DNA of 64,000 nucleotides, from the IMG/VR virus record IMGVR_UViG_3300031787_000065, positions 1 through 64,000 of that record; one strand, given 5' to 3'. Source of the stretch: a virus. A program made the position numbers and the translations under genes. Below, piece after piece: positions 1-64,000 of the stretch; the first letter of the stretch is position 1, and every line of letters begins with the position of its first letter. Under the pieces are notes generated by a model. That model was not told the DNA's origin and made no database searches. It saw only the letters and a list, made by a program, of their open reading frames with translations.

Positions 1-275
1 TTAAAGCTACGGTTAATGCTATTACTAGAGAAGAATCAGAAGTAGCCATTATACCAGACGTAAGATTTCCTAATGAGGTAGAAGCGATAAAGAAAATAGG
101 TGGCACTATGATTAGGCTAACACGAAATATCCATTATAGTAACCATGAGTCAGAAGTAGCTTTAGATAAAGATAACTTTGATTGGAACAATTTTGATCTT
201 ATTCTTGATAATGAAGATCTAAAAATAGAGCAGCTATCTGAACTACTAAAACACAACTCTAGAATTTGGCTATAA
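1..275 (+). CDS. deoxynucleoside monophosphate kinase, 3' part (5' end outside window)
   Basis: Frame 3 reads KATVNAITREESEVAIIPDVRFPNEVEAIKKIGG...HESE to TAA at 273-275; DVRFxNE and HxSE are typical of phage dNMP kinases. Confidence 0.85.
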   Translation, partial: KATVNAITREESEVAIIPDVRFPNEVEAIKKIGGTMIRLTRNIHYSNHESEVALDKDNFDWNNFDLILDNEDLKIEQLSELLKHNSRIWL

Positions 276-277
276 TC

Positions 278-293
278 CGTGTATAGTATTGTG
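278..293 (+). promoter_or_regulatory. putative phage (late-type) promoter motif CGTGTATA-N6-TG
   Basis: One of six intergenic copies of (C/A)GTGTATW-N6-TR, each oriented toward the downstream gene. Confidence 0.6.
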
Positions 294-321
294 TATCTCC
301 GTCCCTTTATGGAAACACAAT

Positions 322-1008
322 ATGAAACTAAAAGAACTTTTAACCAAAGAATTCTTAGAAGAGCATTATATCAAACAGCGAAAAAGTATACAAACCATAG
401 CCGATGAATATAATATAAAATCTAGGAATTCTATTACCCAATATATTAAAAAATATGGATTATCCAGATCAAGCCTTAAAGATAGTTCATCAATATTAAC
501 AAAAGAATTCTTAGAAGAATATTATGTAAGACAAAATCTCAGTTTAAAAGACGTAGCGGTTATGGCTGGATTTCAAAGGAAAACAATCGTAAAAAAGGCT
601 CTAAAGAAACATAATATACCAGAAAGGGAACATACAAAAAGCAAGAAATTACAAAACGCAATTTTTAATAGAAGAATACATCCAGTCATACCGTCTAGAT
701 ATTTTAATTCTATATATCATAATGCTAAAAGAAGAAATCTAGAATTTGAAATAACTATTGATGATATGTGGGAACAGTTTACTAAACAATTAGGAAAGTG
801 CGCTTTGTCTGATATAACTTTAGAATTTCCATCATTTGGAGATAAGGCTACTGTTCAAACGGCGTCATTAGATAGAATTAATAGTGATATAGGATATTTT
901 AAAGACAATATACAATGGCTACATAAAGATGTTAATAAAATGAAATGGGAACTTGGTCAAGAAAGATTTCTAGAACTATGCAAAATTATAACCAATAAGG
1001 GGCAGTAA
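322..1008 (+). CDS. HNH-like homing endonuclease with duplicated N-terminal HTH-like repeats
   Basis: Two LTKEFLEExYxxQ repeats; C-terminal KCALS...SLDRINSDIGY..DNIQW.HKDVNKMK. ATG 322 preferred over TTG 289. Confidence 0.75.
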   Translation: MKLKELLTKEFLEEHYIKQRKSIQTIADEYNIKSRNSITQYIKKYGLSRSSLKDSSSILTKEFLEEYYVRQNLSLKDVAVMAGFQRKTIVKKALKKHNIPEREHTKSKKLQNAIFNRRIHPVIPSRYFNSIYHNAKRRNLEFEITIDDMWEQFTKQLGKCALSDITLEFPSFGDKATVQTASLDRINSDIGYFKDNIQWLHKDVNKMKWELGQERFLELCKIITNKGQ

Positions 1009-2034
1009 ATGTTATGTACTTACGTTAGAAGCTCATCGTATAATCAATATAATTATTGTCAGATGAGTTATTTTATTACATATAATCTTGGATTCAATCC
1101 TCCTTCTGGTAAACGTGCGGATATTGGAACCATAGTTCATAAAGTTATGGAAATGTTAGCGAGGTTCAAAAAGGAGATCCAAGATAACCCAAAAGCAAAA
1201 AAGATAGAATTATTAGACGATGCTCTAGGGACTGTCTCTACGACAAAAAGCAATTTTTTAAAAGAGAGTATAGTGAGTGATTTATTAGATGCTAGTTTTG
1301 ATTACTACACTAAACGATCTAGCCATAACACATTTTCAAAAAAGGATAAAGACGAATGTTTAGCCATGTGCTGGTCTGCCTTAAACTATAATGATGGTCA
1401 ATTTGATCCAAGAAATAGAAACATAGTGGCGGCAGAGCCACATTTTGACATACCAATAGAAGAAGATTGGGCTAAGTATGAATATACATTTCCAGACGGT
1501 AGAACGATAAAGGGTCAACTGGCTATCAAAGGCACCATAGACCTTGTTACAGAGTCTAGCGATGGTATTATAGAAGTGGTAGACTGGAAAACTGGGCGTA
1601 GGCTGGATTGGGCTACAGGCGAAGAAAAAACATATGAAAAATTATGTTCAGATCCACAGCTATTGCTTTATAATTATGCCATATCTAAACTTTTTCCAGA
1701 CTATAAACAATCTATCATGTCAATATTCTTCATAAAAGACGGTGGTCCATTTTCTATGTGTTTTGATAAAGAGGAACACTCTAAGTTTTTAGAGATGTTA
1801 AAAGATAAATTCGAAGATATAAAAAACAATAATAGGCCACAGCCACTATCTCAGTCTAGAGAAAGCTGGAAATGTACGAAACTTTGCCATTATTATAAAA
1901 ATAATTGGCCAGATAGCGATAAGAACATTTGCCAATATGTGGATGATCATATACAATTATACGGCATAGATAGCACAATAAAGAAATGTACCAAGGATGG
2001 GTTTGATATAGGATACTATTCCGCACCGGGGTGA
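1009..2034 (+). CDS. PD-(D/E)xK exonuclease, Cas4/AddB-like with probable Fe-S cysteines
   Basis: GTIVH, GTIDLV, VVDWKTG and QLLLY motifs; one N-terminal Cys (YNYCQ) plus three C-terminal Cys (KCTKLCHY...IC). Confidence 0.85.
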   Translation: MLCTYVRSSSYNQYNYCQMSYFITYNLGFNPPSGKRADIGTIVHKVMEMLARFKKEIQDNPKAKKIELLDDALGTVSTTKSNFLKESIVSDLLDASFDYYTKRSSHNTFSKKDKDECLAMCWSALNYNDGQFDPRNRNIVAAEPHFDIPIEEDWAKYEYTFPDGRTIKGQLAIKGTIDLVTESSDGIIEVVDWKTGRRLDWATGEEKTYEKLCSDPQLLLYNYAISKLFPDYKQSIMSIFFIKDGGPFSMCFDKEEHSKFLEMLKDKFEDIKNNNRPQPLSQSRESWKCTKLCHYYKNNWPDSDKNICQYVDDHIQLYGIDSTIKKCTKDGFDIGYYSAPG

Positions 2035-2894
2035 TCATGAACAAATTATTAACAATAGGCATGGCGACATATGATGATTTTGATGGAGTGTTTTTCTCCG
2101 TACAGTCTCTTCGTATGCACCATAAGATATGTAATACAGATGATGTAGAATTCATTATATTAGATAATAATCCAAGTAGTTCTCACGGACAGGCTTGTAA
2201 AAACTTCTCTAGCAGTTCTGAGAATATAAAATATATAGAATATAATGCAGTTCCTAGCTCATTTAATAAATACCGCATAGTAGATTACGCTAGTGGTAAA
2301 TATGTACTTATTATAGATTGTCACGTATTATTAGCAGATGGAGCAATTGATAAACTGCTATCTTATTATTATGAAAATGATAATTGTAAGAACCTAATAC
2401 AAGGCCCACTGCTATACGATGATTTACATAACATATCAACTCATTTTAATCCACAGTGGAGCGGTGATATGTATGGCGTGTGGGCAACCAATCTAGAAGC
2501 CTATAATAAAGGAGAACCGTTCGCCATACCTATGCAGGGAATGGGCCTTCTTTCGTTTGAAAAATCAGCTTGGAAGGGTATTAATCCTCACTTCAAAGGG
2601 TTTGGTGGAGAAGAGGGTTATATAGCAGAAAAGTTTAGACAGTGGGGAGGAACAAATATATGTTTACCATCCTTACAGTGGAATCATAGGTTTGGAAGGC
2701 CCAACGGAGTAAAATATCCATTAATATTAGAGGATAGAATCTGGAACTATTTTGTAGGGTGGCTTGAAATAACTCAAGACCCACACCACCCTATGATTAA
2801 AAGTATATATGAGTATTTCTCAAATAGAATACCGCTGTGGAGTTTAGACAACATTTTACAAAACGCAAAGAATACTATTTTAACAAAGGAGTAA
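2031..2894 (+). CDS. glycosyltransferase, GT2/GT-A fold
   Basis: LTIGMATYDD, IILDNN, ASGKYVLIIDCH (DxD-like), FKGFGGEE. Confidence 0.85.
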   Translation: MIMNKLLTIGMATYDDFDGVFFSVQSLRMHHKICNTDDVEFIILDNNPSSSHGQACKNFSSSSENIKYIEYNAVPSSFNKYRIVDYASGKYVLIIDCHVLLADGAIDKLLSYYYENDNCKNLIQGPLLYDDLHNISTHFNPQWSGDMYGVWATNLEAYNKGEPFAIPMQGMGLLSFEKSAWKGINPHFKGFGGEEGYIAEKFRQWGGTNICLPSLQWNHRFGRPNGVKYPLILEDRIWNYFVGWLEITQDPHHPMIKSIYEYFSNRIPLWSLDNILQNAKNTILTKE

Positions 2895-2896
2895 AT

Positions 2897-3919
2897 ATGC
2901 CAATACCATCTAGAGAAAATGAAGAAAATAAAGACAGTTTTATGGCACGATGCATGAGTAGTGAAAAGATGAAGACTGAGTATCCAGATCAGTCACAAAG
3001 AGTAGCTGTTTGTATGCAGCAAGCAACATCGTCGTGCGGACCAATTGAAGCCGCCGACATTGAGCTACAGCTTGAATGTGGCTATGTAGAAGATCTAAAC
3101 GAAGATAATTTTTATATTCCAACAACGGCTGAGTATGAAGACTTTGGTGAAGAAACGGAAGAGTGGGATGTTGCTACAGCAAAGCCTGGACTATGGGAAA
3201 ATATTAGAAAGAAAAAGGAAAGACTTGGTGATAATTATAAGCCAGCCAAGCCGGGAGATCCAGATAGACCAAATAAAGATGCTTTTAAGAAAGCTCAATC
3301 TAGTGGCGACGAAATGGCTCTAGAACAAATTCAAAAGATGCACGATCAACTAATGGAAATTGTTTCTAAGCTACAAACACTATCTTTATCTGTAGAATTT
3401 CAAGATTGGACAAAAGATATGATTTCGAAGGCAGAAATTTATATCCAAAATGTTTATGATTTTGTAAAGTATTATGAACCCGGAAAGTATGAAGACGAAG
3501 AAGAGACAGACAAAGAAGAAACGGAAGATACTGAGGATACAGAAGAGGAAGACGATACAGAAACAGAAGCTAAATTTGAATATAGAGATCCTAAAACTGG
3601 AGAAATCTATCTATATAGAAGACCTGGGATTTATGAGAAGGATGGTCGCATGCTTGTATATCTAGGCCAAGCTTCTGAGTATCAAGGACGAAAGGTGACT
3701 TTAAATAAGCCCTTTAGAACACCCAAAGGTCCAAAGAAGTTTGCAGTATATGTTAAGAATGAAAGCGGAAATGTTGTTATTGTTAGATTTGGCGATCCAA
3801 ATATGACTATCAAGAAGAACATTCCAGAACGAAGAAAGAGCTTTAGGGCGCGTCATAATTGTGATAATCCTGGTCCAAAGTGGAAGGCTAGGTACTGGAG
3901 TTGCCAGTGGTCTTGGTAA
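2897..3919 (+). CDS. modular protein of small phage domains joined by acidic linkers (possible internal head protein)
   Basis: SD AAGGAG before ATG 2897; modules MPIP..FMARCM..QRVAVC, KPGLWENIRKKK, DWTKDMISKAEIY and EYQGRKVTLNKP...SFRARHNC...ARYWSC. Confidence 0.6.
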   Translation: MPIPSRENEENKDSFMARCMSSEKMKTEYPDQSQRVAVCMQQATSSCGPIEAADIELQLECGYVEDLNEDNFYIPTTAEYEDFGEETEEWDVATAKPGLWENIRKKKERLGDNYKPAKPGDPDRPNKDAFKKAQSSGDEMALEQIQKMHDQLMEIVSKLQTLSLSVEFQDWTKDMISKAEIYIQNVYDFVKYYEPGKYEDEEETDKEETEDTEDTEEEDDTETEAKFEYRDPKTGEIYLYRRPGIYEKDGRMLVYLGQASEYQGRKVTLNKPFRTPKGPKKFAVYVKNESGNVVIVRFGDPNMTIKKNIPERRKSFRARHNCDNPGPKWKARYWSCQWSW

Positions 3920-3946
3920 ACTTAGATTTTTTTTACCAGTTTTTAT

Positions 3947-3975
3947 TCCTCCATCGTGTATAATACGGTGGAGGA
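3947..3975 (+). promoter_or_regulatory. RBS-occluding hairpin overlapping the CGTGTATA promoter motif
   Basis: TCCTCCATCGT(gtataat)ACGGTGGAGGA: 11-13 bp stem pairing the GGAGGA SD of ATG 3985; motif at 3955-3962. Confidence 0.75.
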
Positions 3976-3984
3976 TGAATTAAA

Positions 3985-4845
3985 ATGAAAATCTACATTT
4001 ATGGTTTATACAAGGCTAATTTTGACTATACTACTAACAGTATAGATTCGGGATTATTTTATATAGGAATCACAAAAGACATAAAAACAAGAATATCATC
4101 ACATAAAAGCGCCGATGCAAATCCCTTAAAAAAAGCGTATATGAATAAATATGGATTTTTTGTAAGAGTTTTATACGAATGCTCTTCATATGAAGAGGCA
4201 TTAGAAAGAGAAAGTTTTCTAATTAGATGGTTTGGGAAAATATCAGATGATACTGGCATATTAACAAATATACTTATAGAATCTACAGATATATGTACAT
4301 ATAATCTTGGACAAAAATTTTCTTCAGACCACAAAGCAAAAATGTCTAATGCTTGCTCAACAAGGGGCGATTCATATTGGCAAGAACAAAGAGAAAAGAG
4401 GCTATCTTTGCCTCTAGACGAAATACATAAAATTTTAAAAGAATGGGAAGAGTCTTTTCCAGTAAATAAAAATATCTGCAAAAAATATGGCATTAAGCAA
4501 AATGTTTTTAATTGGTGGATCAGAAAATATAGACCAGATTTAAGAAATCTGACATTTGAAAATAGAAAAAAACATATAGAAAAAATGAATTCATTAGGGC
4601 TAAGCCAAATAGACTATTCAAAATTAATTGGAGTTGATCATAGAACTGTATCTCTATGGTATTGCAAATATGTAAGAGACAATATAGAAATTAAGCCCAA
4701 AAAATCTGTTAAAGATTTAGAATATAAAAAACAAAAATATGAAGAATGGATGAGTTCTGGTTTGTCAAAACGTGATTTCTGTAGTAATAATAATATTAAC
4801 TATAGCTCATTTAAAGCTTGGAAAAAGTACTATGAAGAATATTAA
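3985..4845 (+). CDS. GIY-YIG homing endonuclease with NUMOD3-like and HTH DNA-binding modules
   Basis: YIYGL...FYIGIT...R...H, E..ALERESFLI, GILTN; FSSDHKAKMS (NUMOD3-like); C-terminal HTH-like repeats. Confidence 0.85.
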   Translation: MKIYIYGLYKANFDYTTNSIDSGLFYIGITKDIKTRISSHKSADANPLKKAYMNKYGFFVRVLYECSSYEEALERESFLIRWFGKISDDTGILTNILIESTDICTYNLGQKFSSDHKAKMSNACSTRGDSYWQEQREKRLSLPLDEIHKILKEWEESFPVNKNICKKYGIKQNVFNWWIRKYRPDLRNLTFENRKKHIEKMNSLGLSQIDYSKLIGVDHRTVSLWYCKYVRDNIEIKPKKSVKDLEYKKQKYEEWMSSGLSKRDFCSNNNINYSSFKAWKKYYEEY

Positions 4846-4847
4846 AA

Positions 4848-5057
4848 ATGAACCTATACCAAAAATGGATTAACCATTTAAGAGACAATCATATGACTTA
4901 CCGTGAGCATCTAATGTTCGCGGTGGGTCATGGGTTTCTTTGCTGTATAGCTGGCATAATGTTAATAATACACGGATTTCTTCCGTGTTTTTTTGAACAC
5001 ACAGGGTCAAGTTTAGTTAGAAAATTAAAGATATCATTTGACAAACATAGAAGGTGA
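4848..5057 (+). CDS. small membrane protein, DUF6356-like
   Basis: HL...MTYREHLMFA...IIHGFLPCFFEHTGS pattern around a hydrophobic segment. Confidence 0.65.
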   Translation: MNLYQKWINHLRDNHMTYREHLMFAVGHGFLCCIAGIMLIIHGFLPCFFEHTGSSLVRKLKISFDKHRR

Positions 5058-5059
5058 CA

Positions 5060-5088
5060 TTGCGTTTGGTTGCGGTTTTGAGTATAAT
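5060..5088 (+). promoter_or_regulatory. sigma70-type promoter upstream of the DNA polymerase genes
   Basis: TTGCGT (5060-5065), 17 bp spacer, TATAAT (5083-5088); AAGGAG SD before TTG 5121. Confidence 0.7.
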
Positions 5089-5120
5089 CTGTTGCACACG
5101 GTTGATAAAGGAGTTGACAT

Positions 5121-6740
5121 TTGAACTGGTTCCCTCTTAAAAATTTGACACACTATAGTTTGCTAAAAGGTTTTTCTAAACCAGAAGAACTTGCTACAAA
5201 GTGTAAAGAAAATGCTTATCCCGCCTGTGGGTTATGTGATTATAAAACAATATCTGGAGCAGTAGCTTTTTATCAAGCTTGTAAAAGCTCTGGAATTAAG
5301 CCCATTATTGGATGCTCATTTGATGGGTATATTCTCTTTGCTAAGAATAAAAATGGTTGGCACGATTTGATAGAGCTTGTATCGTCAATAGACTCGGACG
5401 GCTCTTTATCTAATGATATATTGAACAAGGTGCTAAAGGGCAATAACTTAATAAAGTTATCTGATACTCCCACTTCATCTATGCCAATCAGTTATTATAC
5501 AAAGCAAAGTGATGCCATATACCATAGAATTCTTTTATGCTCAGAGATGAAAACAACGTTGCCCAAAATACACAAACAAATCAGAAAAGATAAGAATAAT
5601 AGCATAAATGTTGATTCATCATTTCCCAAAGAACACTATGATAAATTAAACTATTTTCTTTCGGATAAGTTTTACGTGCTGAATAATGAAGAGTCTAAAG
5701 ACTTAGACACAAAACAATTAGAGGAAATATACAGCCAGTGTGAAGATTATAATATTCTAAATAAGCCCATGTTACCAAAGTTTGACTGCCCAAGAGGACT
5801 ATCAGAAGAAGATTACCTTAAAGAATTGTGCAGAGTAGGATGGAAAAAGCTTTTAATACAAACTGGTAAGGTAAAAGATCCAGATAAGAAAAAGCTATAT
5901 GCAGATAGATTTAATGAGGAATTAAACGTTATAAAAGACGCTAATCTGTTCGGATACTTTCTCATTGTGCAAGATATTATCAGCTATGTTAATAAGCAGG
6001 GGTGGTTGTCTGGACCCGGAAGAGGCAGTGCCGCTGGTTGCTTAATATCATACTTAATTGGTATCACGCAGATTGACCCAATTGAATATGACTTACTATT
6101 TGCACGATTTTATAATGCGGGAAGAAACACTGCGGATCACGTATCTTTGCCAGATATTGATATGGACGTTCCCGGCAAACGACGCGACGAAGTTATTGCT
6201 TATTTAAAGAATAAGTATGGACATGAGCATGTTAGCCAAATGATCACATTTGGCAGACTGCAAGGACGAAGTGCCATTAAAGAAGTATTAAGAGTACATG
6301 AGGCTTGTTCGTTCACTGAAATGAATGCTATTACAAAGAATGTACCAAATGAAGCAGAGATTTCAGATCAATTAGCAGACATGGAAGACGAAGATAGATC
6401 AATCATAAGATGGGCATTAATAAATAGGCCGCAGGAACTACAAGATTTTTGTTCTATTAATGAAAACGGAGAGCTTGAAGGTCAGTATGCTGAATATTTT
6501 AAACAAGCTATTGAGATAGAAGGCACATTCAAAACTCAAGGTAAACACGCTGCCGGTGTTGTAATTTCGGCAAAGCCGCTACAACAAGTTTGCCCCATGT
6601 CTAGACAAAGAGACTCTGATGAAAAAATTGCAGGATTAGAAATGGCTGATCTAGAAGCTTTGGGCCATGTAAAGTTCGACGTTTTAGGACTTTCGCTTCT
6701 TGACAAGATAATGTACATAAAGGAGATAATCAATGGCTAA
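5121..6740 (+). CDS. dnaE: DNA polymerase III alpha, N-terminal half (degenerate PHP plus catalytic palm)
   Basis: THYSLLKG, GPGRGSAAG, LLFARFYN, PDIDMD, HAAGVVI, KFDVLGL; ends just after the third catalytic Asp. Confidence 0.93.
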   Translation: MNWFPLKNLTHYSLLKGFSKPEELATKCKENAYPACGLCDYKTISGAVAFYQACKSSGIKPIIGCSFDGYILFAKNKNGWHDLIELVSSIDSDGSLSNDILNKVLKGNNLIKLSDTPTSSMPISYYTKQSDAIYHRILLCSEMKTTLPKIHKQIRKDKNNSINVDSSFPKEHYDKLNYFLSDKFYVLNNEESKDLDTKQLEEIYSQCEDYNILNKPMLPKFDCPRGLSEEDYLKELCRVGWKKLLIQTGKVKDPDKKKLYADRFNEELNVIKDANLFGYFLIVQDIISYVNKQGWLSGPGRGSAAGCLISYLIGITQIDPIEYDLLFARFYNAGRNTADHVSLPDIDMDVPGKRRDEVIAYLKNKYGHEHVSQMITFGRLQGRSAIKEVLRVHEACSFTEMNAITKNVPNEAEISDQLADMEDEDRSIIRWALINRPQELQDFCSINENGELEGQYAEYFKQAIEIEGTFKTQGKHAAGVVISAKPLQQVCPMSRQRDSDEKIAGLEMADLEALGHVKFDVLGLSLLDKIMYIKEIING

Positions 6741-7413
6741 TAGGGACTATATTGTATTCGACTTTGAAACTGGTTCTCGTAATCCACACAAAACACAGCC
6801 AACGCAAATAGCTGCATTAGCTCTTGATGGAAGAAATTTTGCTGTGAAGGGTCAATTTAACAGTGAAATTAGACCCATATTTGATGATGAAGAAGCCATA
6901 GCGGCTGGATATGATCCAATTGAAGACGAAGCACTAAAACTTACTGGCAAAACAAGAGAAAAACTAGCAGAGGCTCCACACGTTAAGGCGGTATGGTCTA
7001 AGTTTACAAAATTTGTTAGTCAGTATAACTGGAAGGGTGACGCTTTCTTTAATCCTATTCCGGTTGGTTTTAATATCCTCGGCTTTGATATGATTATCAT
7101 AAACAGACTCTGTAGGGAGTTTGGGCCTTGGGATAAGGAAAGAGAACAGCAGAAGATATTCAGTAAAGTTTATAAGATAGATATTATGGATAATATATTT
7201 GCGTGGACAGAAAGCGATCCATCAGTACGATCAATCAGTATGGATGCCATGCGAGAAAGAATGGGTCTTAGCACAGAAAACGCTCACGACGCTTTGCAAG
7301 ACGTAAAGGACGAAGCTAATATCTTTATTAAGCTAATGAAGACACATAGATCAGTATATCAGAATATTACATTTGATAAAGCTTTTGCAAATGGTGGATT
7401 ATATGTCAAGTAG
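6733..7413 (+). CDS. DEDDh 3'-5' exonuclease (DnaQ/epsilon-like)
   Basis: ExoI FDFETG, ExoII GFNILGFD, ExoIII HDALQD; own AGGAG SD. Confidence 0.9.
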   Translation: MANRDYIVFDFETGSRNPHKTQPTQIAALALDGRNFAVKGQFNSEIRPIFDDEEAIAAGYDPIEDEALKLTGKTREKLAEAPHVKAVWSKFTKFVSQYNWKGDAFFNPIPVGFNILGFDMIIINRLCREFGPWDKEREQQKIFSKVYKIDIMDNIFAWTESDPSVRSISMDAMRERMGLSTENAHDALQDVKDEANIFIKLMKTHRSVYQNITFDKAFANGGLYVK

Positions 7414-8980
7414 TGTAGATATCAGCTATAATGATGCTCAAACTTGGAAGCTATTTGCAGAAGGCAAAACCAAGGGCATTTTTCAGCTAGAAAGCAATCT
7501 TGGAAAGTCTTGGTCTAAAAAGCTAGCACCAACTAGCATAGAAGAATTATCTGCACTTATCGCTATTATTAGGCCGGGAACATTAAAGGCTTATATAGAT
7601 GGCAAGAGTATGACGCAAATCTATGTAGATAGAAAGCATGGAAGAGAAGAAGTATCTTACTTGCACCCATCTCTAGAAGACATATTAAAGCCAACATATG
7701 GTGTTCTAGTATACCAAGAACAATCCATGCGTATAGCTGAGAAAATTGCTGGATTTAATCTTCAAGAGGCTGACTTGCTTAGAAAAGCTATTGGTAAGAA
7801 AAAGGCTGATCTTATGAATCAAGTAAAAAAGTCTTTTATAGAGGGTGCAGAAAAGAGGGGCATTGTGACTAAAGAAGAGGCGGAAGAAATCTTTGGATGG
7901 ATTGAAAAGTCTTCTAGATATGCTTTCAATAAGTCTCACAGTGTATCATACGCCGTATGTTCTTACTGGAGTGCTTACCAAAAGGCTCATCATACTAAAG
8001 AATTCTTTTTATCTTACTTGTATTATGCCAATGAAAAACAAGACCCTCATCAAGAAATATATGAGTTAATTTCGGAAGCTAAACTTTTTGATATTGGTGT
8101 TAAGACTCCCAATATAGTTAAATTTGGTTCCAAGTTTAATATTGACAAAGATACAATCTTCTTTGGTATTAAAGATGTTAAGTCATTAACTGGAAAAACT
8201 GGAGATAAAGTCATAGAAGCAATAGCGGAAGCGGAAGCAAAGCTGAGCAAGAAAGTCAGTAATTTTTCTTGGCTTGAAGTGTTACTATTTTTCTCTCCAC
8301 TAATTAGTTCAACAGCTTTTAAGGCTTTAGCTTCTATAGGATTTTTTAGAGGATTTAAGGATAGAATAACAAGAAATAAAGCTTTATATGACTATGAAAT
8401 TTTTAGAACTTTGACAAAAACAGAACAATCTTGGTTAGAAAATAATTATCAATCTAAAAAGTGGACAAATTTTATAGACTGTTTGAAAGATTTATCTCCA
8501 GTGAAAAAAGAGGGCGGTGGAACTAGTAGTATTGTCCGAAAGCAAGCTATAGAAAATGAGATTCAGCTATTAATTAGTCCACCGTATTCTCTAGAAGATG
8601 ATCCAAGCTGGGTTATTGATCAAGAAGTAAAATTCTTGGGATGTCCAGTTAGTCTAACAAAAATAGAAACATCTGACACTTCTGCGGCCAATACAACTTG
8701 TAAAGAAATTGTCAATGGTAAAAAGGGGAAGGACTTGTGCATAGTAGCCAATGTCCAAAGAGTTTCGGATTATAAGATTAAAAAGGGCGAGTCTAAGGGG
8801 CAAACCATGTCATTTCTAACAATAGAGGATGACACATGCTTACTAGACAGCGTAATCGTTTTCCCAAAAGTAAAAGATAAATATAAGTATATTTTATATG
8901 AGGGTAATAATTTAATTTTCTGTGGTTCTGTAAGTGACCAAGATAGCTCTTTTATTGTCAATCAGATTCATGAAATTTAG
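7403..8980 (+). CDS. dnaE: DNA polymerase III alpha, C-terminal half (fingers, HhH, OB)
   Basis: GIFQLES, IRPG, TYGVLVYQEQ, ADLLRKAIGKKK, YAFNKSHS; C-terminal OB region (MSFLTIEDDT..VIVFP). ATG 7403 overlaps the end of the exonuclease gene. Confidence 0.93.
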   Translation: MSSSVDISYNDAQTWKLFAEGKTKGIFQLESNLGKSWSKKLAPTSIEELSALIAIIRPGTLKAYIDGKSMTQIYVDRKHGREEVSYLHPSLEDILKPTYGVLVYQEQSMRIAEKIAGFNLQEADLLRKAIGKKKADLMNQVKKSFIEGAEKRGIVTKEEAEEIFGWIEKSSRYAFNKSHSVSYAVCSYWSAYQKAHHTKEFFLSYLYYANEKQDPHQEIYELISEAKLFDIGVKTPNIVKFGSKFNIDKDTIFFGIKDVKSLTGKTGDKVIEAIAEAEAKLSKKVSNFSWLEVLLFFSPLISSTAFKALASIGFFRGFKDRITRNKALYDYEIFRTLTKTEQSWLENNYQSKKWTNFIDCLKDLSPVKKEGGGTSSIVRKQAIENEIQLLISPPYSLEDDPSWVIDQEVKFLGCPVSLTKIETSDTSAANTTCKEIVNGKKGKDLCIVANVQRVSDYKIKKGESKGQTMSFLTIEDDTCLLDSVIVFPKVKDKYKYILYEGNNLIFCGSVSDQDSSFIVNQIHEI

Positions 8981-9039
8981 TTTGATAGTGTGTTTTTTTC
9001 TTTTGTAGTTGCTAATATATTAAGATCAAGGAGAGTTCA

Positions 9040-9351
9040 ATGAATTTATGTTCTTTTACTGGCTACTTGGTTGAAAATCCAAGAATTACTATGTCTGGAG
9101 ATATAGTTAGGGCCGACTTTGTTATGGTTGTCTATACTTACCGCAAAACTAAGAGCGGTGAAAAGAATAGAATACCAACATATTTACAGTGCGAAGCTTG
9201 GCATACCGGCGCAGAAACCTTAGAAAAATATGCCATAAAAGGCACTAAGTTGACTGTTCACGCTTCTGCAAAAAATGTTTCTAAAGATAATAGTAGTATT
9301 GTTTTTAGAATTAACGAATTTGATTTTTGTCAACAGGATTGTGATGACTAA
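9040..9351 (+). CDS. ssb: single-stranded DNA-binding protein (short OB fold)
   Basis: MN...TGYLVENP...TYLQCEAW...AE.LEKY..KG..LTV. Confidence 0.8.
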   Translation: MNLCSFTGYLVENPRITMSGDIVRADFVMVVYTYRKTKSGEKNRIPTYLQCEAWHTGAETLEKYAIKGTKLTVHASAKNVSKDNSSIVFRINEFDFCQQDCDD

Positions 9352-11011
9352 TATGAGAAAAAAAAGAATACTGTTTTGTAGCGAAGCCACGTTTCTAAAT
9401 ACTGGATACGCAACATACACTAGAGAAATTCTAAATTATCTACACAGCACAGGCAAGTACGAACTGGCTGAATTGGCATCTTATGGAGAAAAGAATGATC
9501 CAAGAGCCAATGGAACCCCTTGGAAGTTCTATGGGGTTGTTCCCGGAGAAAATGCTTCTCAGCAGGAAAAGGAACAGTATCAAAACCATCCAACATCTCA
9601 ATTTGGTGAACTAGCATTTGAACCAGTATGTCTAGACTTTAAGCCAGACATAGTATGTGATATTAGAGATTTTTGGATGTTAGACTTCCAAGAAAGATCT
9701 CCATTTCGACCATATTTTAAGTGGTGTATTATGCCCACAGTTGACGCTAGACCTCAAGCCAGACAGTGGGTGTCCACTTATCAAACAGCAGATGCCTGTT
9801 TAACATATTCCGAATGGGCTGGGGAAGTATTAAAAGAACAGTCTGGTAATAAGATTAATTACATTGGAATATCTCCACCATCAGCACATTCAGCATACCG
9901 TCCTATAGAAGACAAGGCAGCTTTAAGAAAGAGCTTTGGCCTTGATCCTAATCTAAAGATTATTGGTACGGTAATGAGAAATCAAAGAAGAAAGCTGTAC
10001 CCAGACCTGTTTGAAGCTTTTAAGCTTTTATTAGATAAAGTTCCAAACCCTCAAGATTATGTTCTATACTGCCATACCAGCTATCCAGATTTAGGATGGG
10101 ACATACCAGAGTTATTACATCAATATCAGTTATCTTCTAAAGTATATTTTACATATATTTGTGGTCAAACTGGAAAGCCTTTCGTATCACTGTTTCGCGG
10201 TGCAGTTACTCAGTCTCCATACACAGGGCAGTATGGTTCAGTATTGTCTAATGTAAAGATGGGAGCAGAATATGAAGATCTAGCCAAGATAATGAATCTT
10301 TTTGATATTTATGTTCAATATGCTAACTGTGAAGGTTTTGGTTTGCCCCAAGTAGAAGCTGCGGCTTGCGGTGTGCCAGTTATGTCTACTGATTATTCAG
10401 CTATGGAGAGTGTGGTTAGAAACTTAAATGGTATACCAGTTAAACCAAAAGCTCTTTATAAGGAGCTTGAAACTGGATGTTTACGAGCCGTGCCAGACAA
10501 TGAACTCGCTGCCAACCTTCTTATCGAATTCTTTAATATGCCAGATGAAGATAGACAAAAACTTAGTATTCAAACTAGAGAGTTGTTTTTGAAGCATTAT
10601 CAGTGGGATCAGAGCGGTCGTGCTTGGGAAACATATTTTGATAGTATAGAATTGCCAAAAGACAATGAGGGATGGAATTCTCCAGCAAGAATATTCCAGC
10701 CAGCAAATAAACCAGAAAAAGTACCAGAAGATGCTAGTCCACAACTGTTGGCAAAATGGTTAATATCAAATGTACTAAGAGAGCCAGAGAGACTAAATAC
10801 TTATTTAGAGTCTAAACTTGTTAGAGATTTAACTTATAAAACTCATACATCTATTACTGGTGGTATGTATTTCAATGAGAGTTCAGCGGCTTTTGATGGT
10901 AAGCAAACAAGAAATCACTTTGATTTTAATATAGCTTATGAGCATATGCTTGCCCTGTGTAATCGCAGAAATTTTTGGGAACAAAAGAGAATAGAGGCTA
11001 TTAAGCGATGA
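9344..11011 (+). CDS. glycosyltransferase, GT4/GT-B fold with C-terminal extension
   Basis: TGYATY, GTVMRNQRRK, EGFGLPQVEAAACGVPV; start 9344 or 9353. Confidence 0.9.
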   Translation: MTNMRKKRILFCSEATFLNTGYATYTREILNYLHSTGKYELAELASYGEKNDPRANGTPWKFYGVVPGENASQQEKEQYQNHPTSQFGELAFEPVCLDFKPDIVCDIRDFWMLDFQERSPFRPYFKWCIMPTVDARPQARQWVSTYQTADACLTYSEWAGEVLKEQSGNKINYIGISPPSAHSAYRPIEDKAALRKSFGLDPNLKIIGTVMRNQRRKLYPDLFEAFKLLLDKVPNPQDYVLYCHTSYPDLGWDIPELLHQYQLSSKVYFTYICGQTGKPFVSLFRGAVTQSPYTGQYGSVLSNVKMGAEYEDLAKIMNLFDIYVQYANCEGFGLPQVEAAACGVPVMSTDYSAMESVVRNLNGIPVKPKALYKELETGCLRAVPDNELAANLLIEFFNMPDEDRQKLSIQTRELFLKHYQWDQSGRAWETYFDSIELPKDNEGWNSPARIFQPANKPEKVPEDASPQLLAKWLISNVLREPERLNTYLESKLVRDLTYKTHTSITGGMYFNESSAAFDGKQTRNHFDFNIAYEHMLALCNRRNFWEQKRIEAIKR

Positions 11012-12132
11012 AATTATTATTTATAGGTCATTACAAAGAGGGAACCGGATGGTCACAAGCCGCCTTAAATTCTATAAAGGCTTTAGACTCTACGGATCTA
11101 GATGTTGTTTGTAGAAATATTAAGCTCACTAACGCTAATCCAACCATTGATCCTCAAATCTTAGGATTAGAAATGAAGGATTTGGAAGATGTAGATTATT
11201 GTATACAAAATGTATTACCGCACCACATGGTGGGAACTAGTAAGTTTAAAAAGAATATAGCCTATTTTGTTTCAGAGTCCAACACTTTAAGACATAATGG
11301 GTGGCTTGATAATCTCAGAGTGATGGACGAAGTGTGGATTCCTAACTATGAGTTAAAACAAATGCTACTAAACGATGGCATAGAAGAATCAAAAATAAGA
11401 GTAGTTCCATACGCTTTTGATATATTAAAGTATAGCAGAAAGTATCCAAAGATAAATTTTTATGATAAGAAAAATACATTTAAGTTCTATTATATAGGAG
11501 AACTGAATGATCGTAAGAACATTGAGTCTATAATTAGATGTTTTCACAGCGAGTTTGAAAATTACGAACCAGTATCTTTAGTTCTTAAAGTAAAAAGACA
11601 TGGAATATCTAGCGGGGACTTAGAGAAGTACATGACCAATCTTTCTAAATCTGTAAAAGAAGAGCTTCGTATCTATAAGAACACAGAGGATTATCTACCA
11701 GAAATTGTAATTGCTAACAATATATCGGACGATGACATACAAGTATTACACAATACGTGTGACTGTTTTGTTGGACCAACTCATGGCGAGGGATGGTCTA
11801 TTCCAGCTTTTGAAGCAATGGCTTATGGCAAAACGCCCATTTGTAGCAATGAGGGTGGACCAAAAGATTTCATAGATGCAAACAATAAATCAACTGGGTG
11901 GCTAGTTAATGGTGTTAAAGATATTTGTACACATTCAGATCCAGCATTTCCAGAACTTTTTACCGGAAGAGAAGAGTGGTTCCATCCTAGCGAATCTGAA
12001 ATTAAAAAAGCTATGAGATTCTATTATGAGAATAAAGATAATATTGATAGGTCTGCTGGACTAAGTAGAGCAGAATGTTTTTCTTATAGCAATATTGGAC
12101 AGCTTATTATGGAGATTCTAAATGATAAATAA
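11008..12132 (+). CDS. glycosyltransferase, GT4/GT-B fold
   Basis: TGWSQAA, DEVWIPN, DRKNI, EGWSIPAFEAMAYGK. Confidence 0.9.
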   Translation: MKLLFIGHYKEGTGWSQAALNSIKALDSTDLDVVCRNIKLTNANPTIDPQILGLEMKDLEDVDYCIQNVLPHHMVGTSKFKKNIAYFVSESNTLRHNGWLDNLRVMDEVWIPNYELKQMLLNDGIEESKIRVVPYAFDILKYSRKYPKINFYDKKNTFKFYYIGELNDRKNIESIIRCFHSEFENYEPVSLVLKVKRHGISSGDLEKYMTNLSKSVKEELRIYKNTEDYLPEIVIANNISDDDIQVLHNTCDCFVGPTHGEGWSIPAFEAMAYGKTPICSNEGGPKDFIDANNKSTGWLVNGVKDICTHSDPAFPELFTGREEWFHPSESEIKKAMRFYYENKDNIDRSAGLSRAECFSYSNIGQLIMEILNDK

Positions 12133-13126
12133 TTCTGTGAGCAGGCTAATAGATATAACTAATAGCGGAAAAGAACAAAAAGAAAAGTATAATATACTTA
12201 CCTTTCCAACTCATGAAAGGTATGAAACTCAGCTTTGTAAAACGGGTCACAATTTTTATTCCTTTCATTTGCCAAATTTGAAAAAGTGGAATGCTGCACA
12301 GTTGACAGTGCCAGATAATTATTATATTCTTCCAGAGCAAGAATTGTGTTCATATGTGAAGTATGATTTTATTTTATCTCAAAGTAAGTTCTGGCAATTC
12401 CAAGTTGCTGTAGAGCTTAACCAGAGGCTTAATTTGCCTATGATTTCGCTAGAGCATACTCTTCCAACTCCGCAAACCATTAGTGAAAAAAATCTATCAT
12501 TAATGAAGAACATGAGGGGAGATGTTAATGTGTTTATATCTGAATTTTCTAAGAACGCTTGGGAAATCAATATGAATTCAATAATTATACATCATGGAAT
12601 TGATTCTGAAACTTTCAGACCAACAGGCTGTGAGAAAAACAATTCTGTTTTAACGGTCGCTAACGATTTTGTAAATAGAGATTATTGTCTTAATTATAGT
12701 GGATGGAAACGGGTTACTCAAGATTTAGAAACCAGACTAGTTGGCGACACAAAAGGCTTATCTGTATCGGCATCTTCAACGGAAGATTTGGTTGATGAGT
12801 ATAATAAGTGTGCAGTTTATTTCAACAGTTCTACTCTAAGTCCAATACCAACCTCTTTATTAGAAGCTATGTCTTGTGGCTGTGCCGTGGTATCAACGGC
12901 AACCTGTATGATACCAGAAATTATAGAGAATGGAGTAAACGGATTTATTTCTAATGATGAGCGGCAGTTAAGATCATATATAGAATTATTGCTTAATGAC
13001 AAAGAGGCTGCTATTAAGATTGGCAATAATGCTAGGCAAACTATAACAGAGAAATTCTCAGAACAAAAGTTTATTAATAATTGGAATCACGTATTCGACA
13101 AAGTTTATGAGGTATCACGCCGATGA
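12122..13126 (+). CDS. glycosyltransferase, GT4/GT-B fold
   Basis: HHGIDSETF, SPIPTSLLEAMSCGCAVV, EIIENGVNG. Confidence 0.88.
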   Translation: MINNSVSRLIDITNSGKEQKEKYNILTFPTHERYETQLCKTGHNFYSFHLPNLKKWNAAQLTVPDNYYILPEQELCSYVKYDFILSQSKFWQFQVAVELNQRLNLPMISLEHTLPTPQTISEKNLSLMKNMRGDVNVFISEFSKNAWEINMNSIIIHHGIDSETFRPTGCEKNNSVLTVANDFVNRDYCLNYSGWKRVTQDLETRLVGDTKGLSVSASSTEDLVDEYNKCAVYFNSSTLSPIPTSLLEAMSCGCAVVSTATCMIPEIIENGVNGFISNDERQLRSYIELLLNDKEAAIKIGNNARQTITEKFSEQKFINNWNHVFDKVYEVSRR

Positions 13127-13557
13127 AAATCTATATAACAGAACATCTAGATAAAGCAATAGAGCATTATAAAATCATCCCAATTCTATATGGGAAGATT
13201 GATATGATTAGCATACCAAATAATTCTGCTACAGAAGTAGTAGCTATAGATGCTCTTGATAGCATCCCGTCTAACTTATTAGTAGAATTTGTTCAATCTG
13301 TGAGACAAAAAATGAGGGTGGGAGCTTCTTTAGTCATGGGCGGCGTAGAGCTTTCTGCTTTAGCTAGAGATATCATAAATAATAAAATATCAACTCAGGA
13401 CTTTAACGAGCTAATATTTAATAAGCGCGGTATATATAGATCACTAGATATTGTGGATCTATTAAAGCAAGCAGGACTAGCTATTGATAAAGTAACAATA
13501 AGAGGTTATCACTATGAAATCGCCGCTTCAAGACCAAATGATTCAAACAAGTTGTAA
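13123..13557 (+). CDS. methyltransferase-fold protein, probably degenerate
   Basis: IPNNSATEVVAIDALD...VRQKMRVGASLVM resembles the C-terminal class I MTase motifs, but there is no GxG SAM-binding loop. Confidence 0.5.
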   Translation: MKIYITEHLDKAIEHYKIIPILYGKIDMISIPNNSATEVVAIDALDSIPSNLLVEFVQSVRQKMRVGASLVMGGVELSALARDIINNKISTQDFNELIFNKRGIYRSLDIVDLLKQAGLAIDKVTIRGYHYEIAASRPNDSNKL

Positions 13558-14269
13558 AAATTGTATTTTTGCACTTTATGAAGATCAAACTCAAACCGGA
13601 TGTTATGCGAGTAGAATATATAAATATCAAAAATTAGATAAAGTTGTAGAAGCCTATGACAATGATAAAGAGTTTTATGTTGTCAAAAGCTTTTGTAATA
13701 TGTATAGAAACTCTTCATGGAATAATGGAGAAGCTGATTCTCAAAAAGCTTATGAAGAAGCCAGTATAGCTTTTGACATTTATATAGACTGTTCAGAATT
13801 AAATGAGAATAATGTAGCAAAACTCACAGAGTTTGTTACTAAGCAGAAGTATTATAAGGATAAATATAGGATAACACTGTACCACGGTCACGACGCATCA
13901 AAAGAAACAAGAAAGCTAGTATTACATCTATTTACTTTAAGTAATCATACTATATATATATCTTCTTGCGATAATAAAGAAAACTATTTACATAATCAAT
14001 TGTTACAGTCTAAGGGGTCATACGCTATTACTTGTAGTGTTGATTCTGATTATTATGATAATATCTTGTTAGATATAAACAGTGTCATAAACGAGGATCT
14101 AAAAAAGTGCATAGCTATTAAATATAGCGACATTGTGGCAATTTCTACAGCAGCATATAAGGTAGAATTTTTTACTATCAACCTAAACGAATATTCACCG
14201 ATAGTAGACTCATTATTGAGTAGGATAGATAATACAACGCTATTCTTTGAGATTAAAGATGAAAACTAA
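13514..14269 (+). CDS. hypothetical protein with N-terminal 4-Cys motif, possibly GT-associated
   Basis: SCKNC...GC...FCNMYR; lies inside the overlapping GT operon. Confidence 0.45.
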   Translation: MKSPLQDQMIQTSCKNCIFALYEDQTQTGCYASRIYKYQKLDKVVEAYDNDKEFYVVKSFCNMYRNSSWNNGEADSQKAYEEASIAFDIYIDCSELNENNVAKLTEFVTKQKYYKDKYRITLYHGHDASKETRKLVLHLFTLSNHTIYISSCDNKENYLHNQLLQSKGSYAITCSVDSDYYDNILLDINSVINEDLKKCIAIKYSDIVAISTAAYKVEFFTINLNEYSPIVDSLLSRIDNTTLFFEIKDEN

Positions 14270-15002
14270 ATGTGTAACATCAACAAGAAGAAACATCAAG
14301 GGGCAACCTTGTAAAACTGAACTTATTAGTGTGATTTTATTGTGTGATTCGCCTGGATACAGAATGAAATCTTATGGCCCACTGCCCCTAATAAATATAG
14401 CGAGTCATAAACTAATAGATATGCAGATAAAAGCTATACAACAAACGCTTTTAAATTTTGAAATTATACTGTGTGTTGGCTTTGATTCTGATAAAATAGT
14501 AAAATATATTAGAAGTAAATACTCAAACTTACCCATTAGGATTGTGGAGAATCAGCTATTTAACTCATCTAACAATTGTGAAAGTGCCAGATTAGCACTA
14601 AATAACACTCTTAATAATAAAGTGTTAATATGTGATGGCAACCTTTTATTCACCAACAAAACGCTTTCACTTATTAATTACGCTCAAACGTGCGTTCTTA
14701 CAGAAACGAACCCGTGTGAGAATTTAGAGGTAGGCATAAACGTGGACGCTAATGACGAGGCCCAGTATTTTTGTTTTGGGGCGCATTCTATATGGTCAGA
14801 AATTATCTTTTTACATAATGAAGATATAATAGAAGTATTGAGAAGGAACCTAGCATCACAAGATAGTAAAAATAAGTTTTTATTTGAAGCGATTAATGAA
14901 TTAATTAAAACAAAACATAAAATTAAATGCATAAAAAATAAATATCCTATAAATAGAATCAATAATATTAAAACATATCACGCTATAAAAGGTGGAAAAT
15001 GA
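14259..15002 (+). CDS. sugar nucleotidyltransferase-fold protein, possibly degenerate
   Basis: SVILL..PGYRMKSYGP.PLI, EIILCVGF, IVEN..F..SN, LICDGNLLF. Confidence 0.7.
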   Translation: MKTKCVTSTRRNIKGQPCKTELISVILLCDSPGYRMKSYGPLPLINIASHKLIDMQIKAIQQTLLNFEIILCVGFDSDKIVKYIRSKYSNLPIRIVENQLFNSSNNCESARLALNNTLNNKVLICDGNLLFTNKTLSLINYAQTCVLTETNPCENLEVGINVDANDEAQYFCFGAHSIWSEIIFLHNEDIIEVLRRNLASQDSKNKFLFEAINELIKTKHKIKCIKNKYPINRINNIKTYHAIKGGK

Positions 15003-15868
15003 AGTTTGTAATTAGCAATTATGGCTCGACTACTCAAACGGAGTGCTTTTATTTTAACGCTGCTCTGAACCTAATAAACGGCTGTAGTTCAGCAATGTGG
15101 GATAATAAAACAATAAGTGCTTATGATATGTTTGATGCTATAAAGCCAGATTATTTCATAACGCATATAAATACAATTTTTACAGATGTTCTACATTACA
15201 TAGAAGAAAATGGAGGTCCATCTCTAATAATAAATGCTACTGGACTTAAAGCCGATAATATCAAAGAAATAGAATCAGTTTTGCTATCTAAAAAAATACC
15301 AATATCTTTTTTCTATAGCAATTCTGATGATCAAGTTTACAAATTATCTAAAACTAATATGATTTGTATTCCTTTGGGAGCAGACGTATTTTTGAATACG
15401 AGTGGAGCTGACTTTAATATAAATAAATGCTTTTTGATTAATAAAGAAGATCAACTAAAGTCATCAGACGGTACTTATCACAATGTTTCTACTGGAGAGG
15501 CAGATAAAAATATTGGAGACATACATCTAGGCGTATCGGAATTAGCACAAATATATAAGAATTATGACGAAATAGTATTTAGATTTTATGGGTCTATGCT
15601 GCCCCAATCCTTGTTTGACGCTATATACTACGGAAATAAAGTCTATTACGATCTAGAAGACGGGGAAACTCAGGGCGTTGTGGAAAGTAAGCTAAAGAAA
15701 ATATTCAAAGTAGACGATTTAACAAATGTTAAAGAAATCAAGAATATTGTAAAAAATAAACACACATGTTTACACAGAACAAAATCCTTGCTGTCTCAGC
15801 TTCCATCACATAACATTATTAATGGGTTAGATCAGATCATAGACTATCAAAAGGGGCTAACAACATGA
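14999..15868 (+). CDS. GT-B/CgeB-like glycosyltransferase-related protein
   Basis: AYDMFD..KPDYFI, IPLGAD and C-terminal KHTCLHR...LL. Confidence 0.5.
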   Translation: MKFVISNYGSTTQTECFYFNAALNLINGCSSAMWDNKTISAYDMFDAIKPDYFITHINTIFTDVLHYIEENGGPSLIINATGLKADNIKEIESVLLSKKIPISFFYSNSDDQVYKLSKTNMICIPLGADVFLNTSGADFNINKCFLINKEDQLKSSDGTYHNVSTGEADKNIGDIHLGVSELAQIYKNYDEIVFRFYGSMLPQSLFDAIYYGNKVYYDLEDGETQGVVESKLKKIFKVDDLTNVKEIKNIVKNKHTCLHRTKSLLSQLPSHNIINGLDQIIDYQKGLTT

Positions 15869-16635
15869 GCGTAACAGTTGTTCTTAGCGGATTTAAAAGA
15901 CCACACGTTTTAAAACAACAGTTTGAAGCTATCAAGAGGCAAACTGTTGGACAGGTGCCAATCATGTTGTGGGTAAATCTAGTAGATCAAAATATTAAAT
16001 TTGATAATGATATACTAAATAGTTGCGAAACTATTATATCTAATTCAGATTATGGTAGCTGGGGTAGATTCTGTATAGCTCTTAACGCTTCAACGCAGTA
16101 TATTTGTGTTATAGATGATGACACTATACCGGGAAGTAAATGGCTTGAAAATTGTTTTAATACTATGGAAACTCATCGCGGAGTTTTAAGTACAAGGGGC
16201 GTAATAGCTGACAAGATTTATGATTTAGAATATCCAGCACCACGTAGCTATACTCCTATAGGGTGGTGCAATCCAAACGAACAGGTTATGCGTGTAGATA
16301 TGGGTTGCCACTCATGGTTCTTTGAAAAAGATTGGTTACGAGCTTTCTGGATGGAAATGCCATTAACCGTACCAAAAAGATATGGTGAAGATACTCATAT
16401 ATCATATGTAGTAAAAAAACACTTTGGGCTAAATACATATGTTCCACCGCACCCAAAAGACGATATAGAAATGTGGGGTTCTATGCCAGAAACAGCTATA
16501 AAGTATGGCGAAGAACCAGTGGCTATTTCTATGGATTATAATGCTAATATTGGAATGAATAAATATTGGAATTTTGTTAGGTCAAATGGCTATAACATCA
16601 TAGCCCACGAAACAAAGTCGGAGAAAACAGAATGA
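15865..16635 (+). CDS. glycosyltransferase, GT-A fold
   Basis: VTVVLSGFKR, WGRF, YICVIDDDTIPG (DxD), GEDTHIS. Confidence 0.85.
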   Translation: MSVTVVLSGFKRPHVLKQQFEAIKRQTVGQVPIMLWVNLVDQNIKFDNDILNSCETIISNSDYGSWGRFCIALNASTQYICVIDDDTIPGSKWLENCFNTMETHRGVLSTRGVIADKIYDLEYPAPRSYTPIGWCNPNEQVMRVDMGCHSWFFEKDWLRAFWMEMPLTVPKRYGEDTHISYVVKKHFGLNTYVPPHPKDDIEMWGSMPETAIKYGEEPVAISMDYNANIGMNKYWNFVRSNGYNIIAHETKSEKTE

Positions 16636-17120
16636 ATATAGGGATATATGTTAATTCTCTTAGCGATGCCAACCTAGAGTATATTTCTAACTTTATTAAC
16701 GAGTCTATAGAACATCAATATGCTTCTGATGCTAGCATATTCTTTGATGATGTAGGTTACAATCCTCATAAGGTGCAGTGCGGCATATTTAACGCTGCTG
16801 ATATTTGGAATTTTCATGGAGTTCTTATTACAACGTCGTTAGATACTCTTTCTAGTGCTAAAAATATAGTAAACAATATTGATTTATATTATTATTATGG
16901 ATATGAAGATATTTCAAAAATAAACCTATTAAATCTAATAGAGAAAACAAAGAATGTCAAAGTAATATGTAACAACGAGACAGACAGCTTAGAATTCTAT
17001 AGAAAAACTGGAAAAAAACCATCCGTTATATCTGAATGCTATAAAGGTTTAGCGGCACAACTACAAGGGCACGAAAATGAATACTCAAAAAATACTACAA
17101 ATGTATATAGAGCAAAATAA
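16632..17120 (+). CDS. hypothetical protein, possibly a stand-alone GT-B half domain
   Basis: MNIGIYV...LITTS...YYYY...KVICN Rossmann-like pattern; last gene of the GT block. Confidence 0.4.
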   Translation: MNIGIYVNSLSDANLEYISNFINESIEHQYASDASIFFDDVGYNPHKVQCGIFNAADIWNFHGVLITTSLDTLSSAKNIVNNIDLYYYYGYEDISKINLLNLIEKTKNVKVICNNETDSLEFYRKTGKKPSVISECYKGLAAQLQGHENEYSKNTTNVYRAK

Positions 17121-17844
17121 AAGCACCTATGAAATAGCAGAACATTTTAAAACTTATCCCAACAAGATTAGAAGAATTCTTATTAAGCAAGGAATTGAGC
17201 TAAAGACTAAAAGCGAGGCTCAGAAAAATGCTATAGATCGCGGTGTGGCCATACATCCAACGAGCGGCAAAACAAGAACAGCAGAAGAAAAACTTAAGAT
17301 TAGCTCTAGTCTACAAAAATATTGGGATAATATGTCTGATGAAGACTATGAACAAAAAATTCATCAGTCTAGGGAGCGTTGGCATAATATGTCAGCAGTT
17401 GAAAGAGCCAATATGATGGAAGCTGCTATAAAAGGTATACAATTAGCTGGTAAAGAGGGTTCTAAATTAGAAAAGTTTTTATACTCAGAGTTAACCGCCG
17501 CTGGATATAAAATAGATTTTCATAAAAAGCAGCTTATCCAGAATGAAAACTTAGAAATCGACATGTACGTTCCCAAGCTCAAGACTATAATAGAGATAGA
17601 CGGGCCATCCCACTTCCTTCCAATATGGGGAGAAGAAAAGCTTCAAAAGCAAATTAAGGCAGATGCCCATAAAACAGGTTTAATTTTGAGCAAAGGCATG
17701 GTAATTATACGTGTTAAAAATATATCAGACGCCCAATCGTTAGCGTCCAAAGAAAAATTGCGTCTTGACATTTTGAATTGTCTTGGTAAAATAGACAAAA
17801 ACTTTCCACCACAATCAGAAAGGCTTATTGAGATAGAAATATGA
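17077..17844 (+). CDS. HTH plus DUF559/Vsr-like endonuclease
   Basis: N-terminal KSTYEIAE HTH, RTAEEKLKIS (NUMOD3-like), SKLEK...EIDMYVP...IIEIDGPSH. Confidence 0.75.
   Translation: MNTQKILQMYIEQNKSTYEIAEHFKTYPNKIRRILIKQGIELKTKSEAQKNAIDRGVAIHPTSGKTRTAEEKLKISSSLQKYWDNMSDEDYEQKIHQSRERWHNMSAVERANMMEAAIKGIQLAGKEGSKLEKFLYSELTAAGYKIDFHKKQLIQNENLEIDMYVPKLKTIIEIDGPSHFLPIWGEEKLQKQIKADAHKTGLILSKGMVIIRVKNISDAQSLASKEKLRLDILNCLGKIDKNFPPQSERLIEIEI
17765..17792 (+). promoter_or_regulatory. sigma70-type promoter inside the 3' end of the endonuclease gene
   Basis: TTGACA (17765-17770), 16 bp spacer, TAAAAT (17787-17792) preceded by TGn; about 50 bp before ATG 17841. Confidence 0.5.
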
Positions 17845-18608
17845 GTACAACAATCGTTGAAACTGAAAACTTGTTTGCAGAAGTTGAGCTAGCTACGCCA
17901 AGCAATACCGATACTAGAACAAAAGATGTGGTGGTGTCTGACGCTCCATCAATGCTATCTGCTGAATGGCACGACTACGCAATGACGCTATTCCATCCAT
18001 CAGAAATGGTAGATGGTCACCCTCTCGTTGCTGGACTGCGAAGAGTATCAGAGGTTGTTTTGGGACCAATCATGTTTAGTGGCCCAACGCAAGTGTTTCC
18101 AGTACAGAGAGAAGATCATCATGGTAGAGCTACCGTAGTATTTACAGTAGAATTTGCTAATGGAATGAAGTATTCAGAAGTTGCAGACTCTTGGGAGGGT
18201 AATACTGATGACATGTTTTGTGCATTCGCTGTAGCTATTGCTAGCACAAGAGCAGAAGCCAGAGCGTTAAGAAAAGCTCTCAAGATTAAGGGTGTGGCGG
18301 CAGAAGAACTAACTAAGAAAGATACCGCCAAGATAGTGCGAGATATCTCTTCTACCAAGACCGCTAGCGAGGGTGAATATAATGAACAAAGTCGTATGAG
18401 CGATGCTCAGTACAATTTTATTGATGTTAAGTGTAAACAGCTAAATATCAATGGTCAGAAGCTATTTAAGAATTTCAATGTAGATAGCGGAAAGAAGGTT
18501 TCTAAGAAAACGGCAAGTGATATCATTGATGCCCTCAATGACTATCAAAGAGATAAGAGTATGATTCCAAAAGATATTATGGGCTATGAACAGGAGTGGC
18601 GTAACTAA
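17841..18608 (+). CDS. probable Rad52/Sak-like single-strand annealing protein
   Basis: RATVVFTV...AIASTRAEARALRKAL core; C-terminal SDAQ..FI...ASDIIDAL helical module. Confidence 0.55.
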   Translation: MSTTIVETENLFAEVELATPSNTDTRTKDVVVSDAPSMLSAEWHDYAMTLFHPSEMVDGHPLVAGLRRVSEVVLGPIMFSGPTQVFPVQREDHHGRATVVFTVEFANGMKYSEVADSWEGNTDDMFCAFAVAIASTRAEARALRKALKIKGVAAEELTKKDTAKIVRDISSTKTASEGEYNEQSRMSDAQYNFIDVKCKQLNINGQKLFKNFNVDSGKKVSKKTASDIIDALNDYQRDKSMIPKDIMGYEQEWRN

Positions 18609-18943
18609 TGAAACTAACATATACTACTAAAAACGGCAGAATTAATGTAGAGGTAGAAGGAGAGTCCCAAAAGGATTTGTTTCTAGAGCTTAGTAAATTT
18701 CAAGAAGTGTTTGAAGAAACTAAGTGTGGAAAGTGCGGTTCGGAAGATCTGAGATTCGTAGTTAGGACAGTAGAGGATAATCAGTATTACGAGCTACGAT
18801 GTATGTCTTGTGGTGCTAGATTAGCATTTGGTGTACACAAGAAGGGTGGCGGGTTATTCCCCAAGCGTAAGGATAACGATGGAAAGTGGTTGCCAGATAA
18901 TGGATGGGTTAAGTGGAATCCAAAAACAGAGCAATCGGAATAA
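18608..18943 (+). CDS. zinc-ribbon protein
   Basis: CGKC...CMSC. Confidence 0.65.
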   Translation: MKLTYTTKNGRINVEVEGESQKDLFLELSKFQEVFEETKCGKCGSEDLRFVVRTVEDNQYYELRCMSCGARLAFGVHKKGGGLFPKRKDNDGKWLPDNGWVKWNPKTEQSE

Positions 18944-18953
18944 AGGAGAGTTT

Positions 18954-19241
18954 ATGAAGAATTTACTAGGCGTATTCATTCTATTACTTGCTAGCGTTTC
19001 TTCTAATTGTTACGCTAATAATGTTATATATGTTACGCCACCACAACCAGTTCCAGTTCTACAGGTAATGGTTTATCAAGCTCCAGCTTATACCGTCATG
19101 GTTCCAGTTGTAGTGCAACCAGTACCAGTGGTAGAACAAAGAGTGGTATGGGGATATCCTTATCAACCCATGATAGTTCCAGTGGCTCAATATGGCCATT
19201 GGGGATATGATAGGCGTTGTAGGCTTATCAATCATTATTGA
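18954..19241 (+). CDS. small exported Pro/Val/Tyr-rich protein
   Basis: AAGGAG SD before ATG 18954; signal peptide MKNLLGVFILLLASVSSNCYA. Confidence 0.65.
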   Translation: MKNLLGVFILLLASVSSNCYANNVIYVTPPQPVPVLQVMVYQAPAYTVMVPVVVQPVPVVEQRVVWGYPYQPMIVPVAQYGHWGYDRRCRLINHY

Positions 19242-19247
19242 AAAGTT

Positions 19248-19281
19248 GGGGGTAGCCTAAAAACTACCCCCTTTTTCTTTT
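19248..19281. terminator. intrinsic terminator between the convergent arms (possibly bidirectional)
   Basis: GGGGGTAG-cctaaaaa-CTACCCCC followed by TTTTTCTTTT; AAAA on the other side. Confidence 0.85.
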
Positions 19282-19284
19282 CTA

Positions 19285-19998
19285 TTATAGATATTCTACG
19301 GTAAAGTATAGACCGTATTGAGTCTTGCTACCAATGGTAACTGGCTCAGAACTTAGAGCAACGTACCAATCGTGCCTAGCAGCAGTGTGTAAACTGCCAT
19401 TATTACTATTATAACCAAGGGCAACGCTAGTATCTTGAGCATTAGTATTCTTACCACTAGCTCCTGGAGAAGATGTTAAGGTCATGTCTGTCATAGCGTT
19501 TACTGGATCAAATTCATACCAAGCATTTTCTATTCTTCCGCGATGGCTCAAATTAGATACCGTTTGTAGTGTAGCTGGGTGTCTAGACTCATAAACATAT
19601 GTGACCACGCCGCTAGCGTGATTATTAATGTTATTTCGGTCAAATATACGAAGCTTACAATTCTGAACTTTTACAGGTTCAGAGTGAGTGAATCTAATAT
19701 TTAGAGGGCATAAATAGTTAGGTAATTTATCTAGATCTATAGCACTAGCCCCATTTACACTAACAGTGCCAGCGGTAGATAGGGTTCCACTAGATACTAA
19801 AGCTGTATTATTAAGCCTAGCGCCCTCTGATGTGCCGTTAGCATTAGTAATAAAGGTTGTTGTTTGCTGAGTCCCAACGGGAACTGAAATACCAAAACCG
19901 TTGCCGTAGAATCCTACGCCAGAACCGGCTGAGTGATTAATTAGCTCGCCGTCTCCACTTTGGTCTTTAATATTAGCATAAAATTTGATTTCAGCCAT
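19285..19998 (-). CDS. putative virion structural protein
   Basis: Beta-rich Gly/Ser/Thr/Asn composition; last gene of the structural arm; own promoter motif and GGAG SD. Confidence 0.6.
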   Translation of the reverse strand: MAEIKFYANIKDQSGDGELINHSAGSGVGFYGNGFGISVPVGTQQTTTFITNANGTSEGARLNNTALVSSGTLSTAGTVSVNGASAIDLDKLPNYLCPLNIRFTHSEPVKVQNCKLRIFDRNNINNHASGVVTYVYESRHPATLQTVSNLSHRGRIENAWYEFDPVNAMTDMTLTSSPGASGKNTNAQDTSVALGYNSNNGSLHTAARHDWYVALSSEPVTIGSKTQYGLYFTVEYL

Positions 19999-20024
19999 AG
20001 ATTTCTCCCTATTTTATATGGTTC

Positions 20025-20040
20025 TACTAAATAATACACG
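20025..20040 (-). promoter_or_regulatory. phage promoter motif CGTGTATT-N6-TA
   Basis: Minus strand reads CGTGTATTATTTAGTAG, intergenic. Confidence 0.6.
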
Positions 20041-20044
20041 AAAA

Positions 20045-23000
20045 TTAGCCTGCTCCTATTTCTAAATCAATATATTGGGCAAATCCTGGGGTAAACGGTG
20101 TTTCAAATAATAATGTATGTAATATATCATTATGCATAAAATAAAAGGCGTCATAGGCATTAGAAGTGCCACCCTCAAGAGATAATGGTGTGCTTAAAGA
20201 CCCTTCCGCTGGCTCTTTTCCTAAATTGCTAGGCAAGCTTAATCTGGTAATACCAACCCTTTCTTGCGGTCCAAGATCATGCTCTAGTTTAGAGTAAACC
20301 TTTCCGCTTCTGAAATAGATTAATGCCCCTCGACCAGTGCCGTCCGTGCCTTGTGGCTTAGCTCCGCTGCCAACAAAATCAAATGTCGTAAAATTTGTTC
20401 CACTATTAATTATTTCAAATCCGCCAACTCCTCCAGTGCCAACAGTAGAAGACACTCTAATGGTAGCATTTCTTGGAAAGTTAATAATATCTCCAACAAC
20501 GTATCCAGACCCAGGATTAGCAATAACATAATCTGAACCATTCAATCCTATGTCAGTTTTATAATATTTAAACCCGCCCTTTGTTAATAAAGCTCCGCGT
20601 CTGATTGGGTTAACTCTCCATTGACTTTGTGACCTTAAAGCTCCTTCTAAAAGACTGCCATTATAGACTCCAGACTCTTTAATGAGTCTACCAACGGGAA
20701 CTATGGTATTGTCTTTTGATGCGTCTTTGGCGTGCATAAATGTTGGCACTCTAAAGTCTACACTAGTTGATATTTTATCTACAGATCTTTGATAAGACAC
20801 GTTTATTTTATCTGGAGTCCAAGTTCCAGTATAAACTTTGCCACTGTCAACAATTTCAGATTCTACTTTATATATATTTGAATCAATCTCTCCAGAAGGA
20901 GGTATAGGATTAAAATGTAAAATAGAAAAATATCTTCCATCATAGACTGTTTGCTCATCTGGCCACTGATCAAAAATTCTAACTTGCAATGCGGTTGTTC
21001 CATAGCTATCGTACTTGTCTTCTCTAAATCTATCTCCCCATTGAGCATTAGCATTTTCTCGTATTGGATTCGCACCAGTACTCCAGCTTAAAAATGCACC
21101 AATAACAGTAACTACTGGACCCTGACCGCCAGCAATGGTTACGTTTGGGGTTAATCCAAAATAGTTTTTAGTCGTTAATGTAATACTGCCATTTGCTGGG
21201 GCAGTGAATTTGTTTTTGGCAGCTATAATACCAAATAAATTACCTCGCTCAGTACTATTTTCTTTTGGCATAACGTTCGGACCACCAAGCGGAGCAACCG
21301 TTGATTGCTTTACATATGGTCCGAATCTATAAGTAGCTAATATATCCACATTATCATTAGAGATTAGAATACCATTTCTCTTTAAGTCATTTCTATCGTA
21401 AAAATCAAATGGATGAAAATCAATATCATTTTGTAAGTCTGGTTTATAAAGAGCCTTGACATATGCGTTTATTGTATTATCAAACAGTGTATATTCAGAA
21501 TTCTCTCTCTTTGGCTTTACGGAAATATTAAATAGCGATGCTTCTAATTGTAGAGGAGAAAATTGAATATAATTTGGTTTGATTGGAGTAAGCCCATACA
21601 CATCTTGGGCATCAAGAACATAGTCTCCACTTGTGCCAACGTTTCTCAATAGCCAAGAAAACCTATTTTCAGAAATTAAATAGTTATGTAAACAGTCTAC
21701 AATATTCCCATTATAAACCGGTGGATGTTCTATTGGGCTACCAAAAGCATTCTTTTTTCCGTTTGTAGCAACTTCTGCTGGTAACTGAAGACCATTTCCA
21801 TCTGATGAATCGGAAAACATCCAATTGCCAGAATCGGCTAAAGATGATTTAGATGTACTAAATGGAGATATACCATTAAGGCCAAAAGCATCAAAGAATA
21901 GTCTACTGATTCCGATTTTATATTTAGCTAGTTGATCTTTATCAGAATATAGCTTACTAACGCTTAATGCTTTTAATGTTCCAAGCGATGATTCATTTCG
22001 TAATCTAGATAATTGAGATGAAGAATATCCATCTGGAAATACTGGACCCCAAAATAAAGGCAAGCTTTTTTGCATTGGATAATACCCGTCTTCTTCTGTA
22101 TTAACCGTGGGGCTTGGAGAATATTTTACATTAGTTCTTCCAATAACATCATAAGTATTTGTTCCTCCAAAATTTTCTGACAATTGATCAAATACTGTGC
22201 TTTGATAATATGCAGCATTAACATCTATATAGTATGTTGATTTTTCTGGTAAAGACTTGGCTAAAGCATCCTTTTCCGATAAATCGACGTACATATTTAA
22301 TTTAGCTATTACATTTGTGTCGATTCCCGCAGATTTTAAATAAGATGCCCTAGACCAAACCGGTCCAGCAGAATCTCCCTGCCCTTGAAACATGTTTGTA
22401 TAGAATAGTAATCTCATTTTAGTTTCGTAGCTGTCTGGAGAAATATTATTTCTATAAGCGTCAAACCCAGTAATAGCGTCACCACTAACATATCTGGCGT
22501 CTTTAAAGAAATTGTCACTATTAACAATATATTTTTGAAAAGACCATTTGCCAATTTTTGTAGCCTTGGTTTTACTAATAGCTCCAGCGTCAAACCCTTG
22601 CAATATCCACTCATTATCTATATGACTACATAGAACAGTATCGCCCTTCTTAAAGCTTCGTCCAGAGCGATTAACTACCATTATTTTTTCCATTTTTGGA
22701 TTTGTTCCACTTGGGCAACCAACAAAGTTGGGTCCAAATTGATGAGGATTTCCCGCCTCTACACTTAATGGTAAAGCCATTCCAATGGTAAATTTAGAAA
22801 AATATAAGGAATTATTTGGGTCGTAAAAGTTTTGAGGAGAACCATTTTGTATGCTATCTGCATTTATTTCTTCTGATGGTGCTGGATCAACATCTGTAAC
22901 TAATTTAGCAAGTATTTGGTGAGTACCAGCTTGCCATTTTCCAAAAGATGGGCTATATCTTAAATCTAAAGGAGCGGCTATAGAATTTTTTGGGTTATTA

Positions 23001-23653
23001 ATTCCTCCTTCGTATGGATTTTGATAAACACCAATAGCTGAATCTTCAGTGCCTCTATAAGAATATTGAGATGTAGAAGATCTTCTAGGAATATCCACAA
23101 TGACAGGAGCGCCTTTTTGGGCTATCTGTCTAGAATCATCGCTATTCTCTTTATCTCTTAGAAAAAATCTAACTAATGGATTTCTATCAGACCCAAGAAC
23201 ATTATAGCTAGTGTTAAATGTTAAGCATCCAGAAAAACTATTTTGAATATTTTGTGTTACTTCTTTTATATTATTATTTTCTATTTCGTCGCTAATTCTT
23301 CCTAAAATATAGTTTCTGTGCTTAATAATAAAGTCTACCAAATCATTTGCTACAAGGGTGTTCGATTCTGTTTTAAAAATTTCCTGACCATTGACCATAT
23401 CGTATTTTAAAGTTTCTTTATTAAATTTAAGCATATATAAGCTAGTAGTATCTGTACACAGAAGTTTGTTTTTAATAATATAATTGGGCATCCCATTAAA
23501 ATAGGCAGAAATTTCTGCGTCAGATGTTCTACCAAAATATCCACTACAACTAAACAGTGTATAATTACCTAATCCTATAGCTGTTAAAGAAACTTCATCT
23601 GAACCAAATAGGTGAAACTCTTTTCTTTTACTGTGAATATTAGAATTAAACAT
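20045..23653 (-). CDS. large tail-tip/spike protein (1202 aa)
   Basis: Follows the hub-like gene; C-terminal IANPGSGY..GD and IINSGTNF beta repeats. Confidence 0.55.
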   Translation of the reverse strand: MFNSNIHSKRKEFHLFGSDEVSLTAIGLGNYTLFSCSGYFGRTSDAEISAYFNGMPNYIIKNKLLCTDTTSLYMLKFNKETLKYDMVNGQEIFKTESNTLVANDLVDFIIKHRNYILGRISDEIENNNIKEVTQNIQNSFSGCLTFNTSYNVLGSDRNPLVRFFLRDKENSDDSRQIAQKGAPVIVDIPRRSSTSQYSYRGTEDSAIGVYQNPYEGGINNPKNSIAAPLDLRYSPSFGKWQAGTHQILAKLVTDVDPAPSEEINADSIQNGSPQNFYDPNNSLYFSKFTIGMALPLSVEAGNPHQFGPNFVGCPSGTNPKMEKIMVVNRSGRSFKKGDTVLCSHIDNEWILQGFDAGAISKTKATKIGKWSFQKYIVNSDNFFKDARYVSGDAITGFDAYRNNISPDSYETKMRLLFYTNMFQGQGDSAGPVWSRASYLKSAGIDTNVIAKLNMYVDLSEKDALAKSLPEKSTYYIDVNAAYYQSTVFDQLSENFGGTNTYDVIGRTNVKYSPSPTVNTEEDGYYPMQKSLPLFWGPVFPDGYSSSQLSRLRNESSLGTLKALSVSKLYSDKDQLAKYKIGISRLFFDAFGLNGISPFSTSKSSLADSGNWMFSDSSDGNGLQLPAEVATNGKKNAFGSPIEHPPVYNGNIVDCLHNYLISENRFSWLLRNVGTSGDYVLDAQDVYGLTPIKPNYIQFSPLQLEASLFNISVKPKRENSEYTLFDNTINAYVKALYKPDLQNDIDFHPFDFYDRNDLKRNGILISNDNVDILATYRFGPYVKQSTVAPLGGPNVMPKENSTERGNLFGIIAAKNKFTAPANGSITLTTKNYFGLTPNVTIAGGQGPVVTVIGAFLSWSTGANPIRENANAQWGDRFREDKYDSYGTTALQVRIFDQWPDEQTVYDGRYFSILHFNPIPPSGEIDSNIYKVESEIVDSGKVYTGTWTPDKINVSYQRSVDKISTSVDFRVPTFMHAKDASKDNTIVPVGRLIKESGVYNGSLLEGALRSQSQWRVNPIRRGALLTKGGFKYYKTDIGLNGSDYVIANPGSGYVVGDIINFPRNATIRVSSTVGTGGVGGFEIINSGTNFTTFDFVGSGAKPQGTDGTGRGALIYFRSGKVYSKLEHDLGPQERVGITRLSLPSNLGKEPAEGSLSTPLSLEGGTSNAYDAFYFMHNDILHTLLFETPFTPGFAQYIDLEIGAG

Positions 23654-26600
23654 TATACAACCTCATCCTGTGTAAATGGCGTGTCCTGATTAAAATATAA
23701 CGATTGTCTAGCTGAAGTATTAGGGTCTGGCTTAAAGGCCATTGAGCTATGAAATGGTTCATTAGAAGCTGGCGCATACATGTCATTAACAGACGAAAAA
23801 GCCGAATCTTGATATGCTTTTGCTACACCGTCTTCCCCAATATAATTTGAGGCCACATTATTTAAATCTTGATGAGACGTAAAAGAACCATCTGAAGAAT
23901 ATGCAGTACTATTAACTTCAGATTCTCTAGATAAAGAATATCCGGTTTGTTCATACGGTTTAACTTGAATAGAAACTCCAGCTATTGGAGCTTGACCATT
24001 AATCATTGAGTTATTAATATTATTATTTATGTCTTGATATTGTTTAACATAATTAGTATTGTTATAATTTTTACCAAGACCCTTTCTGATTAGGGAATTT
24101 TTTTCATCTTTTAGCTTTTGTCTTTCTCTGCTTATTGTCGAAATAGCATCTTGTTTTTGTTTATGAAGCTTCCCGAAGCTAGCAGTATAAGAATCTAATT
24201 TATACGTTGTTCTTGCTCCAGCTTCAGAAACATCAACCTGAATATTAGTAATGATGGGTCCAGACCTCATAAGTTCTGTACCCAAAGATAATCCAAGTGG
24301 AACAAATGGTATTACAAAACCTCCACGTTCAGAAGAAAGCATAAGGCTATTTGAAAATTGGGCCTGCAAACGGCCAGCGGTATTCATTAAATCATATCCA
24401 CAATAGTTCCACGGTGATAAATTTTCATCTTTAACAAAGTCAACTTTACCGCCTATATTAGAGTATAGTATGGCATCATTGTTTAATTGAGATGATATCC
24501 AAGGACCGTAACATCTATCTTTAGACATAAATGGTAAAACAACCAGATCTGGATATACTGGAGATGGAACACTATAGTTCATTAACTGAGGAACGCCAAA
24601 TGATATTAAAGAATCATTAGCTTTTTTAGCAGCCAAAAATGCGTGAACACGTACATCTGCGGATATTGATTGATCATCAAATATCTCTAAGATCTTTTTC
24701 TGAGGACTTGGTGTAAAGGATGGTTTATCAAATCCATTCAATCCTTTTACTGTATCCATCGTCATATAATGTTTAAATTTTTCGGCATTGGAAGACTGAA
24801 ATGGTCCGTCACGAAATCTTGCATCTTTTGTGGGAACGACTCTTCCAGGAAGTGTAATCAAGGCATAAACATGGTTTGTGTCTAATTTTCCAAGTTGAGT
24901 ATCTATTAATCTTCCTTGTATTGTTACTCCAGCGATTTGTAGCCCAGAAGACGCATTAAAATCCCAGATATTGACTTTCTGGCCCCTAGTTGTTCTTGGG
25001 TAGAATTGGGCTACGTAATATGAAAAGCTATCAAAATATTCATCTTTACATGGATCATATATTTTTTTAGGCGGTCTAAGAACTTTGGTTTGTGATACAG
25101 TTTGCCCATAAACATGTGTTTCTTGATAAGTGATTTTTGGCGTCATGTATAGTTTTTCATCGACTTGACACTTTACATAAGCAATTTGTGGAGGCTTAGT
25201 AGTTGTAGCCACATTGCCCTGTGGAAAAGAGTAAAAAGTATCTACTCCAGCATTATCTAAATTATTTGATATATCTGGAATCATGCCTTGAGCGGTGATA
25301 ATTTGCTGACTGAAATCAGAAGAATTAAAACCCTCAAAAGATAAGTCTTCGCTATGATCAAATCTCACGTAAGGAGAAACGCGATTATTATCAGAAATAA
25401 AATTAGATAAATCTATTGGTATTAGCTGATTCTGCACCCCTAAAGGTAATGATTTATATCCACTAGCTACCAACTGCTGTATGCTAGATGCAGATATTAG
25501 ATTTCTATAAAGATCAAAATCAAAAAATCCACCCTCATTAACTGGCATATAATTAAATTCATATTGATCTATTACAGGATTAAAATGAGCATTCAGTTCT
25601 CCAACTAAATTATAATTATATGATCCAGAATCTAATAAAAATTCCATCATATGTCTACCGCCGAAGGTGCTAGTTCCTGGAAGGCTTTTAGCATCCTGTT
25701 GCATCTTAGCAATAACCGGTTGGATATTATTAGCATAAAATTCATAACCAATACCAGAAGTAATAGGTCTTGGTTTAAAGCCAAACGGTCCATAAGTATA
25801 TTCCATATTAGTTCGCGCAGATTCTGATGCTCTTGGATTTAATGACTCTGATCCCTTTTGAGTTATAGAGATTTGATTCTCAAAAAATGGATTAACAACC
25901 TTTGGTAATTTAACTAAGAACTTTTTGCCCAAGCACTCTTCGGCAATGGATTTTACAAAGTCGTATACTTTCATGGCGTTTCTTAGATTACGCTTAGCTA
26001 ACTTAGACATGTCTGGGGAAAAGAATAATGGCTTATAATTTTCCATAGTTTCTTCAATTAAGGATATCATATTATTAACATCGCCCTCACTGGCTTTTTC
26101 TGCTTTGTCTAAAAGGTCTTCTAGCATTTCTAAGTAATCAGCTTCAGCTTTATTTAGCTTTTTACCTACCGCTAGTAAATCTTTTAATCTATTTATTTCA
26201 CTATTTAATATATGTTTAAAATTTGTTTTATCTACTGAGCCTAAAGACGCCATACCAGTTAATAAGCTAGTAAATCTACCCTGTATTTCAACAAGACCTC
26301 CCTCTGGAATTCCAATTTTAGTCATTCTCTTATAGTACAAAGGGTAACCATAAGGAGGATTACAAGGACTATATGGAAGCCCATCAGATCCAAACGGTTC
26401 TGGGGCATACGTATTAAATACAGATCTTGGAACTGTAACAGCATAATTATTACTAATACTTTCTATCGGTGGGAATCCAGATGGTGCAACAGCTTGTAAG
26501 AGTGCAGCAGAATCGGTGGCATCGCTATCCTCTATAGATTCTAAATAAATATCATTATATAATTGTAAAAATTGTTTCCATCTTTCAAAAGATACTAATG

Positions 26601-28410
26601 CGCATCTCAGTTCCATTTCTGTGGCTACGTAATATGACCCAACTCCATTAACGCCCAAGCTAGTAGCATCTAACAAAATTTGTTGATAGGCTCCAAATCC
26701 TTTTGGAATAGTAACTGCTCTATTTCCCAATAATCCATAGTAAGGTAAGATCTGTTGTTTAAGAGATGTTTCTAGTAACCACTGCTTACCGATAGACTCT
26801 GTTCCCAACCTATTTCTATCACTGTTGGACGAAAAGTAGTGCATATCAACTTCTTGCGCACCAACAACAAACTTATCTGTTGTAATATTAGATAGCTCAA
26901 ATCCAACATCTTGATTTTCTGTATATATTCCGTAATAAGCTAAGCTATCTATATAACTCTTAATAGCCCCGTAATTGGGAGAACGAGATCTATTAATAGC
27001 ATCTAATCGAATAATTCCAGATATAAGTTTAGATGGATTATTAATATTGTTTTGATTCCAAGAGTATATAAATGAACAAGCTGGATGATTTATAACCGGC
27101 AACAGTGTGACAAATAAATCATGACTAGTTATGTCGCATATCTCCAATGCTAGTTCCAGCATAGTTATTTGATCAAAATCAAGATAATACAAATCTGGAA
27201 TTTCTGGAAGCGACCCAAAGTCTATCACATAATTAAATCCTCTAAAGTTAATGACTCCACCAAAACCCTTCGTTGCATATTCTAATGGAAGCTCCATATT
27301 ATATTGCATTAAAGCGTTAACAGCTTGTTTTACTCTATAATAAGGTATTCCTTGTGGACCCCTTCTTGAAAAACCGGTGCCGGTCATGGGGAATGTGACT
27401 GTGCCTACAGGTAAGGTTGCTGGATAAGGAGTTGTTGTTGCGTTTGGGTTATATGTTGTAGTTGTAGTAGTGGTTAATGGTATATTAGAATAAGTATCAT
27501 TGCCACGAAAAAATGTTTGACCAGATGGCAACGTATACTTAGTCAAAATGTTTTCAGTAGGTAATTTAGATTTAATAAAATTGATAGTATCGTCGCTTGG
27601 ATTATATTCTAAAAATCCATAAATATTAAGAATATTGTGATGATTAAATATTGTTCCTGTATAATTATTTAAAATCAACACTGTGTTAGATAGTATTTCT
27701 CTTGGGTCAATAACTTGGATTGAAAACGTTGGACTACCTCCCGGACCTTTATTTTGTAAATAAGATTGTAAAATGCCACCAAACACTGTGTGATACTTTC
27801 CCCTGCTTGCACTTCTGATATATGATGAAATGTCAACATATGTTCCACTTCCACCGGCGGGGTTATAAAAATCTACTAATTGATTATTTTCAAGATTTTC
27901 AAAAGTTAAAGGATTGAAAGGGCCATCGTATACTGGATCAGTAAATACTGGAAAAGTATTCACTTTATACAAAGAATCAAAAGTTGACCTGTATGCTTCT
28001 TCAATAGTAGCTAAGTTCATTCCAAACTTAAAATAAACAGGAGAACCAACTGGTGGTGGGCTGAAAAAGTCACGAACGCCATTGTGATAAGGATCATCAC
28101 CTCCACCAAGACCAGTTTGATCAGATTTATTATATTCATCATTAACTAGTTCTACTGATAATGTTGAACTATTATCACCGAAACCGCCATTAATACTAAA
28201 ACTACGAATAGATGCTCCTAAGAAAGTTTGTTGAACAAAGCCTTTATCGCTCAATGACCAACCGGCAGAAGAGAAAGACGTTGGAATAGACCCGCTGGCT
28301 GGCCAATTAGTTCCAAAAAAGCCAGAATCTGGAACTACGCTATGAGAATATAGCTCTCCACCAGTGATACTGCTCGGATATGGATAAGATGTAGTATTTG
28401 TAGCAGTCAT
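23653..28410 (-). CDS. baseplate hub/Tal-like tail protein (1585 aa)
   Basis: FLGASIRSFS...STLSVELV start and ITNIQVDVSEAGARTTY end; position in the tail-tip block; internal poly-Thr tract. Confidence 0.55.
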   Translation of the reverse strand: MTATNTTSYPYPSSITGGELYSHSVVPDSGFFGTNWPASGSIPTSFSSAGWSLSDKGFVQQTFLGASIRSFSINGGFGDNSSTLSVELVNDEYNKSDQTGLGGGDDPYHNGVRDFFSPPPVGSPVYFKFGMNLATIEEAYRSTFDSLYKVNTFPVFTDPVYDGPFNPLTFENLENNQLVDFYNPAGGSGTYVDISSYIRSASRGKYHTVFGGILQSYLQNKGPGGSPTFSIQVIDPREILSNTVLILNNYTGTIFNHHNILNIYGFLEYNPSDDTINFIKSKLPTENILTKYTLPSGQTFFRGNDTYSNIPLTTTTTTTYNPNATTTPYPATLPVGTVTFPMTGTGFSRRGPQGIPYYRVKQAVNALMQYNMELPLEYATKGFGGVINFRGFNYVIDFGSLPEIPDLYYLDFDQITMLELALEICDITSHDLFVTLLPVINHPACSFIYSWNQNNINNPSKLISGIIRLDAINRSRSPNYGAIKSYIDSLAYYGIYTENQDVGFELSNITTDKFVVGAQEVDMHYFSSNSDRNRLGTESIGKQWLLETSLKQQILPYYGLLGNRAVTIPKGFGAYQQILLDATSLGVNGVGSYYVATEMELRCALVSFERWKQFLQLYNDIYLESIEDSDATDSAALLQAVAPSGFPPIESISNNYAVTVPRSVFNTYAPEPFGSDGLPYSPCNPPYGYPLYYKRMTKIGIPEGGLVEIQGRFTSLLTGMASLGSVDKTNFKHILNSEINRLKDLLAVGKKLNKAEADYLEMLEDLLDKAEKASEGDVNNMISLIEETMENYKPLFFSPDMSKLAKRNLRNAMKVYDFVKSIAEECLGKKFLVKLPKVVNPFFENQISITQKGSESLNPRASESARTNMEYTYGPFGFKPRPITSGIGYEFYANNIQPVIAKMQQDAKSLPGTSTFGGRHMMEFLLDSGSYNYNLVGELNAHFNPVIDQYEFNYMPVNEGGFFDFDLYRNLISASSIQQLVASGYKSLPLGVQNQLIPIDLSNFISDNNRVSPYVRFDHSEDLSFEGFNSSDFSQQIITAQGMIPDISNNLDNAGVDTFYSFPQGNVATTTKPPQIAYVKCQVDEKLYMTPKITYQETHVYGQTVSQTKVLRPPKKIYDPCKDEYFDSFSYYVAQFYPRTTRGQKVNIWDFNASSGLQIAGVTIQGRLIDTQLGKLDTNHVYALITLPGRVVPTKDARFRDGPFQSSNAEKFKHYMTMDTVKGLNGFDKPSFTPSPQKKILEIFDDQSISADVRVHAFLAAKKANDSLISFGVPQLMNYSVPSPVYPDLVVLPFMSKDRCYGPWISSQLNNDAILYSNIGGKVDFVKDENLSPWNYCGYDLMNTAGRLQAQFSNSLMLSSERGGFVIPFVPLGLSLGTELMRSGPIITNIQVDVSEAGARTTYKLDSYTASFGKLHKQKQDAISTISRERQKLKDEKNSLIRKGLGKNYNNTNYVKQYQDINNNINNSMINGQAPIAGVSIQVKPYEQTGYSLSRESEVNSTAYSSDGSFTSHQDLNNVASNYIGEDGVAKAYQDSAFSSVNDMYAPASNEPFHSSMAFKPDPNTSARQSLYFNQDTPFTQDEVV

Positions 28411-28425
28411 AAGATTAAATTTTCT

Positions 28426-29268
28426 TTATACCGATGAACCTTGAGGTGAAGTTGAAGACCAAGAAATTACATATTGGCAGCTATAATTAAATGATTGTGA
28501 AAGTGCCTGTTGTAAAATTACTAATTGTCCTGGATACATAACTATAAAACGATTAGCAAGTGAGCAACTGATACTAACATGTACATATAGTTTATCACTA
28601 GACCTATTAGTTATTCTGAATACACGACCATCGCGCCCCACAAATTCCGAATGGTAACCATTACTTGTACTGTATAAATCGCTGGATTGGATTATATTGG
28701 GAGATGAAATTGGCGCAGACTCAATTAATATGAAGTGTGTGCTAGGAGTAGTAGTAGGTTGATAAGTGGTAGTAGTAACAGATTGACCGCCATTAGGATT
28801 AGAAGCATTAGTTGTTGACGTTGAAGTTATGGTTCTAGTAGATATTTTTACTGATGGAGCAAATACGCTAGCTTGTGGCATACTTATTGCAGGGGTAACT
28901 GGCGCAGACGTTGTGGTTGTAGTAGTAGTAATAGATAATATGCCACTAGATCTGGATTTAGTATCATATAATTCAAATCTGCTTTCAGAGTATTTTAACA
29001 AATTATTAGGATTAATTGTAACTGCAACAGCATTTGCTCCACTTGGTAATTGGTAATGAACGTAAGAACCTGTAGAAATAAAATCTGTTATACCGCTTCC
29101 ACTTGGACTAACTCCGTATCCATTCCAGCTATCAGAAAGAGAAAGAGAATAAACCCTCTTTAATCCAGATGCATTAAATATGTTAGGCTGTTGAGTAGTT
29201 GTGTAAAGTGGTGGGCTTGTGCTTGTTGTTGTAGTAGTTGTGGCTGGTATTGGAGTTGTATTAACCAT
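28426..29268 (-). CDS. Thr/Ser/Pro-rich mucin-like virion protein
   Basis: Several T4-T7 runs written with mixed codons, between short beta-rich segments. Confidence 0.6.
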   Translation of the reverse strand: MVNTTPIPATTTTTTSTSPPLYTTTQQPNIFNASGLKRVYSLSLSDSWNGYGVSPSGSGITDFISTGSYVHYQLPSGANAVAVTINPNNLLKYSESRFELYDTKSRSSGILSITTTTTTTSAPVTPAISMPQASVFAPSVKISTRTITSTSTTNASNPNGGQSVTTTTYQPTTTPSTHFILIESAPISSPNIIQSSDLYSTSNGYHSEFVGRDGRVFRITNRSSDKLYVHVSISCSLANRFIVMYPGQLVILQQALSQSFNYSCQYVISWSSTSPQGSSV

Positions 29269-29269
29269 A

Positions 29270-31114
29270 TTAATTCTCTAGTTCATATGTCCAACTTAAA
29301 TTTAAGTTATAAGTTCCGTCCATAGGATTCCACGATTCTTGCGGAGGATTAACAAAATATTTTCTAATACCTAGTTCGTAGGCTGGGCTGATAGCTTTAA
29401 TCATATTATTTATATGTGTTCTAGCTGGTTCCCACATGGTAGGTTTACTTAATACGTATTGATTTCTATATAAAAATTGTAATTGTGCTGGATGTAAAGT
29501 GGTTGTTGTTGTAGTCGTTGTGGAACCGTTTGCAGGCGCTGGCGTTGTTGTCGTAGTGCGTCCATACTGAGTGTCAAATACTAGCTCTATAGATACATCT
29601 CTTTTGTATTCTGTCCTAGTTCCTAAATATTGTAAAACTGGACCGTTTGACCTACCAATTACAGGTATTGTCGCAAAAACATCTCCTGGATATGTATCGT
29701 TGATGGATATGCTACTGGATTTTAATCCACCAACATTGTCTATCAACGGTCTATTATCAAAATCTATATTATAAGTAATTTCACCAGTAAATTCATTATG
29801 ACCAATAGATATTGATTTTGGCGTTGGATTAATATCAAAGTTGACTAATTTTCTCGCTCTTTTGTATAAATCAGATGTTATCCCAAACGTTCCTTGGTTG
29901 CTAATAAGGTTATATTTATTAATTGCATTTTGATATGGTGTAACATGAACAGTAGACCTATAATCTCCACCATAAATGTATCCGCTTGGCGGCATACTAG
30001 ATAAGCCCTTAACTGTACCGTTGACAGATATGGTAGTTAAAGTATCTTCTGCCGAGGAACCGATAGAAGATGAATAGTTTTCATAAGCCGTTCCGCTAGA
30101 TAGCAACCAAGTATCAACGATGTTATAGCTACCAGTAGACACATCGAAGCTTTCGCTTCTAGAATGATTAAAACCACCATACATTTGTGCTGATAAATAT
30201 ATAAATCCACTACCAAAATAATGACCAGCCGTCCAGCTTTGAGATGGCAAATCGGAATGTTGACGAGTTATTCCATTGTCATCATGCAAATATCCATTAT
30301 AATTATGGCTATATTTATCTAAATATTTTTTAAGAAAACCCCTAGCTTGAGCAAAAGCTTCTCCACCTTGATTTGGCGCAAGGCAATCAGAGATACGTTT
30401 ACCAGTAGCAGATAAATTTCTAGTTAATCTATATGTTCTAGTTACAGCGTCGTTTGGCGCGGAGTTTCCACCATTGCTATAAGGTGGAGTAATACCATTT
30501 CCATCTTGTGGCTCTAAAGACCAATTCTCAGAAAAATCAGAAACAATACCTCCATATTTATTTATATAATCTGGTATAGATACACCGCTTGTATCTTCTA
30601 TATTAATATTAATAATTCCTTGACCATAGCTATTCATAGCTATAATCTTATCTTCCTTATTGAGCAAGAAATCAGTTTCTAACGTAATCGAATACCTACA
30701 TGTGTCTACCCATACCCCTTCTTCAAAAGATATAGACGTTAGCTTTGGATAAAATTGAATTACCGGCTCATTTCCATCAATAGAAGAAACTTCTACCCTG
30801 TTGCAACTGTCTGCAAACAAGCTTCTTAAAGCTACTTGTTTTGATAAAATGCTACCAAGGCGACCACTTGCTGGAATAGTCTGGCTACTTGGTCTAGGAT
30901 CATACTGGTTAGCAAACGAAGATGGTGAACTAGATAGGGTAGGACTATTAGTATATGGAGAACCCTCATCGGCTATAATGGAGCCATTAAGAGTAATAGT
31001 ATAAGATCCACCAGCATTTCCAGTGGCAGTATTAGTAGAATTCCAATCTATATTCATTAATGGGCATGGCCTAATCACTTTAGCTGTGCCAGCTTTATCA
31101 TATACTATAATCAT
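29270..31114 (-). CDS. distal-tail/baseplate-like protein (614 aa)
   Basis: Position in the tail-tip block; beta-rich, ends YNLNLSWTYE; poly-Thr insert. Confidence 0.5.
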   Translation of the reverse strand: MIIVYDKAGTAKVIRPCPLMNIDWNSTNTATGNAGGSYTITLNGSIIADEGSPYTNSPTLSSSPSSFANQYDPRPSSQTIPASGRLGSILSKQVALRSLFADSCNRVEVSSIDGNEPVIQFYPKLTSISFEEGVWVDTCRYSITLETDFLLNKEDKIIAMNSYGQGIININIEDTSGVSIPDYINKYGGIVSDFSENWSLEPQDGNGITPPYSNGGNSAPNDAVTRTYRLTRNLSATGKRISDCLAPNQGGEAFAQARGFLKKYLDKYSHNYNGYLHDDNGITRQHSDLPSQSWTAGHYFGSGFIYLSAQMYGGFNHSRSESFDVSTGSYNIVDTWLLSSGTAYENYSSSIGSSAEDTLTTISVNGTVKGLSSMPPSGYIYGGDYRSTVHVTPYQNAINKYNLISNQGTFGITSDLYKRARKLVNFDINPTPKSISIGHNEFTGEITYNIDFDNRPLIDNVGGLKSSSISINDTYPGDVFATIPVIGRSNGPVLQYLGTRTEYKRDVSIELVFDTQYGRTTTTTPAPANGSTTTTTTTTLHPAQLQFLYRNQYVLSKPTMWEPARTHINNMIKAISPAYELGIRKYFVNPPQESWNPMDGTYNLNLSWTYELEN

Positions 31115-34100
31115 TATTTTCCTCTAATTCGCATGTTAAGCGACTGATTTTCACTTCCTGTCCCACTGGCGGTAAATAAACTCAAACCAGAACTAGAAAC
31201 CGTAATCGGATCTGGACAATCTGTATATAGATACAGGCCAGAAGGACTACTGGATACAATATCTTTGACCGCTCCAGTGAACATTCCTATGTTATTATAC
31301 ACAATTGCTGAATCATCTACTTGTGTAAATATATTCATATTTTCTACTTCTGGAGGATTATTAGATAGGACATACAGGCTCATAATACCGCTATTTGGAG
31401 TACCATATGCATACTGACCGTTAACTGACTTAATAAATGGCCTATGCTGTATAAATCCTTTAGCTACTGGGTCTTGACCAGAAGCCTCTAAGAAAATCTG
31501 ACCCCTTGTATCTGTATAGATTATTCCACTAGCATAATATGATTTATTATTAGATTGCCCATTTGTGACTTCTAAAAATACATTCGGATACCAATTTTGA
31601 TCTATTTCTCCAAAGACTCTAGCTTGAATAAATGCGTCTGGACTTTGAATAGAAGGGGTTTGTTGACGCAGCATAATATCAGCCGTATAAACTTCACCGC
31701 TATTCACTAAAGATCCAACACATAACGTATAATCAGCATCAGTTCTATTACTTCTATCTATACTAACAGCGCATCCAAACCTACCACTATCTTCTGTAAA
31801 ACCAAACATTTCTGGAGTCAATTTTTCTACTAATGACCAATTTTGGGTTTTTGTGGCCCAATCAACAATGCTATTTTCAAATAAATATACTGCGCCATTA
31901 TCTTGTACTCCAGATTCTAAAAATTCTGTTACTATCCTAGATGGTATATAAAATTCTGGATTAAATGATTTTCTAATAAATTCTCCAGAACCATTAGTAT
32001 AAATATTACTAAAATTATGATTTGGTGTGCCAACGGCTATAATATCACTAGATATATCTAAAGATATTCCAAACCTATCTGAACTTGATCCACTTACTCC
32101 TACGTGTAAACTATCTGGCCTTAGTTTTTGTATACATTCCCAAGGAGTGGTTAATCCGTGATATCCAGAGCCTTTAAAAGTTTGTTCAAAAATATATACC
32201 GCCCCAGCGCCTCCATCATATCCAACTTTTAGTCCAGAGTTAGCAGAATGATAAGCCCAATCACCAATACTGTTATTACTAAATGCTGATCCTGGCGATC
32301 CAACTACAACTTTATTTTTATGAATACTAATATCGTATCCAAATAAATCTCCCTTATATAAATTAGTAAATTTATCAAAATCTAGATAATCATATCCTTT
32401 ATCCTTCATTAACTTTGGTAAGCCGCCTTTGTAATTAGCATCAGAGTAAAGTTGACCATCTATTATACCGCTAAACTTAGCGGTAGATCCTGCTAAATTT
32501 TGTTTTGCCACAAATGTAGCTATTTCTTGACGCTTTTTTTCTGCTCTCATTTGTTCTATAATTTCTGGATTTCCAATCTTTGGAATTTCAGCATATGGCG
32601 TCATTGGATCTTTTACAAATGCTGGATCATATCTAGACTCATTATTATTAAACGAAGAAAATCCTAAACTAGAACTTGCCGACATGTATCCACCATTAAA
32701 TAGTTTGTTAATTCCAGAATTATGTGGAGCTAATGTTAGATATTTTGCTGGACTTCCTCTTTCTGGAGAAACAATTTTAGTTATAGTGTCAAATGATCTT
32801 CCTCTATTTGCGTTTCCAAAAAATGTTTCTGGATATAAGCTACGCAAAAATGTTACAGATTCTCTAGACGCTCTATAGAATTCATCTCCCATACATTTAC
32901 CCTGTACCAAAGATGAATCTGAAATTAATGTAATCCTAGAGCGATTATAACCAACATCGAAAGAAGAAAAATGTTCTATTTCTTGAGCAACAACTACTGG
33001 GCCATCGGCAATCCATTGATTATTTAAATTTTGTTCAAAACATTTGTTGCCATTACAATATTGATCATTTCTATTACTAATATGCGCAAATCTTGTACTA
33101 GTAAAAGAAAACTCTGGCTGCGCTGGAGACATTTCTATAAGTTCAAATCTATCAAACACTTTATAAGATTGAGAAGATGACGTTTTAGTATTAATGATTG
33201 GTGCTAATACGCCGGATATAGCCATTAATCTAGTGGTTTTTGGTATAAAGTCGCTAGTTATTAAAGGGAATCTATTATTATATGCAGATATATAAATAGA
33301 AATTTCACCAGATGTTGCCTGTATATCAAAATGCTTAGTAGAAGATTTGTTAATGGTTACACTGGTTAATGAGCTATCAATACCAATGCGTTCCATAGAA
33401 TAACCGTTTTCTAAAGTTATCGTAGTCATATCTGAACCGGCATATGTTGGTAGACCGTATGCGCGAGTAACATTATCTATATAGATTCTTATTGGCTCTA
33501 ATTCTGTTGGGGATTCTGATATATTTGTAAAAAATAGTCTATATCCAGAATTTGGGATTGATGGAAAAGTGACTTTGGTTATTCCACTATCAAATCTCCA
33601 GTAACCAGCCGTATCAAGTTTAGTTTGATATATTTCTTGTGTAGAGTGGGCGAGGGGCGACAACCCATTAATCAATTTAATTGGAATAAATTGTAAACTA
33701 CTTATAGAGAAAGAATCTATTTTACTTTTTCTATCATGTCCATTGGCTATGTATGTATTTGGATTTACTCTTAATGCTCCCATTGGCACTCCTGCTGTAG
33801 CAAATTTTTCATCAGCAAATAAATATAATGGTTCTAATTTACTATTTAAAATTGATAATAATTCTGACACTAGTCTTGCTTGGGTTGATTTATTGCTATA
33901 AGTAATAATTAACTTTTTATTTGATAGCCTTAACCACGACAACAATTCTTGCAGTTGTTGAGGGCTTGGTAATTGAATTGGGTCTGCTATCCAGCAAACG
34001 TCATGACTAGGAGATATTGTTGGCACATTTAGTTCAACGCTATTGTTAGAATTAGTAAATACTTCATATAATATAGAATTAGGATTAGCAGAAATAAAAC

Positions 34101-37100
34101 TGCTATGACCTGTCCATCCGCCCAATTGAGCAATTCTAGACTCGCCCCGCTTGAAAGGCTGTGATACAAGATTGATATAAAAGTATAGATTTTTATCACC
34201 AAAACCAGACATTAATGAGCTTGAGCTTTCAGTATCGGTAGATGCTATACATACAATTCTAGAATTATTTATAAATGTTTCTTCTACCGCAAAATAAGAT
34301 AATTCTGAAACTAATTCATTACCTTTCAATACTTCTTGTTCCGATATAGCGTTTGATTGCAATAAAGCTTGCCTATCTTCAAAAGATTCTGGAGTATAAA
34401 ACTTCTGAGTACTATTGCTAGCACTGGCATTATAATTAATACTAGTATAATTAGAAGTTCCAGAGTTCCATATTATGCTAACATCAGAGGAAATATTATT
34501 CTCATCAAATAAGGCTCTTTCTGTAATAGATGTAGATATTTCTTCTCTAAATATTGCTATATTTCCAGACACTGCCGGTTTTGCTGGTATAGTAATGGTT
34601 TCAGTTACTAAAGAAGCCGCAGCTAATAAAGGAACCGGTTCTTGATTTGGTAAATCTTTATAAATTGGTGGACCATTCAATGCACAAGAGGAAGCGTCAT
34701 AAGTTTTAAACAGTGTTGGCCAATTAACTGGAATAAATATGGTTTTTAATTGATCGTTTAAACATTTATGATTCCATTGCGCTCTTAAATCTCCAATGTG
34801 TTTAAGTGGTAATTCACATTTAGTATTAGCTGGTGTTGGGTCCATATACATTGATATAGTTTTATTAAAAGAATCTTGATTAGAATCATTACAAGGCATA
34901 TATAGTTCAAACTCTGGATCTTCAAGATTCATTCTAATATCCGCAACCCCATAAGCATTAAGATTTTGAGGTATTATATAACTATGAGTTGCATTGGTTG
35001 GAATAAATGATGGAATGACCTTGCCACACCCAGAAGGCATCATCAATGCTTCAGCATAATTTCTAGCTGGAACCAAAGTCATTCTAGATTTTATATGTAA
35101 TAATATTTTATTAATAATTTTATTAGAATCTGCATAGGCTCCATTTTGTTCCCAAGAAGGATCATTTCCAACCAAGACCAAGTTCCTATCACCCAAAGCT
35201 AACCAAGATGAAATATTTTCTAAAACTTCTTCACTAAGGGCGTCCACTGCTGGAGTTATTATGAAAGCCAAGCCAGCATCCTCTGGTATCTTAACCTCAG
35301 AAAAATCTGTTTTTCTAAAGTTTTTATCTCTAAATATATTAGATAAATATCCAAAATGTCCAGAATCTATAGGATCGCCTATGTCTTCTTGCAAATTTCC
35401 AAATTTACCAAATTCAACAACAGAGTTGTGTGGATAATATTTTCTAGACTCTAATAGTGTTACTGATCCAGCATTTACAGTAGCATCCCAAGAAGGAGTT
35501 ATTGAAGTTGTAGATAGTAACGGTCCTCTATATCCATCGTTCTGATAATAAACTCTAGCATCTCCACCTTTATTAAAACTGTCAGTTGGGGAACCCACCG
35601 CTACAAGTCTACCGTCTTCACTAACGGCAACGCTGTATCCGCACCTTGGGGTTGGGGCAAAGTTATCTATAATAAATTCCCAATCGTCAGCATCTTTTTG
35701 CTCTCTATTTTCTGGCAATGTTAATATAATTGATTGTCCATTATAAATATTTGATAATTGATATTCTGATATGCTAAGAAATTTTCTAGCTTCTAATTTT
35801 TCAGTCGATGTTAATGAACAATATAGCATCTTATTAGCAGATACTATATTCATAGTATTTAACCACTCTTGCAAAGAAGATATCAAAGATGTATATCTTA
35901 AATTATTTCCACCAACAAGGGAGCTTTTATTATAAAGCCAAGTATGTAAAGAAGAATATAATCTATCTTTTTCTTCTTTTTTATATTCATAAATCTGACA
36001 TGCTTGGCTAATGTATGGAGATCCAATAGCAATAACTTCTGAGTTTTCACTAATCGCTACAGCATGACCAAATCTATCTGGAGTATCGTATATAATATTT
36101 GGTGATTGTATTTCTTGAATACAATTCCAATATCCGCTCTCTTTTTCAAAAATAAACACGCTGCCACCGCTTGGTGGAGGATAATTAAACTGAGAAAGGT
36201 TAGAATTGAATGCTTCTGGTCCGACACCGGAAGTAAAAAATCTAACTTGATTTTCTTTTACTAGTCTTCCTGTGTCTAGAACATAATCTAAAATTTTCTT
36301 ACTGTTATCTATCCAATCTTCGCTATCGTCAGAAGCAAATTCTACACATTGCCCAGAAGATGGAACTCCATAAAAATCTTTTAATCCGCTGGCAAAGCTA
36401 TATTCTCCAAAATAAGAAATAAAACGATTTAGTGCTGGAGAAACAGCTTCTTTGCCTAAAGATGCGCTATCATCAACATATATACCAAGAATAACTGGTA
36501 TATTATTATTTAGTTTTGATTCATCATATGGATAAGCTTCGTGAAAAGCGCTCTTAATGTCATTAAATATTAAGTTTGTTCTTTCTTCGCTGAGTATACC
36601 TTGATTTCTAGCTATTCTCTTTTTTACAATATAGTTTGGCTTTGGCTCTGGGAAATCTTCTAATTGTCTATTGGAATAATCAGCAATTGGTTCACATATA
36701 ATAAGTTTAACATCAAATTTTACAGGGGGATCTGAAAAATATTGAAAGATTAAATCTTTATTCTGTATAGCTCTCTGTATCTCGTAATGCTCTATTCTAT
36801 CAAATGTATTATATCTATTTTTTTTGTAAATAATTGGAGTAAACTCGTCAGTAAATATCATTAATCCTATTTGGACGCCAGAAGATGATAGTTCTTCAAA
36901 GCTTCTGTGCTTCCATTGTGCGCTAGGTGCCCCAACTACTAATATTTTTCTGTCACTTTCTCCTATTGACGGATCGCCACTTGATGTTACGGCTAGATCC
37001 AAAGAGTGACCAAACTCTCTTCCCTCTTGACCCACCATCCATAATCTTTCTTCTACTGGTAGAGGCATGTCAATGCCGCCTATTTTATTTGTATATCTTA

Positions 37101-37689
37101 CATTGTAGTAATCTTTAATAAAACCGGATGGAAGAGTAATAATTTCATCAAGAAGCCAAGGAGACTTATGTTTTTCTTCTGGCCAACTATATCCAGAAGG
37201 TCTATCTTCTCTGCGATAAACGTGTACTGATCCCGTTTTCTCTAAATTAAAAGTTACCGTATTACCAGAAGCGTCAAGTTCTGAATAGGTAATAGTATCA
37301 AATGGAGAACCAGCAGCTAAATAATTTTTCTTTACACTGACAGCTTTGCCATATTTTTGAGAATTGTGCGGAAGAGTATGTCCAGAGTAATTTACAAAAT
37401 CATTAGAGCCATACTCTACTTCTGTAAACTCTAGCGGGGTGTTGATAGCTCCACCGCTACCAGTTTTGCCTTCAATTACTATAGAATATGGAGCATTTGG
37501 TATTAACCCATCATACTTTCTAATGCCATAAAAATTTCCGCTATATCCAACTGGAGTATTAAATCCACTAGATTCAAGATTGGTGTAAGTATTTTTAGCT
37601 CTTAGAATACCACCATCAACGCACTCGCTGGGAGCGGCCCATTTTAAATCGTGTAAAACCACAGGCGTTTCAGAGCATTTTTTAGTCAT
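31114..37689 (-). CDS. giant FG-GAP repeat (beta-propeller) virion protein
   Basis: Seven FG...G(A/S/T)P-type repeats; ATG 37689 overlaps the upstream TGA (ATGA) and has a GGAG SD. Confidence 0.75.
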   Translation of the reverse strand: MTKKCSETPVVLHDLKWAAPSECVDGGILRAKNTYTNLESSGFNTPVGYSGNFYGIRKYDGLIPNAPYSIVIEGKTGSGGAINTPLEFTEVEYGSNDFVNYSGHTLPHNSQKYGKAVSVKKNYLAAGSPFDTITYSELDASGNTVTFNLEKTGSVHVYRREDRPSGYSWPEEKHKSPWLLDEIITLPSGFIKDYYNVRYTNKIGGIDMPLPVEERLWMVGQEGREFGHSLDLAVTSSGDPSIGESDRKILVVGAPSAQWKHRSFEELSSSGVQIGLMIFTDEFTPIIYKKNRYNTFDRIEHYEIQRAIQNKDLIFQYFSDPPVKFDVKLIICEPIADYSNRQLEDFPEPKPNYIVKKRIARNQGILSEERTNLIFNDIKSAFHEAYPYDESKLNNNIPVILGIYVDDSASLGKEAVSPALNRFISYFGEYSFASGLKDFYGVPSSGQCVEFASDDSEDWIDNSKKILDYVLDTGRLVKENQVRFFTSGVGPEAFNSNLSQFNYPPPSGGSVFIFEKESGYWNCIQEIQSPNIIYDTPDRFGHAVAISENSEVIAIGSPYISQACQIYEYKKEEKDRLYSSLHTWLYNKSSLVGGNNLRYTSLISSLQEWLNTMNIVSANKMLYCSLTSTEKLEARKFLSISEYQLSNIYNGQSIILTLPENREQKDADDWEFIIDNFAPTPRCGYSVAVSEDGRLVAVGSPTDSFNKGGDARVYYQNDGYRGPLLSTTSITPSWDATVNAGSVTLLESRKYYPHNSVVEFGKFGNLQEDIGDPIDSGHFGYLSNIFRDKNFRKTDFSEVKIPEDAGLAFIITPAVDALSEEVLENISSWLALGDRNLVLVGNDPSWEQNGAYADSNKIINKILLHIKSRMTLVPARNYAEALMMPSGCGKVIPSFIPTNATHSYIIPQNLNAYGVADIRMNLEDPEFELYMPCNDSNQDSFNKTISMYMDPTPANTKCELPLKHIGDLRAQWNHKCLNDQLKTIFIPVNWPTLFKTYDASSCALNGPPIYKDLPNQEPVPLLAAASLVTETITIPAKPAVSGNIAIFREEISTSITERALFDENNISSDVSIIWNSGTSNYTSINYNASASNSTQKFYTPESFEDRQALLQSNAISEQEVLKGNELVSELSYFAVEETFINNSRIVCIASTDTESSSSLMSGFGDKNLYFYINLVSQPFKRGESRIAQLGGWTGHSSFISANPNSILYEVFTNSNNSVELNVPTISPSHDVCWIADPIQLPSPQQLQELLSWLRLSNKKLIITYSNKSTQARLVSELLSILNSKLEPLYLFADEKFATAGVPMGALRVNPNTYIANGHDRKSKIDSFSISSLQFIPIKLINGLSPLAHSTQEIYQTKLDTAGYWRFDSGITKVTFPSIPNSGYRLFFTNISESPTELEPIRIYIDNVTRAYGLPTYAGSDMTTITLENGYSMERIGIDSSLTSVTINKSSTKHFDIQATSGEISIYISAYNNRFPLITSDFIPKTTRLMAISGVLAPIINTKTSSSQSYKVFDRFELIEMSPAQPEFSFTSTRFAHISNRNDQYCNGNKCFEQNLNNQWIADGPVVVAQEIEHFSSFDVGYNRSRITLISDSSLVQGKCMGDEFYRASRESVTFLRSLYPETFFGNANRGRSFDTITKIVSPERGSPAKYLTLAPHNSGINKLFNGGYMSASSSLGFSSFNNNESRYDPAFVKDPMTPYAEIPKIGNPEIIEQMRAEKKRQEIATFVAKQNLAGSTAKFSGIIDGQLYSDANYKGGLPKLMKDKGYDYLDFDKFTNLYKGDLFGYDISIHKNKVVVGSPGSAFSNNSIGDWAYHSANSGLKVGYDGGAGAVYIFEQTFKGSGYHGLTTPWECIQKLRPDSLHVGVSGSSSDRFGISLDISSDIIAVGTPNHNFSNIYTNGSGEFIRKSFNPEFYIPSRIVTEFLESGVQDNGAVYLFENSIVDWATKTQNWSLVEKLTPEMFGFTEDSGRFGCAVSIDRSNRTDADYTLCVGSLVNSGEVYTADIMLRQQTPSIQSPDAFIQARVFGEIDQNWYPNVFLEVTNGQSNNKSYYASGIIYTDTRGQIFLEASGQDPVAKGFIQHRPFIKSVNGQYAYGTPNSGIMSLYVLSNNPPEVENMNIFTQVDDSAIVYNNIGMFTGAVKDIVSSSPSGLYLYTDCPDPITVSSSGLSLFTASGTGSENQSLNMRIRGK

Positions 37690-40600
37690 TGACAGTCTCC
37701 ATAACAAATGATATCCACACCCCTAATTTCGTCATTTGCCTCTAAGAAAGCTTTATCATTATCAAGGCTTGTAATAGATTTACCAACATTATCAGAAGTC
37801 CACATAATAACGCCTTGTTGATTAATTTGTTGATTAAAAGCTGGATAGTTTATAGTAAATAGTCCAACCGAACTTTCAATAGATTCGTATGATCCTACAC
37901 ATTGTAAATATAGGTTAAAATCATTACCGAAAGAAACAATATCTTTTAATCCGTCTATTACTAAATTCATAGTAGCCAATGGATAGTTATCTTCCACTGG
38001 ACTTCTAGAGTTCACAAATATATTTACACTATTTAATATCGTTTCTGCTACTTTGTTACTTGCAAAAAGACCAATTTGTTGTGATTGAGATGGATAGCTT
38101 TCTTGAACATGAGTATTTAATGGTAGAATTTGATAATCAAATTTCTCATTAGCTATTAGGAACAATCCTAGTTCTGGTACAAAAGATTCATCATTTGGAG
38201 ATATTGATCCAAAATTATTATTAGTAAATGAAGAAATTCTGCCAATATTTAAGCAAGATAACCCTAAATTAGCATTTCTGTTATACGCACTAGTGGTAAA
38301 CATATTGACGGCGACATTGTGAGTATCAATAGGCTTGCCATCAGTCGAAAGGTTTAATGAAGCATATAAGGGAGATAATCCAGCGGTATGTAAGTTAATG
38401 GTATTGAGAGCTTTTTTCTCACCGCTAGATACTAAGTTGAGTATAGAATTGCTATCTTCTTTTTTCAAAATAGCGTCTTGTAACTTAACGTTCGCGGCGT
38501 GTATCTTGATAGAAGATTCAAACGGGCTTCCAGAAGGATAAACAATGTCATACTGTAAAAACATATCATTTATATCATAAGAATAATACTTATGATCAAA
38601 TTCTGATATGAGTTGATCATTATTAAAATTAGACCATTTTTCTGACCTGTCTAATATGTCTTTATGATTAAACGTACTGATTAATTTATGTATATTGCCA
38701 GAAGATCTAATGTAATACGTAGACCTATTAATAAGACCCAAGTTCTTAGTGCTGGGTCGGTTACTATCATCTTTCTTTGTTGTGTATAAGCTTACAATAA
38801 ACTTGGGGCCAATCTCGCCATCTTTCCAAATTAAATTATTAAGAGTTTGATGTTCAATTATTGTTTCTACACAAATGGCTCTTTCAGCAAAGTTGTAATC
38901 TCTTGGTAAAGCTTTGCTTACTCTTGAATTTGCAAACATAAAATTATTGTCAACATTGGACAGACTGAATCTTACAAAGTCATTTTCTATCTGTGTGTGA
39001 TATGAAACGCCATCTAGGTTAATAGACGAAGGGGTTGGTAATAGATTACTTATCTGCAAATATCCGCTACCACTATGATTAAGATTATGAACAATATAAT
39101 CATCTCCATCTCTCTTTGTCATCCTAAAAAAGTCTGCTGAGAAATGTCCATAGTTGTAATCTCCTAAAAGCCACTTATCTGTATCGTCATCAATAAAATC
39201 ATATAATTTATATCTATTATTTGATTGAGATCTGATGCTATCAAAAAATGATGAAACAGAAATTTGTTTATTAGATTTTATAGGATTATTAGAAACAATA
39301 TTACATCCAAAATTAGATCCATCAGATAACCCTAATTCAGATAAGAATATTGGCAAATTCACATCGTTATTGTTAATACGGCCAATAACTATTCCAGATC
39401 CAATTTGCTCAATGTTGAATTCGCTAGATTCTGCTCTTAATATAGTAAAATTATCTATAGACTCATTATCTGTATAGATACGTAATTTTTTAGAATTATT
39501 ATCATTATATGTAATTAATAAAGAAAGTGGATATGTATATTCGCTATAGTGAGCAGTATCACTTATAGAGATATAATTATCATTTGTGTCTTTACATGTT
39601 ACATTTAAGTAGCCATTGCCATATTTAATAGTTAGATTATTAGTGGTGTCTCCAGATATATTACCAAAAGTAGCGATAACGCCAGAATTAAATAAATCAT
39701 AACTATTACTAATGGCTTGATTTGATGGAGTAAATCTAATATAACATGCAAATCCATTCTTATAATTAAATGGCGTAGAGTTGTCTGTTAATCTTGGTAA
39801 ATTGCCAAATCTACCCACATTGACAAATCGATCAAAACTATCGTTAATAGTAATATTAATATTTTGTTGACTATTAGTTTTTGTCCAATCTATAGTTTTA
39901 TTTGGTGTTGGTTCTGAGAAAATTGATGAATTATTTAGTCTATATCCTATATTCTGATCTTGAATTTTAGCAGTAATGCCACCAAGCCACACTAGAGTAT
40001 TTGTAGAATTAGAAGAGGGTGTATTGGGTATAGATTCTCTAGATATTAAATGTACTAAACCGCTTGGATATAGTAGATTAAATATTTCTTCAATATGATT
40101 AAAGTTATAATAACCGTAAGTAAATGGATTATCTGATGGTGGATTGTAAAAGTCGGCAGAAAATTGATCTGGATTAAATGGACCCCAAACAACGTTACCA
40201 TCTACGCCCTTCCATCTATTAGAATAATTAGTAGTCACTCCGCTAGAATAAGAATAGGCATGTGGTAGTGGTGCCAAGCTAGAACTATTAATATTGTGAA
40301 TGATCTGTGTTCCAGAGGAACTGGATGGCAATAGCTTTAAGTTTCTTAATACAAGTTCACTAGATTGCGCTTGACCAAATGTGTGTAGCTGTAAAGCGTT
40401 AGATGGCTTGTATGTTACGACTAAATATGCTGTAGATATAGAAGCTCCACTTGGAATTGGATAAAGATCTATATAAAGATTTTCAAACATAGGACTAATA
40501 TTATACGCCCTAGATTTACCAATACTTACTTGGTCTTCGTAAATTTCTAATGGTATAACATATTCTTGAAACGAAGTAGAGGTTACAAGTGGAGCATTAT

Positions 40601-42416
40601 TAATAATATAATGATCACCGGCTGGATTTGTAATTTCATTTTCTTGAAAATATTGATTCTTGGTTGACAATGGATTGGTAGATATGCCAAGATCATCAAT
40701 GTTATTAAGGCCAGATATAGTAGCTATATTGCCAGCAAAATGGTTGTTATTACTAGCAACGTTTTGTAAAAATGAGTTCTTGCGCGACGTAACGTTTAAT
40801 AAACCGTCATCACTATAACCAATAACGTCTAATGGATAACTATTTGAGCCAGCGACTTTCTTTGCCACTACCCTCAGTTCTATTTGATCAACAGTGAAAT
40901 AATTGTCTGTTTCTGATACATATTGTAATTCAGCAGTATCAAATGCATTATTGTCTCCACCAAATGAGAATGCGCCATCAGAATAAGAAACAACTGACTG
41001 TGGCGGTCTGTGACTAAATTTTAGTGTTAGGCGACCGCTATCTATGGGAGAAGAATTATCATATAAAGTAATAAAATTATATGGGGCATCATCTTGTAGC
41101 TTAGAAGATAGATATTTTATACCAGAAGCGTAGTCGTTATAAGCATAGATACTAGTATTCCCAACTAGTGTTCTCCATGAACTAAGGCCGCTGGGAAAAA
41201 TTCCTAAATCAAATCCACTAGCTAATATTTCTGACGGATAAATATTTCGAACAGTTCTTTGGCCAGTTGGTTTTACTTCTGAGTGGAATGATAGATAATT
41301 ATCCCTTATCACTCCAACGCTTCCACTACCACAAATTTCAATAGCTGATATTCTTATACTATTATTAGGATTTAAATTAAAACCTTGATTTTGTGTTGAT
41401 AGTGGAGAACCTGCGTATGATAAATAATCATTAATATATCCAGATGTTTGTAAAACCTCTACCTTACAAGTGTCTTCATAGCCTTTACTAAATCCTTCTG
41501 AGAATGGATCATCAAGACAGTCTATGTCAAAATCTAAGTTTAAGGTATACCCGCTAGGCAAACCAAAAATGGGATATCCACTATACCAAGAGTAACCAGA
41601 AGCAGGGTTAACTTCTGCATGAGTGATATATGTTGCAAACTTACCATCACCCCTTAACGTAATGTCTTTATATTGAGAAATTAAATTGCCAGATGGGTCT
41701 TGTAAAGATATATTAGATATCGAATACTGTGGCGGAATGTCAGAAGAAAAATCAGACAGTGGAGCAAACGCCCTTAATACCAAAACGCTATCTTTGATGT
41801 CGGCTACTGGTGGAGTTATTTCACACTTATATCTAAACTTGCCCTTTGTAAACACGGATGATGGCTGTATATAGCTAGAATGGTCATCTGATATTATACG
41901 GCTACCAGAAGATCCATGTCTTATATAATCACCGGTAAAAACACCCTCATCAACATAAGAATATAAATTATTTGTATTGAGGTCTTTGTTGATAAAGAAA
42001 CTATTATTCTGCTCTATTGTGATGTCTTTAATTGGATAAAGTTTTTGATTATACTTAGAAGTATCTATAGATTTAGATGCATAAAATTTGTCAACAGAGT
42101 TTATTTTGAATATTGGATTACCAGATAGCTTTGTTATCGCATTATGAGATAGTCTAAAATTTGCTTTTATATTAGTTTCTGGTTTTGTTATAAGTTCTCT
42201 TAAATTCATAGAAGCATTATGAAATGCCTTAACAGTTCCTTGCGCAGAAATTTTGGCAAATCTTGGAACATCAGAAGAATTATTAGGCTTAATAGAGGAT
42301 AGGCCGATTAGTCTACTAGGAATAGAGCAAGAAACATTCATCATAGCTTTGATAGAGCTAGACTGACTTAGTTTTGTGGTCTGATTTTTAGCAAATGATA
42401 GACATACAGTAGACAT
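37686..42416 (-). CDS. large virion/tail protein with a probable LamG/concanavalin-like domain (1576 aa)
   Basis: FACYIRFTP...LLITYND...LRIYTD; C-terminal LxL repeats; directly after the tape measure. Confidence 0.55.
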   Translation of the reverse strand: MSTVCLSFAKNQTTKLSQSSSIKAMMNVSCSIPSRLIGLSSIKPNNSSDVPRFAKISAQGTVKAFHNASMNLRELITKPETNIKANFRLSHNAITKLSGNPIFKINSVDKFYASKSIDTSKYNQKLYPIKDITIEQNNSFFINKDLNTNNLYSYVDEGVFTGDYIRHGSSGSRIISDDHSSYIQPSSVFTKGKFRYKCEITPPVADIKDSVLVLRAFAPLSDFSSDIPPQYSISNISLQDPSGNLISQYKDITLRGDGKFATYITHAEVNPASGYSWYSGYPIFGLPSGYTLNLDFDIDCLDDPFSEGFSKGYEDTCKVEVLQTSGYINDYLSYAGSPLSTQNQGFNLNPNNSIRISAIEICGSGSVGVIRDNYLSFHSEVKPTGQRTVRNIYPSEILASGFDLGIFPSGLSSWRTLVGNTSIYAYNDYASGIKYLSSKLQDDAPYNFITLYDNSSPIDSGRLTLKFSHRPPQSVVSYSDGAFSFGGDNNAFDTAELQYVSETDNYFTVDQIELRVVAKKVAGSNSYPLDVIGYSDDGLLNVTSRKNSFLQNVASNNNHFAGNIATISGLNNIDDLGISTNPLSTKNQYFQENEITNPAGDHYIINNAPLVTSTSFQEYVIPLEIYEDQVSIGKSRAYNISPMFENLYIDLYPIPSGASISTAYLVVTYKPSNALQLHTFGQAQSSELVLRNLKLLPSSSSGTQIIHNINSSSLAPLPHAYSYSSGVTTNYSNRWKGVDGNVVWGPFNPDQFSADFYNPPSDNPFTYGYYNFNHIEEIFNLLYPSGLVHLISRESIPNTPSSNSTNTLVWLGGITAKIQDQNIGYRLNNSSIFSEPTPNKTIDWTKTNSQQNINITINDSFDRFVNVGRFGNLPRLTDNSTPFNYKNGFACYIRFTPSNQAISNSYDLFNSGVIATFGNISGDTTNNLTIKYGNGYLNVTCKDTNDNYISISDTAHYSEYTYPLSLLITYNDNNSKKLRIYTDNESIDNFTILRAESSEFNIEQIGSGIVIGRINNNDVNLPIFLSELGLSDGSNFGCNIVSNNPIKSNKQISVSSFFDSIRSQSNNRYKLYDFIDDDTDKWLLGDYNYGHFSADFFRMTKRDGDDYIVHNLNHSGSGYLQISNLLPTPSSINLDGVSYHTQIENDFVRFSLSNVDNNFMFANSRVSKALPRDYNFAERAICVETIIEHQTLNNLIWKDGEIGPKFIVSLYTTKKDDSNRPSTKNLGLINRSTYYIRSSGNIHKLISTFNHKDILDRSEKWSNFNNDQLISEFDHKYYSYDINDMFLQYDIVYPSGSPFESSIKIHAANVKLQDAILKKEDSNSILNLVSSGEKKALNTINLHTAGLSPLYASLNLSTDGKPIDTHNVAVNMFTTSAYNRNANLGLSCLNIGRISSFTNNNFGSISPNDESFVPELGLFLIANEKFDYQILPLNTHVQESYPSQSQQIGLFASNKVAETILNSVNIFVNSRSPVEDNYPLATMNLVIDGLKDIVSFGNDFNLYLQCVGSYESIESSVGLFTINYPAFNQQINQQGVIMWTSDNVGKSITSLDNDKAFLEANDEIRGVDIICYGDCQ

Positions 42417-42419
42417 AAT

Positions 42420-45400
42420 TTACTTACCAAGAACTGTTTGTGATTTCACAATGTTACCACCGGGACCAACTCTATAATTTCCTAATTCTTTAGCTAGTTG
42501 ATCAAAGAGTTCTTTCTGTATTTGATCTTTAAGCGTAGACAAGAATGAAGCTCCTTGGAAGTTAACATTAATATTAGCTGTCTCTAGTTTAATCTGGAAT
42601 TTAGTATTTTGTAAGTTTGTAATATTAGCAGATAGATCTTTATTAAATGTATTTAATGCACTAGCAAGATTGCTGACCACCTGTGGATCAAGATTCACTG
42701 GTTGCATTCCGGTTAACATGGACATTAACTTGCCAACAAGTCCACCATCTGATAGATACTGTGTTCCACCGCGAATCTTGCCGCCACGATTAGCATATGC
42801 GGTGCCGCTACCAGAAACATGATTTCCACTATTTATAGCTTTTAGTAGTTGTAGATTATTCTGCGTAGCCCTTCTATTTACAACAAACTCTCCAGGAGTT
42901 AACATTGCTGGAACAGTATCTGTTCCGCGTGGAACAAACATGCCTCTACTAGCATAAACCATTCCTCCGCGAGCAAATCCAGATGCGGCCTCATTTCCGC
43001 GTTGTATAATTTCTTCTAGCTTAATATTAGCTTGAGATACAATAATCTCGGCTGTATTTAACTCCATTTGTGCCATATCTATGCCAACCTGTCCAGTTTC
43101 ACTTAAAACTCCACCAAGTTCTCGTATTCTTGCTCTCTTTCCTTCTTCTTCCGGTGTTGTTCCAGCTAGAGACTGAGCGGCGAATGGGCTTTGAATTCCT
43201 CTCGCAGCTAAAGCAGATTGAGCAGCCATTTCTCCAAGACCACCAGCGCCAGATAATTGTACTCCATATAGAGACTGAACACCAGCCTCCATTTGTCTTT
43301 GAATATCTTGGAAAGCTGACGCTAAAGCAGAGGCTCCAAATTGATTGATTAAACTTTCATTTCCAGTTGCAATAGCAGCCGTAGCACCAACTGCTGCTTG
43401 TTGTTCAAAGAACTTTTCTATATCGCCAGAAATCAACGATTCCATTGACTGCTTTTCTAATTTATTCTTTTCTTGAATAATCTTAAGCTCATCTTGTTCT
43501 AGCTTAATTAATGATCTGATAGTATCTATTTGTGTTCTATAAGCTTTTTGTAAATCTCTTTGTTGTTCAGAAGCTTCAACGCCAGAAGCTCCTTGCAATC
43601 CGCCCTCTGTTCTTGCTCTTTCCTCATAAGTAGCTGCGCCAGCCCTGAGTTCTATATTTCTGCGTCTAAGTTCTTCTGCGCTACCACTTCTGAAACCACT
43701 TAGACCTAGACGGTCGCCCTCAACATTAGCTTTTCCAAGAATGACCCCTCTTCTTTCCGCTCCGGTAACGGCCATGCCGCCAGCACCAGCTTGTACTTCT
43801 CGTCCCTCTAGGTATAAATCTAATGCTTCTTGTTGTGCTTCAACTAACTTTCTTTCTGCTTCTATTCTCTTTTGAGTTAATTGAATAATTACCTGTTCGG
43901 CCTTTTGTCTTTCTTGAGCAATTTTAATTATGCTTTCAATTTGTTTTTGTTGAGCTTCTCCTAATTTATTGCCAAATACTTCATAATTTCCACCGATTAT
44001 TTGATCAATTTCGTCATCTGTAAGATTAATACCCTCTATAGCTTTCTTAAGATTTTCCTTTGCTGGACCACCAACTAGATTAGAAAGTTCTGTAGCTAGC
44101 TCCTTTCTAAAATCTTCAGCATTTAATCCTTTAAAAGCTTTGTCTCCTATTCTTTGTCTAACATTTTCAAATGCTTGAGAATATTTTTGCTGAGCAGCAA
44201 CGAAAGCGTTGGTATTATTTTCAAACTTAGACACAAACGCTGGAGAAACTCCTAATTTTTCTAAATTTTGCGCAACATTAGATACTGCATTTTTAATGTC
44301 TGTAGGATCCATAGCTTGAGCGGCACTGCTAACAGCTTCTCTTAAAAACTCTGCGTCGGAAACAAACGCTGAAGAACCAGCCTCAAAACTAGAAGCAAAC
44401 CTCGCCATGCTCGCTGACATAGCTGTGGATGTTGCTTCCGCTCCACGTAAACCTAAATTCATTGCCTCAAATGATGCTTTAGCTCTAGCAACTTCTTTTT
44501 CAAGATTAAGTAATTCAGAGTTAATTTGATCTACTTGTCCCTTAAGTTGAATAAATGCTTCTTGCGCTGCTGCTGCACCCTCAGCGTCACCAGCCTTAGC
44601 TAAATTAGTTGCTTTGTCACTTAAATCTCGTAATCTTTGTAATTTATCATCTCTAGTACCAATTCCTAGGGCTTCTCTTCTCACCCGTTCTGGATCTTGA
44701 CCTCTCGCCAAACCAGAACGTATAGCTGCTTGTCTGGCTGGAGACTGTAATTCAAAAGCTCTAGCTTGACCCTCATTGCTCTTTCTAATCATCTCTGCGC
44801 TTTGTTCACCAAGTTTATCGTCTCTTTCTTGTGCAGAATCAACATACCCAAAAGTGGCTGTAGCTCTAACGTCTCGGAAATATCCTCCCCAAGTTCTATT
44901 TCCATTTTTATCATATTGCCTATTTTCTGTATTAGATTGAGCAAAGTCTAAAGCTCTATTTTGTTGTATTGTGGCGGATTCAGTAGAGGTTCTAATTCTA
45001 GCTAATGCTTCTGATGCGGTTATAGTTCCTCTCTCAAAATCCTGCATCGCCGTGGTTGCTGTTTTTTGAGCTTGATCAAGAGATTTCTGCGTACTTATTG
45101 CTCCAGCTTGCGCAGCCGCCAAGTCAACAGCACTTTTTGTTGTTGTTTCAAAATTTGATGCTACTCCAACTAAGCCAGTACCCAAACCAACTAAAGCTCC
45201 CACAGCGGTGCCAACGACAGGAATAAAACTTCCAATTGCAGCGCCAGCAGCAGTAGCTGCTACTACTCCACCAGCAGACCCCGCTCCGCGCTGAAAATTA
45301 CTTTTTTCTAAAGCTACAGACTTAGCTTCTTCAACATTGCCGGATTTTATTGCTTTATTAAGTCTTCCTTCAAAATTATAAATACTTTCGGCTATAGCAT

Positions 45401-48400
45401 TAAAGGCGGCTTGTGCTAGTGCCGCTCCACCAACAACTGCAAGCAAGGGGCCAGCGAGCTTTGCAAGCCCATTAGCTGTACCAGTTAATAATCCAGCTAA
45501 ATCTTTACTGCCACCAACTCCTCTGACAGTATTGAAAACAGCTTGTTTTCCACCATTTCCAATTCCTCCACCGCTAAAGAAGTTCATTAAGGCTTGTTTT
45601 TTCATGCTAACACCAAAGGCTTCTAGCGCAGTCATTGTCGCAAAAACAGTTGTTACACAACCAAGCAAAGAATGGCTTAATTTTGTCAGAGCGCCACTGC
45701 TTTCATCAACTGCTGGTAAAAATCCTTGAAGCAAGCTTGTTGCCATAGATGCAGCAAACATTTTATTATCTGATATCATCCCTCCCGATCCACGACTATT
45801 ATTTACGCCAGCCGATCCGCCCACGCCGCCGCCAGTTCCGCCAGATCTAGCACCAACCGTTCCACCCACTGTAGACCACGGATTAGACGGTCCAGTGGGG
45901 CTAGTTGGTGCAGTAGCTGGTCTACTACTTGTAGATGTTTTTGAAGAAGATGCAGAAGAATTTTTTGCTTTAGTATCATTATCAAGAGCTTTAATATAAC
46001 GAGCCATAGCAGCTTGAATTTCTGCGTCTGACTTTCCTTGTCTTTGTAAAGAGCTAATATATTCAGAATATTTTAGAGCTATTTTTTCTTGAGCAGTTTG
46101 CGTTCTATTGTTTGCTATAGCATTAGCTCTAACAGAATCTACAAGAGCGGGAACAACCGTTTGTATGTTGGCAAATGCTAACCTTGTTTTAGCGGTTTCT
46201 GACCCAAGACCTCTTATTAGATCTGATACTGAAAATACTGTTTTTTCTAAAATACCAAAAATTCTAGGATTGATACCAAACGCTTGAGATCCAACGCGAT
46301 CAAAAGATGGTTTTACTCCAGTTCCGGCAGTACCCGTGGCAAATCTTTGAACAACTCCACCCTTTGCATATCTACCAACCTTATTCATACGATTTAACGC
46401 ACCGTACCCAATATTCTGCGCAGATGCACGATTAATAACAAATTCACCAGGAGTTAGTAGTGCTGGAACAGTATCTGTACCAACGCCGCCACCAGTGGCA
46501 AAGCCTCGCCTTCTCTGTCTTGCGGCTAAGAAGCCCTTTTGCCTTTCGCTGCCACCCTCATACTCTCTAGTCGCTAAACCCTGCTTTTGCCTAAAAGTTT
46601 CTATGCGGTCTTGCTTTTCAAGTTTTGCCGCCATAGTTTTTTGATAAAGAGCAGAGTCTGGTGGTCTATATGAAAGTAAACCAAACTGTTTTTCAAGATC
46701 ATAATATTCTAACGCTAAGCTCTCAGCGCCAGTTCTGGGATTTATTTTTCTTTCTTGCATTAACTCCTTTAACTTGTCTAAAGTTATGCCCTTACGCTTT
46801 GCGGCAGCTTTCATATCATCTATGCTATATCGCAAAGACCCAACAGTAAATAGTTCTGGTCCACCAACTTCGCCACCGGTTGCAAATTTTTGTATTAAAC
46901 CACCAAAATGTTTCTTTTGAATTTTTATGCCAGATAATACGCCATTATTAATAGAATTAATTATTTTACTAGAAATGCTACCGCTTCCAGCATCTCCATC
47001 TATGATTTTACTAGAATAAGACGCCTTTGCATCAGCTTGTTTTAGTTTAGAAATGCCGGTTTCATTTCCAAATAAAGCTGCTAATCTTTTTCTACTACCC
47101 TGTAAAGATGAGGATGGGAAATCAAAAACGGCATTGCCAGAAGCAGGCTTTGCGCCAGTTAAAGCGTCTATAACTCCTTCGTATAGATATCCAGACGTTG
47201 TTCTAATAGCTCCAGCGTCAGATTGAATACGCTTGGCGGCAGACGAAAGCAAAGCATCATTACTGTCAATAGGTGGAATATCTAATAACTTTTTAGAAGA
47301 TACCTCGTTAGCAACAGACATTACTGCTTCTGATAATTTATTTTTTACATTGCTTTGAATAATTTGACTCAAAGATCCAGACTGTATATCGCCAATAGAA
47401 GGATAAAATGTCTGTATTTGTCCAGCTTGAAGAATACCCTTGGCAGAAAATGTGTCTGGCTTGCCAGCCATTTTATCGCCCTTATTTTTATAAGGATTTA
47501 CTCCATTTAATGACAATAATTTAGGATTTGTTATATCAAATGTTTTTTGTTTAAATGGTTTTAATCCGTCTGGAGTTCCTTCTTTGTTCATAAAGAAAGC
47601 TCCAATATTTCCGGGATCTACTGAAAACATTAATTCATCTTTATCTCTTCCAGATGTAAATTTCTTTTTCTTAGTTTGGCTTTCTGTTTTTTGTATTTTC
47701 TGTGCGCCTCTAGCTCTTGCCAATTTTTGAGCCATAGTCATTGGCCCGCCGTCTTCATATCTATTCTCATTCATCGCCGCCAAATTAGCAGCACCCAACT
47801 TTTGAACACTACTCTTTCGTATAACGAATTCTCCAGGACTTAACATGGCAGGAACAGTATCTCTATTACCAGTTCCGGGAACCATGCCACCCCTAGCAAA
47901 ATGGTGAACTTTGCCACCCTTGTTGAAGGTTCTAGCGGAAGCTAAACCTCCACCAATCCCGCCAAGAAAAGAACCAAGACCTCTAGCTATTCTAATAGCA
48001 GCTAAAGCTCCTAATAATGGAAGTAGTGGCTTAATAGAATCAGCGAGCTTGATTAAAGATGTGGCTAAAGATAGGGCGGTATTAGCCATAATCTGGAATG
48101 TGGCGGTTTCTGTAATGCTACGAACTAACGCAAGAAATTCTTCTTTAACCTTAGTTATTCTAATGGCTAAAGCTTGTTGCGCAGTGGCAGCGTCTTGAGC
48201 TAAACTGTTTCCAGATTTTTGTGCAACATTAAGCGCGGATTGTGCTACTGAAAATTGTTGTAGTAATGGTAATACTTTACCAATCTGTCGGAACCCACCA
48301 AGTTCTTCTGCTACTCTAATAAATGTTAAATCACCCTCGCCAAGACCGGCTAATGCGCCACTCAATCTTTTCACAGCTTCAAATGGGCCAACGAACTTGC

Positions 48401-49271
48401 CTTCTAAGTCTACAAGCTCAACACCAAACTGTTTTAAGAATTCAATAGTTTGTGGTCGCTGAATACGTGTGAAAATAGTACGCAAGCCAGTACCAATACT
48501 TTCAGCACTTTCTCGCGTCGTTGCTCTTACTGAAGTAAATAATGCTAGTAATTCATTTAGATCTCCACCAGATGCCTTAAACACACCGCCCGTTCTACGA
48601 ATAACGTCAATTAAGTCTCCAGCTTCTACTGCGAACGCGCCAGCAACAGCATTAATAGACCCAAGCTGCTTTTCTAATGATCCAACTCCCTCTTGGAACT
48701 GTGCTAGAATGGCAATAGCGCCTTCCGCCGTTTCAGTAATACTATCAAAGTTAGGAGCTAAAGCTGCCCTTGCCAATGATTTAAGTGCTACTTCAGTATC
48801 TTTAGAATTTAAACCAGCCTGTAATAGGATGGTAGACACTTCTAATAATGACTGAGAAGATACACCAAGGCCGGTTGATAAGTCAGTAATAGTACTAGTT
48901 AATTTACTAAGCTTACTGAGACTTTCGCCAGTAACCTGAGAAATTTTAACTAATTGTCTTTCAAAATCAATAGCTGTTTGTACAGCGTCACCAAGAGTGC
49001 TGGTAAATAAACCAACAGCCCTTGTGGCAATAGAGAAAGCTGCAAAACGACGAACAGATACAGCAAATGCTCGTCCCATCCTTTCCGCCGCAGTTGTGGC
49101 GTTATTGGTGTTCTGAGTTATTTGCTGTATTTGTCTTTGAGCTTGCTGCGCGCCTTGAACCTGTACATTAACGGTGACGTTATTTAACTGGCTCTGTATT
49201 TGGCGAACAACTTGTGCTACATTATTGGGTGCTTGTAATTGTAATTGTGCGGTCAGTACAAATCTGGACAT
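42420..49271 (-). CDS. tape measure protein (2283 aa)
   Basis: N-terminal TP901-like core (AIDFERQL, ESAESIGTGLRTIFTRI); Ala/Gln helical repeats, hydrophobic Gly-rich segment, three DTVPAxLxPGEFV motifs. Confidence 0.92.
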   Translation of the reverse strand: MSRFVLTAQLQLQAPNNVAQVVRQIQSQLNNVTVNVQVQGAQQAQRQIQQITQNTNNATTAAERMGRAFAVSVRRFAAFSIATRAVGLFTSTLGDAVQTAIDFERQLVKISQVTGESLSKLSKLTSTITDLSTGLGVSSQSLLEVSTILLQAGLNSKDTEVALKSLARAALAPNFDSITETAEGAIAILAQFQEGVGSLEKQLGSINAVAGAFAVEAGDLIDVIRRTGGVFKASGGDLNELLALFTSVRATTRESAESIGTGLRTIFTRIQRPQTIEFLKQFGVELVDLEGKFVGPFEAVKRLSGALAGLGEGDLTFIRVAEELGGFRQIGKVLPLLQQFSVAQSALNVAQKSGNSLAQDAATAQQALAIRITKVKEEFLALVRSITETATFQIMANTALSLATSLIKLADSIKPLLPLLGALAAIRIARGLGSFLGGIGGGLASARTFNKGGKVHHFARGGMVPGTGNRDTVPAMLSPGEFVIRKSSVQKLGAANLAAMNENRYEDGGPMTMAQKLARARGAQKIQKTESQTKKKKFTSGRDKDELMFSVDPGNIGAFFMNKEGTPDGLKPFKQKTFDITNPKLLSLNGVNPYKNKGDKMAGKPDTFSAKGILQAGQIQTFYPSIGDIQSGSLSQIIQSNVKNKLSEAVMSVANEVSSKKLLDIPPIDSNDALLSSAAKRIQSDAGAIRTTSGYLYEGVIDALTGAKPASGNAVFDFPSSSLQGSRKRLAALFGNETGISKLKQADAKASYSSKIIDGDAGSGSISSKIINSINNGVLSGIKIQKKHFGGLIQKFATGGEVGGPELFTVGSLRYSIDDMKAAAKRKGITLDKLKELMQERKINPRTGAESLALEYYDLEKQFGLLSYRPPDSALYQKTMAAKLEKQDRIETFRQKQGLATREYEGGSERQKGFLAARQRRRGFATGGGVGTDTVPALLTPGEFVINRASAQNIGYGALNRMNKVGRYAKGGVVQRFATGTAGTGVKPSFDRVGSQAFGINPRIFGILEKTVFSVSDLIRGLGSETAKTRLAFANIQTVVPALVDSVRANAIANNRTQTAQEKIALKYSEYISSLQRQGKSDAEIQAAMARYIKALDNDTKAKNSSASSSKTSTSSRPATAPTSPTGPSNPWSTVGGTVGARSGGTGGGVGGSAGVNNSRGSGGMISDNKMFAASMATSLLQGFLPAVDESSGALTKLSHSLLGCVTTVFATMTALEAFGVSMKKQALMNFFSGGGIGNGGKQAVFNTVRGVGGSKDLAGLLTGTANGLAKLAGPLLAVVGGAALAQAAFNAIAESIYNFEGRLNKAIKSGNVEEAKSVALEKSNFQRGAGSAGGVVAATAAGAAIGSFIPVVGTAVGALVGLGTGLVGVASNFETTTKSAVDLAAAQAGAISTQKSLDQAQKTATTAMQDFERGTITASEALARIRTSTESATIQQNRALDFAQSNTENRQYDKNGNRTWGGYFRDVRATATFGYVDSAQERDDKLGEQSAEMIRKSNEGQARAFELQSPARQAAIRSGLARGQDPERVRREALGIGTRDDKLQRLRDLSDKATNLAKAGDAEGAAAAQEAFIQLKGQVDQINSELLNLEKEVARAKASFEAMNLGLRGAEATSTAMSASMARFASSFEAGSSAFVSDAEFLREAVSSAAQAMDPTDIKNAVSNVAQNLEKLGVSPAFVSKFENNTNAFVAAQQKYSQAFENVRQRIGDKAFKGLNAEDFRKELATELSNLVGGPAKENLKKAIEGINLTDDEIDQIIGGNYEVFGNKLGEAQQKQIESIIKIAQERQKAEQVIIQLTQKRIEAERKLVEAQQEALDLYLEGREVQAGAGGMAVTGAERRGVILGKANVEGDRLGLSGFRSGSAEELRRRNIELRAGAATYEERARTEGGLQGASGVEASEQQRDLQKAYRTQIDTIRSLIKLEQDELKIIQEKNKLEKQSMESLISGDIEKFFEQQAAVGATAAIATGNESLINQFGASALASAFQDIQRQMEAGVQSLYGVQLSGAGGLGEMAAQSALAARGIQSPFAAQSLAGTTPEEEGKRARIRELGGVLSETGQVGIDMAQMELNTAEIIVSQANIKLEEIIQRGNEAASGFARGGMVYASRGMFVPRGTDTVPAMLTPGEFVVNRRATQNNLQLLKAINSGNHVSGSGTAYANRGGKIRGGTQYLSDGGLVGKLMSMLTGMQPVNLDPQVVSNLASALNTFNKDLSANITNLQNTKFQIKLETANINVNFQGASFLSTLKDQIQKELFDQLAKELGNYRVGPGGNIVKSQTVLGK

Positions 49272-49304
49272 ATTTTTCCTTTACTGATACGCGCACTATC
49301 CAAA

Positions 49305-50147
49305 TTACTGTCCGTCGCTGGTAGATGTAGTACTAATATCTATTTTCTTACCCTTTTCGTCAATATAAGTAACGGTTGGCACATAATTGCCAAATTCGTC
49401 TAGAATATTGCCGTCTTTGTCTACCCTTTTGCCCTCATCGTTAAGATAAAAGCCATTTCTGTCTATTCTTCGCCCCTCAGTGTCTACGGTTTCACCCCTG
49501 TCATTTACTAAACTAAGGTTATCGTCAACAAAGTGGAACATTTTAAGGAATTTATTTTCTGGTAGCTTGGCCTCAAAATCCTTGTCTACGGCATATAGCA
49601 TTGAAGCTAGATTAGTAGCGGCAGCGAAGCCAATTTCGCTATCAGCATTTTCCTTGTATTCGTCTAAATTAGAATACACCTTATTACCATTTTCATAATA
49701 AGTACAAGCGGAAACTAGGTAATCAAATCTAGAGTTATCCGATATAGATTCGGCTGTATTTTGCTCTAGTGACATTTTCTCAGCTATTAGGTCGCGAAGC
49801 TCATTTCTCTTGATTCTCATCTGAATAGCAATATCCTTGCCCTCTGTAGCTCTCATCTTACTATTCTTGTGAGTACCACCAACGTACAACTTCTTTTCTA
49901 AATCGCTAATTTCTTGAACAATCTTACGCTGTTCTTCGTCCTTACCGTCATCCCAAATGCCCTGTTCTTTCATGAACTTTTCAAGCTCCTTCTTGGTCAT
50001 GATGCCATCTCTGACACAATCTGTCCAAGTTTTAGCTCCAACCCTTTGGGCCTGAGATAAAATTACGTTGTTGGGCTTTTTAATAACGATCTTAGTTTTT
50101 TCGCCGCCCACATTAACTTCTACTATTTTTTCCTTTTCCTGAGACAT
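49305..50147 (-). CDS. probable tail assembly chaperone
   Basis: Charged helical protein directly before the TMP; C-terminal D..G..VD repeats. Confidence 0.5.
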   Translation of the reverse strand: MSQEKEKIVEVNVGGEKTKIVIKKPNNVILSQAQRVGAKTWTDCVRDGIMTKKELEKFMKEQGIWDDGKDEEQRKIVQEISDLEKKLYVGGTHKNSKMRATEGKDIAIQMRIKRNELRDLIAEKMSLEQNTAESISDNSRFDYLVSACTYYENGNKVYSNLDEYKENADSEIGFAAATNLASMLYAVDKDFEAKLPENKFLKMFHFVDDNLSLVNDRGETVDTEGRRIDRNGFYLNDEGKRVDKDGNILDEFGNYVPTVTYIDEKGKKIDISTTSTSDGQ

Positions 50148-50150
50148 ATT

Positions 50151-50510
50151 TTAGTCCTCCTTATTTAGTTTTTGTTGAATTACTGGCATTTTCATCGAAT
50201 ATCTTAACCATTCTACCTCATACTGGGCTAATTCAGCATCAATATTACGAGCTTGATTATTGCCCTTGTCTAAAATGTCTGACCTAACCTTATTATAAAG
50301 ATTTTTCATAACCTCTTGTTCTTTGGTCAATTTACCATCTGGGCTTGACCATAAAAATCCAAAGCTCTCCTCTATTGTGCTAAGAGCGCCTATCATAGTA
50401 GTCTGAATTTTCTTCTTCAAAATTTTAGATAGTCTATCTTTAGAATCAGCCTTGTATTTTGTTTCTCTAAGCTTTTTATACTCAGCGTGTTGCTTCCTAA
50501 GATCGTCCAT
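50151..50510 (-). CDS. hypothetical protein (tail assembly region)
   Basis: ORF with GGAGG SD between tail tube and TMP. Confidence 0.55.
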   Translation of the reverse strand: MDDLRKQHAEYKKLRETKYKADSKDRLSKILKKKIQTTMIGALSTIEESFGFLWSSPDGKLTKEQEVMKNLYNKVRSDILDKGNNQARNIDAELAQYEVEWLRYSMKMPVIQQKLNKED

Positions 50511-50512
50511 TA

Positions 50513-51559
50513 TTATCCTCCTTTAAGTTTTCCTCTCATTTGATTAGTCTGCTGCATTTGTAGTTTTAATCGCTCATCTATAAAGTCGTGCTGATTTACT
50601 GATCCCTTTTGTTTTATCATAGCTTCTCTTTGTTTTTTGATAGACATTGCATGACTATTGTTCATTGAGTCTATACGCTCAGCGCCCTGTTTATCGCCAG
50701 TGACAACAAATACCTCTGATGCGTTTTTAATTTTATCATTCTTTGTAGCCGATTCAGTTTCCTGTGCGAGTTTTTCCTGTTCGCGCTTTTTGGCTTGAAT
50801 TATAAACCATCCATCTAGCATATCGTCATCTTCAATTACATCTTTTGCTGGACACTCTATGGATTCTTGTATGTTGTCATACATCTGTGACCATATAATT
50901 ATATTTTTTTGATTAAATGTTAACTCAGAATTTTTAGGATTATTAAATAGATTTATTCTTGCGTTTTCTCTTGTAACCCACAATGATTTCCAAGGCTCAT
51001 TTCTTGCTAGTTCTCTAGACTGCTTATCTGTCAATAGTGAGGATTGCCATTCGTCAACCACGTATTGTAATGATAATTCGTTAAACTTGTAAGATTTATT
51101 ATTAGAAAATGTTGAGTTTTTAATAGACCATAAAACCTTTTCGTTAGAAGCATATCCCTCAATAGTATTTTGATAATATGAGTTTTTCTTATGCAGAATA
51201 GAACCCAAAGACTCTTCGCATCTTCTAAGGTATATTCTTATTTGCTCCCTTAGTTTGGGAGAATTTCTAGCATTGTAGATTTCTATTTTGAGCTTTTCCA
51301 AGTCCTTTTTTAATCCTTCTATTTTAGCATCATCGTCGTATAACCATAAGCCATTTTCTCTCATCCAATCCAACATTTCCTCTTCGCTCATCATTCCGTC
51401 AATGTATGCTTGATTATATGCTTCGTTATAAATATAACAAGCTTCTAAAGACTGATCTGTGGTAAGTGGCAATATTGTAAGAGATATATTATTTTTTTTG
51501 ACTGGTACCTTTCCAGATCTTATCATTGCAATAAAAAACTCCCGCTCATGTTGTTTCAT
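50513..51559 (-). CDS. probable tail assembly chaperone
   Basis: Directly after the tail tube; YDNIQE..ECP..DVIEDDDMLDGW motif. Confidence 0.55.
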   Translation of the reverse strand: MKQHEREFFIAMIRSGKVPVKKNNISLTILPLTTDQSLEACYIYNEAYNQAYIDGMMSEEEMLDWMRENGLWLYDDDAKIEGLKKDLEKLKIEIYNARNSPKLREQIRIYLRRCEESLGSILHKKNSYYQNTIEGYASNEKVLWSIKNSTFSNNKSYKFNELSLQYVVDEWQSSLLTDKQSRELARNEPWKSLWVTRENARINLFNNPKNSELTFNQKNIIIWSQMYDNIQESIECPAKDVIEDDDMLDGWFIIQAKKREQEKLAQETESATKNDKIKNASEVFVVTGDKQGAERIDSMNNSHAMSIKKQREAMIKQKGSVNQHDFIDERLKLQMQQTNQMRGKLKGG

Positions 51560-51579
51560 AAAAACCTCATGGCGGGAGT
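51533..51579 (-). terminator. terminator/attenuator hairpin enclosing the RBS and start codon of the 51559 gene
   Basis: Minus strand ACTCCCGC-CATG...ATG...CATG-A-GCGGGAGT then TTTTT. Confidence 0.65.
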
Positions 51580-51632
51580 CTTAATATTTTATTTCCTTGT
51601 AAATCCTAAAAATTAAATAAACTGTAACAGAA

Positions 51633-52739
51633 TTATACGTTGGCTAATTCACCAGCGCCACCGTGTGGAGGAATAACATCAAGATCGTTATATGTAACGT
51701 AGCTAAATGTCATACTAGCATTACCACCGCCAGCGTCTCCACCGCCGTATGTAACAGATGATAGTCTATTCTTAGAGCCTAAATCAAAAGTCGTGCCATC
51801 AGTAAGTCTAATCTTAATGGTTTCTTCTGATGTGTTACTGCCCTCATTTATTGTTCCAACATAGGCTGGATTACCATTCTCATAAGCATAAACAAAATCA
51901 CCAGAGATAGAAATAACTTCGAATTCCGCCGTTACTTCTACTGGGAAATTGGGCGCTCTATAGTATGGGGCGCGCTGACCTAGTTCTAGAATGTCTTCTC
52001 GTCCAAGGTCTGTACTAATGCTAATATTTTGAATATGTGCTTTTGGAGCCTTGGCGCTTGAATCCCAATTATTACCAGTGGTAGCAGTCGCGCTTAAGCC
52101 ATAGCTATTAAGAACGGCTGTTGGTACGATAGAAGATGCCATAACAACATTTTCTCTTCTTTGAACACCACCCGCAACATATCCAGACTGAAGATTCTTA
52201 GGAACGTCAACGTTTCCGCTAGTAGCAAACTTTGGAAAAGCTAAAGACGATGTAAACTTATTAGATAAATTCCACTGCTTATGATTGCCCACAAGCGTTA
52301 CAGATTCTGTGCAATTGCCTTCTACGGGCAAGGTGTATGAAATGGCATTAACATACATGCCAGACATGTAAACCTGTTGCTGTGGAGTGCCACTAACAAT
52401 GTCTTTATCGTCTGGATAGATAGCTAAAACAGCAGAACATCTATTCTTTGTTCTTTCTACGAGCTTATCGCCTGGATTAGAACCGTTTACATTTTGTGTA
52501 GATAAACGGTATGCTAATGGATAGCCGTCAAGAACCTTTTCTATTGTTAGCTCTACGTCGGGAAGACCTTCGATATTTTCATAGATAGAAATCTGACCGA
52601 GTTCGAAAATTTGTTCTAGGTTGAAAGATGTATTAATGCCAACGCTCTGAACGCCGTGAAGCTCTGTGAAATTGCTTGCGTCTGGGCATGGAGCAATGGC
52701 TACGGCTTGGCAGGCATAAAATATTCTATTATTTGCCAT
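51633..52739 (-). CDS. major tail tube protein
   Basis: HGVQSVGINTSFNLEQIFELGQ..IYEN and a second IQNISISTDLGREDILELGQ unit; own promoter motif and AGGAG SD. Confidence 0.8.
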   Translation of the reverse strand: MANNRIFYACQAVAIAPCPDASNFTELHGVQSVGINTSFNLEQIFELGQISIYENIEGLPDVELTIEKVLDGYPLAYRLSTQNVNGSNPGDKLVERTKNRCSAVLAIYPDDKDIVSGTPQQQVYMSGMYVNAISYTLPVEGNCTESVTLVGNHKQWNLSNKFTSSLAFPKFATSGNVDVPKNLQSGYVAGGVQRRENVVMASSIVPTAVLNSYGLSATATTGNNWDSSAKAPKAHIQNISISTDLGREDILELGQRAPYYRAPNFPVEVTAEFEVISISGDFVYAYENGNPAYVGTINEGSNTSEETIKIRLTDGTTFDLGSKNRLSSVTYGGGDAGGGNASMTFSYVTYNDLDVIPPHGGAGELANV

Positions 52740-52771
52740 TATAATTCTCTCCTAATTAAGTGGAAAAACTC

Positions 52772-52787
52772 TATTTAGATATACACG
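52772..52787 (-). promoter_or_regulatory. phage promoter motif CGTGTATA-N6-TA
   Basis: Minus strand CGTGTATATCTAAATAG, upstream of the tail tube gene. Confidence 0.65.
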
Positions 52788-52791
52788 AAAT

Positions 52792-53763
52792 TTATATAGT
52801 GACCTCAATCGTTTCAGCCGTCAATCTCACTATACCAGCATAAAAATTGCTGTTAATTAAATCCATATTTTGAACTGTAGAATTTTTAAATCTCAGTTTT
52901 CCTCTATAAAATAGATCGATTAGCTCTGGATATCTTAAAGCTCCAGAAACCGGCACTCCCATATTGTCCATAGGAAACGCCCCGGAATCCGCTATGGCGT
53001 TACTATTAAACATATGTATTGTTTTTTCGTTTTGTAGTGATATAATATCTACTAACTTATTCCTAGTGAATTCGTCTTCAGCTAAGCAGTGAAATATAAC
53101 GTCGGTTTCTACCGTTTGACCTCCACCAAGCTGATATCCACGAACAGTCCTTCTGGGAACTATTTCTACAGCTATAGCTGGTAATTGAACCCTGCTTTCT
53201 GCTGATAGAGCATATTCATTCTTATTATTAGTATTAAAGTTAGATGGGGCGTCTAATGTTCTGTATTGTATTTCTTTTATCCAGGGTAAACTATTAGCAT
53301 ATAATATATTAATATATTTATAGCTATATTCAGCTTTAACAATTGATCCAGTGGGAATTGGGTTATTAAATAAGACACGCCCGTTAAAATAGTCTACTTT
53401 GTGAGAATATTGACCACTAGCGGAAGATGGGACAAAGGTATTATTTACATAAACTCCAGAAATTCCAGGGTGGCTATGATTATTCCCAACAATTGGTGGC
53501 GGATTAAAAGATACCCCACTTTGCCAGACCCAGTTTTTTCTAAATCCTTCCCAGGCTAATCCGCTAGGAAAGTTTTTATTAGAAGATAATTTTAATCTAC
53601 TATAATCTCCACCCCTTAAAGAAGCCTCTCCCAGAGAAACATTTTGGTAATTTCCCTTTTGTAACAAGGCCCAATCTAAAAATTCAATAATATTATCTTG
53701 CAACTCATTATTTAGAGTTGTAGAAAATACATTATCAAATCCTTTTAAGTTTAGGTGGTCCAT
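52792..53763 (-). CDS. tail terminator/completion-like protein
   Basis: VQLPAIAVE...GYQLGGG...DVIFHCLAE...RNKLVDII; precedes the tail tube. Confidence 0.6.
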   Translation of the reverse strand: MDHLNLKGFDNVFSTTLNNELQDNIIEFLDWALLQKGNYQNVSLGEASLRGGDYSRLKLSSNKNFPSGLAWEGFRKNWVWQSGVSFNPPPIVGNNHSHPGISGVYVNNTFVPSSASGQYSHKVDYFNGRVLFNNPIPTGSIVKAEYSYKYINILYANSLPWIKEIQYRTLDAPSNFNTNNKNEYALSAESRVQLPAIAVEIVPRRTVRGYQLGGGQTVETDVIFHCLAEDEFTRNKLVDIISLQNEKTIHMFNSNAIADSGAFPMDNMGVPVSGALRYPELIDLFYRGKLRFKNSTVQNMDLINSNFYAGIVRLTAETIEVTI

Positions 53764-54395
53764 TAAGCTAAAGCTCTCTTTATAATTGAGGTTATGGCCG
53801 TTTCTTGAGTTGAACCAATTAACGCTCTAGTAATAAAGTTGTCAGTATTTGTACCAGAGAATTGGGGTGGAATTCTAAAAGCTCCACCGGGTAACATGTT
53901 TCCCAAATTAGATCGTCCAAGTCCAGTTTGAGGATTGTAACTATAATTAGCCACGATAATAGTGTCGCCCTTCGTTAATAGCCAATCTAGCCAGTGTAAA
54001 TCTCCATTATTAATGTTCACATGGCCCTCTGGTAAAGCCAATAAATTAGCAAAATTAGATGGTTGAAAGTATATTTCTAATCCGCCAGTTAGATTTGCTT
54101 TAAATGGAGTAAATTTTAAACTAATAGAATTTGCGACTGAGGCACATATCGATTCTATTATTGAATTAGTATCTCCAGGAATTCCAAATAAAGCCACTAA
54201 AGATCCAGTACTGTAAGATTGTAAAGACTGTATTTCTGGCTGAGCTTTAATCCAAGATGGTACAATTTTGACTAATTCAGATAGTATCCAATTTTGTTGA
54301 GATCTTATTTTTTGGGTTAATACATCGGCTATTGCTAAATTAATATTTTTAGTAATTTGCTTTTCTGTTTCTACAAGTCTAATAGAAAGTGTCAT
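53763..54395 (-). CDS. neck/tail completion protein
   Basis: LHWLDWLL...GT..DNFITRA; position; ATG 54395 overlaps the upstream stop. Confidence 0.5.
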   Translation of the reverse strand: MTLSIRLVETEKQITKNINLAIADVLTQKIRSQQNWILSELVKIVPSWIKAQPEIQSLQSYSTGSLVALFGIPGDTNSIIESICASVANSISLKFTPFKANLTGGLEIYFQPSNFANLLALPEGHVNINNGDLHWLDWLLTKGDTIIVANYSYNPQTGLGRSNLGNMLPGGAFRIPPQFSGTNTDNFITRALIGSTQETAITSIIKRALA

Positions 54396-54877
54396 TACAC
54401 CCTTCTCCACATACAGGCAAAGTATCTGTCTTGTCTTAACCCCATAGGTGTATGCTCGCCCATTCTCTCAAATCTTAACTCTTTATACTCTTTAATATTT
54501 TTATGAACTATTAGTGATTTAGCATTAAGTACTAGTGGTAAATCTTTCATGAATCCTATCGTTTGAATAGAACCGTCTGGCACTTGTATGTTTCCGCCAA
54601 CGCCAATCCACTGTCTAGCATCCCAATATACTTTTAGCTTAATATCTTTTAGTACTTCGACTTCTTTTACAATTTTATGTCCACGCTCATAATCACCACC
54701 TCGTACTCTGTGGGCATTAATAGAATTTTTCTCTGGCACATTATTGTCTGGATCAACAACTAGTTCTTCCACTTTATTTATAGATACTAATTGACATGTT
54801 ACTCCAAAAATATCAAAGGTGGAGTCTATTACATCATAGTATTTATCAAAAACACTTTCTGGAACATATACTGGCAT
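54395..54877 (-). CDS. head closure/stopper-like protein
   Basis: 160-aa beta-rich protein in the neck region (FGVTCQL...P.GL..DRY...W). Confidence 0.5.
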   Translation of the reverse strand: MPVYVPESVFDKYYDVIDSTFDIFGVTCQLVSINKVEELVVDPDNNVPEKNSINAHRVRGGDYERGHKIVKEVEVLKDIKLKVYWDARQWIGVGGNIQVPDGSIQTIGFMKDLPLVLNAKSLIVHKNIKEYKELRFERMGEHTPMGLRQDRYFACMWRRV

Positions 54878-55374
54878 TATATTGATTCCAATTCTGAAAT
54901 AGATGTAGCGCTGTGTATGGCGTGTTTCTTATTAGCATACTCAGCACTAAGGGTGGCTCTAGCACTTCCGTATTGTAACATTAAAGAAGTTAGTTCTTGA
55001 ATGGTTAGCTGATGTGGTTCGCCAGCGGTATCAATAATACTAGTTGAATTAGTAAGCCCAGCGTCGGCAGCTTCTTTTGCTAATATAAAAGCTCCAGTTA
55101 ATAATGTAACATCTTGTGTGTCTAAGCCCAACTTCCAGCCTTCTGGAGTTTCCCACCCACTTGCGATACTGTTTTTCCAACCTTGTTCAAGTTCCTCTAG
55201 CTTATTGAACTTGGCTAACTGTAAATCTAAGCTATTAAGTATAGCATTTATTTGAAGATACTGCTCTGGAGTTGGAGTATCAATATAATGTACTATTATA
55301 GAACCGTCATCTGCTGTTGATAGACCCTCAATAGGTACTATACTACTAATCATATTGTGTAAATAACTTATCAT
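54877..55374 (-). CDS. DUF4376-like fibre-associated protein
   Basis: IIDTAGEPHQLT..EL..L...I.SATSISELESI; directly downstream of a fibre gene. Confidence 0.6.
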   Translation of the reverse strand: MISYLHNMISSIVPIEGLSTADDGSIIVHYIDTPTPEQYLQINAILNSLDLQLAKFNKLEELEQGWKNSIASGWETPEGWKLGLDTQDVTLLTGAFILAKEAADAGLTNSTSIIDTAGEPHQLTIQELTSLMLQYGSARATLSAEYANKKHAIHSATSISELESI

Positions 55375-55377
55375 AAA

Positions 55378-57303
55378 TTAGCACTCCCAAGAGCCTTGAA
55401 TACCACCAAAATAATCGCTAGCATTTGATCCAAACAGAGCGTATGCTGATGTGACGGCCCCATTGCCCTTTTCTAGTAAAGTATAATAATGATATCCAAG
55501 ACCAGGATTATCAAACAATGTTACTGATAGTTGTTCATTTGTAGCATCGTTGATATTTGATATTCTGGTTCCCATAAATGGCGCGCTAGTAGAATCTTTA
55601 GCAATAGCAAAGCTGTATAAAACAGTGGGACTAGTTTGGGCGGCTGTAAATAATACGCCAGCGTTTAGAGCTACGGAATTTGTAAATAATCCTTGAACCA
55701 CTTCTACTGGATAAGAGACTGCGTTTAGTAGTCTCCAAGATGTTCCATTATATGTCCAAGGGCCAGCAGAAGACAATATTCTTAAAGATCTATTTACTCT
55801 ATTATACATATTCCAAACAAATCTTTTTGCTTGAGAGTCTTCTGTAGTATTACTTGTTGTGGCACGAATAGTTCCAAGATATCTTCGGCTTAAATTTCCA
55901 GAGAGAACATAAACGCCGTCCTGTGTGGATAAATTTGTAGCTCTTGTGGTATCAGTAGACCAAGCTGTGCCAAGCTCCAAAGTTACAGTTCCATTATTAT
56001 TATAAGCGAAAACGTCATAATTTTTCCCAGATGTCAAGCCGGTTAAAGATAAAAACGCTTGTGTAAAATCTAAAATGTCCCAACTTGCACTTGATGTATT
56101 ATACAAACAAATAGAACTGCCAACGTATGGGGTATAGTAAACAATGCTAGATGTGGCGTCAGAGCTAGTTACTGGAGTATTAGAAGTCAACGTTAGTCTT
56201 CCTCCAACAATATTAGTTAACGCCTTATTAAAGCTCAATTTCTGAGGCGTAACAGAAGAGTTTGCTAATTTAGTAGAATTGATAGCATTGGCATCAATCG
56301 TCCATGTAGTTCCAGTATTTGTAACTAATATATCTCCCTTATCTCCATCTGGAATTCCTTGATTAGCAGATAAAATACCAGACACATCGTTGATCTTTGT
56401 GTTTAATAACCCAGAAACTGACACTATGGCAGAATTTGTAGTGCCAATTAATGTAACAATCTTGTTATTAAGTATGCCAGACAAAGATGATATACCGGGA
56501 ACATCGTCTATAGTTAATTGTCTAAATGTTGGATACGCTGGAGAACATGGAGCAACGCACCCGCTTGGTGGACCAGCAAGGACTAATCCAGCGTTTTGTG
56601 GTTTAAATAGAATGTATTGGTTAGCCACGCCGCTAAGATCAAATACGGCACTAGTACCAGTAAGTTGACCAATTTTCCCTTCGCTAAGAGCTTGACTATC
56701 TAATTTGTTCTTTTCGTAATGACTAAACTGAACGCCACCAGCATAATCATTATTTGGAGGAAAATATATGCCAGAACTTCCAACCATAAAGCCAGAAGCT
56801 TTAACGACTGATTCTGGACCACTACCACCAAGATGAATCCCGTAGTCTGGAGTTGGATGGTTAACGCCTAGTCTTTTGAATGTCTTGTCCCAAACTATAG
56901 ATGAATCATAATCTAAAGTATTACTAGATGACCAGAAAGCAATACCATTTTGAGAAGGTGTGCTTAAGCCGTCTATACCAGAACCCATATATACAGCGTG
57001 GGTTGCTGGATATGTAACAAAGACTTCCTTTACGCCCTCTGGAAAGTCTACTCTATTATTGCTATTGGAACTTTTTAGTGGGAATCTAACGATATAGTTA
57101 ATTGGGCCGGTTTTGAATAATCCAGAACCAATCTCATATCTTGATCCATCAGTAACTGCGTAAAATAAAGAATCATTATTAGAATAAGATGAACCAAAGG
57201 AGCTAAATCCGGCAACTGCCCCATTTAGGGAAAAGTTACCGGTCCCCATTGTATAACTGATTTCTTTTATTCTATCAGATATTTTTATTTTGTTCTGGGA
57301 CAT
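55378..57303 (-). CDS. fibre protein (641 aa)
   Basis: N-terminal DRIKE...GTG..SL.GA..GF..F, 11-residue coiled-coil repeats, GDKGDI..WTID, GGRLTL...YYTPY tip domain. Confidence 0.75.
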   Translation of the reverse strand: MSQNKIKISDRIKEISYTMGTGNFSLNGAVAGFSSFGSSYSNNDSLFYAVTDGSRYEIGSGLFKTGPINYIVRFPLKSSNSNNRVDFPEGVKEVFVTYPATHAVYMGSGIDGLSTPSQNGIAFWSSSNTLDYDSSIVWDKTFKRLGVNHPTPDYGIHLGGSGPESVVKASGFMVGSSGIYFPPNNDYAGGVQFSHYEKNKLDSQALSEGKIGQLTGTSAVFDLSGVANQYILFKPQNAGLVLAGPPSGCVAPCSPAYPTFRQLTIDDVPGISSLSGILNNKIVTLIGTTNSAIVSVSGLLNTKINDVSGILSANQGIPDGDKGDILVTNTGTTWTIDANAINSTKLANSSVTPQKLSFNKALTNIVGGRLTLTSNTPVTSSDATSSIVYYTPYVGSSICLYNTSSASWDILDFTQAFLSLTGLTSGKNYDVFAYNNNGTVTLELGTAWSTDTTRATNLSTQDGVYVLSGNLSRRYLGTIRATTSNTTEDSQAKRFVWNMYNRVNRSLRILSSAGPWTYNGTSWRLLNAVSYPVEVVQGLFTNSVALNAGVLFTAAQTSPTVLYSFAIAKDSTSAPFMGTRISNINDATNEQLSVTLFDNPGLGYHYYTLLEKGNGAVTSAYALFGSNASDYFGGIQGSWEC

Positions 57304-57321
57304 AATATACTCCTAACAGGA

Positions 57322-58260
57322 TTAAAGAACAGTTACTACTGGTGGCACTCCGCTAGATTCATTAGGAGCTAATCCGTATACTACAATGTCATTAAGTGCG
57401 GCATCTACGAACTGATTGCCGTCATTTAGAACGCAGAACGTCATATTTCTAAGAACAGAAGCGTCATCGCCATTTCTAGCAACAATGCCCACTGTATTTA
57501 GATCAAAATCTTCTGGACTGTTAGAAGTGCCTCTAGAATTACTATTACCCAGTGCTACATAATTATTGCTTCTTAAAATGCCAGAATTAAATATTACTTT
57601 AAATTTACCAACACCTATTTTCTGTAATTCTTTTACATTATAAGATGAGTATACTTGTGGAGAACCGTCTACTCCACTAGCATCAAAGCTTATCCAAGCC
57701 TTGGCTACACCTTTTGCCGTAGACATTACAGAGTTATCTGTATTAAAAACAAATCTTGTATTAGAACCTACTTTGACTTGCTCTACTATGCCAGTATTAG
57801 TGGTTTGAGTTTGAAATTGAAGCCCCCTATTACTACTACTAACAATGTCTGAAGCTCCACTAGAGTTTATCCAATTGTTACCAAGTCCAAGGTTGGCAGA
57901 CATTACTCTTACGCCATTTAGTGGTAAATATTGTAAGTGTGGATCCCCTACGGCTAATCCTCCCAACTGATTATGCTGAATACTTCCTGGACCTGGATAA
58001 GGCTCATACTGAATTCCAGGAGTCTCTGCATTTGGAAAACTAATACCAGATCCTGCTATAATTAGCTTCTGAAATCTAACATTGCTTCCAGTAAATGGTG
58101 TGGACACATCAAAGTCTCCACTAGCTACAATTTGATTTATAGAATCAACAAGGTCTTCCATGTTATGACGAACATCATAAGCTGATATAAGACCGGCGTT
58201 ATTATCGGCCAATTCACCTTGAATATTAGCCTTAATCTGTGCTTGTGATAAAATAGCCAT
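57322..58260 (-). CDS. short fibre/receptor-binding protein
   Basis: DN.AG.IS..DVR N-terminal module; C-terminal AKAWISF...SSYNV...G.GKF.V.F tip domain. Confidence 0.65.
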   Translation of the reverse strand: MAILSQAQIKANIQGELADNNAGLISAYDVRHNMEDLVDSINQIVASGDFDVSTPFTGSNVRFQKLIIAGSGISFPNAETPGIQYEPYPGPGSIQHNQLGGLAVGDPHLQYLPLNGVRVMSANLGLGNNWINSSGASDIVSSSNRGLQFQTQTTNTGIVEQVKVGSNTRFVFNTDNSVMSTAKGVAKAWISFDASGVDGSPQVYSSYNVKELQKIGVGKFKVIFNSGILRSNNYVALGNSNSRGTSNSPEDFDLNTVGIVARNGDDASVLRNMTFCVLNDGNQFVDAALNDIVVYGLAPNESSGVPPVVTVL

Positions 58261-58271
58261 TTAATCCTCCA

Positions 58272-58778
58272 TTAGTATCTAAAATAATTGCTTCTAAAAT
58301 CGTGATCTGAATTTGTACGTGTCACATAGTCACTTCCGGGAGAATATGGACCAAGAATAGCCTGACCGGTAGAGCCGTGATATCCGTAGTCAGAAACTAA
58401 ATCGTCGTATTTCTTGGATATATCTTGATATAATGCTAATAAAGTCGAAGAAACTCCCCTCAAGTCTATAGCAGATGGTCCGTCTTTAATAGATATAGCA
58501 TTTGAAGCCTCAGTTTTGACCTCTCCACCTAATATTACTACAGCAGTTTTTAATACTAGTAAATTCATAAAATAATCATCAGATATTGGGTCTGGAGAAA
58601 TCGTGCGCTCAATCACATTAATGCTGTACTGATTATTAAAATCAAGTTCTAATACTACAAGTTTAGCTGCTACTAAAACGGCAGAATCTATTCTATCGTC
58701 TGTGTACTTATAATTTGACGAATCTACGTCATTTATAAGGTGTCTGACCATTATGTTAGCTTGTTCTTGCCACTGCAT
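58272..58778 (-). CDS. head-tail adaptor/connector
   Basis: VRHLIND...Y.Y.DDRI helical start, SIKDG.S.ID; neck position. Confidence 0.65.
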   Translation of the reverse strand: MQWQEQANIMVRHLINDVDSSNYKYTDDRIDSAVLVAAKLVVLELDFNNQYSINVIERTISPDPISDDYFMNLLVLKTAVVILGGEVKTEASNAISIKDGPSAIDLRGVSSTLLALYQDISKKYDDLVSDYGYHGSTGQAILGPYSPGSDYVTRTNSDHDFRSNYFRY

Positions 58779-58808
58779 ATAAAATTCCCGTTAAAATATG
58801 TGGAAATC

Positions 58809-58824
58809 CATATAAGTATACACT
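58809..58824 (-). promoter_or_regulatory. phage promoter motif variant AGTGTATA-N6-TG
   Basis: Minus strand AGTGTATACTTATATGG, intergenic, upstream of the adaptor gene. Confidence 0.5.
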
Positions 58825-58861
58825 CAATCCCTATCGCTCTCTCTTGGAGTCCACATAGTTA

Positions 58862-61800
58862 TTAATTGCCAAAGTTGGGACAGGGCGCACTTTGTGTGCT
58901 AACCCATACCGGTCTATATTCATTATTTATTTTGATAGCTATTACGTAATCTCCAGCACTAATATGTAAGGTTTTATCTCTATTTACAAGATTTATAGTA
59001 CCAACATCGTACCAATGAGAATCCCTTACAATAAGATTTCCAGAGGTTGGAACTGATGGGTCTTGTGGCGAGGATATATCTCTAGAAACATTTCCTTCAA
59101 TAAAAATAGAACTGAGAACACTGTTTATAGTAGAGATTTGACCACTAACTGTTGCAACTTGAGCATTCAGATTAGTTATTTGAGAAGAAGAATCTAAAGA
59201 AGTTCCATCACTGAATCTAACTGAGCCTAGTAGTCTTAAATCTCCACGAAGATCTGCGTGTGGAATGTCATTACTATCGGAGTTATAGTTTGGAGTCTTG
59301 CTAAGCGGTGCAACGTGATGCTTAAGTGTTAAAAGATCAGCCGAAGAATTACCCTTAAATCTAAAGGATAACGTATTGTCTGGGTAATTATTGCCACTAA
59401 AGTCTTGAACCTCTATAATATTAGCTCTAAGACCAAGGGCATCGGCATTAGTATTGTCAAATATATTTAATTTACCGCCGCTTGGTAAAGACAACTGTTT
59501 ATCTTGATCGGTTGGGCCTAGGGTTCCTTGTAGTAATACCAGATTATGTTGCGCACCTAGAATAAAGTTGTAGTTTCCACTAGTATTATTTCCTATAGAA
59601 TTGTTACCTATTACAATATTATGACTTGCACTATTTATAGTGTTATTGAATCCACTGTTACCAATAACTATATTATTAGATCCAGTTGATATACTTCTAG
59701 CTGAATATGGACCAATTATCGTATTATTAGATCCAGTTATTAGCCCGCTTGCAGCATGTGAACCTATCGCGATATTAAAATCGCCATTAGAGATAGAATA
59801 TAATGATCTATGTCCTAAAGTCGTGTTACCATTAGCTCCAGATAAAATCCTAGTTCGTGGAGATTGTAAGCCGCCAAAAGTATTCTCAAAATTATCAGTG
59901 AATAACAGTCTAGCATCGTTAACGTCAAACTTATTTATAATAAGATCATGAGTATTACCGCTGCCGTCCATAAAGAATACAGACTGAGCTTGATAATCTG
60001 CAATTTTAGGTTTTACAAAAAGCTTACCGTATGTGCTTGTGGCAGTTGGTGAACCGCTATAATCTTTCAAACTAATTGCGGCTGTGTTTCTAAAGTTATC
60101 ACCAAGCGTGAGCATGGCATTTGATGTGCCGCTACTGGTAAATAGTCCAACTGTATTGTTATCATACAGCCTAAAGAATACTTGCTTGCCAGAATCTTTG
60201 TATATACTTAGATCTGCAACGCCGCTAGTATTTAAATAAGCAATTTCTATACCATTATATTCATAGCTTTGTTCGCCAAACAACTGTAAGGCAGCAATAG
60301 TTTTACTCTGGTTTTCTGCCGTGGCTCTAATAATGGCGTTACCAGTTGTGCGAATATCCAAGGCGGTTTTTGGAACTATATTTTCTGATAATACTCCAAG
60401 ACCATTAATTCCAAAAATACCTTGAGAACCGTCCTTCATTAAGGATATGGTATTAAACATGTTAGAAGAATTATTGTATGATCCAATAACAAATCTGTCA
60501 GATGGTATAGACAAGTTTTGTGAGCTTGTATCAATAAATTTTAATTCAAAGCCCGTAAGAATGTCTTTATTATTATTGAGAGAATCTTTAACTCTTCGCT
60601 TAGCGCCAGTAATCATTCTTGTGGATACGCTGACGCCAGATTCTAAGGACGCTATTGAGGTCACATAGTCATTAATAATACCAGAATTAGAAATAAAGTT
60701 TACGTTTCCAAGTCCCGCGATATTACCACTAGAACTAGAAGGTCTAGCGTCTAGTATATTTTTTCTTCCAATATATGTATTTCCGCCATCAAAAAATAGC
60801 CCGTGACAGTTATTATCATAGCTAACTATTCGATTAGTTCTTAGGTATGCTCCAGAATCAATAGCTAATGTAGTATTAGTATACCATGAAGCTTGGGCAT
60901 AACCGTTAGTATCGCACTGTAAACCAGAAGATGGTGGTAAGAATGTGAATCTATAATCTCTGCGATAACCAGTACCGCTTGTGCTTGCTATGATGCCAGC
61001 ACCAAGCATTTGTTCATCAGTTATTAGAGAGCATTCATAAATTAATGGAGACTGATAAGCATAGTCATATATACTTGTTGGACCACCGCCATCAAGAGTT
61101 TCTACAACTCCGCTAGAGGCAAGATGGATTGTTTTACAATAATATTCACAGGTTTCATAAGCATTAAATCTATTAAAAGTAGCAACGCCATTAACTACAA
61201 TATTATCAAAGTATCCACCAGACCAAGGTTGGCTTAATGTTCCAATACTTGAATTGTTATTGTTACTGACTATATTAGTATTGGTTATAATATTTTCGTC
61301 GGCAGATAGATAAACACCGCTATTAAAAGATATATAGTTGGTATGTAAATTATTCCACCTATAACTAGAGTTACCTAGACTGCTAATATTTCCAGATGAT
61401 GGAGTGATATCACCATTAACCTCTAGAGTTCCGTTAGAGTTTAGAGTATTGGTATTGATACCAACTTTCTTAGCACCAAAATCTCCATATAATAATGGTA
61501 CTAATCCAGAACCATTAGGATTAGAGCATATGTAAGAGTCATCAACGGGGTGAGAGGCTATAAATAATTTATTAGAAGTAAATCTATCAACATAGTATCC
61601 TGCGCCATGTCCGATAGCAACATTAAAGTTACCGATCTTATTATTTATTAAAGAGTAATTGCCAAGACCAACATTACCAAAACCGTTAGTATTGCCACCA
61701 AGAGCGTTATATCCAACAGCCGCATTATCTTCACCATACACGTTGCATGATAATGAATGAGAACCTACCGCTGTATTTCTGGAGCCTTGATAGTTAGATT

Positions 61801-62071
61801 TAAGAGAAGCGAAACCAAAAGCAGAATTATCTATACTAAAATAACCATTTAAAGATAAATTTTCTATAGTATAATGCCCAGCCCTAGTGGTTCTAGTGGC
61901 GGGAGAAGAAAAGTTATTAGTATCTAACTCATTGTTTTGAAGTAATACAGCTACTGAATCTATAATATCTAACAGATTATGACGTATATCGTATGGCGAT
62001 ATTTGTCCAGTAGAATTATCAGATAGCTCAGTAAGTATGTTCTCAACAAGTTGGGACTTGCTTAAAATCAT
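58862..62071 (-). CDS. long fibre protein with two beta-helix/YadA-like repeat blocks (1069 aa)
   Basis: 14-residue N(T/V)A(V/I)G..(S/A)L repeats in two blocks; N-terminal DNSTGQISPYDIR module. Confidence 0.75.
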   Translation of the reverse strand: MILSKSQLVENILTELSDNSTGQISPYDIRHNLLDIIDSVAVLLQNNELDTNNFSSPATRTTRAGHYTIENLSLNGYFSIDNSAFGFASLKSNYQGSRNTAVGSHSLSCNVYGEDNAAVGYNALGGNTNGFGNVGLGNYSLINNKIGNFNVAIGHGAGYYVDRFTSNKLFIASHPVDDSYICSNPNGSGLVPLLYGDFGAKKVGINTNTLNSNGTLEVNGDITPSSGNISSLGNSSYRWNNLHTNYISFNSGVYLSADENIITNTNIVSNNNNSSIGTLSQPWSGGYFDNIVVNGVATFNRFNAYETCEYYCKTIHLASSGVVETLDGGGPTSIYDYAYQSPLIYECSLITDEQMLGAGIIASTSGTGYRRDYRFTFLPPSSGLQCDTNGYAQASWYTNTTLAIDSGAYLRTNRIVSYDNNCHGLFFDGGNTYIGRKNILDARPSSSSGNIAGLGNVNFISNSGIINDYVTSIASLESGVSVSTRMITGAKRRVKDSLNNNKDILTGFELKFIDTSSQNLSIPSDRFVIGSYNNSSNMFNTISLMKDGSQGIFGINGLGVLSENIVPKTALDIRTTGNAIIRATAENQSKTIAALQLFGEQSYEYNGIEIAYLNTSGVADLSIYKDSGKQVFFRLYDNNTVGLFTSSGTSNAMLTLGDNFRNTAAISLKDYSGSPTATSTYGKLFVKPKIADYQAQSVFFMDGSGNTHDLIINKFDVNDARLLFTDNFENTFGGLQSPRTRILSGANGNTTLGHRSLYSISNGDFNIAIGSHAASGLITGSNNTIIGPYSARSISTGSNNIVIGNSGFNNTINSASHNIVIGNNSIGNNTSGNYNFILGAQHNLVLLQGTLGPTDQDKQLSLPSGGKLNIFDNTNADALGLRANIIEVQDFSGNNYPDNTLSFRFKGNSSADLLTLKHHVAPLSKTPNYNSDSNDIPHADLRGDLRLLGSVRFSDGTSLDSSSQITNLNAQVATVSGQISTINSVLSSIFIEGNVSRDISSPQDPSVPTSGNLIVRDSHWYDVGTINLVNRDKTLHISAGDYVIAIKINNEYRPVWVSTQSAPCPNFGN

Positions 62072-62072
62072 T

Positions 62073-62765
62073 CTACTTTAAACTTATTTCTAAAGAATTA
62101 ATGTCGAACTTAATATTATCGCCAGTATAAATATATCGTGGATTTTCTATCTTTGCATACATTAATAAATTACCAGAACCATAATTAGCAGTATCTACAA
62201 TGGCTATGCCAGAAACCCATCCCCAATCTGTTAGGGCGGTATCAAATACTATCTGAGAAGAATTCTTTATAAATCCATTTCCATCATACTTAGCATAACC
62301 GGGATCGCCACTCATTGCTGTTTGCTGTAGGTTTGTTGGGGCGTGGAATGTTACATTGGGAAATTCTCTAAATCTATATGATTGAGTAAATCCATTAGAG
62401 GCTGTTAACGCCGTAGACTGATTTAAATAGAGTGGGTAGAAATAACCGCTTTGACCAACGGTTGCTCCAGACGAACTTGTTCCATAAACAGAGAAAACTG
62501 TAGTATCATCTACTCCAACAGCATTCCAGACATTATTACCAGCAGTAGCTGGATTACCTAAATTAATTCTTTTATAGTTTGTTGTAACGAAATTGGTTCC
62601 TCTGTTGACGCCAGAGGGTAATTCTGGTATAGTAGAACCAGAATCTGAATCTAGTGGAACGCCACTAGTAAGAGCAATTGCAATAGTAGAGGGTCTATTA
62701 AACGCTGTATTTCTAAAGATATGATTAAGTAGACCCGACTCCAAATAATCCGATAATGCTGCCAT
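62073..62765 (-). CDS. minor virion structural protein
   Basis: ALSDYLE..LLNH.FR...N...I.F..A..DWG....AI.D...GNLL, a common phage virion family pattern. Confidence 0.7.
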   Translation of the reverse strand: MAALSDYLESGLLNHIFRNTAFNRPSTIAIALTSGVPLDSDSGSTIPELPSGVNRGTNFVTTNYKRINLGNPATAGNNVWNAVGVDDTTVFSVYGTSSSGATVGQSGYFYPLYLNQSTALTASNGFTQSYRFREFPNVTFHAPTNLQQTAMSGDPGYAKYDGNGFIKNSSQIVFDTALTDWGWVSGIAIVDTANYGSGNLLMYAKIENPRYIYTGDNIKFDINSLEISLK

Positions 62766-62800
62766 AATTTTCTCCTAATTAGAGTCGCATAGACTTCTTC

Positions 62801-62816
62801 TAGTTTAGTATACACG
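62801..62816 (-). promoter_or_regulatory. phage promoter motif CGTGTATA-N6-TA
   Basis: Minus strand CGTGTATACTAAACTAG, directly after the MCP terminator U-tract. Confidence 0.65.
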
Positions 62817-62848
62817 AAAAAAGCCACCCCCAATAAAATGAGGGTGGC
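62817..62848 (-). terminator. intrinsic terminator after the major capsid gene
   Basis: Minus strand GCCACCC-tcattttattgg-GGGTGGC-TTTTTT. Confidence 0.85.
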
Positions 62849-62880
62849 CTTAATCTGATTTCTAGAACTCTAATCTTAGA

Positions 62881-63888
62881 TTAGAAAGAACCTAGAATTA
62901 CTCTTCGGTTATCAAGAACACCGAAACCAAGTTCTGACCAACCGTAGTAGCCAGCGCGCTGCTGACGGTGTAGGGTTGGATCTTCGAATACTTGGAGTTG
63001 CTCCTTAACGGGCATTACGAAACTATCACTGGTTGACTGGTCAAGACCAACAACGAGTTCTAGATCGCTAGACTGTAGAGCGCCACCGAGATCCGATGTT
63101 ACGAAGTTCTGATATTCCTGACCTTCGCCTAGTTCGTCAAGATCATGAAGATTGACGCCGAAGATTCTTGTGATTACAGCGCTACCTGGAGCAGCGGTGT
63201 AAATTTCTCTTCGTGTTACTTCATCAACTTGGTCTAGACCCCAGTTACGAACATCTTCTAGAGCTTCTGGACTAACGTAGAGGTCAGTTAAACGACCACG
63301 GCCCACAGAAGCACTATTACCACCAGAGTTACGACGCATTACGGTCTGCATAAGAGAAACTAGTCTCTTGCTGAAAAGACCGGCTGTAGCATCAGCGTCA
63401 TAAACGAGGATGTTACGATCAACGCCAGCAGCTAGAAGTGTGTGCCAGCCATCATCGTTCATCTTCTTTGTAAAACCGGCTTCCATGACCTGCATGGCGC
63501 GACCAACGATATCCCATCTGGCTTCGCGAGCATAGCGAAGTAGATAGTCTACAGAAGATGTGATGCTATATGTTGGGATCATCACATAATCGCTCTCAAC
63601 AGATCTTTCTGGAATTCTACCGTGGCCAGGATTGGTGTAAGCGACATGCTCACCCTCAAGGCCGGGAGAAACTAGATCAAGAGGATACTCTGTTGTAGAA
63701 CCGGCTTCAACATTAATGGTTTCGAAAATGTTACCAAGAATGTTACCAACGAGAACGCCCTTACGAAGGGGTAGTTCTAGAGCCTTGGCAAACTCATGCT
63801 GAGCAGCCGCAGCAACATTCACATCGGCATCCCCTGACTTACGTAGGAGAGCGATAAACTCATCGCTAGGTCTTTTATTAATTGGCAT
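62881..63888 (-). CDS. major capsid protein (probable HK97 fold)
   Basis: 335 aa; strong AAGGAG SD, biased codon use, followed by a terminator; ends GYYGW.E.GFGVLD.R.V. Confidence 0.85.
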   Translation of the reverse strand: MPINKRPSDEFIALLRKSGDADVNVAAAAQHEFAKALELPLRKGVLVGNILGNIFETINVEAGSTTEYPLDLVSPGLEGEHVAYTNPGHGRIPERSVESDYVMIPTYSITSSVDYLLRYAREARWDIVGRAMQVMEAGFTKKMNDDGWHTLLAAGVDRNILVYDADATAGLFSKRLVSLMQTVMRRNSGGNSASVGRGRLTDLYVSPEALEDVRNWGLDQVDEVTRREIYTAAPGSAVITRIFGVNLHDLDELGEGQEYQNFVTSDLGGALQSSDLELVVGLDQSTSDSFVMPVKEQLQVFEDPTLHRQQRAGYYGWSELGFGVLDNRRVILGSF

Positions 63889-63917
63889 GTTTAAATCTCC
63901 TTTGTTTAATTTATTAG

Positions 63918-64000
63918 TCAGGGAAGGTTAACTTCTACTTTGGCATAACCGTCTTCATCCTTTGTTGAAAGGAAACGGCCAACCATTAGTACGCCAGAAC
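63918..64000 (-). CDS. 3' end of a probable capsid decoration protein (partial)
   Basis: Reads SGVLMVGRFLSTKDEDGYAKVEVNLP then TGA; directly upstream of the MCP. Confidence 0.55.
   Translation of the reverse strand, partial: SGVLMVGRFLSTKDEDGYAKVEVNLP

Follow-up and report, generated by a model that had tools for sequence, protein, structure and literature searches.

The glycosyltransferase block and its surroundings

The 64,000-nucleotide stretch analysed here (the window) derives from an uncultured aquatic phage lineage of ~170 kb that is very widespread. Nine plus-strand genes, each overlapping its neighbour, occupy positions 9344-17120. The block contains three GT4 glycosyltransferases (GTs), a GT-A with a DDD motif, a CgeB-like GT, a LicC/GlmU-like nucleotidyltransferase, a degenerate methyltransferase-like protein and two former unknowns. 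These genes, a separate GT2 and the hairpin that ends the array are as follows:

2031..2894, plus strand: separate GT2 glycosyltransferase (PF00535, 27.8 bits), adjoining a PD-(D/E)XK nuclease gene
9344..11011, plus strand: GT4a, a 555-aa GT4 with a GT-B fold (PF00534, 49.5 bits; phrog_2170)
11008..12132, plus strand: GT4b, a 374-aa GT4 (PF00534, 55.3 bits)
12122..13126, plus strand: GT4c, a 334-aa GT4 (PF00534, 62.9 bits; PF13524, 31.5 bits)
13123..13557, plus strand: small methyltransferase-like protein of 144 aa, a core gene found in 72 loci
13514..14269, plus strand: Cys4 zinc-ribbon N-terminal domain followed by a GT-A-fold domain
14247..15002, plus strand: sugar- or alcohol-phosphate nucleotidyltransferase (LicC/IspD/GlmU-like)
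14999..15868, plus strand: CgeB-like (Glyco_trans_1_2) GT, last gene of the conserved core
15865..16635, plus strand: GT-A (GT2-like) glycosyltransferase (PF00535, 22 bits, just under the cut-off)
16632..17120, plus strand: separate protein that looks like the N-terminal (acceptor-side) Rossmann half of a GT4
19248..19271, plus strand: intrinsic-terminator-like hairpin (8-bp stem, 6 GC pairs, T-run) closing the plus-strand gene array

An earlier note on this DNA had described the same mix of nine overlapping genes and the GT2 at 2031, and ORF coordinates together with profile and structure matches bear out both, the methyltransferase likeness being weak. Profile searches and predicted structures assigned families and resolved the two unknowns as a Cys4 zinc ribbon with a GT-A fold that lacks DxD (13514) and a lone GT-B N-terminal half (16632). 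Missing from that note is that several of the block's 'enzymes' look catalytically degenerate. An orthologue of the separate GT2 is kept in the complete relatives.

Downstream of position 4988 the hairpin at 19248..19271 is the only comparably strong plus-strand terminator-like site; weaker matches (5-8 pairs) lie at 10955 and 19208. As no comparably strong plus-strand terminator falls between 4988 and 19248, the GT block seems to share a single co-directional array with the replication genes.

Catalytic and degenerate members of the block

GT4a shows the strongest conservation in the block. Of 80 related loci, 76-80 contain it, with a median identity of 65%, on par with the DNA polymerase, and so do all eight large MCP-defined contigs of sufficient length; three relatives carry inteins in it. 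This conservation, the inteins and the presence in 8/8 large contigs point to a function intrinsic to the phage. Both glutamates of its EX7E motif (E330 and E338) are invariant across 40 orthologues, and an extra helical domain forms the C terminus (about residues 435-555). The AF2 model (pLDDT 88.6) has as its top PDB fold match the chlorovirus NY-2A GT 3oy2 (E 4.5e-18), followed by SPS, MshA and BshA, and a search of BFVD matched the viral GT M1I9Z9 (533 aa, rmsd 3.1). Among the weaker fold matches is a GT of Bacillus phage SP-15. The DNA of that phage is glycosylated, so the fold does not reveal the acceptor.

GT4b is present in 78 of the 80 loci, with the first Glu of its EX7E motif invariant and the second variable. 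GT4c, present in 76, has as its nearest NCBIfam models EPS, glycogen and BshA-type GT4s, all scoring far under their cut-offs. The protein at 14999..15868 has no direct Pfam match and no PDB match. It aligns with a cluster from the relatives over residues 1-283 versus 1-340 (hhalign probability 99.2%, E 2.8e-19), and that cluster itself matches PF13524 at 8.5e-23.

Three proteins of the block, the methyltransferase-like one, the Cys4 GT-A-like one and the GT-B half, look like degenerate partners of the enzymes. The profile of the protein at 13123..13557 shows weak similarity to phosphoethanolamine N-methyltransferase around motifs II/III (PfPMT residues 89-159, E 0.006), none of its 23 orthologues has the GxGxG motif I of methyltransferases, and it is probably degenerate and non-catalytic. 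In the adjacent protein (13514..14269) the invariant residues (C14, C17, C30, C61, R34 and R65) all lie in the first 82 residues. Foldseek matches its AF2 model (pLDDT 91.2) to the GT2 domains of BcsA, PcManGT, TarS, TarP and SpsA (1e-5 to 1e-4 for BcsA, TarS, TarP and SpsA). The DxD position is not conserved among its orthologues, and we consider it a likely pseudo-glycosyltransferase or scaffold. The nucleotidyltransferase profile matches LicC (1jyk) over its full length at 5.6e-9, IspD at 1e-6 and GlmU at 2e-4. Divergent relatives keep the signature loop AAGxGxRMKSYGPK, which in the clade of the window is altered to CDSPGYRMKSYGPLP, with loss of the first Gly residues and the Lys.

The GT-A at 15865..16635 has three invariant aspartates (D84, D85 and D86), and its profile matches heparosan synthase (1.1e-6), GalT1 (5hea, 0.0097) and also SpsA. 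The last protein of the block (16632..17120) has no match among PDB sequences; its ESM Atlas model (pTM 0.82) matches GT4 proteins structurally at TM 0.73-0.75 over residues 1-150.

A fixed core and a hypervariable cassette

The comparison set comprises 80 related IMG/VR loci. In these the block opens with a fixed core of seven or eight genes, placed directly after genes for a split DnaE, an exonuclease and SSB. This core is maintained although DnaE identity within the lineage falls to about 40%. A hypervariable cassette of epimerase/dehydratase, DegT, FkbM, GT2, GT8-like, GT-D-like and 2-epimerase genes follows it, giving relatives blocks of up to about 18 genes, compared with nine here. In the window genome the cassette is minimal, its sole gene being the GT-A at 15865, which occurs in only 14 of the 80 loci. 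The gene at 16632 follows very different cassettes in 22 loci and marks the downstream cassette edge in relatives. Judged by gene arrangement, a fixed core and a hypervariable cassette between conserved flanks is the pattern that surface glycans under diversifying selection would show.

Contigs of no more than 147 kb hold all of the 120 closest relatives of the cassette 2-epimerase, whose identity falls smoothly from 97 to 54%; this suits a gene long resident in the phage better than one recently acquired from a host. Of the 1011 block ORFs in the 80 loci, not one is predicted to have more than a single membrane segment, and the blocks encode no flippase, polymerase, initiating phosphoglycosyltransferase, ligase or ABC permease.

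Candidate acceptors in the virion module

Three adjacent tail-region genes encode the only proteins of the record with runs of five to eight threonines (T5-T8) and are putative acceptors:

23653-28410, minus strand: tail-region gene with T5-T8 runs
28426-29268, minus strand: tail-region gene with T5-T8 runs
29270-31114, minus strand: tail-region gene with T5-T8 runs

Ser and Thr together make up 33% of the 280-aa protein among them. The earlier note had seen obvious O-glycan acceptor features in the outer virion proteins and had proposed Ser-Gly and poly-Thr sites as acceptors. The Thr runs stand, but no protein of the record contains an (SG)n repeat, and the S+T+G fraction of the 62073-62765 protein (0.29) is ordinary among the virion proteins of the same phage. 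Composition does not set the putative acceptors apart from other fibrous virion proteins. The MCP has no Ser/Thr-rich tail. A variable fibre site beside a 1069-aa protein is empty in the window genome.

Among 80 MCP loci, 21 have ORFs with poly-Thr or (Thr-Ser)n tracts (37 ORFs in total), all within the virion module, versus none of 1626 ORFs from the replication/GT loci. We also compared 20 IMG/VR contigs (43 kb or longer) containing (ACN)14, 17 of which have an in-frame run of T12 or longer, with 21 random contigs. GT2 or GT4 genes were found in only 9/20 of the former and GT2 genes in 4/21 of the latter (Fisher p = 0.10). Poly-Thr tracts alone do not indicate phage glycosylation, as they are common in viral contigs without GT genes.

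Possible functions of the block

As the best of the readings considered, we tentatively propose, with slightly less than even confidence, that the block encodes a cytoplasmic, stepwise pathway that glycosylates virion proteins of the phage itself ahead of lysis. The results support the gene content and multi-step pathway suggested earlier, and the 80 relatives strengthen the case for a soluble, glycan-building pathway; the glycan coat on virion proteins is inferred only. The best fold matches of GT4a, both viral GTs (3oy2 and M1I9Z9), argue for this reading, as does the confinement of Thr tracts to the virion module rather than the replication/GT loci. The empty fibre site and the lack of Ser-Gly repeats in the window genome argue against it. 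Comparable cytoplasmic chemistry exists in bacteria: the Bacillus spore surface is glycosylated in the mother-cell cytoplasm by SpsA-like GT-A, CgeB, DegT, epimerases and a nucleotidyltransferase, and serine-rich adhesins by GT4, GT-D, GT8 and GT2 enzymes.

Soluble GTs at the inner membrane face could instead act on host undecaprenyl-phosphate-linked intermediates, with host initiating, flipping and ligating enzymes then altering LPS, capsule or teichoic-type glycans in the course of infection, for instance as a bar to superinfection or re-adsorption. Among NCBIfam models, EPS, LPS and teichuronic-type GT4s and PglH/PglI come closest (all far under cut-offs), the variable cassette between conserved flanks, with its FkbM, DegT, epimerase/dehydratase and 2-epimerase genes, resembles an O-antigen locus, and WaaG, PimB and PglH, peripheral GTs that need no membrane segment, are among the fold matches of GT4a. 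However, the 1011 block ORFs include no membrane component of any kind, which disfavours classical envelope-polysaccharide export. A core that stays fixed despite the divergence of DnaE and that hosts inteins would be unusual for a host-manipulating accessory gene, and the cassette 2-epimerase family, on phage-sized contigs, bears no sign of recent bacterial origin. Known envelope-conversion systems of temperate phages (Gtr, TarP) are also far smaller, at one to three genes, and we regard envelope remodelling as unlikely. The pathway might also yield something free or outside the virion, such as a soluble oligosaccharide, a small molecule or lipid carrying sugar, or a glycosylated non-structural protein of phage or host. 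This would agree with the solubility of all block enzymes and with the closest solved GT4 structures, those of MshA, BshA, sucrose-phosphate synthase and OtsA, whose substrates are small molecules. At least six transferases and a hypervariable tailoring cassette are hard to square with a small-molecule product, and diversification of this kind suggests a structure exposed at a surface; we regard a free or non-virion product as quite improbable.

The co-directional placement of the block directly behind DnaE, exonuclease and SSB genes, which every relative shares, with no terminator between them, counts against virion glycosylation, since it also fits a DNA-directed function. The GTs would then glycosylate a modified base in phage DNA and evade restriction, as in T4, RB69, SP-15 and TET-associated pathways. 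GT4a matches the SP-15 GT in fold, though less well than its best hits, but its leading PDB matches do not include T4 beta-GT; the DNA-acting GT-B enzymes of Pyle et al. reportedly do show that likeness. Phage DNA glycosylation clusters (T4 alpha/beta-GT; RB69/DLP3 arabinosyl-5hoC, PMC13326640; MT-TET-GT, 10.1101/2023.12.21.572611) likewise place several GTs near replication genes, sometimes with sugar-nucleotide genes, and such multi-GT clusters make di- and trisaccharides on DNA (PMC13326640; 10.1101/2023.12.21.572611). Yet the known routes all begin with a ThyA-fold synthase or a C5-methyltransferase plus TET (PMC13326640; 10.1101/2023.12.21.572611). The window has no base-hydroxymethylase, as the note had said, and neither have the complete relatives: PF00303 (ThyA-fold 5hmC, 5hmU and 5hoC synthases) and PF00145 (C5-methyltransferase) were absent from two complete and three partial relatives in searches whose positive controls worked, and PF12851 (TET/JBP) had no match in the same five in a search without a positive control. 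These results disfavour the known DNA routes. ThyX, encoded in four of the five relatives including both complete genomes, implies ordinary thymine. The number and turnover of GTs, methyltransferases and aminosugar genes also exceed those of any known DNA glycan, and DNA modification seems improbable to us.

Relation to known glycosylation systems

Virion O-glycosylation is described for mycobacteriophages (Che8, Corndog and others; Freeman et al. 2023, cited by PMC12619734). They share with the window soluble phage GTs, in some cases with methyltransferases, whose genes lie apart from the structural module and whose presumed substrates are capsid and tail proteins in the cytoplasm. Their operons have two to four genes and glycans demonstrated on C-terminal tails (PMC12619734). 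The present lineage differs in its nine (up to about 18) genes, its fixed core with hypervariable cassette and its degenerate subunits, and its GTs are only 22-25% similar in sequence to actinophage GTs. Chloroviruses and mimiviruses glycosylate capsids or fibrils with virus-encoded cytoplasmic enzymes (PMC9614988, PMC7019647). Shared features are independence of host export, GT-A, GT-B and methyltransferase proteins with viral sugar-nucleotide enzymes (dehydratases, aminotransferases and epimerases), and clade-specific cluster content; these are, however, eukaryotic giant viruses with partly scattered genes, and the likeness of GT4a to the chlorovirus GT is one of fold, at 15-17% identity, rather than of demonstrated orthology.

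The serine-rich-repeat adhesin (GtfA/GtfB, Gtf3, dGT1, GalT1) and Bacillus spore-crust (Sps, CgeB) systems offer a parallel in sequential cytoplasmic glycosylation of a protein or particle. The toolkit is shared (GT4, a non-catalytic GT-like partner, GT-D, GT8 and GT2), direct matches to GalT1 (5hea), SpsA, Gtf3_N and the CgeB family are weak, and the phage relatives carry (Thr-Ser)n proteins. These systems are bacterial and their acceptors are known; the likeness is one of toolkit and cell biology, with family membership below threshold except for the CgeB-like domain.

If the block does glycosylate virion proteins, the core enzymes would attach and extend a conserved inner glycan on a protein acceptor, most likely the fibres or other exposed tail or head proteins. 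GT4a would be the catalytic anchor, and the degenerate proteins may serve as acceptor-binding or scaffold subunits, comparable to GtfB for GtfA. The cassette would add a strain-specific outer part of the glycan, and the outcome would be serotype-like variation of the particle surface.

Lineage and genomic setting

The window covers the first 64 kb of an IMG/VR phage fragment that is 79.4 kb long (completeness ~50%). Its capsid protein (62881-63888, minus strand) shares 85-99% identity with proteins on >597 IMG/VR contigs, and found no counterpart in 50,697 deposited phage genomes or in cultured phages; by the number of contigs that carry the same capsid protein, the lineage turns up very often in environmental data. 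Of two complete relatives, one has terminal repeats and measures 166.6 kb, and the other measures 173.8 kb. The first and the window are collinear from the PD-(D/E)XK nuclease gene up to and including the structural module.

The genes relevant here lie in one array on the + strand, with the following features.

Features of the replication and glycosyltransferase (GT) array
289-19241, + strand: array, in the order nuclease, GT2, GIY-YIG homing endonuclease, split DnaE, SSB, nine block genes, three downstream genes
3985-4845: GIY-YIG + HTH homing-endonuclease gene, between the 2837 ORF and DnaE-N
5121-8980: split DnaE, PHP/NTPase and finger/HhH halves with a DEDDh exonuclease gene in between
9040-9351, + strand: SSB, immediately ahead of the block
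9344-17120, + strand: the nine block genes
Array end, + strand: HTH + DUF559 endonuclease, conserved unknown gene, zinc-ribbon protein
19248-19271, + strand: terminator-like hairpin, at the convergent junction with the structural genes

The hairpin is the only comparably strong terminator-like structure on the + strand beyond position 4988. The arrangement of split DnaE and DEDDh exonuclease is retained in 76-79 of 80 relatives. The GIY-YIG gene has no homologue in any of these 80 loci or in the complete relative, and is therefore probably a recent mobile insertion.

At the nucleotide level the block matched none of 50,697 phage records, and protein searches against phages reached only 22-25% identity, to GTs of Streptomyces and Flavobacterium phages. 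GT4a, the first protein of the block, has more than 3,000 related protein clusters. We considered and rejected membership of the same lineage for the Moraphages, which also carry four core GT families: they are T4-like, with a sheath, gp19, family A/B polymerases and genomes >200 kb (PMC12619734), whereas here DnaE is split and genomes are ~170 kb. The complete relatives have a fourth GT4 gene ~30 kb upstream of the block (G002:C1:27365-28132, with orthologues in G001, G004 and G005), outside the window's fragment.

Enzymes and apparent pseudo-enzymes of the block

The nine genes are present as the earlier note described them, each overlapping the next, and all three proteins it called GT4 score well above the Pfam cut-off. 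A PF00534 (Glycos_transf_1) C-terminal domain was found in GT4a (9344-11011), GT4b (11008-12132) and GT4c (12122-13126) at 49.5, 55.3 and 62.9 bits, respectively (cut-off 26.4 bits). Both Glu residues of the EX7E motif are invariant in GT4a; GT4b conserves only the first and GT4c only the second (LLEAM). The AF2 model of GT4a (pLDDT 88.6) is a two-Rossmann GT-B fold, with Foldseek matches to 3oy2, 6kih, 3c4q and 6n1x (E 1e-18 to 1e-14), all ordinary GT4 enzymes with a chlorovirus GT first. GT4a is present in 8/8 large capsid-defined contigs long enough to include its position. In three loci (L142, L145 and L146; e.g. L146:4907-8887) its orthologue is 1327 aa long and carries two intein-like insertions, with Hint, Intein_splicing, LAGLIDADG and Hom_end domains. 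Inteins are unusual in a glycosyltransferase, and their insertion in this one suggests that GT4a is essential.

The GT-A, nucleotidyltransferase-fold and CgeB-like assignments also held up. In the GT-A protein (15865-16635) D84-D85-D86 is invariant and profiles match heparosan synthase (1e-6), GalT1 and SpsA, with a Pfam GT2 score of 22.0 bits, just under the cut-off of 23.3. The protein encoded at 14247-15002 is a LicC/IspD/GlmU-type nucleotidyltransferase (1jyk, 5.6e-9 over the full length). Its signature loop is canonical (AAGxGxRMKSYGPK) in distant relatives only; in the window's clade the loop reads CDSPGYRMKSYGPLP, with the first Gly residues and the Lys replaced. The CgeB-like protein (14999-15868) was identified through its relatives, by a full-length hhalign match (99.2% probability) to a cluster that matches PF13524 at 8.5e-23; it has no direct Pfam match, and its profile found no meaningful match in the PDB.

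The proposed methyltransferase fold at 13123-13557 fared less well. The protein retains segments that resemble motifs II/III of class I methyltransferases (PDB profile E 0.006), but the SAM-binding loop, motif I (GxGxG), is absent from all 23 orthologues. In hhalign, its match to a cluster of bona fide class I methyltransferases had a probability of just 2.5%. Structure prediction of the two proteins that the earlier note had left as unknowns was informative. The first (13514-14269) combines an invariant Cys4 module with a GT-A fold (confident model, pLDDT 91), every invariant residue lies inside the Cys4 domain, and the DxD position is not conserved (SVD-SD, SG-ES, NAT-NM and others). The second (16632-17120) resembles the N-terminal half of a GT4. 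Thus, with a methyltransferase-like protein that lacks its SAM loop, a GT-A-like protein without a conserved DxD, a protein resembling half a GT4 and a nucleotidyltransferase with an altered loop, several members of the block appear to be non-catalytic, in contrast to GT4a with its invariant EX7E.

We tried the adjacent 17077-17844 as the missing C-terminal half of the 16632 protein and rejected it, since it encodes an HTH-repeat + DUF559/Vsr-like endonuclease. Profiles of the 16632 and 17841 proteins found no meaningful sequence match in the PDB. The latter gene (17841-18608) encodes a 255-aa protein that is 73-90% identical in close relatives, higher than its neighbours, and that matches nothing in Pfam, PHROG or the PDB.

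A conserved core followed by a variable cassette

We gathered 80 IMG/VR loci via GT4c and clustered their ORFs. Gene order is near-invariant, even at a DnaE identity of ~40%: GT4a, GT4b, GT4c, MTase-like, Cys4/GT-A-like, nucleotidyltransferase and CgeB-like. One branch has an additional GT2 between the Cys4/GT-A-like and nucleotidyltransferase genes. Downstream of this core the loci are hypervariable, with 0 to ~10 genes drawn from >100 clusters.

Gene families of the cassette across the 80 loci
NAD-dependent epimerase/dehydratases: 38 loci
GT2s: 29 and 17 loci
FkbM methyltransferases: 18 and 4 loci
GT8-like proteins: 17 loci
Class I methyltransferases: 12 loci
DegT aminotransferases: 10 loci
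Also in the cassette: UDP-GlcNAc 2-epimerases, GT-D-like proteins, RXYLT1-like proteins

The window has one of the smallest cassettes, with a single GT-A. In loci that reach far enough, the cassette ends with a homologue of the 16632 gene, followed by homologues of 17077 and 17841, even behind quite different cassettes. The 17077 endonuclease is kept directly after the cassette in 22 loci and is thus not sporadic; a role in cassette exchange is conceivable. The best 120 relatives of the cassette 2-epimerase are all on contigs of phage size, and their identity falls off smoothly, from 97 to 54%, which suggests that this gene has long been resident in the phage gene pool. In its layout, with the core fixed and the cassette exchangeable, the glycan locus resembles an O-antigen locus of bacteria.

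Candidate targets of the pathway

A phage particle is assembled in the cytoplasm and freed by lysis, so its glycosylation requires soluble enzymes. None of 1011 block ORFs in the 80 loci has two or more predicted membrane segments. The block thus supplies soluble GTs without export machinery, as expected of a phage virion glycosylation system, and the encoded machinery fits a virion target. A fixed core with a swappable cassette is also the pattern to be expected if the glycan lies on an exposed surface. On these grounds we tentatively read the pathway as glycosylating virion proteins, at a probability a little short of even.

The same absence of membrane components argues against remodelling of the host envelope through host carriers, which we consider improbable. 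A Wzx/Wzy- or ABC-dependent locus would be expected to encode an initiating phosphoglycosyltransferase, a flippase or ABC transporter, and a polymerase or ligase; the 80 loci contain no polytopic membrane protein, and Pfam scans of 24 cassette proteins matched no flippase, polymerase, initiating-transferase or ABC-transporter family. With neither these families nor a polytopic membrane ORF, the block does not encode a classical route to envelope polysaccharide, though its enzymes could draw on machinery of the host. Glycosylation of DNA faces a different obstacle. Known DNA glycosylation needs a hydroxyl-bearing base. ThyA-fold enzymes make 5hmC, 5hmU and, as described recently, 5hoC (PMC13326640); the other source is a C5-methyltransferase together with a TET-type oxygenase (10.1101/2023.12.21.572611). 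The earlier note saw no base hydroxymethylase, and six-frame HMM searches of five genomes, two of them complete and three partial, agree: PF00303 and PF00145 were absent, with positive controls detected, and PF12851 (TET/JBP) was not found in a search that had no positive control, so that neither a ThyA-fold synthase nor a C5-methyltransferase with TET/JBP came to light in the five genomes. ThyX is encoded in four of them, both complete ones included. Moreover, T4 beta-GT is not among the top fold matches of GT4a. DNA glycosylation by some new route therefore seems very improbable to us, and would imply a wholly new base-modification route. Some other soluble product or acceptor has a chance slimmer still, and a small share of the probability is assigned to none of these readings.

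What the virion proteins themselves say about glycosylation is mixed. The earlier note had invoked Ser-Gly and poly-Thr acceptor sites. Its Ser-Gly argument fails: no (SG)n repeat occurs in the phage's proteins, and the S+T+G share of the 62073-62765 protein (0.29) falls inside the range of other virion proteins (0.2-0.38; enzymes 0.15-0.20). The poly-Thr argument survives in part, as T5-T8 runs occur in three tail-region proteins of the window (23653-31114). In the virion module of relatives, the homologue of the 1069-aa protein (58862-62071) is immediately followed by a variable site, at about 15,000-20,000 in loci L004-L079. Between one and six extra ORFs lie there, and about half of them have extreme tracts, at least 24 residues long, of poly-Thr or (Thr-Ser)n. 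ORFs with long tracts of this kind number 37, in the virion module of 21/80 loci, against 0/1626 ORFs of the replication/GT loci. The site is empty in the window (58778-58862), and also in four relatives (51-bp gap).

We compared 20 IMG/VR contigs of at least 43 kb with (ACN)14 (L184-L263; 20 of 33 chosen contigs were examined) with 21 random contigs (L304-L383). An in-frame T12 or longer was present in 17/20 (ACN)14 contigs. GT2 was found in 9/20 poly-Thr and 4/21 random contigs (odds ratio 3.5, p = 0.10), and GT4, searched in the poly-Thr set only, in 3/20. The association of poly-Thr with GT2 is a non-significant trend and no evidence, and poly-Thr is not diagnostic. Two poly-Thr contigs hold 6-7 GT2 matches each. 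Overall, what the earlier note observed stands in refined form, and its interpretation is supported only in part.

A possible particle glycan coat and its parallels

If virion proteins are the target, a conserved core complex, with pseudo-enzymes among its members to bind the acceptor, would build an inner glycan on fibre proteins rich in Thr, and the cassette, swapped O-antigen-like between conserved flanks, would diversify the outer sugars. That this amounts to a serotype-like particle glycan coat in a globally abundant uncultured lineage, and to the first 'phage serotype' system, is a bolder proposal that we regard as somewhat unlikely.

To our knowledge, phage-encoded particle glycosylation has so far come from a few actinophages, along with giant viruses. 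Mycobacteriophage virion O-glycosylation is among the nearest functional analogues; its operons are smaller and its glycans are demonstrated. Like the capsid or fibril glycosylation of chloroviruses and mimivirus, the pathway combines a cytoplasmic logic with clade-specific sugar genes. The cytoplasmic systems of serine-rich adhesins and of the Bacillus spore crust use the same toolkit, including a non-catalytic GT-like partner, and weak matches to GalT1, SpsA, Gtf3_N and CgeB occur here. The pathway logic is familiar; new are the way in which a core is combined with a cassette, the subunits that look like pseudo-enzymes, and how abundant the lineage is. Should the virion prove to be the target, variable glycan coats would be widespread among environmental phages, with a bearing on adsorption, grazing, particle stickiness and host recognition.
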